A stretch of DNA of 45,102 nucleotides from Candidatus Eiseniibacteriota bacterium (GCA_044222065.1 JBGAOA010000038.1:1-45102), one strand, 5' to 3'. Positions 1 through 45,102 are shown, numbered from the stretch's first letter. A program made the numbers and translations. The notes: generated by a model from the sequence alone, not told the origin.

Positions 1-660
1 GCGGCGATCGAGTGCGGCGAGCAGGCGTGCGAGCGCGCGGTCGGCGCCGGCGACGGCCGCGAGTTGCGCTTCCGAGCCCCAGCCCGAATCGTGTCCGACG
101 AGATCGCCGTTCGGCAGGTGCACGAACAGCACGCGCGGGGCGAAGCGTTCGATCCACGCGACCGCCGTGTCGGCGACGAGCGAGTCCGGGAACGTGCCGC
201 GCTCCGGCACGAACGCGTGGTCGAGCGAGCCCGGCCGCAGGAAGGTCACGAATTTCGACTTGCCCGCGACGAGGGCGGTCGAGATCCCGGCGCGGTGCGC
301 GAGGTCGAACAGCGTCGGCACCGCCGGGTAGACCGGGTGTTCGCGCGAGCGGTCGTCGTTCCACGTGATGCCGTGGCGGCGCACCTCGACGCCCGTGAGC
401 ATCGAGACGTGGGAGGGCAGCGTGACCGACTGCGGCGTCGTGCGCGCCCACATCGTGAAGCTGCCGCGGGCCATGAGCGCACGCATCGCCGGCGCGTTCG
501 TGCGCAGGAGCACGTCGGGGCGCAGCCCGTCCACGCTCACGATGAGGACGCGCGGTGCGGCGGCGGAGTGCACCGAACGAACGCCGGGAACGAGCGAGAG
601 GGCGGCGACGAGCGCCGCGATCGCGGCGAAGCGGGCGAAGCGGGGGAGCGGAGGGACCAT
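1..660 (-). CDS. Secreted alkaline phosphatase superfamily protein (nucleotide pyrophosphatase/phosphodiesterase type); 3' end runs off the window
   Basis: Absent from the ORF track; translated by hand from ATG at 660 (GAGGT RBS upstream): MVPPLPRFARFAAIAALVAALSLVPGVRSVHSAAAPRVLIVSVDGLRPD...SVTLPSHVSMLTG...HGITWN...VLFVHLPNGDLVGHDSGW. It has a signal peptide, the metal-binding SVDGLRPD motif, a Thr nucleophile (TLPSH) and a D-x-x-G-H ligand motif. Confidence 0.85.
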   Translation of the reverse strand, partial: MVPPLPRFARFAAIAALVAALSLVPGVRSVHSAAAPRVLIVSVDGLRPDVLLRTNAPAMRALMARGSFTMWARTTPQSVTLPSHVSMLTGVEVRRHGITWNDDRSREHPVYPAVPTLFDLAHRAGISTALVAGKSKFVTFLRPGSLDHAFVPERGTFPDSLVADTAVAWIERFAPRVLFVHLPNGDLVGHDSGWGSEAQLAAVAGADRALARLLAALDRR

Positions 661-784
661 CGCGGGGACCTCGAGCCGCAACCAGAGCCGGGGGACGAAC
701 GTGCGCGGCCGCACGATCGGGGAACCTACGACGCGGCCCGTGTCGCGCGCGAGTCGCCGGGGTTCGAGCGTGCGCGGCGCCGCA

Positions 785-1936
785 TCAACGCTTCGCGACG
801 AGCTTCCAGAACCGCGCGTCGTCGAGGATCGTGATGCGGTGGCCCTTCTCGCGGAGGCGTTTCGCCTCCATGAGCTTGAGGCCCGCGTCGCGGCCCGCGG
901 CCTGCAGCGTGTTTGGCCGGCCGCGCACGAGCACGGTCGTCTGCGCCGAGGGCCCGCCGTGGACGATCGCGCCGGCGCGCTTCGCAGCGCGGATCGCGTC
1001 CGCGCGCGGGCGGCTGAGGATGCCCGTGAACGCGAGGTGGACGCCTTTCAGCGACCGCAGTCCGCCCGAGCGCAGCGACGGCGGCGGCGTGCGGAGTGCG
1101 GCGATCATCTCGTCGGCGCTCTCGTAGCGCTTGCGGCGCTCGCCGAGGCAGCGGTGCACGATCTCCTTCAGGTGGTCGCTGCAGTCGAACCGCCGCACGT
1201 CGGCCGTCGTCAGGCGGTGATCGGCGTCCATGCGCAGCAGCATGCCGAGCAGCTGGCCGACCTGGTACACGTCGTCGCGCGCCTGCCACTTGGGGACGCT
1301 GCCGTCGAGGATGTCGCTCGGCGCGGTGAGCCGGTTCATCGTGCGCGCCGTGACGCCGTGGCGGTCGCCCTGCTGGCGCGTGATGCCGAAGTCACCGAGC
1401 TTCAAGCGTTCGCCCTCGCACACGAACACGTTGAGCGGCGTCAGGTCGCGATGGAGCATTTGCCCGCGGTGGAGCTTGCCCAGCACTTCGAGCAGGCCCG
1501 CGATCTCGGATCGCACCTTGCGCTCGTTCCAGCCGCGCGGCGAGCGGCGCAGGTAGGAGCGCAGGTCGCCGAAGCGCGCGTACTCGAGCGCGAGGCAGTA
1601 GAGCACCGGGCCGTCCGGCGTGAGCAGCGGGAACGCGTCGAAGGTCTGGATCGCGCGCGGCTGGCCATCGAGCAACTGGCCGAAGTACGCCTCGCGCAGC
1701 CAGCCGTCGATGCGCGTGCTCGCCTTGACGCACACGAACTCGCGCGAGCGCTCGCCGCGGCGCGCACGGAACGCCTGACCGAAGCCGCCCGCGCCGAGCA
1801 GGTAGTCGATGTGATAGCGCGCGTTCGTCTCGGGGCTCGTGACGATCTGACCCGGAGCGAACAGCAGGCGATCCGCTTCGCCCGTCGGGCGCGCGCGCGT
1901 GAGCGTGCGGGTGGTGGCGGTGGAGCGCTGCGACAT
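785..1936 (-). CDS. Hanks-type Ser/Thr protein kinase fused to a C-terminal BRCT domain (383 aa)
   Basis: Gly-loop LGAGGFG, VCVK lysine, HRDLTPLN, DFG and DVYQVG. The C-terminus GVHLAFTGILSRPRADAIRAAKRAGAIVHGGPSAQTTVLVRG...KLMEAKRL...ITILDDARFWKL matches the DNA-ligase-type BRCT pattern. Start placed at the internal ATG (1936) of the tracked 785..2173 ORF. Confidence 0.85.
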   Translation of the reverse strand: MSQRSTATTRTLTRARPTGEADRLLFAPGQIVTSPETNARYHIDYLLGAGGFGQAFRARRGERSREFVCVKASTRIDGWLREAYFGQLLDGQPRAIQTFDAFPLLTPDGPVLYCLALEYARFGDLRSYLRRSPRGWNERKVRSEIAGLLEVLGKLHRGQMLHRDLTPLNVFVCEGERLKLGDFGITRQQGDRHGVTARTMNRLTAPSDILDGSVPKWQARDDVYQVGQLLGMLLRMDADHRLTTADVRRFDCSDHLKEIVHRCLGERRKRYESADEMIAALRTPPPSLRSGGLRSLKGVHLAFTGILSRPRADAIRAAKRAGAIVHGGPSAQTTVLVRGRPNTLQAAGRDAGLKLMEAKRLREKGHRITILDDARFWKLVAKR

Positions 1937-2165
1937 GCGCGCAGTGTCGGCGATGCGGCGTGCGGAGGGAAGGGCGCGACGAGGCGGCGCGGAACGGCGT
2001 TTCGAACGGCGGCGAACCGCGCCGCCGAGGGAAGACCGGTGAGTGCCGCCGAAAGTCCGGCCGCCTTCGATCCCGCCGTCGTTCGACACCGGACATCGAA
2101 TCGAGGAAGGTGGCGTCCCGCCGCGTCCCGGCGTGGAACCCTGGCATCGCACGGAGGAGGCAGGC

Positions 2166-2531
2166 ATGGCCAAGTACGTCGACGGTTACGTCATCCCGAT
2201 CCAGAAGACGAAGGTGAAGGACTACAAGAAGCTCGCGACGCTCGGCCGCAAGGTCTGGATGGAGTACGGCGCGCTCGACTACTACGAGTGCGTCGGTGAC
2301 GCCCTGGACTCGGCGTGGGGCCTGTCGTTCAAGAAACTGTGCAAGCTCAAGGCGAACGAGACGCTCGTCTTCGCGTTCGTCGTCTACAAGTCGAAGGCCG
2401 ACCGAGACCGCATCAACGCGAAGGTCCAGCAGGACCCGCGCATGCAGCCAAAGCCCGGAAAGAAGTTCGTCATGCCGTTCGACCTGAAGCGCTTCTCGAC
2501 GGGCGGCTTCAAGGCGATCGTCTCGACGTAG
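2166..2531 (+). CDS. DUF1428 (YbaA-like) family protein, 121 aa
   Basis: MAKYVDGYVIPI...VWMEYGALDYYECVGD...DPRM...MPFDLKRFSTGGFKAIV is the typical DUF1428 signature. Strong GGAGGAGG RBS before ATG 2166. Confidence 0.9.
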   Translation: MAKYVDGYVIPIQKTKVKDYKKLATLGRKVWMEYGALDYYECVGDALDSAWGLSFKKLCKLKANETLVFAFVVYKSKADRDRINAKVQQDPRMQPKPGKKFVMPFDLKRFSTGGFKAIVST

Positions 2532-2711
2532 GCGGTCCCGTCAACGGCGGGGAGCGGCGCGACGCGCTCGCGATGCGCGGAGCGAGGTGACGCGTCGCCC
2601 CATCGCGCTCGTCGAAGACTCGGACGAGAGGCGCAGGACTGGCTGAGGACCGGCGAGCACGGGGCGGCGCTCGGGAGGCGCGCATCGGCCTGTGGCGCGA
2701 GCGCGAGAATC

Positions 2712-2787
2712 TGGCGTCCCCAACGAGATTCGAACTCGTGTTACCGCCGTGAAAGGGCGGTGTCCTAGGCCCCTAGACGATGGGGAC
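2712..2787 (-). tRNA. tRNA-Glu (anticodon TTC) with encoded CCA
   Basis: The reverse complement GTCCCCATCGTCTAGGGGCCTAGGACACCGCCCTTTCACGGCGGTAACACGAGTTCGAATCTCGTTGGGGACGCCA has acceptor stem GTCCCCA/TGGGGAC, anticodon arm CCGCC-CTTTCAC-GGCGG, T-loop TTCGAAT and a 3' CCA. Confidence 0.97.
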
Positions 2788-2792
2788 GCCTG

Positions 2793-2935
2793 GCAGGCTG
2801 CCGAAGAATCCGTTCACTGCGTCGGCCTGGTCGCGCCTCGCTGCGGAGTATCTTGCAGCCACGCCTCCGGGCACCCACGCGTAGCGTGGGTCGCGCTCCC
2901 ACGCCGCCTCGTCCTCGGCTTCTTCAGCAGCCTGC
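2793..2935. mobile_element. MITE/REP-like non-coding element with 16-bp terminal inverted repeats and an internal hairpin
   Basis: Left end GCAGGCTGCCGAAGAA (2793-2808) and right end TTCTTCAGCAGCCTGC (2920-2935) are inverted repeats matching at 15/16 positions. Internal perfect stem ACCCACGC-GTA-GCGTGGGT (2873-2891). No credible ORF. Confidence 0.6.
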
Positions 2936-2949
2936 TCGAAGAGCGCGAC

Positions 2950-2978
2950 AATCTAGTCGGCGTCGGCGATCGAAGCAA
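2950..2978 (-). promoter_or_regulatory. Putative sigma70-type promoter for tRNA-Glu
   Basis: Minus strand TTGCTT-N17-TAGATT in the intergenic region upstream of the tRNA. Confidence 0.4.
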
Positions 2979-3025
2979 ACGCGCCGCGCGGAGGTCCGAC
3001 TCCGCGCGGCGCGATCGCGTTCGCG

Positions 3026-5188
3026 CTACTTGAGCGAGACGGGAACGACGCGCGCTTCGTCGGCGAGCCCCTGCTCGATGAGCCGGCCCGCGGCCTTGTC
3101 GGCGGCCGCGCGCTCGACGAACGCGCCGAGCACGACGCGGTACGACGTCTCGCCGTTCTCGCTCACGGGCACCACGCGGGACGGCAGTCCGCTGCTCGCG
3201 CCGAGGCGCTGCGCCTCTTCCCGCGCGCGATCCTCGTAGAGCAGCGTGCGCACCGCGATGCCGAAGCCGCGCGTCGGCGCGGGCGCGGGAGTCTTCGCCG
3301 CTTCGGGCGCAGCGGGCTTCGGGCGCGCGGGCGTCGTCGCGGGCGCGCTCGACACCGCCGGCTGCGCCTGCGGCTTCGACTCGGGCGGGCTGACCGCGGG
3401 CTTCGTCGCGCTCGCCGCGGGCTTCGTCGCGTTCGCCGCGGGCTTCGTCGTGCTCGCGACCGGGTTCGTCGCCGCGGGCGGCGTCGTGACGGGCTTCGAA
3501 GCTTCCGCGCTCGGCTGCGGCTTCGGCGCTTCGGCGCTCGCGGCCGGCGGCGCGGATTCCGGCGCGCTCGTCGCGGGCGTCTCGGAAGGCGTGCGCTCGG
3601 CGCTCGTCGGCGCGGGCGCCGGAGCGGACGGACGCTTGAGGAAGCGTCCCGCGAGCACGCCCGAGATCAGCACGAGCGCGAGCACCGAGGCGACGACGAG
3701 CCAGCGGACCGCCGCGTTCGACGGCTCGGGCGCGTCCTCGAATTCGAGCTTGCGGCGCAGATTCGGCGGCAGCGATGCCATCGGGTCCGCGGCGCTCGCG
3801 GCCGGCTTCTCCACGACGTGAAGCGCGGGGGCCGCGGGTGCGGGCTTCGGCGCGGGCGGCTTCGGCGCCTTTGGTTCGGATTGAGCGGTCTCGTACGTGC
3901 GGCGCGGCGCTTCCGGCGTGTGCAGGAACTCGGATTCGTGGGCGGGCGCGGGCGTGCGCTCGCGCGTTTCCGCCGGCTTCGGCGCCGCGGGAGCGGGCGG
4001 AGCGGGCGCGGGAGACGGCGCGACGCTCGCCGACGGCGCGGGCTTCTCGGGCGCGGGCGTCGCCGCGGCGGCCGCGGTGCCGCCCGGCATCGAGGCGAGC
4101 GCTTCCCTCCACGAACGCCACGACTCTTCGTTCGTGGCGGGCTGCGGCTGCGGGTGCGGCGGGTCGGGTTCGACGCGCGCGACGTGCGTCGGCGTCATTG
4201 GGGGCGGCGGCGCGCTCGGCGGGACCGGCGTGAGCCGCACGGGCGCTTCGCTTCGCGGCGCCTCGGGCGCGGGCCGCGCGGGCGTTTCGCTGCGCGGCGG
4301 CTCGGGCGCGGGCGCCGTCCTCGCGGGGGCGGGCGGCGCCTCGGGCGCCGGCACCCCGCGCATGCTGCCGCGCACGACGCTCTGGAACTCGGTGTCGTTC
4401 TCGACCGCCGAGACGTGCGACGGCCGCACGACGTGCTGGTCCTCGACGAACGCGTTCAGCATCGCCTGCGCGGCGACGGTGTTGATCTCGCGCGGGATGC
4501 CGTGCGTGAGCCGGAATACCTCGCGGCACGCGTCGGCGGGGAAGATCGTCACCGCGTGCCCGCCCGCGACCGACAGCCGGTGGTGTACGTAACGCTCGGT
4601 GTCCTGCTCGTTCAGCGGATTCAGCCGGTAGTGCACGGCGATGCGCTGGCGCAGCTGGCGCAGTTCGGGGCGCGCGAGCACGGCTTCGAGTTCGGGCTGC
4701 CCGACGAGGAACACCTGCACGAGCTTCTCGCCCTGCACTTCCAGGTTCGACAGCAGCCGGATCTCCTCGAGCAGGTCGCGCGACAGGTTCTGCGCTTCGT
4801 CGAGGATCAGGATCGCGCGCTCGCCGCGCGCCCGCACCGCGAGCAGGTGGCGCTCGAGGTTCTGCAGGAGCTGCGGCTTGGTCGCGCCTGGCGGCGTGGG
4901 CACGCCAAAGCGCAGGCAGATCTCTTCGAGCAGCTCGTCGCGCGTGAGCGCCGAGTTCGTGATCAGCGCGACGACGACGCGCGACTGCCACTCGCCGAGC
5001 ACGTCGTACAGCGCCGTCGTCTTTCCGGTGCCGACCTCGCCCGTGATGAGCACGAACGGCTCGCGGTTCTCGATGCCGTAGCGCAGGTGGGCGAGCGCTT
5101 CCTGGTGCTCGCGGCTCGGATAGACGAAGCGCGACTGGTGGCCCGCGACGAACGGGTTCTCGCGTAGACCGAACTGTCTCTCGAACAT
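3026..5188 (-). CDS. ExeA/GspA-family AAA ATPase with Pro/Ala-rich linker, single TM helix and C-terminal SPOR domain (720 aa)
   Basis: The N-terminus MFERQFGLRENPF...HQEALAHLRYGI...ITGEVGTGKTT (Walker A), LILDEAQNL (Walker B), LVGQPEL, LRQRI and THGIPREIN is the ExeA pattern. TM segment WLVVASVLALVLISGVLAG. C-terminal SPOR-like segment FGIAVRTL...YRVVLGAFVERAAADKAAGRL. Confidence 0.85.
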   Translation of the reverse strand: MFERQFGLRENPFVAGHQSRFVYPSREHQEALAHLRYGIENREPFVLITGEVGTGKTTALYDVLGEWQSRVVVALITNSALTRDELLEEICLRFGVPTPPGATKPQLLQNLERHLLAVRARGERAILILDEAQNLSRDLLEEIRLLSNLEVQGEKLVQVFLVGQPELEAVLARPELRQLRQRIAVHYRLNPLNEQDTERYVHHRLSVAGGHAVTIFPADACREVFRLTHGIPREINTVAAQAMLNAFVEDQHVVRPSHVSAVENDTEFQSVVRGSMRGVPAPEAPPAPARTAPAPEPPRSETPARPAPEAPRSEAPVRLTPVPPSAPPPPMTPTHVARVEPDPPHPQPQPATNEESWRSWREALASMPGGTAAAAATPAPEKPAPSASVAPSPAPAPPAPAAPKPAETRERTPAPAHESEFLHTPEAPRRTYETAQSEPKAPKPPAPKPAPAAPALHVVEKPAASAADPMASLPPNLRRKLEFEDAPEPSNAAVRWLVVASVLALVLISGVLAGRFLKRPSAPAPAPTSAERTPSETPATSAPESAPPAASAEAPKPQPSAEASKPVTTPPAATNPVASTTKPAANATKPAASATKPAVSPPESKPQAQPAVSSAPATTPARPKPAAPEAAKTPAPAPTRGFGIAVRTLLYEDRAREEAQRLGASSGLPSRVVPVSENGETSYRVVLGAFVERAAADKAAGRLIEQGLADEARVVPVSLK
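3394..3456. repeat. 21-bp in-frame tandem repeat (3 copies, followed by a degenerate fourth)
   Basis: CCGCGGGCTTCGTCG(C/T)G(C/T)TCG at 3394, 3415 and 3436. It encodes TKPAANA/TKPAASA-type heptads in the linker of the AAA-SPOR protein. Confidence 0.85.
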
Positions 5189-5301
5189 TCGATTGAGCTT
5201 CCGGGTTCGCGTGCGGGGCGCCGACACGGCGCGCCGCAGTTATCGGCCGGGGGAGGGCCGGACTTGGGGACGACGGTAGCGCCGCGCGGCGCGCGGCGCG
5301 A

Positions 5302-5859
5302 TCAGCCTCGTTCGGCCGGGAGAAGCTCGCCGATCGTGAACAGCGGGCTGAACGCGTAGCCCCGCTGCTGGAAGATCTGGCTCGCGCCCTGGGCCCGGTC
5401 CACGACCGCGACGATGCGAACGATCTCGGCCTTGTAGGACTCCGCGGCTTCGGCGGCGATCAGCGCGCTCTCGCCGCTCGTGATGACGTCGTCGAGGATC
5501 GCGACGCGCTTGTGGCCGGCGAGGTTGCCCTCGACCTGGCCGCGCATGCCGTGGTCCTTCGTGTTGCGCCGCACGAGGAAGCCCTCGAGCGGACGGCCCT
5601 GCTCGGCGCTGTGCAGCATGACCCCGGCGACGAGGGGATCGGCGCCGAGCGTGAGCCCGCCGACGGCCGTGACGCCGTCCTCGCGCAGGTGCTCCCAGAT
5701 CATCTTCGAGATGAGGCGCAGGCCCTCCGCGTGGAGGCTCGTCTTGCGCACGTCGATGTAGTAGTTCGAGGTGATGCCCGAGCTGAGGACGAATTCGCCG
5801 AAGCGCATCGAGCGCTCGAGCAGAAGCTGGCGGAGTCGGTCGCGATCCTGGGGTTCCAT
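5302..5859 (-). CDS. pyrE: Orotate phosphoribosyltransferase
   Basis: FGEFVLSSGITSNYYIDVR, GGLTLGADP, RRNTKDHG and the PRPP-binding motif ILDDVITSGES. Confidence 0.95.
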   Translation of the reverse strand: MEPQDRDRLRQLLLERSMRFGEFVLSSGITSNYYIDVRKTSLHAEGLRLISKMIWEHLREDGVTAVGGLTLGADPLVAGVMLHSAEQGRPLEGFLVRRNTKDHGMRGQVEGNLAGHKRVAILDDVITSGESALIAAEAAESYKAEIVRIVAVVDRAQGASQIFQQRGYAFSPLFTIGELLPAERG

Positions 5860-5906
5860 GGGGCTCCACGTCGGTAGAGTCGGCGGGGCGATGTCGAGCG
5901 GCGGCG

Positions 5907-5935
5907 AGTCTGCTCTCGGGGTGTGGAACCGTCAA
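5907..5935 (-). promoter_or_regulatory. Putative sigma70-type promoter of pyrE
   Basis: Minus strand TTGACG-N17-CAGACT, ~47 nt upstream of the pyrE ATG. Confidence 0.45.
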
Positions 5936-6053
5936 GGCCCGGGAGCGCTCGCAGTAGCGGCTCGCGCGCGGGCCGGGCTAGACTTTCGCCCGAACTCGCG
6001 ACCGGAACTCCCCGCCTTCGCACAGGGCCGGTCGCGCTTCGTCTCTGAGGACC

Positions 6054-9000
6054 ATGCGACCCCTGACGCGCGTCGGAATCCTGCTGCGGTTCACAGCCCT
6101 GCTGTGCGGCGCGGGCGTGAGTGCGACGGCGGCCGCGGCCCCCGAGTTCCGCACCGACGCGCTCGAGATCGAACTCTCGCCGGCCGCCGTCGCCTCCGCG
6201 CGTGCGAGCGCGCTCGCGGCACGCCGGGCGGGCGTTGAAGCGGCGCCGCGCGCGAGCCTCGGGATCGCTGCGCTCGACCGCTTCGCACGCGCGAGCGGCG
6301 CGGCATTCGAGCCGGTGTTCGCGGGCGAGGATCCGAACGATCCGGAGGGCGCGCGGCTTTCGGCGTGGTACCGCGTGCGGCTCCCGGAAGGCGTTCCGGC
6401 CGGGGACGCGCTCGCGACGCTGCGCGCGACCCCCGAAGTCGCGCACGCCTCCCGCATCGCGCTGCTGCCGGTCGCGCGCGTGCCGAACGATTCGCTGTGG
6501 AGCGTCTCGACGTGGTTCTACCAGCCCTCGCGCGCCGACGTGCACGCGCCCGAGGCGTGGGACGTCACGACCGGCGACTCGTCGGTCGTGGTCGCGATCG
6601 TGGACACGGGCGTGCTCGCCTGGCATCCCGACCTCTCGGGCACGCTGCCGTCCGGGCCGTCGCTGCTGTGGCGCAACGCTTCGGAAGCGAACGGCGTCGC
6701 GGGCGTGGACGACGACGGCAACGGCTTCGTGGACGACGTCACCGGCTGGGACTTCGTGAGCCTCGCAACGAGCGCGCAGGCGGTCGCGGGCGAGGACTGG
6801 CGCGACGCCGACGCCGACCCGAACGACTTCTCCGGCCACGGCACCGAAGTCGCGAGTCTCGTCTCGGCGCTCACCGACGACGGCATCGGCGTCGCCGGCA
6901 CGACGTGGACGACGAAGCTGATGGCGCTGCGCATCGGCTGGTCGGCGCCGTCCGCGCCGCCCGGGCTCGTGGACATGAGCTATGCGGCTTCGGCGATCCG
7001 CTACGCCGCGCGCATGGGCGCGCGCGTCATCAACTGCTCGTTCGAGACGCTCAACCAGGGCGGGCTGCTCGCGGCCGTGGACGCGGCGACGCGCGCGGGC
7101 GCGCTCGTCGTGAACGCCGCCGGGAACTCGAGCCCGAACATCGCGCTCGCCCAGCGCGAGGACGTGCTCGCGGTCGGCGCGACCGACGCGAACGACGTCG
7201 TCGCGAGCTTCTCGAACACTGGCGCCTACGTGGACCTGTGCGCCCCCGGCGTCGGACTCACCGCCGCAAGCGTCACGCACGCGGGCGCGGACAGCATCGG
7301 CTCGCGTCTCGCCAGTTACGCGACCGGCAGCGGCACGTCGCTCTCGGCGCCGATCGCCTCGGGCGCCGCGGCGCTGCTCGCGGCGCGGCGGATCGCGCTC
7401 GGCGAGCCGCCGCTCCACCCGCTCGACGTGATCTTCCGGCTGCGCGAGACGGCCGACGACGTCGCCGCGCAGAACCCGGGGCTCACGGGCTACGGCACGG
7501 GACGGCTGAACCTCGAGCGCGCGCTGCTCGAAACACACACCTCGCGCGTCCGGCGCGCGGGCGCGCGCACGATCGGTCCCGCGGTCGTGCGCGCGCGTGC
7601 CGCGGGCGGTGCGAACCTCGCGTTCGTCACGAACAACAACCGCTTCCTCGTACTCGACGGCGTCACGCTCGACACGCTCGCGAACGCCGCGCTGCCGGGG
7701 CGTCCGGCGCGCCAGCTCGCGGCGGCGGCGTTCGGCGCGGGCGGCGTCGGCTACTTCACCGGCACGTCGAACGGCCGCATGCTCGGCCTCGACGACTCTG
7801 GCCTGCCGCTCGCGGGCTGGCCGTACGACGCGGGCGACGCGCTGCTGTCGTTCGCCGCGGGGCCCGCGCTCGGCGACCTCGACGGCGACGGCGTGCTCGA
7901 GATCGTGTGCGGCGCGAGCGACGGCCAGCTCTACGCGTGGACGTTCGACGGCCAGCTCGTCGCGGGCTTTCCGTTTTCGAGCGGCTCGGCCTCGCTCGCC
8001 TTCCCGATCGCGCTCGCGAACCTCGACGGCGCGCCGGGCGACGAGATCGTCACGACCGCGAGCGACGGGCGCGTCACGGTGTTCGGCGCGAACGGCCTCG
8101 CGCTTCCGGGCTGGCCGGTCACGCTCACGGCGCCTGCGCCGAGCACGCCGCCGGTGGTCGCCCGGCTTGGGTCCTCGCCCGCGATCCTGTTCGGCCGCGG
8201 ATCCGAAGTGCGCGCCTACGGCGCCGACGGCTCGCACCGCTTCACGTACGCCTCGGGCGTGTCGCTCGTGCAGGAGCCGATCGCGGCCGACCTCGACGGC
8301 GACGGCGCGCGCGAGGTCGCGTGCGCGGGGAGCACGGGCGCGACCCACCGGCTCGCGACGCTCGACACGCTCGGAAACCTGCGCGCGGGATTCCCGGTGA
8401 CGCTCGCGGCGAGCGTGAGCGGCGCGCTCCTCACGGGCCCGCTCGCCGCGGGCGCGCCCCGCGCGCTCGGCGTCATGACCGCCGCGGGCTTCGCGGCGTA
8501 CGACGGCGCGGGCGGCGCGCTCGCGGGCTGGCCGAAGCCCGGGCTCGCGGGCGCCTCGGCGACGATCGCGGCGCGCGATGCGAGCGGCCACGCGGCGCTC
8601 ATCGCGGGCGCCGGCCCCGACTCGCTGCTCTACTTCTACGACGCCGGTCCCGGCAGCTGGGCCGCGGTCGCGAACGCGTGGGCGACGCCGCGCGCCGACT
8701 TCGCGCGGACGGGCTCGACGCTCGCGCCGCCGCCGCCGCTGCCGCCGCTCGACGATGCGGCGCCGTCCGCGATCGCCGACCTGCGCGCGGACTCGATCGG
8801 CGCGGACGGCGTCGCGCTCGTGTGGACCGCGCCCGGCGGAGACGGCGCGCTCGGCAGCGCCTCCGGCTACGAGCTGCAGCTCGTGACCGTGCGTTCCGAC
8901 GCGGGCACGTTCGGCAACGGCGTGCGCACCGACCTCGGCGCGCCGGCGCTCGCGGGCAGCGCGGAGCGCTTCGTCGTGACGGGCCTCGCGAGCGGCGTCA

Positions 9001-9386
9001 CGTACTTCATCGCGCTGCGCGCGCGCGACGAGGCCGGCAACCGCGGCGCGTCGTCGGCGGTGCTCGCGGTCACGATGCCGTTCGGCGGCGCGCGTCCGTT
9101 CGACGGCGCGGGCGCCGGCGTGCGCGCGCTCGCCTCGCCCGGCACGGCGCCGTTCGAGCTGCGCTGGAAGGCCGCCGCGCGCGCCAGCGGGAGCGAGCAC
9201 GCGCTCTCGATCCTCGATGCGGCCGGCCGCCGCGTACGCCGCTTCGCGCTCGGCCGGAGCGACGCCGGCGCGCTCCAATGGGACGGCCGGGACGCGCACG
9301 GTGCGCGCGTCCCGGCCGGGCTCTACTTCGCGCGGCTCGACGGCGACGAGGGCGCCGCGCGCGCGCGCTTCGTGTTCCTGCGCTGA
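6054..9386 (+). CDS. Secreted S8 (subtilisin-like) serine peptidase with FG-GAP repeats, FN3 domain and FlgD-Ig/T9SS-type C-terminal domain (1110 aa)
   Basis: Signal peptide; catalytic triad VDTG / GHGTEVA / GTSLSAP; oxyanion AAGN. DLDGDG repeats with GWP/GFP motifs; FN3-like LVWTAPGGDG...GLASGVTYFIALRARDEAGN. C-terminal ILDAAGRRVRRF...WDGRDAHGARVPAGLYFARL. Confidence 0.9.
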   Translation: MRPLTRVGILLRFTALLCGAGVSATAAAAPEFRTDALEIELSPAAVASARASALAARRAGVEAAPRASLGIAALDRFARASGAAFEPVFAGEDPNDPEGARLSAWYRVRLPEGVPAGDALATLRATPEVAHASRIALLPVARVPNDSLWSVSTWFYQPSRADVHAPEAWDVTTGDSSVVVAIVDTGVLAWHPDLSGTLPSGPSLLWRNASEANGVAGVDDDGNGFVDDVTGWDFVSLATSAQAVAGEDWRDADADPNDFSGHGTEVASLVSALTDDGIGVAGTTWTTKLMALRIGWSAPSAPPGLVDMSYAASAIRYAARMGARVINCSFETLNQGGLLAAVDAATRAGALVVNAAGNSSPNIALAQREDVLAVGATDANDVVASFSNTGAYVDLCAPGVGLTAASVTHAGADSIGSRLASYATGSGTSLSAPIASGAAALLAARRIALGEPPLHPLDVIFRLRETADDVAAQNPGLTGYGTGRLNLERALLETHTSRVRRAGARTIGPAVVRARAAGGANLAFVTNNNRFLVLDGVTLDTLANAALPGRPARQLAAAAFGAGGVGYFTGTSNGRMLGLDDSGLPLAGWPYDAGDALLSFAAGPALGDLDGDGVLEIVCGASDGQLYAWTFDGQLVAGFPFSSGSASLAFPIALANLDGAPGDEIVTTASDGRVTVFGANGLALPGWPVTLTAPAPSTPPVVARLGSSPAILFGRGSEVRAYGADGSHRFTYASGVSLVQEPIAADLDGDGAREVACAGSTGATHRLATLDTLGNLRAGFPVTLAASVSGALLTGPLAAGAPRALGVMTAAGFAAYDGAGGALAGWPKPGLAGASATIAARDASGHAALIAGAGPDSLLYFYDAGPGSWAAVANAWATPRADFARTGSTLAPPPPLPPLDDAAPSAIADLRADSIGADGVALVWTAPGGDGALGSASGYELQLVTVRSDAGTFGNGVRTDLGAPALAGSAERFVVTGLASGVTYFIALRARDEAGNRGASSAVLAVTMPFGGARPFDGAGAGVRALASPGTAPFELRWKAAARASGSEHALSILDAAGRRVRRFALGRSDAGALQWDGRDAHGARVPAGLYFARLDGDEGAARARFVFLR

Positions 9387-9390
9387 CCGC

Positions 9391-9840
9391 TCAGTGGCGG
9401 ATCGGCCGCTCGTCGGTGCCGGGCTCGGTGCTCGCGCCGCTCGCCGGGTTCACGTGCACTTCGGCCGCCGCCGTCTTCGCGCTGCGGTTGCCGGACGCGT
9501 CCACGGCGCACACCTTGTAGTACTGGGTCGTCGCTTCGGTGACGTCCGGGATCGTCCAGCTCGAGCCGCGCGTGACGTCGGCGACTCTTACGTAGGCGTT
9601 GTCGTTGCCCGGAACGGGCGAATACAGGTACACCTCGTAGCCCGCGACGTCGGCTTCGGAGTTCGGCGTCCAGGCCAGCACCACTTCGCTCGTCACGGCG
9701 AGCGACGAGTGGAGGCCGACGGGCGTCGAGGGCGGCGTGGTGTCGAGCACGGCGTCGACCGCGGTGGGACCGCCGTCGGAGCCGCAGCCGGCGAGCACGA
9801 GCACGAACGCGAGAGCGGAAAGCGAACGGAAGAGCTTCAC
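9391..9840 (-). CDS. Lipoprotein with a fibronectin type III domain
   Basis: GTG start with GGAAGGAGG RBS. Lipobox VLAG-C. DTTPPSTPVGL...LAWTPNSEADVAGYEVY...YYKVCAVDASGNRS is an FN3 pattern. Confidence 0.8.
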   Translation of the reverse strand: MKLFRSLSALAFVLVLAGCGSDGGPTAVDAVLDTTPPSTPVGLHSSLAVTSEVVLAWTPNSEADVAGYEVYLYSPVPGNDNAYVRVADVTRGSSWTIPDVTEATTQYYKVCAVDASGNRSAKTAAAEVHVNPASGASTEPGTDERPIRH

Positions 9841-10064
9841 GGGGAGATCCTCCTTCCCTAGAGACTTCTCCCGAGGGCGCGGCGAGAGATCGCGACGCGG
9901 GAGCGACCGGTGGAGCGGCCGACGGGCTGCAACCCGGGTGCCATCACCCCGAACGGGCGAGGGAGTGCGCGATGCTGCAAGGACGTGGCGAGCTGGAGCG
10001 GAAGTCGTTCGTGGGGACGCGCGATCGCGCGGATTGCGCGCTGCACGATCGCGGGCGGCCGCCC

Positions 10065-11978
10065 GTGCGGAATGTGCGCCCCGGCGCCTTCCGGCACGCG
10101 CGCTTCGCGGCGCTCGCGCTCGCTGCGGCGTTCGCGTGCGGGTCCGACGCGAATTCGCCGGCGCGCGCGCAGGGTCCGACGCCGCCGTCGTCGTCGCCGT
10201 CGTGGGCCGCGCGATTCGAGCAGCCGCCGCTCGCGATCCCGCTCGTGCTGACGGGTTCGTTCGGCGAACACCGCAACAGCCACCTGCACGCGGGCGTGGA
10301 CCTCGGCACGAACGGCGTCGTCGGCGTCCCGGTGCTCGCGTGCCTCGACGGGCACATCGTGCGCGTGCGCGCGTCGGGCGCGGGCTACGGGCGGTCGCTC
10401 TACCTGCAGGCGGACGACGGCCGGCTGCTCGTCTACGGTCACCTCGACGCGTTCGACGAGCCGCTCGCGAGCTACGTCGCGAAGCAGCAGGACTCGACGG
10501 GCAAGTACGAGCAGGACCTGTGGCCCGAGGGGAAGCGCTTCCGGGTGCGGCGCGGGCAGCGGCTCGGCTGGAGCGGACGCAGCGGCACCGGGAGTCCGCA
10601 CCTCCACTTCGAGATCCGTCACGGCGACATGGCGCTCAATCCGCTGCTCGCGGGGCTCGCCGCCGCCGATCCGTTCGCGCCCGAACTGCGCGCCGTGACG
10701 CTCGAGCCGCTCGATGCGCGCAGCTTCGTCGCGCGCGGCCAGCGGCCTCTCACGCTCGCGTTCGGGGCCGCCCCCGACACGGTCGTGCTCGAGGGCCGCG
10801 CGCGCGTCACGCTCGAAGCGGTGGATCCCGGCGACCGGCGCTCGAACATGGCGCCGTACGCGCTCGGCGCCGGCTGGCGCGAGGCGTGGTTCGAGACGCG
10901 CTTCGACAGCGTGTCGTGGGCGACCGACCTGCCGCTCCTCGACTTCTGCTACGACCGCGGCCGCGCGGCGCCGTTCGCGAAGACGACGGTGCAGCTGTGG
11001 GCGCCGAAGGGCGCGCGCACGCGCGTCGCCGCGACGAACGTGCCGGACTCGCTCGACGCGCTCGTCGTGAGCGCCGCGCCCGGCGATCCCGCGCGCCCGC
11101 TGCGGATGTGGGCGCGCGACGTCACGGGGAAGGAGGGCACGCGCATCGTGTGGGTGCGGGGCCCGAGGGCGGGCGAGGCGGGCGGCGCCGCGCGCGATTC
11201 GCTCGCGCGCGTCACGACGCTCGAGCCGCTCCCGGGCGGCGCGCTGCGCTGCCGCACGGCGCCGGGAGCGGTCCTCGTGGCGTCCGGGTCGCCCGGTGGC
11301 GCGCCCGAGCGGCGCGTGCTCGAGTCGGGGTTCGATCCGTCGCGCGTCGGGCCCGGGCGCGTCGCCGGGTTCGCGAGCTGGGAGTGCGATCCGAATGCGC
11401 CGTTCGAGAGCGCGCTGTGGGCCGCGCGCCGCGAGACGCTCGAGGCGAAGCTGCCCGCGGAACTCGCGCGGCTGTCGGATGCGCTCGCGCTCCTGCCGCG
11501 AAGGCTGCCGCTGCGCACGCCGGTGACGCTGCGCTTCGAAGGCGGCGGCGTGCCGGACTCGCTCCCCGCCGCGGGGCTCTATCGCGACGGGGACGAGGGC
11601 TGGGAGTGGCTCGGCGGGCGCGCGGAGGGAGGCGCATTCGTCGCGACGACGCGGCGGCTCGGACGCTTCGCGCTGCTGCTCGACCGCGAGGCGCCGCGCA
11701 TCGTGCGCGTCGGCGCGCCGCGGACGCGTACGAAGGGCGCGTACTCGACGTGGGCGCTCGGCGCGTCGCTCGCCGAGGACGGCAGCGGCGTGGACGCGGG
11801 ACGCACGGCGTTCCAGGTGGACGGCGTGCGCGTGCCGTCCGAGTGGGACGGCGTGCGTGGCGAGCTGCGCTGGCGACCGCTCGCGCCGCCCGCGAAGGGC
11901 ACGCATCGCTGGACGCTCGTCGCGTGCGATCGCGCGGGCAACGAACGGCGGTCGAGCGGAACCTTTGTGCTAGATTGA
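10065..11978 (+). CDS. M23 family metallopeptidase (probable lipoprotein) with a long C-terminal extension
   Basis: M23 motifs HLHAGVD (HxxxD), YGHL and PHLHFE (HxH). Lipobox-like AAAFA-C. Start uncertain (ATG 9972, GTG 10065 or GTG 10074). Confidence 0.85.
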   Translation: MRNVRPGAFRHARFAALALAAAFACGSDANSPARAQGPTPPSSSPSWAARFEQPPLAIPLVLTGSFGEHRNSHLHAGVDLGTNGVVGVPVLACLDGHIVRVRASGAGYGRSLYLQADDGRLLVYGHLDAFDEPLASYVAKQQDSTGKYEQDLWPEGKRFRVRRGQRLGWSGRSGTGSPHLHFEIRHGDMALNPLLAGLAAADPFAPELRAVTLEPLDARSFVARGQRPLTLAFGAAPDTVVLEGRARVTLEAVDPGDRRSNMAPYALGAGWREAWFETRFDSVSWATDLPLLDFCYDRGRAAPFAKTTVQLWAPKGARTRVAATNVPDSLDALVVSAAPGDPARPLRMWARDVTGKEGTRIVWVRGPRAGEAGGAARDSLARVTTLEPLPGGALRCRTAPGAVLVASGSPGGAPERRVLESGFDPSRVGPGRVAGFASWECDPNAPFESALWAARRETLEAKLPAELARLSDALALLPRRLPLRTPVTLRFEGGGVPDSLPAAGLYRDGDEGWEWLGGRAEGGAFVATTRRLGRFALLLDREAPRIVRVGAPRTRTKGAYSTWALGASLAEDGSGVDAGRTAFQVDGVRVPSEWDGVRGELRWRPLAPPAKGTHRWTLVACDRAGNERRSSGTFVLD

Positions 11979-12057
11979 CCTCGCGTCGTTCGAGACGTGC
12001 CACCGGTGGACGAGGCCCGCGCGCCTCGTCGTGGTTCGTCGCGCGCGCAGGATGCGC

Positions 12058-15000
12058 ATGAACCACTCCGACTACGTCCATCTCCACAACCACAGCGATT
12101 ATTCGCTGCTCGACGGCGCCAGCCCGATCCCGGGCATGGTCGCGCGCGCGGCCGAGCTCAAGATGCCGGCGCTCGCGCTCACCGACCACGGCTGCCTGTT
12201 CGGCGCGATCGAGTTCTACGAGGCCGCGCGCAAGGCGGGCGTGAAGCCGATCGTGGGCATGGAGGCCTACGTCACGCGCGGCAAGCGGCAGGACCGCACG
12301 CGCGACACCGCCCACCACCTCGTGCTGCTCGCGCGCGACGAACGCGGATTCCGCAACCTGTGCCGGCTGTCGTCGCTCGCGTTCCTCGAGGGCTTCTACT
12401 ACAAGCCGCGCGTGGACCACGAGATCCTCGCGCGCTACTCCGAGGGGCTGCTCGCGCTGTCCGCCTGCCCGAAGGGCGAGATCGCGACGGACCTCGTCAA
12501 CGACGACGAGGACGGCGCGCTCCGCACCGCGACGATGTACCGCGACCTGTTCGGCGCGGACAATTACTTCCTCGAGATCCAGAACCACGGCCTCGCGATC
12601 GAGGACAAGATCCGCGAGCGCGTGATCGCGCTGTCGAAGCGCACCGGGATCCCTCTCGTCGCGACGAACGACTGCCACTACCTGAAGCACGAGGATCACG
12701 ACGCGCACGACGTGCTGTTGTGCATCCAGACGGGCAAGAACGTCGACGATCCGCAGCGCATGCGCTACGAGACCGATCAGGTCTACTTCAAGTCCGCCGA
12801 CGAGATGAAGCGGCTGTTCGACGCGACGCCGGACGCGATCCGCAACACGCTCGCGATCGCGGAGCGCTGCAACCTGCAGCTCGCGTTCGGCAAGCCGCTC
12901 CTGCCCGAATTCCCGCTGCCGGCGGGCGAGTCGAGCGCCGACGACTACCTGCGCCGCCTGGCGTGGAGCGAGCTCGAGAAGCGCATGCGCGGCGGCGTGT
13001 CGGAATCGGTGCGCGAGCGCTTCGAGTACGAGCTCGACGTCATCTGCAAGATGGGCTTCGCGTCGTACTTCCTGATCGTGCGCGACTTCATCCACTACGC
13101 GAAGTCGCGCGGCATCGGCGTCGGCCCCGGCCGCGGCTCGGTCGCGGGCTCGCTCGTCGCCTTCGCGCTGCGCATCACCGAAGTGAATCCGCTCGACCAC
13201 GGGCTGATCTTCGAGCGCTTCCTGAATCCCGAACGCGTGACGATGCCCGACATCGACATCGACTTCGACGACCTCCGGCGCGGCGAGGTCATCGAGTACG
13301 TGAAGGAGAAGTACGGCGAGGCGAACGTGACGCAGATCATCACGTTCGGAACGATGGGCGCGAAAGGCGTCGTGCGCGACGTCGGCCGCGCGCTCGGCCT
13401 GCCGTTCGGCGACGTCGACAAGATCGCGCGGCTCGTGCCGGACGGCCTCGGCATGACGCTCGACAAGGCGCTCGAGCTGTCGCCCGACCTGAAGGGCCTG
13501 CCGTCGCGCGGCCCCGTCTACGAGCGCCTGCTGCGCTCGGCTCAGACGCTCGAGGGCCTCGCGCGCCACGCGTCCACGCACGCGGCCGGCGTGCTCATTA
13601 CGCCGGGAGCGCTGCTCGACTACGTGCCGCTCTACCGCCAGAAGGACGAGTCGGTCACGACGCAGTGGGACATGAAGTCGGTCGAGAAGGTCGGGCTGCT
13701 CAAGATGGACTTCCTCGGCCTGCGCACGCTGTCGGTGCTCGACGAGGCCGTGAAGCTCGTCGAGAAGCACCGCGGCGTGACGATCGACCTGCTCGAGCTC
13801 GGCCTCGGCGACGAGGCGGCCTACCGCGTGTTCCAGGACGGCGACACGGTCGCGATCTTCCAGTTCGAGTCGTCGGGCATGCGCGACTACCTGAAGAAGC
13901 TCAAGCCGACGGTGTTCGAGGACCTGGTCGCGATGAACGCGCTCTACCGGCCGGGCCCTATGGAGAACATCCCGTACTTCATCGACTGCAAGCACGGCCG
14001 CCAGGTCGCGCGCTTCGACCACGCGGACCTCGAGCCGATCCTCAAGGGCACGTACGGGATCTTCGTCTACCAGGAGCAGGTCATGGCGGCCGCGAACGCG
14101 CTCGCCGGCTTCTCGATGGCGCAGGCGGACGAACTGCGGCGCGCGATGGGGAAGAAGAAGCCCGAGGAAATGGAAGCGAAGCGCGTGCAGTTCGTCGAAG
14201 GCTGCCGCAAGAAGAAGATCGCCGAGGTGAAGGCGACGAAGATCTTCGCGACCATGGAGAAGTTCGCGGGCTATGGTTTCAACAAAAGCCATTCGGCCGC
14301 CTACGCGCTGCTCGCCTACCAGTCGGCGTACCTGAAGGCGCACTACCCGGCCGAGTTCATGGCCGCGACGATGACGAGTGAAATGTCGGACAGCGCGCGC
14401 ATCACGACGCTCATCGAGGAGTGCCGCCGCCTGAAGCTCGAACTGCTGCCGCCGGACGTGAACGCCTCCGAGTGGAAGTTCACGATCGAGGGCGGCCGCG
14501 TGCGCTTCGGGCTCGGGGCGGTGCGCAACGTCGGCCAGAGCGCCGTCGAGTCGCTCGTCGCCTCGCGCGCCGAAGCCGGCGCGTTCGGCGACCTGTTCGA
14601 CCTCGCGTGCCGGCTCGACACGGGCCGCGTCAACCGCCGCGTGCTCGAGAGCCTCGTCGCCGCGGGCGCGACGGAATCGTTCGGCGGCGAACGCGGCGCG
14701 CAGTTCGCGGCGGCGGGCACGATGCTCGAGCGGGCGGCCGCGCTCCAGAAGGAGCGCTCGAGTTCGCAGTCGTCGCTGTTCGGCGCGGACACCGAGGTGA
14801 CGGTCGCGGTCGTCGCGCCGCCGCTGCCGCAGACGCCGCCCTGGACCCCGCGCGAGCGCAGCAGCCGCGAGAAGGAAGTGCTCGGCTTCTACTTCTCGGA
14901 CCATCCGCTCGCGCCGATGCGCGCGCAGATCGAGAAGATCGCGACGCACGCGATCGGCGATGCGCTCGAGCTCGAGCACGGCGCCGAGGTGCGGCTCGTC

Positions 15001-15489
15001 GCGGTCGTGGGGGAGACGAAGACGTTCGTGACGAAACAGGGCCGCAAGATGGCCTCGGTCGTGCTCGAGGACCTGAGCGGCCGCATCGAGTGCACGCTGT
15101 TCCCGGACGCCTACGAAGCCTCGCTCGCCCTGCTGCAGGGCGACGCGATCGTGATCGCGAACGGGCGCGTCGAGAGCGGCGACCGGGGCACGCGCGTGCT
15201 GCTCTCGGAACTGCTGCCGTTCGAGCAGGCGCAGTCGCAGTACCGGCCGTGCCTGCACCTCGAGATCCGCTCCGAGGACCTGTCGGTCGCGTGGCTGGAA
15301 GCGGTGGACGAGGTATTGTCCGCGCACCCGGGGGACCTCGAGGTCTTCCTGCACATCGTGATGCCGGACCGTTCCCGCAAGGCGAGCCGCTCGCGCCGCT
15401 ACCGCGTCGCGGACGACGAGCGCGTGACGGCGACGCTCAAGGAGCGCTTCCCGTTCGTGCGCGTCGGCTGGGGCAAGGGGGTCTCATGA
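12058..15489 (+). CDS. dnaE: DNA polymerase III alpha subunit
   Basis: PHP domain [25 protein letters not shown]; catalytic [34 protein letters not shown] fold. No intein. Confidence 0.98.
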
Positions 15490-16448
15490 CGACCTGGCTG
15501 GATTTCGAGAAACCGGTCATCGAGCTCGAGCAAAAGATCGCCGAGCTGCGCGCGAGCGCGGCCGAACGCGGGCTCGAGGCCGACAGCGAGCTCGACGACC
15601 TCGAGAAGAAGGCCGAGGACCTGCGGCGCGAGGTGTACGCGAACCTCACGCCGTTCCAGCGCGTGCAGCTCGCGAAGCACCCGCGGCGTCCGTACACGCT
15701 CGACTACGTGGACCTCGCGTTCGACGAGTTCACCGAGCTGCACGGCGATCGCCATTTCGCCGACGACCCCGCGATCGTCGGCGGGCTCGCGAAGCTCGGC
15801 GGCCGGCCGGTCATGCTGATCGGACACCAGAAGGGGCGCGACACGCGCGAGAACCTGCTCCGCCGCTTCGGCATGGCGAACCCCGAGGGCTATCGCAAGG
15901 CGCTCCGGCTCATGCTGCTCGCCGAGCGCTTCCGCGTCCCGATCGTGACGCTCGTGGACACGCCGGGCGCCTACCCGGGGCTCGGCGGCGAGGAGCGCGG
16001 ACAGGCGGAAGCGATCGCCGTGAACCTGCGCGAAATGGCGAAGCTCGAGGTGCCGATCGTCACCGTCGTCATCGGCGAGGGCGGATCGGGCGGGGCGCTC
16101 GGCATCGCGGTGTCGGACGTCGTCCTGATGTTCGAGAATTCGGTGTACTCGGTGATCTCGCCGGAAGGCTGCGCGGCGATCCTGTGGCGCGACGCGAAGA
16201 AAGCGCCGCAGGCGGCCGAGGCCCTGCGGCTCACCGCGCCGGACCTGCTCAAGCTCGAGATCGTGGACGGCGTGCTGCCCGAACCCGTCGGCGGCGCGCA
16301 TCGCGACCACGAGACGGCGGCGCGCACGTTGCGATCGGAAGTTTCGCGGCACCTGGACCGCATGTCCGGGGTAACCGGAGCGGAACTCGTGCGGGGTCGG
16401 CTCGCGCGCTTCCGTCGCATGGGCGTCTTTCGCGAGTCCGAGTCTTGA
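15486..16448 (+). CDS. accA: Acetyl-CoA carboxylase carboxyltransferase alpha subunit
   Basis: ATGA overlap with the dnaE stop. [66 protein letters not shown]. The dnaE-accA adjacency is widely conserved. Confidence 0.98.
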
Positions 16449-16474
16449 CCCTCGAAAAACGGGGTTGCTAGACT
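16445..16474 (+). promoter_or_regulatory. Putative sigma70-type promoter for the Trm112-porU-porV region
   Basis: TTGACC-N18-TAGACT with an extended -10 TG (TGCTAGACT), overlapping the accA stop. Confidence 0.5.
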
Positions 16475-16612
16475 CGCGCCCGTTCTCCGCCACTCCCGCA
16501 CCGCGAGGATCACTCGACGCCTCTGGCTACGAACGATGCACCGCGCACCGGCCCGCCGAGCCGGCGACCGGAAACGCGACGCCTCACGAATCGACGAAGC
16601 TCGAGGTAACGA

Positions 16613-16780
16613 ATGGCCCTGAGTCCCGATCTGCTCTCGATCCTCGTGTGCCCCGCCTGCAAGGGCGATCTCGCCTACGACGCCGCGGCCCAGACGCTGA
16701 CGTGCAACGCCTGCCGCCTCCGCTACAAGGTCGTGGACGACATCCCGGTCATGCTGGTCGAGGAGGCGGAGAAGTTCTGA
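16613..16780 (+). CDS. Trm112/YcaR family small zinc-ribbon protein (55 aa)
   Basis: Absent from the ORF track. [55 protein letters not shown], with a GAGGT RBS; classic LL.ILVCP.CKG.L...C..C...Y.V.D.IPVML signature. Confidence 0.92.
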
Positions 16781-16803
16781 ACCCTCCCACCCCGCGAGTG
16801 CGC

Positions 16804-19800
16804 ATGCTCCGACTCCTCCGTCGCACGACGCTCGTGGCCGCCGTTTCAGCGCTCGCGCCGCTGTTCGCACGCGGCGCGGCGGCCGACGACGTGACGCTGC
16901 TGCCGGGCGGCGCGGGGCGCGTGCGCTTCGCGATCCAGTCCGGCGCGCTCGCGCTGACGCCGGTCGGCGCCGACGGGCTCGTCCAGCCGAACGTTCCGGG
17001 CTGCATGCTCGACGGCGCCGCGGGCGGTCCCGCGCTGCCGATGCGAACGGTCACGATCGCGGTGCCGCCCGAGGGCGACGTGAGCGTCACCGCGACCGCG
17101 CTCGATCCCGAGTCGCGCGACGGCGTGGACGTCGCCCCGACCGCGGCGCACGCGCCGCAGCTGCCGGGCGGCTTCGCGTTCCCGCGCCGCGCGGACCTGT
17201 TCCGGGGCGCGCCACCGGCCGCGCCGCGCGCGACGATCGTCGGCGTGTCGTGGCTGCGCAATCAGCGCATCGCCCAGATCGCGGTGCGCGTCGCGGACTG
17301 GGATCCGGCCTCGAGGCGGCTCACGAAGTGGAACCGCATCGAGGTGGACGTCGAGGTGTCGGGACGCGCCGCCACCGCATTCGCCTCTTCACCGGCGGAA
17401 CTCGCGGATCCCTTCGAAACGATCTACCGCGAGTCGCTGCTCAACTACGAGCAGGGGCGGAGCTGGCGGCGCAGCGCGGCCTCGCTCGCCGGCGCCCGCG
17501 CGTCGCGCGCATCGTCGGGCGGCGCCCGGACGCTCGCGCTGCCGCCCGATTCCAGCGTGTTCGCGGGCCGGACGTGGATCAAGCTCGCGATCTCGCAGGC
17601 GGGCTTCTACCGCGTGAACTTCGGGCAGATCCGGAATCTGTCGCTGTTCGGCGGCGACACGACCGTCGCGATCGACAGCCTGAGGCTGTTCACGATGCCC
17701 GGCGTGCCGGTGCTTCCCGAGCACAACTACTGCGACACGTGCGACTACCGCGAGGTCGCCTTCCGGGTGAAGGACAACGGCGACGGGAAGCTCAATCGCA
17801 ACACGGACGAGATCGAGTTCTACGCACTCGGCGTCAACGACTGGGCGAACGTGTTCGATCCCGACCAGCCGGACACGCTCTACATCAACGATCCGTACGA
17901 GACGAAGAACTACTACTACCTCACCGTGAGCACGGCGCAATCGCCGGTGCGCGGACCGTTCCGGCGCGTGCCCGCGGTGGCCGCGACCGTGGATTCGAGC
18001 GGCGCCGAGATCTCGCCGGTGACGTTCGTGGAGCGGCAGCACTACGAGCAGGACGTCGAGTACCTGCCAGACCTGTCGCCGAAGGTGGACACGCGCTTCA
18101 CGATGCCGTGGCAGAAGTTCTTCTGGAGGAGCATCGGGACGGGCCAGCAGCTCACGGTGCCGCTGAACACGCCGGGGATGGACGTCACGCAGCCGACGAG
18201 CGTCCGAGCGCACGTGTGGGGCGTCGGGATCGTGGACGCGTGCGAGCCGGACCTCTACCACCGCCTCACCGTGAACGTGAGCGGGAACCTGCACGCGGAC
18301 TCGCTGCTCGTGCAGCCGTTCGCGCTCGAGGCGCCGGATCCGTTCCTCGACTTCACGGACGTGCTGCCCGCGACGGGCAATTCGGTGCAGATCCTGGTCA
18401 ACTCGGATCCAGCCTGCACGCCGCGCGTCGACCGCGTGGCGATCGCGTGGGTCGAGGTCCGCTACCCGCGGCGATTCGAGCCGGTGACGAACGAACTGAC
18501 CTTCGAGTCGCCCGCCGCGGGCGGCAACTACATCTACCACCTGGGTCCGTTCGCCTCCTCCACGCCGCCGCAGATCTTCGACGTCACGCGCCCCGACTCG
18601 GTCGTCGAACTGCTCGCGCCGGGCGAGTACCGCCAGGACGCGTCCGGCGACTGGTACCTGCGCTTCGAGACGAACGAGTCCGGACGCCGCCGCTATCGCG
18701 TCCTGCAGAGCGCCGGGATCGCGACGCTGCCCGACGCGCAGATCGGCGAGGCCGCAGCGACGAGCCTTTCGAACCTGCGGAGCACGTCGCGCTCCGCGCA
18801 GTACCTGCTGCTCTACTACGACGGCTTCCAGCAGGCGGCCGAGGAGCTGCGGCTCCTGCGCACGCGGCGGCTGCCGCTCGACGGCGCGAGCGCGCCTTTC
18901 GACGCGCAGAAGATCCCGATCTCGGCCGTGTTCGACCAGTTCTCGGGCGGGCGCGTGGATCCGCTCGCGATCCGGAACTTCCTGCGCTCCGTGTTCTACA
19001 ACTGGCGCGCGAACGGCGCGCCGCCCGCGTTCGTGACGCTGCTCGGCGACGCCTCCTACGACTTCAAGAACATCCTCGGTCGCGCGCCGTCCGGACAGCC
19101 CGGCGCCCCGATGCCGAGCTTCGAGGACGGCTGGTCCATCAATCGCGCGTTCGCGACCGACGACGTGCTCCTGAACGTGGACAATCCGGACGTGATCGTG
19201 CCCGACTTCTTCGGCGGCCGGATCCCGGTGTCGAGCGCGACGAGCGCGCTCGAGTACGTGCGCAACAAGGTGGTGCGCTACGAAGAGGCCGCGCCGCTCG
19301 GCGCGTACCGCAACCGCGTGATGCTGATCGCCGACGACAACCTGCAAGGCGCGGCCGAAGACGGCCTGCACTGGGCGCACGTCGGGCAGACGTCCGAGAT
19401 CGACACGACGCGCGTGCCGCGGGAACTCGATCGCGACTACGTCTACCTGCACAAGTACCCGACCGAAGCGGGCTTCACGAAGCCGACCGCCAAGGCCGCG
19501 ATCAAGGCGAACGTGAATCGCGGCGTGGCGGCGTTCAACTTCATCGGGCACGGGAGCCCGTTCCAGCTCGCGGACGAACGCGTGCTGCTGGACGTGGACG
19601 CCGGCACGTTCGAGAACGACGACCGGCTGCCGCTGTTCGTCGCGGCCTCGTGCGACGTCGGCAAGTTCAACGACCCCGTCGTGCCGAGCCTCGGGGAGCG
19701 CACGCTGCTCGCCGCGAGCGGCGGCGCCGTCGCCGTGATCTCGGCGACGGAACTCGCGTTCAGCACGTACAACGTGGATCTCGCGACCCAGTTCTACCGC

Positions 19801-21084
19801 ACGCTGTTCGACCGCACCGGTGGGGGCGGGCGTTTCCACGGCGGCATCGCGCCCTCCCTGCTCGCGGCCAAGATCGCGACCGGCATCACGCCGGGCGTGC
19901 GCGAGAACAACCAGAAGTACCAGGTGATGGGCGACGCGGCGCTCGGCATGAACCTGCCGAAGTACTGGGCCGACGTGCAGCTGTTCGACTGCGCGACCTG
20001 CACGACGCCGCTCACCGAGATCCGGCGCGGTCGGACGGTCACGGTGCGCGGTCGCGTGCTCGACCGCCCCGGCGGTTCGCCGCTGGCGCTGAACGGGATC
20101 GCCGACCTGCTCGTCGAGGATTCGCCGCCCTACGAACGCACGTCGGGCTGCGTCTCGATCTTCTGCGACGAGGGCTACTTCTACACCGCCGGCGCGATCT
20201 TCCGCGGCGACGTGCGGGTGCAGAACGGCGAGTTCACGACGCAGTTCATCGTGCCGCTCGAGGCCGCGGGCGGCGCGTACGCCCGGGCGCGCGCCTACGT
20301 GCAGGGCCGCGTGAGCGGCGATGCGGTGGACAGCGACGGCACGGGTTCGGCGCGGCTGCAGCTCTCGGCCGGGACGCCGTCCACTTCGGACAACACCGGG
20401 CCCGAGATCACGCTGTCGTTCACGGGCGGCGCGACCGCCGTGAAGAAGGACGCGACGCTCCGCATCGACCTGTTCGACGAGAGCGGCATCCTGATCACCG
20501 ACCACAATCCGCAGAACGGCATCATCGTGACGATCGACGGGAACACGACGTCGCGCGTGGACGTGACGTCCACGTTCCGCTACGCCGCGGGCTCGTACCA
20601 GTCGGGCTCCGCGACGTTCGCGCTCCCGAACCTGTCGCTCGGTCCGCACACAGTTCAGGTGTGCGCCGCCGACAATTTCGCCGCCGGTCTGTCGGCGACC
20701 GCGCATCGCGCGTGCGCGACGCTGTCGTTCACGGTCGCCGAGACGCCGCCGCTCCAGCTCGTGTCCGCCTATCTGTTCCCGAATCCCGCGCGATCGAGCG
20801 GCGGAGCGTCGGGCGGGCAGTTCGTCGTGGACGCCCGCGGCGACAGCGTGAACGCGCTCCTCCGGATCTACACGTCCTCCGGCCGCCTCATCCGCACGCT
20901 CCGCCAGTTCGGCGGCGTCGGGCAGATCCAGATCCCGTGGGACGGCCGGGACGCCGAAGGGGACGCGCTCGCGAACGGCGTGTACTTCTTCCGCGTCCAG
21001 CTCAACGCCCGCGACGAGGAGGGGAACAGCAGCGCCCTGCAGAAGGCGACGGCCGACGGCCGGTTCGTGATCGTGAATCCGTGA
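16804..21084 (+). CDS. porU: PorU-like C25 (gingipain-family) cysteine peptidase/sortase with propeptide-like N-terminus and C-terminal FlgD-Ig/CTD (1426 aa)
   Basis: Signal peptide MLRLLRRTT...ARGAAA. PorU-type segments WIKLAISQAGFYRV, NPYE-like DPYETKNYYYL, FDQFSGGRVDPLAIRNFLR, LLGDASYD and VMLIADD. Catalytic His in FNFIGHG (19549) and Cys in AASCDVGKF (19651). DNTGPEITL...LFDESGI. CTD YLFPNP...WDGRDAEGDALANGVYFFRV. Directly followed by a porV homologue. Confidence 0.85.
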   Translation: MLRLLRRTTLVAAVSALAPLFARGAAADDVTLLPGGAGRVRFAIQSGALALTPVGADGLVQPNVPGCMLDGAAGGPALPMRTVTIAVPPEGDVSVTATALDPESRDGVDVAPTAAHAPQLPGGFAFPRRADLFRGAPPAAPRATIVGVSWLRNQRIAQIAVRVADWDPASRRLTKWNRIEVDVEVSGRAATAFASSPAELADPFETIYRESLLNYEQGRSWRRSAASLAGARASRASSGGARTLALPPDSSVFAGRTWIKLAISQAGFYRVNFGQIRNLSLFGGDTTVAIDSLRLFTMPGVPVLPEHNYCDTCDYREVAFRVKDNGDGKLNRNTDEIEFYALGVNDWANVFDPDQPDTLYINDPYETKNYYYLTVSTAQSPVRGPFRRVPAVAATVDSSGAEISPVTFVERQHYEQDVEYLPDLSPKVDTRFTMPWQKFFWRSIGTGQQLTVPLNTPGMDVTQPTSVRAHVWGVGIVDACEPDLYHRLTVNVSGNLHADSLLVQPFALEAPDPFLDFTDVLPATGNSVQILVNSDPACTPRVDRVAIAWVEVRYPRRFEPVTNELTFESPAAGGNYIYHLGPFASSTPPQIFDVTRPDSVVELLAPGEYRQDASGDWYLRFETNESGRRRYRVLQSAGIATLPDAQIGEAAATSLSNLRSTSRSAQYLLLYYDGFQQAAEELRLLRTRRLPLDGASAPFDAQKIPISAVFDQFSGGRVDPLAIRNFLRSVFYNWRANGAPPAFVTLLGDASYDFKNILGRAPSGQPGAPMPSFEDGWSINRAFATDDVLLNVDNPDVIVPDFFGGRIPVSSATSALEYVRNKVVRYEEAAPLGAYRNRVMLIADDNLQGAAEDGLHWAHVGQTSEIDTTRVPRELDRDYVYLHKYPTEAGFTKPTAKAAIKANVNRGVAAFNFIGHGSPFQLADERVLLDVDAGTFENDDRLPLFVAASCDVGKFNDPVVPSLGERTLLAASGGAVAVISATELAFSTYNVDLATQFYRTLFDRTGGGGRFHGGIAPSLLAAKIATGITPGVRENNQKYQVMGDAALGMNLPKYWADVQLFDCATCTTPLTEIRRGRTVTVRGRVLDRPGGSPLALNGIADLLVEDSPPYERTSGCVSIFCDEGYFYTAGAIFRGDVRVQNGEFTTQFIVPLEAAGGAYARARAYVQGRVSGDAVDSDGTGSARLQLSAGTPSTSDNTGPEITLSFTGGATAVKKDATLRIDLFDESGILITDHNPQNGIIVTIDGNTTSRVDVTSTFRYAAGSYQSGSATFALPNLSLGPHTVQVCAADNFAAGLSATAHRACATLSFTVAETPPLQLVSAYLFPNPARSSGGASGGQFVVDARGDSVNALLRIYTSSGRLIRTLRQFGGVGQIQIPWDGRDAEGDALANGVYFFRVQLNARDEEGNSSALQKATADGRFVIVNP

Positions 21085-21185
21085 CCCCGGGGCGGGAAAT
21101 TTCGGGGAGAATCCCGGGAACCTCCGGTGTAGTATGCGGGCCGAAACTCGCCCGGTGGCTTCATGTTCTCTTGGAGGAGCAGCGC

Positions 21186-22133
21186 GTGAAATCCTTGCAT
21201 ACCTTTGCGTTGGTGGCGGCCGCACTGCTCGTCGCGGGCGCCGCGTTCGCCCAGGGCACCGGGCGCTCGCTCGACATCCAGCCGGGTGGCCGCCAGAACG
21301 GCCTCGGCGCTGCGGGCGTGGCCCTGACGGGCGATCCGACTGCCGCGACGTGGTGGAACGCCGCCGGCCTGGGGTTCATCGAGCGCGGCGGCCTGGACCT
21401 CACGTACGCCCAGCTCGTCCCCGGACTCGCCGACGACGTCAGCTACAACTACCTCGGCTACTGCCAGCCGGTCGAAGGGTGGGGCGCGTTCGGCCTCGGC
21501 ATCGTGTTCCTGAACTACGGCACGACCGAGGGCTTCGACTCGGGCGGCAATTCGACGGGCACGTTCAGCTCCTACGAGTTCTCGCCGGCGTTCTACTACG
21601 GCACCCGCGTGCTGTCGGACCTGTCCGTCGGCGCGTCGCTCAAGTACGTGCGCATCCAGCTCGCGCCCGAGAGCCAGCGTGGCAACGGCTCGACGTTCGG
21701 CCTCGACCTCGGCGCGCTCTATCGCATCCCGGCGGCGAAGCTCAACCTCGGGCTCAACGTGCAGAACCTCGGCCCGAGCGTCACGTTCATCAACGAGGAC
21801 GACGCGAGCCCGCTGTCGCGCAACATCAAGGTCGGCGCGGCGTGGGAGGCCTATCACGCCGGCCAGTTCGGCATGACGCTCGTCGGCGACTACAACCAGT
21901 CGCTCGTGACGAACGACTTCCGCACGTACAACGGCGGCGTCGAACTCAAGGTCGCGGATCAGATCGCGGGACGCCTCGGCTACTACTCCGATCCGCTCGG
22001 CGACATCAAGGACCTCACGTTCGGGCTCGGCATCTCGTGGAAGAGCCTGACGCTCGACTACGGCAGCATTCCCCAGGCGCGCAACTCCGGGCTCGACAAC
22101 GTCCAGAAGATCACGCTCGGCTATCGCTTCTAA
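21186..22133 (+). CDS. porV: PorV/PorQ-family (FadL-like) outer-membrane beta-barrel (315 aa)
   Basis: GTG start with GGAGG RBS; signal peptide. SLDIQPGGRQNGLGAAGVAL...ATWWNAAGL; LVPGLADDVSYNYL; GLNVQNLGP; C-terminal beta-signal ITLGYRF. porU-porV adjacency is as in Bacteroidota. Confidence 0.85.
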   Translation: MKSLHTFALVAAALLVAGAAFAQGTGRSLDIQPGGRQNGLGAAGVALTGDPTAATWWNAAGLGFIERGGLDLTYAQLVPGLADDVSYNYLGYCQPVEGWGAFGLGIVFLNYGTTEGFDSGGNSTGTFSSYEFSPAFYYGTRVLSDLSVGASLKYVRIQLAPESQRGNGSTFGLDLGALYRIPAAKLNLGLNVQNLGPSVTFINEDDASPLSRNIKVGAAWEAYHAGQFGMTLVGDYNQSLVTNDFRTYNGGVELKVADQIAGRLGYYSDPLGDIKDLTFGLGISWKSLTLDYGSIPQARNSGLDNVQKITLGYRF

Positions 22134-22164
22134 TTCCGCGTCTCTCCAACCTCCCGGATCGCCC

Positions 22165-25100
22165 TTGGGCGCTCGAGTCGTTCGACTGTTGCTGTTGCTG
22201 ACGCTGGCGGGCATCGCGTGCGACGCGCACGCGGCGCCCGCTTTGCGCGTTCGACGGCTGCCCGGCACGCCGTCGAACCCGGGCGGCCTGCCGCCCGAGT
22301 ACCGCGCCGAGGCCGAGGCGCGCATCCGCCAGTGGCGCTCGTTCGACGACGTGATCGTCGGGCCCGGCGCGCGCTGGACGCACTCCGATCCCCGCCGCAC
22401 CGGCGCTCAGTCCCCGTTCGCCGCGGGGAAGGACCTGAAGAGCGGCGCGCCGGTGACGAACGCTCCGATCAAGACGAAGCGCGTCGCGTTCATCCGCATC
22501 GACTTCCTCGCCGACCGCGGCGGCCCGAACACCTCGGGCGACGGCCGCTTCGATCTGTCGGGTCCGGACACGCTCGCGCCGCCGATCGACCGCGCGCCGC
22601 ACAATCGCGACTTCTACCTCGCGCACCTCGAGGCGCTGAAGCGCTACTACGCGACGCAGACGTACGGGCAGGTCGCGATCGAGGGCGACGTGTGGCCGCG
22701 CAGCCCGAACGGCGCGTACTCGGTGAGCGACCTCGCCGACTTCGGGCCGTGGCGCTTCAGCACCGACATCTACGGCGCGGCGGTGCACATGTTCCGCACC
22801 ATGATCCTCGCCGCCGACTCGCAATCGGTCGTGCTCGGTGACCGCATTCCGTGGGACCAGTACGGATACATCGTGCTGATCCACGCCGGCAGCGACTTCC
22901 AGAGCGACGTGCGCCAGGACAGCCCGCAGGACATCCCGTCGTTCACGATCGGCGTCCCCGACACCGACGCGGTCGTCGTGCGCAACGTGTCCGCGCCCGG
23001 GGACTCGTTCGTCATCGACCGCGCGTCGCTCGTGCCCGAGACGATCAACCAGGACGAGCGCTTCGGCGCGATCAACGGCGTGCTCGCGCACGAGTGCGGC
23101 CACCTGTTCTTCGGCTTCGCCGACATCTACGACGTGAACTCGGGCCTGCCGACCGTGGGGTTCTGGTCGCTCATGGACACGGGGAACAACCTCGGCATCC
23201 CGGTGCAGCCCGCCTACGGCCCAGAGATCTACGCGACCGGCATCGTGCCGCCCGCGATCGATCCGCTGCAGCGCTATTTCGCGTGCCCGAACCTCGCGCT
23301 CACCGAAGTGTCGTTCGGAGACACCGTGAACGTGACGGACGTCGAGCGCCACGGCGACATCCTGCGCGTGCGGATGTCGAGCGACGAGGACCTGCTGATC
23401 GAGAACCGCTACGTGCCGCCGGCGAGCGTGATCGAGCTCGACCAGGATCCGGTGACGCGCGTCGTGCTCGGTCCCAGGGCGCCCGAGACCTGGAACTACG
23501 ACGCGCTGCTGCCCGGCGGCGGCGTGCTCGTGTGGCACGTGGACTCGAGCGTGATCCCGTTCACGAACTCGCTGCGCACGAACCCCGACTTCGGCTTCAA
23601 CAGCGATCCCTTCCGCCAGGGCCTCAGCGTCATCGAGGCCGACGCGCTCGACGACCTCGGCGACTTCAACTCGCCCTACTGGCTCGCGAGCTATCGCGAT
23701 CCCTGGTACGCGGGCAACGCGACCGTGCTGAGCGACACGACGCGTCCGAAGCTCGTCACGCACGCGGGCACGAAGCCGCACGTGCGCCTCGAGGTGTTCG
23801 GCGCGCCCGACACGACGATGCGCCTCTACGCGACGCGCACGTGGCTGCTGCCGGGCTTCCCGCTGCTGTCGAGCTTCCCGAGCGCGGGCCCGCAGCTGCT
23901 CGCGATCGACGCCGACGGCGACGGAAAGCGCGAGGTGTGCTGGGCGGGCGGCGATCCGCTCGTCGGCGACACGCTGTCGTTGTTCGCGGTGCGTGCGAGC
24001 GGCGCGGGACTCGCGGGGCCCGATCCCGTGTTCGCCACGCTCGACGCGGTGCCCTTCGGCCAGATGGCGGCGATCGCGACGGGCAATCCCGCGACCGGCC
24101 TCGGCCCCTCGCTGTTCGCGGTCTCCACGATTCCGACCGGCCCGACGCTCGCGAGCGACGGCGGCCGCGTGTGGTTGTTCGATCACACGGGCGCGACGTC
24201 CGGCGCGTGGCCGGCCGCGCTGCCCTCGATCGTCACGACGCCGCCGGTGCTCGCCGGCGCGTACCCGAACGCGAACGTGATCGTCGGCTGCGCGGACGGG
24301 CGCGTGTACGCGCTCAACCTGGACGGCTCGATCCGCGCGACGAGCGCGGTCGCGCTCGCGGGCGGCGTGCGCGGCAAGCTCGCGGTGACGCAGGCGCCCG
24401 GAGTGCCGGGCACCGACGGCCTCGCCGCGTCGGGCTGGGCGATCGCCGCGGGCGGAGGCGCGGGCGACGTCGGCGTGTTCCTGCTCGCCGTGCCCGGCGC
24501 CGGACCGGACGCGATGCCGGCCGCGAACGGCTGGCCGCGCACGATGCTCGCGACGGCGTCGTTCGATCCGGACTTCCTGTGGCTCGACTTCGACGGTGCC
24601 GGCAGTGCGAACCCCACGGGCTGCGGCTCGGGCGCGCCCGAGCTCGTCGTGCACCACGCCGACCTGCTGTGGGGCTTCTGCCTCACGGGCACCCCGCTCG
24701 CGGGCTTCGGACACGACGTCGGCGACACGCTCATCGCCTCGCTCGGCGCGGGCGATCCCGACGGCGACGGCTACCCCGAGGTGCTCACGCAGAACCGTCT
24801 CGCGCAGGTCGCGTTCGTGAACGCGAGCGGCTATCCGTCGCCCGGATGGCCGCGCGCGCTCTCGACCGAGGGCATCCTCGCCGAGAAGCCGGAGCTGACG
24901 TTCCCCGACACCGCGCGTTCGTTCCCGACCTCGAGCGCGCCGCTCGCCGTGGATCCCGTCGGCGACGGGCGCACGCGCGTCGTCGCGCTGACGGCGACCG
25001 GCGTGCTCGCGGCGCTCGACGGCGCGGGCCGCGTGCCCGAAGGCTGGCCGCTCGCGACCGGCTCGGGCGCGCTCGGCACGCCCGTCGTCTCGGACCTCGA

Positions 25101-25560
25101 CGGCGACGGCCACGCCGAACTCGTCGCGCCCGACCGGCTCGGCCTGCTGTGGGCCTACACGCTGCCCGGCGCGGCCGCCGATCCGCTCGTGAATCCGTGG
25201 CCGATGCTCGGCGGCGACCCGGGGCGCACGTTCGCGCTCGCGCGCGCGCGCACGTCGACGCCCGCGCCGTACGCGAAGGGGCCGCTCGTCTCGGGCTCGC
25301 TCAAGGCGTTCCCGAATCCCGCGCGCCAGAAGCCCGTGTCGCTCGCGTTCCAGCTCACCGAACCCGCCGACGTCGAGATCCGCATCCTCGACACGTCCGG
25401 GCACGAGGTCGCGCGGCTGCACCACGACGGCCAGCCGAGCGACAACCGCGTGATCTGGGATCCGGGCGGCGCGCCGGCGGGGCTCTACCTCGCGCGCGTG
25501 CGCATCCGCGGCAACGGCAGCGAGCGCACCGAGACGCTCAACGTGGGAGTGATCAAGTGA
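22165..25560 (+). CDS. Secreted M6 (immune inhibitor A-like) metallopeptidase with FG-GAP repeats and a T9SS-type CTD (1131 aa)
   Basis: IRIDF, VLIHAGSD, zinc motif AHECGHLFFGFADIY (23089), WSLMDTG, IENR and VLVWHVD. DADGDG/DPDGDG/DLDGDG repeats. C-terminal AFPNPA...IRILDTSGHEVARL...WDPGGAPAGLYLARV. Confidence 0.8.
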   Translation: MGARVVRLLLLLTLAGIACDAHAAPALRVRRLPGTPSNPGGLPPEYRAEAEARIRQWRSFDDVIVGPGARWTHSDPRRTGAQSPFAAGKDLKSGAPVTNAPIKTKRVAFIRIDFLADRGGPNTSGDGRFDLSGPDTLAPPIDRAPHNRDFYLAHLEALKRYYATQTYGQVAIEGDVWPRSPNGAYSVSDLADFGPWRFSTDIYGAAVHMFRTMILAADSQSVVLGDRIPWDQYGYIVLIHAGSDFQSDVRQDSPQDIPSFTIGVPDTDAVVVRNVSAPGDSFVIDRASLVPETINQDERFGAINGVLAHECGHLFFGFADIYDVNSGLPTVGFWSLMDTGNNLGIPVQPAYGPEIYATGIVPPAIDPLQRYFACPNLALTEVSFGDTVNVTDVERHGDILRVRMSSDEDLLIENRYVPPASVIELDQDPVTRVVLGPRAPETWNYDALLPGGGVLVWHVDSSVIPFTNSLRTNPDFGFNSDPFRQGLSVIEADALDDLGDFNSPYWLASYRDPWYAGNATVLSDTTRPKLVTHAGTKPHVRLEVFGAPDTTMRLYATRTWLLPGFPLLSSFPSAGPQLLAIDADGDGKREVCWAGGDPLVGDTLSLFAVRASGAGLAGPDPVFATLDAVPFGQMAAIATGNPATGLGPSLFAVSTIPTGPTLASDGGRVWLFDHTGATSGAWPAALPSIVTTPPVLAGAYPNANVIVGCADGRVYALNLDGSIRATSAVALAGGVRGKLAVTQAPGVPGTDGLAASGWAIAAGGGAGDVGVFLLAVPGAGPDAMPAANGWPRTMLATASFDPDFLWLDFDGAGSANPTGCGSGAPELVVHHADLLWGFCLTGTPLAGFGHDVGDTLIASLGAGDPDGDGYPEVLTQNRLAQVAFVNASGYPSPGWPRALSTEGILAEKPELTFPDTARSFPTSSAPLAVDPVGDGRTRVVALTATGVLAALDGAGRVPEGWPLATGSGALGTPVVSDLDGDGHAELVAPDRLGLLWAYTLPGAAADPLVNPWPMLGGDPGRTFALARARTSTPAPYAKGPLVSGSLKAFPNPARQKPVSLAFQLTEPADVEIRILDTSGHEVARLHHDGQPSDNRVIWDPGGAPAGLYLARVRIRGNGSERTETLNVGVIK

Positions 25561-26333
25561 AGCGGCTCGCGCTCGCGTGCGCGGCGCTCGCGCTCGCCGC
25601 GCTGCCGGCGTGGCGCGCCGAGGCGGCGCCATCTGCGTTCGCGCTGCCGCTCGTGCCGCCGTCCGAGGCGCCGGGCCTCGTCGTGCTGCAGCGCGCGATC
25701 ACGCGCGAGTGGGGGCCGTCGGACGACTCGACCTACGTCGAGGTGAACGTGCCCGGCGAGCGCTCGGAGGGCTGGGCGATGCTGCTGTCGGGCCTCGTGC
25801 CCGGTTCGGGCCAGCTCTACGCGGGCGAGTCGAGCGGCTGGCTGTTCGCCGCGATCGAAGCCGGCGGCTGGATCGCGAACGTGCTCTACGCGCGCCGGGC
25901 GGAAGACCGCCGCGACCAGGCGGAGGCGTTCGCGGGCGATCCCGAGCAGGCCGGGTCGAATTGGTCGTTCGCGCGCTGGGAGAGCGCGACCGGCGGCAGC
26001 GCGACCGACCTGCGCGCGCTCTACGTCGCCGACCGCAACGCGTTCTTCCAGCGGATCGGTTCCGATCCCTCGTTCGTCTACGGCTGGTCGGGCGTTCCGG
26101 GCAGCACGCAGCTCGACTACCGCGCGATCTACAGCCGCTTCGAGATGAACCACGACCGCGCCCGCATCGCGGCGCGCGCGCTGCTCGCGAACCACGTCCT
26201 CGCGGCGGTGGACGCGCTGCGCACGATGCGCGCTCACAACGCGCAGGCGCGGGCGGCGATCGGCATGGACGTGAACGGCGGCTGGCGCGACGGCGAGCCG
26301 CTCGTGCGCGTCGCGCTCGTGAGGACGTTCTGA
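25557..26333 (+). CDS. Exported hypothetical protein with DUF5683-like S-x-x-x-P-G-x-G-Q motif (258 aa)
   Basis: GTGA overlap with the upstream stop. Signal peptide VKRLALACAALALAALPAWRAEA; AMLLSGLVPGSGQLYAG; ends LVRVALVRTF. Confidence 0.7.
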   Translation: MKRLALACAALALAALPAWRAEAAPSAFALPLVPPSEAPGLVVLQRAITREWGPSDDSTYVEVNVPGERSEGWAMLLSGLVPGSGQLYAGESSGWLFAAIEAGGWIANVLYARRAEDRRDQAEAFAGDPEQAGSNWSFARWESATGGSATDLRALYVADRNAFFQRIGSDPSFVYGWSGVPGSTQLDYRAIYSRFEMNHDRARIAARALLANHVLAAVDALRTMRAHNAQARAAIGMDVNGGWRDGEPLVRVALVRTF

Positions 26334-27262
26334 TGCGCGCGCACCGTTTCGCACCGGCGATCGCGTTCGCGGCGCTCTGCGCGGCCGCGTCCGCCTTCGC
26401 GTCCGAGCCCGGCCGCTCGGCGTTCTCGCTCGCCGGCGAGGCGCGATTCGACGCCACCGCGCTCGAATCGGGTGCGCCGTCCGCGTCGTCGTCGGGCTTC
26501 GAAGCCGTCGAGGCGGGCGAGCCGCTCGCCCTCGGACTTCCGCTCTTCGGCCGCAAGTCCCGCGCGGCGGACAGCACGGCCGCGCCGGCAGAGCCTCGCA
26601 AGAAGGGTCGCCGCGCGCGGCCCGCGCGCAGCGGCCCGGCCCTGAGTCCCGAGCGCGCGCGCATCCTGCTCCAGTCGCTGACGGTGCCGGGGTGGGGGCA
26701 GGCGACGCTCCACCAGAACCGCGCGGCCGCCGTGTTCCTCACGCTCGAAGGCGGCACGTGGGGCAGCTACCTCGCGTTCCGCATCCAGGAGCGGCTGCGC
26801 CGCGACACGTACGTGCGCACGGCGCGCGACCTCGCGGGCATCGACCTCAAGGGCCACAGCGAGGAGTACCACCGCATGGTGGGCTCGTTCCTCTCGAGCG
26901 ACGAATACAACCTGTTCGTCGTGTACCGCGACGCGGCGAACCAGTTCTACGACCAGCCCGACGCCTACTGGGCCTACATCGCGGCGCACGAGCTCAAAGG
27001 CAGCGACACGTGGGCGTGGCCGGACGTGCCGAGCCTGCTGCGCTACCGCGCGCAGCGGAAGGACGCGCAGCGCGCCGCGCAGCGCGCCAACACGGCGCTC
27101 GCGTGCGCGATCGGCAACCGCCTCCTCAGCATGGTGCACGCCGCGCGCGCCGCGGGACGCGCGCCGGCCGAGGCGGGGAAGGCCTCGTGGCGCATCGAGG
27201 CGGCCCCCGCGCCGGGCGACGACGCGTCCGCGTTCCGATTCGCGCTCACCGCGAAGTTCTGA
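26333..27262 (+). CDS. Second exported DUF5683-like hypothetical protein, paralogue of the upstream gene (309 aa)
   Basis: TGATG overlap. Signal peptide MRAHRFAPAIAFAALCAAASAFA; LLQSLTVPGWGQ; ends FRFALTAKF. Confidence 0.7.
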   Translation: MRAHRFAPAIAFAALCAAASAFASEPGRSAFSLAGEARFDATALESGAPSASSSGFEAVEAGEPLALGLPLFGRKSRAADSTAAPAEPRKKGRRARPARSGPALSPERARILLQSLTVPGWGQATLHQNRAAAVFLTLEGGTWGSYLAFRIQERLRRDTYVRTARDLAGIDLKGHSEEYHRMVGSFLSSDEYNLFVVYRDAANQFYDQPDAYWAYIAAHELKGSDTWAWPDVPSLLRYRAQRKDAQRAAQRANTALACAIGNRLLSMVHAARAAGRAPAEAGKASWRIEAAPAPGDDASAFRFALTAKF

Positions 27263-27269
27263 GGCGCTG

Positions 27270-28271
27270 ATGCGGCGCGCGCTCGTCCGGGCCGTCCTCG
27301 CCGCGAGCGGGACGCTCGCGGCCGCGGCGGCGTTCGCGACTCCCGAGTCCGCCGCGCCCGATTCGACCGCGTCCGCCGCCGTGCGCGCCGCGGCGCCGCT
27401 CGCGGCCGACTCGCTCGCGGCGCGCGCGTTCGCGGAGACGCTCGAAGTGCGCCGCGTGCTCGTCACGGCGGGCGAAGGCCCCGGCCACGTGCGCCGGCCG
27501 TCGGGCGTGGCGGTGGACGCGTTCGGACGGCTGTGGACGACCGACGAGGCCGAGCACCGCCTGCAGCGCTTCGATGCCGAAGGGCGCGCGATCGCCGAGG
27601 CCGGGGCACTCGGGAGCGATCCCGGCCAGCTGCGGCGCCCGGTCGGCGTCGCGCTGCACGGCAGCGCCGGACTCGCCGTGCTCGATCTTGAGAACCGCCG
27701 CATCGTGGCCTACGACCTGTTCGCGCGCCGCAGCGGCGACCTCGTGGACTTCGCCGCGCTCGAGCCGCGACGACCCGCTCGGCCGCATCGAGCCGAACGC
27801 GTTCGCCGCGGACCGCGGCGGGGCGCTGTACGTCGTGGACCCGGACCGCGACCGCATCGTGATCGTCTGCCGGCGCGGCGACGGGCACGCTCGGCGGATC
27901 TGCACGCGGCCCGGCGCGTTCCGCGGGCTCGCGGGTCTCGCGATCGGCGCGCGGCGAGATCGTCGCGGCCGAGCGCGGGAACGCGCGCGTGCAGGTGCTC
28001 GATGCGGGCGGTGGCCGCGTGTTGCGCGCGTGGCCGCTCGACGTGCGGCCTGGGCGCGAGTCGCTCGCGGTCGCGACCGACGCCGGCGGACGCGTCGCCG
28101 CCGACGAGGCGGCCGGCGCCGTGTGGCTGTTCGCCGCGGACGGCGCGCCGATCGCGGTCGCGCGCGGGCTCGACGGCCCCGCGGCGCTCGCGTTCGCGCG
28201 CTCCGGCGGCCTGATCGTGTGCGAGCGACGCGGCGGACGCATCGTGGAGCTCGCGGCCCGACGCGCGCTGA
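27270..28271 (+). CDS. Exported NHL-repeat (beta-propeller) protein, interrupted by at least 3 frameshifts (probable sequencing indels, or a pseudogene)
   Basis: NHL repeats RPSGVAVDAFGRLWTTD and GQLRRPVGVAL in the 27270 frame; IEPNAFAADRGGALYVVD in the next frame from ~27766; EIVAAERGNARVQVLD and LDGPAALAFARSGGLIVCE in the third frame from ~27955. TGA 28269-28271 is back in the start frame. Confidence 0.7.
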
Positions 28272-28274
28272 GCC

Positions 28275-31200
28275 ATGCGCGCTCCGCGCGTGCGTTCCGT
28301 GCGCCGCGCTGGCGCTCGCGGCCCTCGCCGCGGGCGCGGGCGACGCGCGCGCCGCCGCGATCGAGGCCGGCTGCGGCGCGGTGCTCGTCGCGCCGCGCGC
28401 GGGCCAGGTCGTGTACCCGCTCGGCCGCACGTTCCTGCGCGCGGGCTCCGATTCGGTCGTGGCGCGCGGCGTGCGCCTCGTGCGCGGACTCGACTACGTG
28501 CTCGATCCGCTGCGGGGCGAGCTGCGCCTGCTGCGGCCCCCCGAGTCTCTCGACACGCTGCGCGTGTTCGCGTGCGGGCTCGTCGCCTCGCCGCCGCTCG
28601 AAGTGGCGCGCGACCGCTACCGGCCGCCCTCGGCGGCGCCGCCCGAGACGGCGCGCGCCGCCGCGCCTTTGCCCGTTCGGCCCGGCCTCGTGCGCGGCGC
28701 CTCGACCGGCGCCTCGCTCAGCGTCACGGGCAACAAGACGCTCGCGATCGACTTCGGCTCCCAGCAGGACGCGTTCCTGCGCCAGTCGCTCGACCTCGCG
28801 GTGAGCGGCTCGCTCGCGCCGGGCGTCGAGCTCACGGGCGTGCTCACCGACCGCAACACGCCGCTCACGGCCGAGGGCAGCACGCAGTCGCTCCAGTCGC
28901 TCGACCGCGTGCTGATCGAGCTGAGCGCGCCGCAGGGGAGTGCTGCGCTCGGCGACGTGACGCTCGAATGGAAGGACGGCGACTTCGGGCGCATCGAGCG
29001 GCGGCTCCAGGGCGCGCGCGGGCAGTGGACGGCGGGCGGCTTCACCGCCGCCGCCGCCGCCGCGAGCGCGCAGGGCGAGTACCGGCGCGTGCAGTTCAAC
29101 GGGGTGGACGGACGCCAGGGCCCCTACGCGCTCACCGACGCGAGCGGCCGCACCGGTGTCGCCGTCGTGGCGGGCAGCGAGATCGTCACGCTCGACGGCC
29201 AGCGGCTCAAGCGCGGCGAGAACGCCGACTACGCGATGGACTACGACCGCGGCGAACTCACGTTCACGAACCGGCGCACGATTTCCTCCGCGAGCCGCAT
29301 CACCGTCGAGTACCAGTTCGCGCTCAACCGCTACCGGCGGAATCTCGCGGCCGCGGGCGGCGCGTGGGGCGCGGGCCCGGTGCGCGCGTTCACGCGCGTC
29401 ATCGCCGAGTCCGACGATCGCGGCCGCCCGCTCGACGTGACGTTCGACGCCTCGGACCGCGCGATCCTCGCCGCGGCCGGCGACTCGGCGACGCTCGCGC
29501 TCGGGGCCGGCGTCGTCGCGGGAGGCGGCGACTACGACACGGTGCGCACGTCCGGCACGCTCGTGTACGCGTTCGCGGGGCGCGACTCGGGCGAGTTCGC
29601 CGTGAACTTCGCGCGCGTCGGGGCGGGCCTCGGCGACTACGCCGACTCGGCGAGCGTCGGCGGGCGTGTCGTGTACCGCCACGTCGGCGACGGGCTCGGG
29701 GCGTTCCGGATCGGGAAGTCGCTGCCGCTCCCGGAATCGCACCTGCTGTGGACGCTCGGCGCCGAGGCCGGGCGCGGCCCGCTGCGCTTCTCGGCCGAGG
29801 GCGCGGTCTCGCGGCTCGACCGCAACACGCTCTCCGCGGTCGACGACGGCGACGATCTCGGCGGCGCGGCGCGCGTGTCGCTGGCCGCGTCCGGGCGCGT
29901 GCGCGGGCCGGTCGCGGGCGACGCCTCGCTCGCGCTGCTCGCGCGCACCGTGGGGAAGCGCTTCGAGCCGTTCGCGCGGCTCGAGTCGCCGTTCGCGCAG
30001 GAGTCGTGGGGGCTCCAGGGCACGACCGACTTCGAGCGCCAGGACCGCGCCGAGGCGCTCGCGACGTTCCGGCACGCGCGCGCGGGGGAGTGGCGGCTCG
30101 GCGCGGGCGCGCTGCGCACGCCGTCGGGCTACGACGCGACGCGGCGCACGTTCGACTGGAGCCGCACGGGACGGTTCGGCGGGCGCGTGCTCGGCGAGTG
30201 GGCGGACGGGACCGAAGCGGGGCGCGCGTTCGGCGAAGGCGGCCGGCGGCGCGCGCGCGCCGACTTCCGCTGGACGCTCGGCGCATTCGAGCCGCGGGTC
30301 GCGGCCGAGTCCGACGAGCGGCGCTTCCCCGGGGACACGGCCGAAGCCGGCGCGCGGGCGCGCGAGGCGTCGTTCGACCTCGGCTTCGCGAACGCGCGCG
30401 GCTGGCGGGCGTCGTCCGGGTGGCTCGTGCGCCGCGACGCGGCGCGCGCCGCGGGAGCGTTCCGCGACCGGCTCGAGTCGCGCGCGCTCCGCGCGTCGCT
30501 CGAGAGCCCGGCGGAATCGCGCGTCGGCGGCGCGCTGAGCTACCAGTCGCGCGAGGCCGAGACGCTCGCCGACGGTTCGCGCACGCGCAGCGACCTCGGC
30601 AGCGCGCGGCTGCGGGTCGAAGACCGGACGCGCGGACTGTCGGCGAACGCCGGCGTCGAGATCACGAGCGAGGGCGTCGTGCGGCGGCAGCGCGTGCTGA
30701 CGTTCGTCGGGGGCGGGCGCGGCGCGTACGACGCGCTCGGCAACTTCGTCGGCGTCGGCGACTACGACCTCGGCGTGACGGCCGGCGAGACGATCGACCG
30801 GCTGAGCCGGGCGGCGACGAGCGCGCGGTTCGCCTGGAGCTTCGGGTCGGGGGAGGCCTGGAAGGGCTCGCGGCTCGAGTTCGCTTACGAGACCGACGCG
30901 CGCCGGCGCGGCGACCTGCGCGCGTCCGACCCGCTCGTCTCGCCCGCGGTCGTGCGCGAGGACCTGGGGCTCGCGCGCGGCAGCCTCACGCAGCGCTTCG
31001 AGGGCGAACTCGCGCCCGGCGCGCGCGCGCTCGCGACCCGCTTCCGGCTCGAGCGCCGGCTCGCCTCCGACCGCGCGTTCGAGAACTTCTCGCAGGTGTC
31101 GGACGACCGCACGGGCTCGCTGCGCACCCGCGCGCGGCTCGGCCCCGCGGCGAGCGCGGAACTCGAGGGCCGGCTCCGCCGCCAGACCGCGGAGCAGCGG

Positions 31201-31617
31201 TTCGCGAGCACGGCCGCGTACGCGCGCACGATCGAAGATCGCGGCGGCTCCGGGCTGCTGTCGTGGACGCCGGGTCCGAAGCTGCGTGGCGCGTTCACGC
31301 TCGACCTCGGGTGGTCGCGGCCCGAAGGGCAGCCCGCCTTCACGCGCACGCTCAAGGTCGGCCCCGACCTCGGTGTCACGCTGCTCGAGCGCGGACGGCT
31401 CGACGTGACGGCGCGGCGCGCGTTCGTGAGCGGGCCGCCCGCGGTGGGACTGCTGCCGAGCGCGGATCCCGCCGGCGCGCCGGTGTGGGAAGGCACGGCG
31501 CGCTTCGACTACCGCGTGCGCGAGAGCACGACCGTGGGCCTGAGCCTCACGTCGCGCGAGTTCGCCGGCCGGCGCGCGCAGACGACCGGCCGGGCCGAAG
31601 TGAGGGCGTTCTTCTGA
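28275..31617 (+). CDS. Large outer-membrane protein (~1,110 aa) with SprA-like motifs; start ATG out of frame by an apparent indel
   Basis: Signal-peptide-like CAALALAALAAGAGDARA. SLSVTGNKTLAIDFGSQQDAFLRQSLDLAVSGSLAPGVELTGVLTDRNTP; GRQGPYAL...GSEIVTLDGQRLKRGENADYAMDYDRGELTF. Long amphipathic beta-rich C-terminal half ending AEVRAFF. ATG 28275 is one base off the main frame, within a GC dinucleotide run. Confidence 0.7.
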
Positions 31618-33344
31618 TGCGCCCGGCGATCCCGACGAACGCCGTGCGCCGCGCGCCGCGCGCGCTCGGGCTCGTGCTGCTCGGCGCGCTCGCGCTCGCG
31701 CCGGGCGCGGACGCGGCGGTGCTCCGCTACGAGGGGCGCGCGCTCGCCGAGCGCCAGGTCGAACCGTTGTTTCGCGCGGCGCTCGGGTCTCCCGGCGACA
31801 GCGTGCGGCTCAGGCGCGCGGCCGACGCGCTGCTCGAGCGGCTCCAGTCCGAGGGCCGGCTCGATGCGCGCGTGACCGCGGAGTGGCTCGGCGCGCGTTC
31901 CGAGACGCTCGCGGTCGCGGCCGACGACGGGCCGCTCTACCGCCTCGCCGCGATTCCGATCGCGAGCGCGAGCGCCGAGGACTCGGCGGCGTTCGGCCGC
32001 GCGCTCGAACTCGCACCGGGCGACGTCGCGTCGCCGTCGCGCGTCGCGCAGGCCATCGAGCGCGCGATGCGCCGCGTCGCGGACGACGCGCACCCGTACG
32101 CGACGCTGCAGATCACCGCGTGGGAGGCGGACAGCGGGCGCGTGACGCTGCGGCTCGGAGCGACCGCGGGTCCGCGCGTCACGGTCGGCGAGGTCGTGCT
32201 GCGCGGGCTCGTCGCGACCGACGAGCGCTTCGCGAAGCGCGCGATGGGCAAGCTCGAGGGCCTGCCGTACCGGCGCGCGGGCGCCGAGGCCGCGCGCGAC
32301 CGGCTCGCGCAGACCGGACTCTTCCGCTCGGTCGCGTGGGAAGGGCTCGAGGGCGAGGCCGACTGGAGCCGCGCGCGCCTCGTCTATCGCGTCGAGGAGC
32401 CGCGCTACAACCGCTTCGAGGGCGCCGTCGGCGTGCAGGGCGACGCCGGCACGGTCGGGCTCGCCGCGCTCGACCTCGACAACCTCGCCGGCACGGGCCG
32501 CGCGCTCGGACTCGGATGGCAGTCGCGCGGGCGCGACCGCACCGAGTTCCGCGCGCGCTACGCCGAACCGCTCGTGTTCGGCGCGCCGATCCGCCTCGCG
32601 GGGCACCTCGAGCAGTCGCTGCAGGATTCGACGTGGACGCGGACGCGCTGGGGCGGCGACGTCGAGTTCACGCTCTCGGCGGAAGAGCGGCTGTCGGCCG
32701 GCTACGAGGAGGAACGCGTCGTGCAGGAACGCGGGCCCGTCGAGGAGGCGCACCTCGCGAACACGACGTTCGCGCTCGTGCGCACGACGCTCGACGAGCC
32801 GCTCGCGCCGCGCCGCGGCACGCGCACGCGGCTCGCCGCGACGCAGGCGTTCAAGACCGAGCGCCTGCGGCCGTCCGCGCGCCGCAGCGCGCGCGCGAGC
32901 GCGGTCGAGGGATCGCTCGAAGCGCACCGGCCGCTCGGCCCCGCGAGCGGCGTGTCGCTCGCGCTCTCGGCCGCGGGGCGCTTCAGCTCGGAGCGCGTGC
33001 TGCCCGTGTTCGAGCGCTACCCCGTCGGCGGCGCGGCGAGCCTGCGCGGCTACGACGAAGAGGCGTTCCGCGCCGACCGCTTCGGCCTCTCGCGGCTCGA
33101 GTGGAGCCGCTTCCTCGGTGGCGAGGGAGCGCGCGCGTTCCTGTTCTGGGATCATGCGTGGATGGCGACGCGGCTCGAGCTTCCGGACGGCGGCGATCGC
33201 GCCGAAGTGCTGCATCGCGACGGCTACGGCTTCGGACTCCGGCTGCCGGCCGCGGGCGGCGCGATCGAACTGGACTACGGCCTCGAAGCGGGCCGCACGC
33301 CGCTCGACGGCAAGATCCACCTGAGGCTCGTGAGCGCCTTCTAG
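31617..33344 (+). CDS. Omp85 (BamA/TamA-family) outer-membrane protein with POTRA domains (575 aa)
   Basis: TGATG overlap; signal peptide. POTRA-like segments (VGEVVLRG...RDRLAQTGLFRSV...LVYRVEE); NLAGTGRAL; YAEPLVFG; PRRG; conserved loop motif GGAASLRGY; GYGFGLR; C-terminal Phe. Confidence 0.85.
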   Translation: MRPAIPTNAVRRAPRALGLVLLGALALAPGADAAVLRYEGRALAERQVEPLFRAALGSPGDSVRLRRAADALLERLQSEGRLDARVTAEWLGARSETLAVAADDGPLYRLAAIPIASASAEDSAAFGRALELAPGDVASPSRVAQAIERAMRRVADDAHPYATLQITAWEADSGRVTLRLGATAGPRVTVGEVVLRGLVATDERFAKRAMGKLEGLPYRRAGAEAARDRLAQTGLFRSVAWEGLEGEADWSRARLVYRVEEPRYNRFEGAVGVQGDAGTVGLAALDLDNLAGTGRALGLGWQSRGRDRTEFRARYAEPLVFGAPIRLAGHLEQSLQDSTWTRTRWGGDVEFTLSAEERLSAGYEEERVVQERGPVEEAHLANTTFALVRTTLDEPLAPRRGTRTRLAATQAFKTERLRPSARRSARASAVEGSLEAHRPLGPASGVSLALSAAGRFSSERVLPVFERYPVGGAASLRGYDEEAFRADRFGLSRLEWSRFLGGEGARAFLFWDHAWMATRLELPDGGDRAEVLHRDGYGFGLRLPAAGGAIELDYGLEAGRTPLDGKIHLRLVSAF

Positions 33345-33355
33345 AGGAGCGGGGG

Positions 33356-35440
33356 ATGTCGCTGGTCCGGGAGGTCGAGGAGGCGTTCGCGCCCGAGGGC
33401 CCGCTCGCGCGAGCGTGGCCGCGGTTCGAACCGCGCGAGGGGCAGCGCGCGCTCGCGCTCGACGTCGCGCGTGCACTCGAGCGCGGCGAGGTGCTCGTGG
33501 CCGAGGCGCCGACCGGGGTCGGAAAGTCGCTCGCCTACCTGCTGCCGTGCGTGCTGCACGCGCTCGCGACCGACCGGCGCATCGTCGTGGCGACCTGCAC
33601 GCGCTCGCTGCAGGACCAGCTGTTCGAGCGCGACGTGCCGACGCTGCTCGCCGCGCTCGGCGCGGCACTTCCGGTGGCGAGGCTCAAGGGCAAGCAGAAC
33701 TACGTCTGCCCGCGCGCGCTCGACCTGCTCGAGCCCGAGGGCGACGAAGAGGCGGACGCGGTGGACGCGCTGCGCGCGTGGGCCGCGCGCGACGCCGAGG
33801 GCGACCTCGACCGCTTCGAGGCGCCGGACGCCGAGGCGTTCCGACGGTTGCGCCCGCGCGTCGCGACCGACGCGCACGCGTGCGTCGCGGCGCAGTGCCG
33901 GCGGGGGCGCGAGTGCGCGTGGATGCGCGCGCGCCGGCTCGCCGCCGAGGCGCGGCTCGTGATCGTGAACCACGCGCTGCTCGCGCTCGCGGGCGAGGTC
34001 GAGGGGCTGCTGCCCGAGTTCGACGCGCTCGTCGTGGACGAGGCGCACCGGCTCGAGGGCGTGCTGCTCTCGCAGCTCCAGCGCACGCTGTCGCGCACGC
34101 GCTTCGAGGACGCGCTGCGCGCGGTCGGCACGGGGCGCCGCGGGGGCGGCGGCCTCGTCGCACGCTTCCGCGCGCTCGAGCTGCCGCTGCTCGCCGCGAA
34201 CGCCGCCGAGGGCGGCGAGCGCGAGGTCGTGGACGGGCTCGCGCTGCGCGTCCCCGCCGCGCGCGAGGACGTCGAGCGGTTCTTCGAACTCGTCGCGCCG
34301 CCCGCGGGCGGCGCCGGACCCTACGGCGTGCGCGCGCGCTACCAGGGAACCGCCCAGCTGGTCGGGCAGGACCTGGACCGCATCGAGACGCTGCTCGTCC
34401 ACTGCGCGCGCTTCGCCCGCGACCTGCGCCGGCTCGCCGCGCGCCTCGAGGGGCTCGGCGAGCGTCACGCGGAGCTCGCCGCCGAGACCGAGCAGGTCGC
34501 CGGACGCTTCGCGGGACTCGGCGACGACCTCGAAGTGCTCGGCGACGCGTCGGATCGCGACTGGGTCTTCTGGCGGAGCGCGGGCGGGCGCGGCACCGAG
34601 TTGTCCGGCATGCCCATCACCGCGGCCGAGCACGCGCGGGCGAAGGTGTTCGCGCGCGCGCGCGCGACGGTGCTCGCCTCCGCGACGCTCGCGAGCGGCG
34701 GCCGCTTCGAGTTCGTCGCCGAGCGGCTCGGTCTCGGCGAGGAGCGCGGCGTGCCGTACGTGAGCGGTCTCTACCCGACGCCGTTCCCGCTCGAGCGGCA
34801 GGTGCGCGCGTTCGTCCACGACGGCGGCGCCGACGAGGCGGCCGCGGTCGCGAACGTGGTCGCCTCGCTCGCGCGCGCGAGCGGGCGCAACCTGCTTGCA
34901 CTGTTCACCGCGCACGAGCGCCTGCGGCGCGCGCGCGAGCGCCTGCGCGCACTCCTGCCGGCGGGCGTGCCGCTGTTCGCGCAGGAGTGGGACGGGCCCG
35001 CGGGGCTGCTCGCCGAACGCTTCCGTCGCGAACGCGGCGCGATCTTGCTCGGCGTCCAAAGCCTGTGGGAAGGTGTCGACTTTCCGGGTGAATCACTGGA
35101 GATCCTCGTCGTGGCGAAGCTGCCGTTCTCGGTGCCGGACGATCCGCTCGTGGAAGCGCGCGGCGAGCGACTGCGGGATCGCGGGCTCGAACCGTTCAAG
35201 GACGACGCGGTTCCGGAGGCCGTGCTGCGCTTCCGGCAGGGCGTGGGGCGGCTGATCCGCCGCGCCGACGACCGCGGCGTGCTCGTCGTGTGCGATCCGC
35301 GACTCGAGCGCGCGAGCTACCGGCGGCCGTTCCTCGAGGCGCTGCCGGTCGCGCCCGTGCGCAGGGACGACGCGGCGGCGCTCGCCGCCGAGGCCGAGCG
35401 CTTCCTCGCCTCGGGTGCTCCGGCGGGGGAGCGCGCGTGA
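33356..35440 (+). CDS. dinG: DinG/YoaA-family ATP-dependent Fe-S DNA helicase (694 aa)
   Basis: Q motif FEPREGQ; Walker A EAPTGVGKS; LKGKQNYVC with downstream C-x4-C-x5-C; VNHALL; DEAH; SATL; WEGVDFPG; FRQGVGRLIR. GAGGAG RBS. Confidence 0.9.
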   Translation: MSLVREVEEAFAPEGPLARAWPRFEPREGQRALALDVARALERGEVLVAEAPTGVGKSLAYLLPCVLHALATDRRIVVATCTRSLQDQLFERDVPTLLAALGAALPVARLKGKQNYVCPRALDLLEPEGDEEADAVDALRAWAARDAEGDLDRFEAPDAEAFRRLRPRVATDAHACVAAQCRRGRECAWMRARRLAAEARLVIVNHALLALAGEVEGLLPEFDALVVDEAHRLEGVLLSQLQRTLSRTRFEDALRAVGTGRRGGGGLVARFRALELPLLAANAAEGGEREVVDGLALRVPAAREDVERFFELVAPPAGGAGPYGVRARYQGTAQLVGQDLDRIETLLVHCARFARDLRRLAARLEGLGERHAELAAETEQVAGRFAGLGDDLEVLGDASDRDWVFWRSAGGRGTELSGMPITAAEHARAKVFARARATVLASATLASGGRFEFVAERLGLGEERGVPYVSGLYPTPFPLERQVRAFVHDGGADEAAAVANVVASLARASGRNLLALFTAHERLRRARERLRALLPAGVPLFAQEWDGPAGLLAERFRRERGAILLGVQSLWEGVDFPGESLEILVVAKLPFSVPDDPLVEARGERLRDRGLEPFKDDAVPEAVLRFRQGVGRLIRRADDRGVLVVCDPRLERASYRRPFLEALPVAPVRRDDAAALAAEAERFLASGAPAGERA

Positions 35441-36959
35441 TCGTCCTCGGCGACCGCCCGCTCGCGCTGCACGACGTCGCCGCGGTCGCGCGCGACGGTG
35501 CAGGTGACGCTCGCGCCGGACGCGCGCACCCGGCTACGTGCGAGCCGCAAGGTGTCGACGCGCGGTGCGCGAAGGGCGCGTGGTGTGCAGCGTGACGACC
35601 GGATTCGGCGAGCTCAAGGACCGCCGCATCCCCGCCGCCGACGTGCGCGCGCTGCAGCTCAACCTGCTGCGCTCGCACCAGGCCGGCGTCGGCCGCTTCG
35701 CGCCGCGCGACGTCGTGCGCGCGATGCTGCTGCTGCGCGCGGCCTCGCTCGCGCAGGGCGCGTCGGGCGCCCGGCCCGAAGTCGTCGAGGCGCTGCTCGC
35801 ACTGCTCGACCGCGACGTCGTGCCGCAGATCCCGGTGCAGGGTTCGGTCGGCGCGTCGGGCGACCTCGCGCCGCTCGCGCACCTCGCGGGCGTGCTCGTC
35901 GGCGAGGGCGAGGCGTGGGCCGCGGGCCAGCCCATGCCGGCCTCGATGGCGCTGCGCGCCGCCGGGCTCCAGCCGCTCGAACTCGAGGCGAAGGAAGGAC
36001 TCGCGCTCATCAACGGCACGCAGTTCTCGACCGCGTGGGCGGCGCTCGCGACCGTGGACGCGGTGCGCGTCTGGGAGTCCGGGGTCGCGGCGGCGGCGCT
36101 CTCGACCGAAGTGCTGCTCGGCTCGCTCGCCCCGGCGCGCGAGGACGTGCACGCGCTGCGGCCCTATCCCGGTGCGCAGGAAGCCGCGCGCCGGCTGCGC
36201 GCCTACGCGGCCGACAGTGCGCTCGTCGCCTCGCACGCGAACTGCGGGCGCGTGCAGGACGCCTACAGCCTGCGGTGCGTGCCGCAGGTGATGGGCGCGT
36301 CGTGGGACGCGCTGCAGCACGTCGGCGACCAGCTCACGATCGAGATCAACTCGGTGAACGACAATCCGCTCGTGCTCGCCGAGAGCGGCGAGACGATCTC
36401 GGCGTGGACTGCTGGACGCGCGCGTTCCACGCGCAGCCGTCGCGCTCGTCGCCGACTACCTGAAGCTCGCGGCCGCCGAGATCGCGTCGCTGAGCGAGCG
36501 GCGCATCGACCGGCTCCTGGACCGGCGCGTGAGTGAACTGCCGGCCGTGCTCGCGAACGATCCCGGCGTCGAGTCGGGCTACATGATCGCGCAGTACACG
36601 GCCGCCGCCCTCGTGTCGGAGAACAAGACGCTCGCGCATCCGGCGAGCGTCGACTCGATCCCGACGGGCGCCGGCATCGAGGACCACGTCAGCATGGCGC
36701 CGATCGCGGCGCGCCATGCGCGCCAGATCGTGGACAACGCCGCGCACGTCGTCGCGATGGAACTCCTGTGCGCCTGCCGCGCGCTCGAGTTCCGCCGCCC
36801 GCTCACGGCCGGACTCGGATCCGAACGCCTCTACGGCGCGATCCGCCGGCTCGTGCCGGCGCCGGAAGGCGACCGGCCGCTGTCCAAGGACTGCGAGGCC
36901 GTCGCGCGCTGGGTGCTGTCGGCCGCGCCGGAACGTCTCGCCGAGGAGGTGCTCGTCCC

Positions 36960-36963
<4 letters not shown>
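35437..36963 (+). CDS. hutH: Histidine ammonia-lyase, with at least 4 frameshifts in two short garbled patches (probable sequencing errors)
   Basis: GTGA overlap with din[18 protein letters not shown]-forming GASGDL (ASG 35853-35861), [49 protein letters not shown] and EDHVSM. Frames switch near 35499, 35560, 36405 and 36439. The net span of 509 codons is a normal HutH length. Confidence 0.9.
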
Positions 36964-38630
<1,667 letters not shown>

Positions 38631-38635
38631 GGGCG

Positions 38636-39931
38636 ATGTCGCTGCTCGATCCGCGCGATCCGTCGGTCAAGTCCGTGCAGGGGCGCACGTCGTACCTGAT
38701 CGTGCACAACACGTCCGAGGTCGTGACGCCGGACCTCGAAGGCCGCTCGATCCTGCGCTATCCGCGCGGCGCGATCGTGTTCCGCGACGGCCGCGTGCTC
38801 GAGGTCGGGCCCGCGAACGAGCTGTTCGCGCGCCACAAGGACGCGCGCCCGCTGAACGCGAACGGGCGGCTCGTCACGCCGGGGCTCGTGGACTGTCACA
38901 CGCACATGATCTTCGGCGGTCACCGCGCGAGCGAGTACCACCGCCGGCTCAAGGGCGAGAGCTACGCCGACATCGCCGCCTCGGGCGGCGGCATCCGCTC
39001 GACCGTGGGCGCGACGCTCGAGCAGCGCGACGACGCGCTCGAGAAGACGCTCGCGAACCGGCTCGAACGCTGGCGCGCGAACGGCTGCACCGTCGTCGAG
39101 GTGAAGAGCGGCTACGGCCTCACGCCGAACGCGGAAGTGCGGCTGCTCGAACTGATGCGCGGCGCGGCCCAGCGCGTGCCCGTGCGCGTCCATCGCACCG
39201 CGCTGCTGCTCCACGCGCTGCCCGAGTCGTTCCAGGGGCGTCGCGAGGCGCTCGTCCAGGAACTGTGCGAGCGCACGCTGCCCGAGGTGAAGCGGCGCGA
39301 ACTCGCGAGCGCCGTGGACGTGTTCTGCGACCCGGTCGCGTTCACGGTCGAGGAGTGCCGGACGCTGCTCGCGTGCGCGAAGTCGCACGGCTTCGCCGTG
39401 AAGCTCCACGCCGACCAGACCGCGCGCTCGGGCGGCGCGGCGCTCGCCGCCGAACTCGGCGCGACGTCCGCGGACCACCTCGAGTGCGCGAACGAATCCG
39501 ACTGGAAGGCGCTCGGGGACGCCGGCGTCGTCGGCGTGCTGCTGCCGGCCGCGGCGCTCACGCTGCGCCAGCACCTGCCCGACGCGGCGATGCTCCGGAA
39601 GAGCGGCGCGCGCGTCGCGATCGCGACCGACTTCAACCCCGGCACGGCGCCGGCCCAGTCGCTGCTCGAATGCGCGGCACTCGCCTCGCGGCTCTGCGGT
39701 TTCGACGCCGAGGAGACGCTGCTCGCGATCACGTGGAACGCGGCGAAGGCGCTCGGCGTCGAGGCCGAGTGCGGCCACCTGAACGCCGGCGCGAACGGCG
39801 ATGCCGTCGTGTGGGAGTGCGAGTCGCTCGAGGAACTGCCGTACTGGATGCCTTCCGTGCGGCCCGACACGGTGTTCATGCGCGGCGCCGACCTCGCGCT
39901 CCCGACGATCGAACGGCGCGTGTGGCCGTAG
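38636..39931 (+). CDS. hutI: Imidazolonepropionase (431 aa)
   Basis: TPGLVDCHTH, GGGIRSTV, EVKSGYG, VDVFC, KLHADQ, SADHL and ATDFNPG. Confidence 0.95.
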   Translation: MSLLDPRDPSVKSVQGRTSYLIVHNTSEVVTPDLEGRSILRYPRGAIVFRDGRVLEVGPANELFARHKDARPLNANGRLVTPGLVDCHTHMIFGGHRASEYHRRLKGESYADIAASGGGIRSTVGATLEQRDDALEKTLANRLERWRANGCTVVEVKSGYGLTPNAEVRLLELMRGAAQRVPVRVHRTALLLHALPESFQGRREALVQELCERTLPEVKRRELASAVDVFCDPVAFTVEECRTLLACAKSHGFAVKLHADQTARSGGAALAAELGATSADHLECANESDWKALGDAGVVGVLLPAAALTLRQHLPDAAMLRKSGARVAIATDFNPGTAPAQSLLECAALASRLCGFDAEETLLAITWNAAKALGVEAECGHLNAGANGDAVVWECESLEELPYWMPSVRPDTVFMRGADLALPTIERRVWP

Positions 39932-39953
39932 AGGGCCGCGCGGCGCCGCGGCG

Positions 39954-39983
39954 TTGTCCGCCGTCCCGCCGAGCCGCTAGCAT
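39954..39983 (+). promoter_or_regulatory. Possible internal promoter for ftcD
   Basis: TTGTCC-N18-TAGCAT in the hutI-ftcD gap. Confidence 0.3.
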
Positions 39984-40033
39984 CCCGCCGCGATCTCGCT
40001 CGACGACCGACCTCTTTCCGGAGTGATCCCCGC

Positions 40034-41566
40034 ATGGCCCGTCTCGTGGAATGCGTTCCGAACTTTTCCGAAGGCCGCCGCCGCGACGTGGTGGAGGCGC
40101 TGATCGAGACCATCGCCGGAACGCCGGGCGTGATCCTGCTCGACTCCGAGATGGACCCGGACCACAACCGCTCGGTGCTGACGTTCGCGGGCGAGCCCGA
40201 TCCCGTGTGCGAGGCGGCGTTCCGCGTCGTCGCGAAGGCGCGCGAACTCATCGACCTGAACCACCACAAGGGCCAGCACCCGCGCATGGGCGCGACCGAC
40301 GTCGTGCCGTTCGTGCCGGTCGAAGGCGTGACGCTCGACGACTGCGCCGAACTCGCGCGCCGCGTCGGGAAGCGCATCGGCGAGGAGCTCGCGATCCCCG
40401 TGTTCCTGTACGAGGCCGCGGCGTCCCGGCCCGACCGGACAAGCCTCGCGGACGTGCGGCGCGGCGAGTTCGAGGGCCTGCGCGAGGCGATCGGGCGCGA
40501 CGCGAACCGCGTGCCCGACTTCGGGCCTTCGAAGATCCACGCGACCGCGGGCGCGACGGCCGTCGGCGCGCGGCGCTTCCTCGTCGCGTTCAACGCGAAC
40601 CTCAACACGCCCGACGTGCGGGTCGCGAAGGCGATCGCGGCGAGCGTGCGCGAGCAGAGCGGGGGCTTGAGGAACGTGCGCGCGCTCGGCTTCTCGATCG
40701 AGGGCGGGCGGCGCGCGCAGGTGAGCATGAACCTCGTCAACACCGAGGCGACGCCGATCCATCGCGTGATGGCGCTGATCCGCGACGTCGCGGCGCGCCA
40801 CGGCGCCGCCGTGCAGGGCTGCGAGGTCGTCGGCCTGATCCCCGAGGCGGCGATGCTCGACGTCGCCGAGCACGCGCTCCAGCTCGAGAACTTCCGCCGC
40901 GACCAGGTGCTCGAGCTGCGGCTCAAGCGCCCGCCGCTCACCGAGGCCGTGACGCTCGGAGGCGTGCTCGAGGACGTCGCCGGGCCGACGCCGACGCCGG
41001 GCGGCGGTACCGTGTCGGCGCTCGCGGGCGCGCTCGCGAGCGCGCTCGCGACGATGGTCGCGAACCTCACGATCGGGAAGAAGAAGTACGCGGCCGCCGA
41101 GGCCGAGATGCGCGACATCAAGGCGGGGGCCGACGCGCTGCGCCGCGAACTGCTCGGGCTCGCGCGCCGGGACGCCGAGGCGTTCGACGCCGTGCTGCGG
41201 GCCCGGCGGCTCCCTGAGGCGACCGCGGGGGAGCAGGCCGACAAGGCGAAGGCGCTCGCCGCGGCCGACCTCGGGGCCGCCCGCGTCCCGCTCGAGACGG
41301 CGGCGGCGTGCGTCCAGGTCGTGGCGCTCGCCGGAAAGGCCGCGCAACGCGGGAACGTGAACGCCGTTACGGACGCCGGGGTGGCCGGATGGCTCGGCCG
41401 GGCGGGGGCCGAAGGCGCGCTCCTCAACGTCGAAATCAACCTGAAGTCCCTGCCGGAGGGCGCCGATAAGGAAGCCGTGGAGATGGAATTGCGCCGCACT
41501 CGCGAAGCGCTGGACGCCGCCGTTCGGGGGTGTCTCGACGCGGTGCGCGCATCCTTGAACGCCTAG
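40034..41566 (+). CDS. ftcD: Bifunctional glutamate formimidoyltransferase / formimidoyl-THF cyclodeaminase (510 aa)
   Basis: LVECVPNFSEGR, DHNRSVLT, HKGQHPRMGATDVVPF, GATAVGAR and QVSMNL, followed by a cyclodeaminase domain TPTPGGGTVSAL...GNVNAVTDAGVA...NVEINL. Confidence 0.95.
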   Translation: MARLVECVPNFSEGRRRDVVEALIETIAGTPGVILLDSEMDPDHNRSVLTFAGEPDPVCEAAFRVVAKARELIDLNHHKGQHPRMGATDVVPFVPVEGVTLDDCAELARRVGKRIGEELAIPVFLYEAAASRPDRTSLADVRRGEFEGLREAIGRDANRVPDFGPSKIHATAGATAVGARRFLVAFNANLNTPDVRVAKAIAASVREQSGGLRNVRALGFSIEGGRRAQVSMNLVNTEATPIHRVMALIRDVAARHGAAVQGCEVVGLIPEAAMLDVAEHALQLENFRRDQVLELRLKRPPLTEAVTLGGVLEDVAGPTPTPGGGTVSALAGALASALATMVANLTIGKKKYAAAEAEMRDIKAGADALRRELLGLARRDAEAFDAVLRARRLPEATAGEQADKAKALAAADLGAARVPLETAAACVQVVALAGKAAQRGNVNAVTDAGVAGWLGRAGAEGALLNVEINLKSLPEGADKEAVEMELRRTREALDAAVRGCLDAVRASLNA

Positions 41567-41618
41567 GCGGTGCATCGCACCCGGAGCGCATGACGCGCGG
41601 CCGGCGGAGACGGACAGC

Positions 41619-43673
41619 TTGGAAAAGGCGATCGAAATCAAGCGCCGGGCGCAGCGATGCGTCCAGAACGGCGATCTCGATGGGGCCCTCGCCGAGTACG
41701 AAAAGCTGATTCAGGTCGAGGATTCGGACCCGTACAACTTCGTCCTCCTCGCCGACCTTCACTTCAAGAAGGGCGACCTGAACAGCGCGGCGCAGCGCTA
41801 CCTGACGGCGGCCGCGGCGTACGAGAAGGCCGGGCTCTACAAGAACGCGATCGCCGTCTGCAAGAAGATGCTGCGGCTGTCGCTCTCGCCGTCGTCCGTG
41901 CTCGAACGACTCGCGGCGCTGCACGCGCTCGACGGACTGACGACCGAGTCGGCGCTCTACTACATGCAGTTCGCCGAAGGGCTCGTGCGCGAGGACCGGC
42001 TCGAGGAAGCCGCGACGTCGCTCCGCAAGGCGTTCGACACGTGCCCCGAGAACATCAAGGGTCTCGAGCGGCTCGCCGAAGTGCAGGTGCTGCTCGGCGA
42101 CAAGCCGGCCTCGTCCACGACCTGGCTCGAGGCCGCGACGAACTACCAGCGTGCCGGGCTCCTGCAGGACGCCGATCGCTGCCGCGCGCGCGCCGACCAG
42201 CTGAGCGGCGGCGCCGCCGAGTCGTCCGCGGCGAGCGCGCCGGCTCCTGCGCCCGCGCGTCCGGCGGCGTACGAAGTGCACGATCCGACGGCGCTGTCGC
42301 TGCCGGGCACGGCGGAGGCGCACGTCGGTCCGCCGCGCCTGCCGTCGCTCGTGACGAGCGAGCCCGAGGTCGCTGACGCCGAGCCGGAGATCGCGATCGA
42401 GGAGCCGGCGCCCACCGCCGAGACCGCGCCGCCGCGCTTCGAGGCGCCGCGGCTCGAGACCGTCGAGCGCGAGATGGCGAGCTTCGCGAACACCGTCGCG
42501 CCCGGCGCGGCCGCGCAGGGGATCGAGCACGGCAGCTCGCTCGCGCCCGCTCCGCCGCCCGCGGCGATCGAGGTTCCCGAGGACGCGCCGGCCGAGGCGG
42601 CCGAGGTGATCGAAGAGGCGCCCGTCGCCGAGGACGAGGCGCCGGTCGGCGTCGCGCCGCACGCGACGGCCGAGGCGCCCGGTCTGGCGTTCGCGTCGGC
42701 GTCCGCGCCCGCGGCGGCGGACCCCGAGGCCGAAGCGGCCGAACGCCGCGCCGCGCAGGTGCGGCGCGTCGAGGACCTGCTGCAGCTCGCGCAGTCGCAG
42801 TTCCGCGCGGGCGAGCGCGACGCCGCGAGCCACACGCTCGTCGAGGCCGCCGGCGCGTACGACTCGCTCGGCCAGCACGACAGCGCGGCGACGATCTATC
42901 GCAGCCTGGGCAAGTCCACGCACGCCGGACGCGAAGTGATGACGCTGTGGCTCCAGAACTGCGAGCTGCGCCGCGATCACGTCGAGGCGGCGCAGGTCGC
43001 CTGCGAACTCGGCGACCGTTCGCTCAACGAGGGCGACAACGATTCCGCGAAGGGCTGGTTCGAGCGCGCGCTCGCCTACGACGCGAGCAACGCCGTCGCG
43101 CGCCGCCGCCTGCAGCGGCTGACGGGCGACGCCGGAGCGCCGGCGCTCGCGGCGGCCCCGGTCGGCGCCGCACCCGATTCGCCGCAGATGGAGATGGGCC
43201 GGGTCGAGGTCGCCGTGGGCCGTGGGGAAGCGGTCACGTTCGACCTCGGCTCGCTCGTCGCCGAGTTCCAGCGCGGCGTCGAGGTGCAGCTCGGCGGCGA
43301 CCCGCAGGGCCACTACGATCTCGGCATGACGTACCGCGAGATGGGGCTGCTCGAGCAGGCCGTCGATTCGTTCCGCACCGCGGGACGCACGCCCGGCTTC
43401 GAGCTGCGCTGCGCCGAGATGGTCGGCCGCTGCCTGCTCGACCAGGGCCGCTTCGACGAGGCCGCCGCGGAATTCCAGGGCGCGCTGTCGCGCAACCACA
43501 TCGCGCCCGAGATGGCGGCGGACCTGCACTACCAGCTCGGGCTCGCGCACGAGTCGGCCGGGCGGGCGGGCGATGCGCTCGCGTCGTTCGAGCGCTCCTA
43601 CGCGATCCAGCCGAACAACCCCGAGGTCGTGAACCGCATCCGCGCCCTGCGTCCGGGACCGGAGCGGCGCTGA
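41619..43673 (+). CDS. Tetratricopeptide-repeat protein with a central Pro/Ala/Glu-rich linker (684 aa)
   Basis: TTG start with GGAGA RBS. N-terminal TPR helices (GDLDGALAEYEKL, AIAVCKKML); C-terminal TPRs HYDLGMTYREMGLLEQA, GRCLLDQGRFDEA and HYQLGLAHE. Confidence 0.8.
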   Translation: MEKAIEIKRRAQRCVQNGDLDGALAEYEKLIQVEDSDPYNFVLLADLHFKKGDLNSAAQRYLTAAAAYEKAGLYKNAIAVCKKMLRLSLSPSSVLERLAALHALDGLTTESALYYMQFAEGLVREDRLEEAATSLRKAFDTCPENIKGLERLAEVQVLLGDKPASSTTWLEAATNYQRAGLLQDADRCRARADQLSGGAAESSAASAPAPAPARPAAYEVHDPTALSLPGTAEAHVGPPRLPSLVTSEPEVADAEPEIAIEEPAPTAETAPPRFEAPRLETVEREMASFANTVAPGAAAQGIEHGSSLAPAPPPAAIEVPEDAPAEAAEVIEEAPVAEDEAPVGVAPHATAEAPGLAFASASAPAAADPEAEAAERRAAQVRRVEDLLQLAQSQFRAGERDAASHTLVEAAGAYDSLGQHDSAATIYRSLGKSTHAGREVMTLWLQNCELRRDHVEAAQVACELGDRSLNEGDNDSAKGWFERALAYDASNAVARRRLQRLTGDAGAPALAAAPVGAAPDSPQMEMGRVEVAVGRGEAVTFDLGSLVAEFQRGVEVQLGGDPQGHYDLGMTYREMGLLEQAVDSFRTAGRTPGFELRCAEMVGRCLLDQGRFDEAAAEFQGALSRNHIAPEMAADLHYQLGLAHESAGRAGDALASFERSYAIQPNNPEVVNRIRALRPGPERR

Positions 43674-44527
43674 TGTCCGGGGCCCCGGGCGCGGGCCCGA
43701 TCCGGCGCGTGGACCTCCACGCCCACACGCTCTTCAGCGACGGCGAGCTGACCCCCGCCCGGCTCGTCGAGCGCGCCCGCGGACGCGGCGTGATCGCGCT
43801 CGCGATCACGGACCACGACACGGTCGCCGGGCTCGAGGAAGGGCGTGCCGCGTGCGGCGACGACATCGCGTTCGTGCCCGGCATCGAGATCTCGTGCTCG
43901 CGCGCGGGCGCCGACCTGCACCTGCTCGGCTACTTCGTCGCCGCCGACCACGCTCCGCTGCTGACGCGGCTCGAGCGCTTCCGGCACGAGCGCGTCGAGC
44001 GCGCGGGGGCGATCCTCGAGCGGCTCGAGTCGCTCGGCGTGCCGCTCGAACTCGACGACGTGCTCGGGCGCGCGGGCGGCGGCGTCGTCGGCCGGCCGCA
44101 CATCGCCCGCGCGCTCGTGGACGCGGGGCACGCCGACCACCTCGAGGACGCGTTCCGGCGCTTCCTCGGCGCGCGCGGCGCGGCGTTCGTTCCGCGGCCG
44201 GCGTTCTCGCCGGCCGAGGCGATCGCGCTCGTGCGCGATTCGGGCGGCGTCGCGGTACTCGCGCATCCGGGCGCGCAGCTCGACGAGGCCGTCGCGCGCG
44301 AACTCGTGACGGTCGGGCTGCAGGGCGTCGAGGTGTGGCATCCCGTCCACGCGAACGCCACGCAGCGGCGCTGGCTCGCGTTCACGCGCCGGCACCAGCT
44401 GCTCGCGACCGGCGGCTCGGATTACCACGGCGCCTCGCGCGCGGTGGACCTCGGCTCGCAGCGCGTGCCCGAGAAGGCGTACGAGGCGCTGCGCCGCGCC
44501 GCGCACGCGCGCGCCGCGCGCGCCTGA
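43673..44527 (+). CDS. PHP-domain phosphoesterase (TrpH/YciV family, 284 aa)
   Basis: TGATG overlap. DLHAHTLFSDG, AITDHDT, GIEIS, HLLGY, GRPHIARAL, LAHP and TGGSDYHG. Confidence 0.92.
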   Translation: MSGAPGAGPIRRVDLHAHTLFSDGELTPARLVERARGRGVIALAITDHDTVAGLEEGRAACGDDIAFVPGIEISCSRAGADLHLLGYFVAADHAPLLTRLERFRHERVERAGAILERLESLGVPLELDDVLGRAGGGVVGRPHIARALVDAGHADHLEDAFRRFLGARGAAFVPRPAFSPAEAIALVRDSGGVAVLAHPGAQLDEAVARELVTVGLQGVEVWHPVHANATQRRWLAFTRRHQLLATGGSDYHGASRAVDLGSQRVPEKAYEALRRAAHARAARA

Positions 44528-44543
44528 GTCCCGCGCTTCGCGG

Positions 44544-44573
44544 TTGACGCTCGCAGACGGCGGTCGCTAACCT
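44544..44573 (+). promoter_or_regulatory. Putative sigma70-type promoter of the ECF S-component gene
   Basis: TTGACG-N18-TAACCT, ~50 nt upstream of the inferred start. Confidence 0.45.
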
Positions 44574-44621
44574 GCGCGACCCGTCCGGCTCCCGTCCGAT
44601 CCCATCCCGAGGAGCTTCGTC

Positions 44622-45102
44622 ATCGCCCGCTCGTTCACTCCGCGCCGCCTCGCGTACGCGTCGCTGATGGTGGCGGCCGGACTCACCGGCGCCTACGCCG
44701 AGAACATCCCGAACTTCGAGATCCTCACCCTCGTGGCGTTCCTGTCGGGCGTGCTGCTCGGGGCCGCGGATGGCGCGCTCGTCGGCGCGGCGACGATCTT
44801 CGTCTTCAGCGCGCTCAACCCTTACGGCGTCGCGCACCCGCTCGTGATGGCTGCCCAGGTGCTGGGACTCGCGCCCGCCGGCGTCGTCGGCGCGGCGCTT
44901 GCGCGCACGCGGCTCTCGAGCGCCTCGTGGCCGATGCGCGCCGCCGTGCTCGCGGTCGCCGCGATCGCGCTCACGCTGTGGTACGACCTGCTCACGAACC
45001 TCGCCACGGCCGCGCTGTTCGGCCAGCTCGTCGCGTCGCTCGTCGCCGCCGTGCCGTTCACGGCCTGGCACGTCGCGACGAACGTCGCGCTGTTCGCCGT
45101 CG
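44622..45102 (+). CDS. ECF transporter S component (CbrT-like), runs off the window; possible ATC start
   Basis: Absent from the ORF track. Translated by hand: IARSFTPRRLAYASLMVAAGLTGAYAENIPNFEILTLVAFLSGVLLGAADGALVGAATIFVFSALNPYG...LWYDLLTN...FTAWHVATN. It has multiple TM helices and IPN.E / YD..TN / H..N motifs. Confidence 0.7.
   Translation, partial: MARSFTPRRLAYASLMVAAGLTGAYAENIPNFEILTLVAFLSGVLLGAADGALVGAATIFVFSALNPYGVAHPLVMAAQVLGLAPAGVVGAALARTRLSSASWPMRAAVLAVAAIALTLWYDLLTNLATAALFGQLVASLVAAVPFTAWHVATNVALFAV

Follow-up and report, generated by a model that had tools for sequence, protein, structure and literature searches.

We analyzed a 45,102-nt window of DNA from Candidatus Eiseniibacteriota bacterium (GCA_044222065.1, JBGAOA010000038.1:1-45102), which forms contig C77 of a 4.2-Mb genome (denoted G000; 72% GC, 94% complete). 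Gene calls and profile searches in the window revealed an octet of co-directional genes, porU–porV–M6–dufA–dufB–NHL–barrel–omp85 (Table 1), with dnaE, accA, and a Trm112-like gene on the 5′ side and dinG 3′ of omp85. A first-pass annotation made from the sequence alone had described eight such genes at this place, and all eight were indeed found on the + strand, with profile matches for porU, porV, and omp85. The span it gave, 16613..33344, contains the operon but begins with the Trm112/YcaR-like gene; porU starts at 16804. That upstream gene, absent 5′ of porU in several families in our locus comparison, is a housekeeping neighbor outside the system. The tight packing after porV was as read earlier: following a porU–porV spacing of 101 nt, successive junctions measured 31, −4 (GTGA), −1 (TGATG), 7, 3, and −1 nt (TGATG), the omp85 ATG at 31617 lying within the last of these, its junction with the barrel gene. 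We likewise saw no porKLMN, porZ, or full-size sprA inside the window.

Table 1. Genes of the operon and its 5′ neighbor (positions counted from the first letter of the window)
Feature	Position	Strand	Evidence
Trm112/YcaR-like small protein	16613..16780	+	PF03966 E 1e-13
PorU sortase, C25 peptidase, terminal CTD-like domain	16804..21084	+	NF033707 468.8 > 420
PorV-family carrier barrel, PorU-linked copy of ~9 in genome	21186..22133	+	NF033709 176.9 > 90
M6-type metalloprotease, FG-GAP repeats, CTD-like end	22165..25560	+	TIGR03296, NF052323 both below cut-off
DufA, exported DUF5683-like protein, DufB paralog	25557..26333	+	39/40 loci; profiles of DufA and DufB match each other
DufB, exported, long helical hairpin and C-terminal beta-hairpin (predicted)	26333..27262	+	AF2 pLDDT 92.6
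NHL beta-propeller, signal peptide, frameshifted in assembly	27270..28271	+	PF01436
Giant outer-membrane beta-barrel, ~1,110 aa (1,113), ~38 predicted strands	28275..31617	+	AF2 pLDDT 89.2
Omp85-family protein, ~575 aa	31617..33344	+	PF01103 and PF07244; TIGR03303 76 < 297

The catalytic His/Cys pair of PorU (GHG and SC motifs) was present in the window translation and in 28 of the 28 relatives listed; the window protein fell under the TIGR04183 cut-off (19 < 23). PorV, encoded directly 3′ of porU, passed its family model and not the PorV equivalog (111.9 < 250). An HExxH zinc motif was found in the window M6 protein and in all 30 relatives listed. DufA and DufB had been annotated as two DUF5683-like proteins; both are exported, but the likeness to DUF5683 is weak, with matches in 15 of 38 dufB homologs at E<=0.05 (best 1e-5) and none in the window copies. 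DufA ends in a strand with a terminal Phe, and a C-terminal F/W occurs in 28/39 DufA and 27/38 DufB homologs. The operon Omp85 combines POTRA domains (about three, as estimated from length) with a barrel. We rejected it as the housekeeping BamA owing to its TIGR03303 score and to a BamA proper on contig C106 (471 bits), which is followed by one Skp gene; G000 also encodes a TamA-like gene outside the operon.

The NHL gene and the first barrel codons contain frame changes, unmentioned in the first-pass annotation, that leave the barrel start codon out of frame. Relative to the window, contigs from three other studies' runs showed indels at 27765, 27866, 27898, 27946, 28010, 28259, and 28283. 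Because these independent contigs show indels and both genes are intact in relatives of the same family, the frame changes are most likely assembly errors; the compensating indels led us to reject pseudogenes. Contigs assembled from RNA runs also span pieces of the operon; as contigs, they cannot demonstrate transcription.

A giant barrel related to SprA

The large barrel had been called SprA-related, and profile comparisons bear this out. A direct search gave a 52-residue SprA match (30 bits against the TIGR04189 cut-off of 200), no Pfam match, and no SprA_N domain. Aligned by HHalign to a profile of 21 SprA proteins, strands 1–7 matched SprA 163–309 (probability 93, E 3e-7), and an Ig-like insert with strands 8–9 matched SprA 666–748 (probability 98, E 7e-14). 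The matched segments are collinear, and the C-terminal half is weakly matched, at its end; against a single SprA the Ig-like module alone was matched, profiles being needed for the rest. The AF2 model (pLDDT 89) has 38 long strands, a count that is one reading of a model's secondary structure. Gaps of 2–8 residues follow its even strands and every large insert follows an odd strand, which, in the model, fits periplasmic turns and outer loops, respectively, as expected. SprA was the top Foldseek match (E 4e-9, TM 0.24) and gave the longest VIA-align alignment (722 residues, rmsd 9.2, Z 13.2), with generic barrels at similar or higher Z, so the predicted structural likeness is loose (TM 0.24, rmsd ~9 Å). 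Given the collinear profile homology and the weak match of the C-terminal half, the barrel is a small SprA paralog without SprA's large inserts that falls outside the SprA family itself.

The barrel family comprised 4,634 clusters at E<=0.001 with no common Pfam label. Its profile had no match at E<=1 among PDB sequences, and 20 distant homologs gave no Pfam match over cut-off (one DUF1940 below it, DUF2460 weak). Predicted 38-strand barrels are mentioned for Deinococcus in a passage of PMC9388160.

Conservation of the operon and its two modules

The barrel was present in 146 of 151 genomes of a phylum sample, probably Ca. Eisenbacteria (tallies include G000 and G015, an unpublished genome on which no conclusion depends alone). 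We compared, by tblastn, 40 barrel-anchored regions picked for long contigs from 16 of 17 families. Genes were found in window order, with omp85 at 40 loci, porV, dufA, and dufB at 39 each, porU at 35, M6 at 33, and NHL at 25; several misses were contig ends, and one M6 row (a CTD match alone) was removed. M6, with its 33/40 loci, is a probable cargo and an optional member of the operon. In a FastTree phylogeny of 39 barrels, which has long branches and composition bias, the window, 16 rows of the phylum sample, and one Ca. Eiseniibacteriota record formed one clade (support 100). For DufA, Ca. Eiseniibacteriota was also the commonest phylum of the two nearest Atlas clusters. The organism thus most probably belongs to Ca. 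Eisenbacteria.

Outside this phylum the operon is usually seen in parts. Of the 80 named loci holding a barrel, 20 had it flanked by both an NHL and an Omp85 gene (types KSB1, Calditrichota, Zixibacteria, and Marinimicrobia), two had porV nearby, and the barrel was solitary in Ignavibacteria, Chlorobia, and Bacteroidia records. In other phyla we compared 20 dufB loci: 11 carried porV–M6–dufA–dufB with an added peptidase-MA, propeller, or Omp85-type gene, and in nine dufB stood alone, away from T9SS genes; Calditrichia and KSB1-type loci had porV–M6–dufA–dufB without the barrel. The joined porU/porV and barrel operon was found in a Zixibacteria record as well, bringing it to two phyla. From the comparison of these 80 and 20 loci, we therefore describe the operon as two modules, joined in this phylum and in the Zixibacteria record and usually separate elsewhere. 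That the downstream genes co-occur with porU and porV in relatives, as the first-pass annotation required, is upheld by the order kept across 40 loci and 16 families and in the Zixibacteria record.

This modularity raises the alternative that two unrelated units merely lie end to end, porU–porV–M6–dufA–dufB serving type IX secretion (T9SS) and NHL–barrel–omp85 forming a separate channel or biogenesis machine. The flanking counts (20/80 for NHL and Omp85 against 2/80 for porV) and the barrel-free Calditrichia and KSB1-type loci speak for it. We nevertheless consider it quite unlikely: the barrel is homologous to SprA, the two occur together in 44 of 46 named barrel-bearing genomes, and the joined form spans two phyla. 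Of 12 SprA-less genomes available, ten were searched for the barrel, and none of the ten gave it (small genomes of unknown completeness, with no positive control). We think it likely that the barrel is linked to T9SS in some way, and plausible that the adjacent Omp85 is its own assembly factor.

A type IX system with no detectable GldKLMN motor

G000 encodes a full-size SprA on contig C118 (2,175 aa; TIGR04189 530 bits > 200), and SprA was found in 144 of the 151 phylum genomes, in 138 of them over cut-off. A PorZ-like protein (C51, 754 aa; 80 < 260, equivalog cut-off) lies inside a glycosyltransferase cluster, and a PorQ-like protein (305 aa; 66 < 220, equivalog cut-off) is on C7. The genome also holds approximately nine PorV-family genes, with PorV paralogs sitting beside TonB-dependent receptor-like genes, and two C25 proteins besides PorU. 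A CTD profile built from the C-termini of PorU and M6 matched 213 frames, 210 of them at the C-terminus; on 3,109 roughly called genes it matched 193, and a reversed control matched 0. These matches point to ∼200 candidate CTD-like cargoes in G000. DUF6089, which we take to be PorG, was not found in G000, with the same model matching two Bacteroidia-type genomes; the PorP family was also not found in this genome, in a search with no positive control.

In its strong form, the annotation's proposal would be a compact, self-contained exporter with the 28275 barrel in SprA's place. The tight operon and the paralogy of the barrel to SprA would suit such a machine, but the full-size SprA in G000 and in 144/151 genomes led us to reject the barrel as sole translocon, and PorZ-like, PorQ-like, and BamA genes lie elsewhere; we regard the proposal as largely refuted and very improbable. 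The broader claim of a T9SS-type sorting module outside Bacteroidota is supported; PorU and PorV pass family cut-offs, and SprA and candidate CTD cargoes are present.

Profile searches of the 151 phylum genomes found no GldN (controls positive in Bacteroidia-type genomes) and no GldM (control positive in two Bacteroidia-type genomes). No GldL or GldK passed the cut-off in any of the 151, with three weak matches for GldL and eight generic FGE-domain matches for GldK; the positive controls covered GldN and GldM only. The sole FGE-sulfatase-domain protein of G000 was rejected as GldK, as neither lipoprotein features nor a KLMN-like cluster was seen. Of the 46 named barrel-bearing genomes, nine had GldN, all titled Bacteroidota, Bacteroidia, or a Bacteroidia order. 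The motor-less variant suggested at first pass thus agrees with 0/151 genomes passing cut-offs for GldK, L, M, or N and 144 carrying SprA. A missing motor here means one not found with Bacteroidia-trained profiles, which is no proof of absence. As to whether a canonical T9SS lies elsewhere in the genome, we recovered the full-size sprA and no motor, and the operon genes do co-occur in relatives.

The system may instead be powered by another or an unrecognizably divergent motor (TonB/ExbBD-type, Tol, or a remote GldLM), with DufA and DufB as couplers or bystanders. Carrier–substrate release from SprA requires energy in F. johnsoniae, according to passages of PMC10994853, the GldKLMN profiles derive from Bacteroidia, and the PorV paralogs of G000 adjoin TonB-dependent receptor-like genes. 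Yet models of the same origin find SprA, PorU, and PorV easily, the sole FGE-sulfatase-domain protein lies outside any KLMN-like cluster, and GldN is likewise missing from genomes of Ignavibacteria and Chlorobia type, which are near relatives of Bacteroidia. On balance, we judge another motor unlikely.

DufB tracks the motor-less form. In its model (AF2 pLDDT 92.6), two helices of 40 residues are accompanied by a helical insert and by a beta-hairpin at the C-terminus. DufB was found in 33 of 37 GldN-negative barrel-bearing genomes (one weakly) versus 0/9 GldN-positive ones. In an independent draw of 61 genomes (phylum of an Ignavibacteria-type genome; DufB threshold E<=1e-12), it was found in 29/35 SprA-positive, GldN-negative genomes, 0/14 with both SprA and GldN, and 0/12 without SprA. 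Six SprA-positive, GldN-negative genomes had no strong match, and four of the five re-tested showed weak partial matches. DufB is a marker of SprA-positive, GldN-negative genomes, and these counts give substance to the earlier suggestion of new accessory subunits; the mutual exclusion with GldN may reflect a single evolutionary event, kin not being independent. The barrel is not confined to motor-less genomes: it also occurs in GldN-positive Bacteroidia, and its profile from this phylum matched Bacteroidia-type barrels at E below 1e-80. Fold searches with DufB gave no Foldseek match at E<=0.001, the best Z (7.3) being to generic helical hairpins; GldM/PorM rows at E 0.5–2.5 were taken as chance. 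A DufA–DufB complex prediction scored 0.00, gave no verdict, and was weighed neither way.

Proposed pathway and comparison with known systems

Judging from genomes and models, we consider it fairly likely that the operon supplies sorting and accessory functions to a GldKLMN-free T9SS that is widespread outside Bacteroidia. What the sequence itself shows is SprA, PorV, a PorU that keeps both catalytic residues, the PorZ- and PorQ-like proteins, and the ∼200 CTD-like cargoes. PMC10994853 describes how, within the SprA of F. johnsoniae, cargo attaches to the loops of PorV and how the motor is needed for carrier–cargo release; PMC10202324 has PorU, with PorQ and PorZ, cleaving and anchoring cargo. 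By analogy with Bacteroidia, cargo would cross the inner membrane via Sec, enter the SprA encoded on C118, bind PorV there, and exit with it; PorU would then cut the cargo and anchor it, probably to a glycolipid delivered by the PorZ-like protein. Release of PorV and cargo from SprA, the motor-powered step in Bacteroidia, would here fall to an outer-membrane accessory factor. The most likely candidate would be DufB, together with DufA, with the C-terminal beta-hairpin anchoring DufB in the membrane; we give this tentative assignment somewhat less than an even chance. As the best guess for the 38-strand barrel, we propose a second SprA-family channel in this export route, used by some of the cargoes or carriers. 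The NHL propeller would close it as a plug or lid, and the neighboring Omp85 would be dedicated to its assembly; we hold this exact role possible and somewhat doubtful.

The whole phylum sample and most sampled non-Bacteroidia FCB genomes carry SprA without a detectable motor. Together with PorU, PorV, and the ∼200 candidate cargoes of G000, this suggests that a translocon–carrier–sortase module can work without a motor and may predate it. A 2025 paper, PMC12635249, infers that T9SS originated inside the gliding apparatus. That order would be reversed if the motor-less T9SS, with two SprA-family channels and release by DufB, were ancestral and the most widespread form in FCB, with Bacteroidia having swapped DufB for the gliding energy chain, a scenario that we consider rather unlikely. 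The operon makes the energy source and origin of a motor-less T9SS testable and offers two concrete targets, DufB, which tracks this form, and the predicted 38-strand SprA paralog, two strands above SprA. Because Flavobacteriales and Chitinophagales records also contain the barrel, experiments on it should be feasible in relatives amenable to genetics.

PMC11285876 briefly notes T9SS components outside Bacteroidota, and SprA is reported across FCB phyla except Chlorobiota in part of PMC12611786; against that exclusion, three Thermochlorobacter/Chloroherpetonaceae-titled genomes carried SprA. A term search of the text obtained for PMC5445135 and PMC11205867 found nothing on missing motors. In a search of the literature outside subscription journals, neither this operon nor the barrel family was found described, and no report of a T9SS lacking its motor turned up. 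For Rhodothermus and Salinibacter, older surveys reportedly list gld sets with genes missing, and the mere absence of a T9SS motor may therefore already have been published. Overall, the operon is real and conserved; the SprA paralog, the DufB profile, and the motor-less reading stand, and the stand-alone reading fails.

Compared with known families, the DUF5683-like proteins share with DUF5683 (PF18935) a weak N-terminal helix-turn-helix motif match; they fall below cut-off and make up a subfamily that is longer, carries a helical insert, and was not found in GldN-positive genomes at the thresholds used. The M6 protein has the architecture of NF052323 ("T9SS-dependent M6-like inactivated metalloprotease"), which a syntenic Calditrichia protein passes (624 > 600). 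The window copy, in contrast, scores 147.8, and the phylum's copies look active by sequence because HExxH is kept. With BamA/TamA the operon Omp85 shares POTRA domains, the Omp85 barrel, and, in 26/39 homologs, (V/L/I/M)RG(Y/F), presumably the Omp85-family loop motif; unlike BamA, it is ∼575 aa long, scores below cut-off, has an estimated three or so POTRA against BamA's five, and adjoins the giant barrel throughout this phylum.

The barrel shares with SprA/Sov (36-strand; PDB 6h3i, 8gl6) collinear strands 1–9, the Ig-like module, and a terminal Phe, whereas it is half as long (∼1,110 vs. 2,200–2,400 aa), has ∼38 predicted strands, lacks SprA_N and most of the large inserts, and has an NHL propeller and an Omp85 of its own encoded beside it. 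Set against the T9SS of F. johnsoniae and P. gingivalis, GldKLMN were not found in 151 genomes, nor PorP and DUF6089 in G000; porU–porV are joined to six more genes, and DufB was found only where GldN is missing. What the systems share is a full-size SprA, the PorU His/Cys pair, the PorV family, candidate PorZ-like and PorQ-like proteins, and numerous C-terminal Ig-like sorting domains.

Secretion-related and other genes of the source genome

In the source genome, sprA lies on contig C118 head-to-head with two permease-like genes, a pair that we take to resemble lptF/lptG, with an M28 peptidase gene and nusA-infB downstream (see table below). We found a large receptor-like gene grouped with genes for a CTD-bearing protein and a PorV-family protein in a cassette that recurs on four contigs (C55, C80, C84 and C38); the C55 receptor has weak TonB-dependent matches. 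These data suggest that the PorV-family genes of the cassettes encode dedicated carriers, keeping surface proteins next to importers. Besides PorU of the window, the genome encodes two C25-peptidase proteins with CTD-like ends (C38 and C112). On C51, the gene for a PorZ-like propeller is embedded in a cluster of glycosyltransferase genes that may supply the anchor glycolipid.

Within the window itself, the subtilase is likely a cargo protein. The AAA ATPase-SPOR fusion presumably has an ExeA-like architecture. Urocanase and FTCD genes follow the histidine ammonia-lyase-type gene, whose frame split is possibly a further assembly error.

Coordinates of features in the source genome and in compared loci
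Feature	Location	Strand
sprA region	C118:529-9672 (L034)	
Subtilase with FG-GAP, fn3 and terminal FlgD/CTD-like domain	window 6054-9386	+
Histidine ammonia-lyase-type gene, two frames	window 35538-36963	+
AAA ATPase-SPOR domain fusion	window 3026-5227	-
TPR-repeat protein, 684 aa	window 41619-43673	+
Receptor-like/CTD/PorV-family cassette	C55:31002-37573 (L168)	
PorZ-like propeller with CTD	C51:41351-43612 (L165)	
C25-peptidase protein, CTD-like end	C38:54336-58454	
C25-peptidase protein, CTD-like end	C112:2164-7050	
Peptidase-MA/TolB-propeller/Omp85-type gene	L194:15698-18781	
Peptidase-MA/TolB-propeller/Omp85-type gene	L178:11292-14480	
Its best relative in the source genome	C124:11594-14695	
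Tandem PorV genes, Zixibacteria operon	L194:9616-11596	

The operon and its barrel in other genomes

Of the 20 dufB loci taken from other phyla, 11 have a peptidase-MA/TolB-propeller/Omp85-type gene within the porV-M6-duf operon. The best relative of this gene in the source genome lies close to a TamA-like gene. The Zixibacteria operon carries two PorV genes in tandem. In a FastTree phylogeny of 39 barrels, in which long branches and composition bias were noted, a long stem branch (1.31) leads to the barrels of GldN-positive, Bacteroidia-type genomes (L134, L135, L146, L151 and L152), a hint that barrel function may have changed where the motor is present.

SprA in Thermochlorobacter/Chloroherpetonaceae-titled genomes

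SprA, the barrel and DufB were all found in the Thermochlorobacter/Chloroherpetonaceae-titled genomes G174-G176 (loci L101, L110 and L118), and GldN was not found in these three. Chlorobiota are described as being without SprA in a published account (PMC12611786); in contrast, these three genomes have it.
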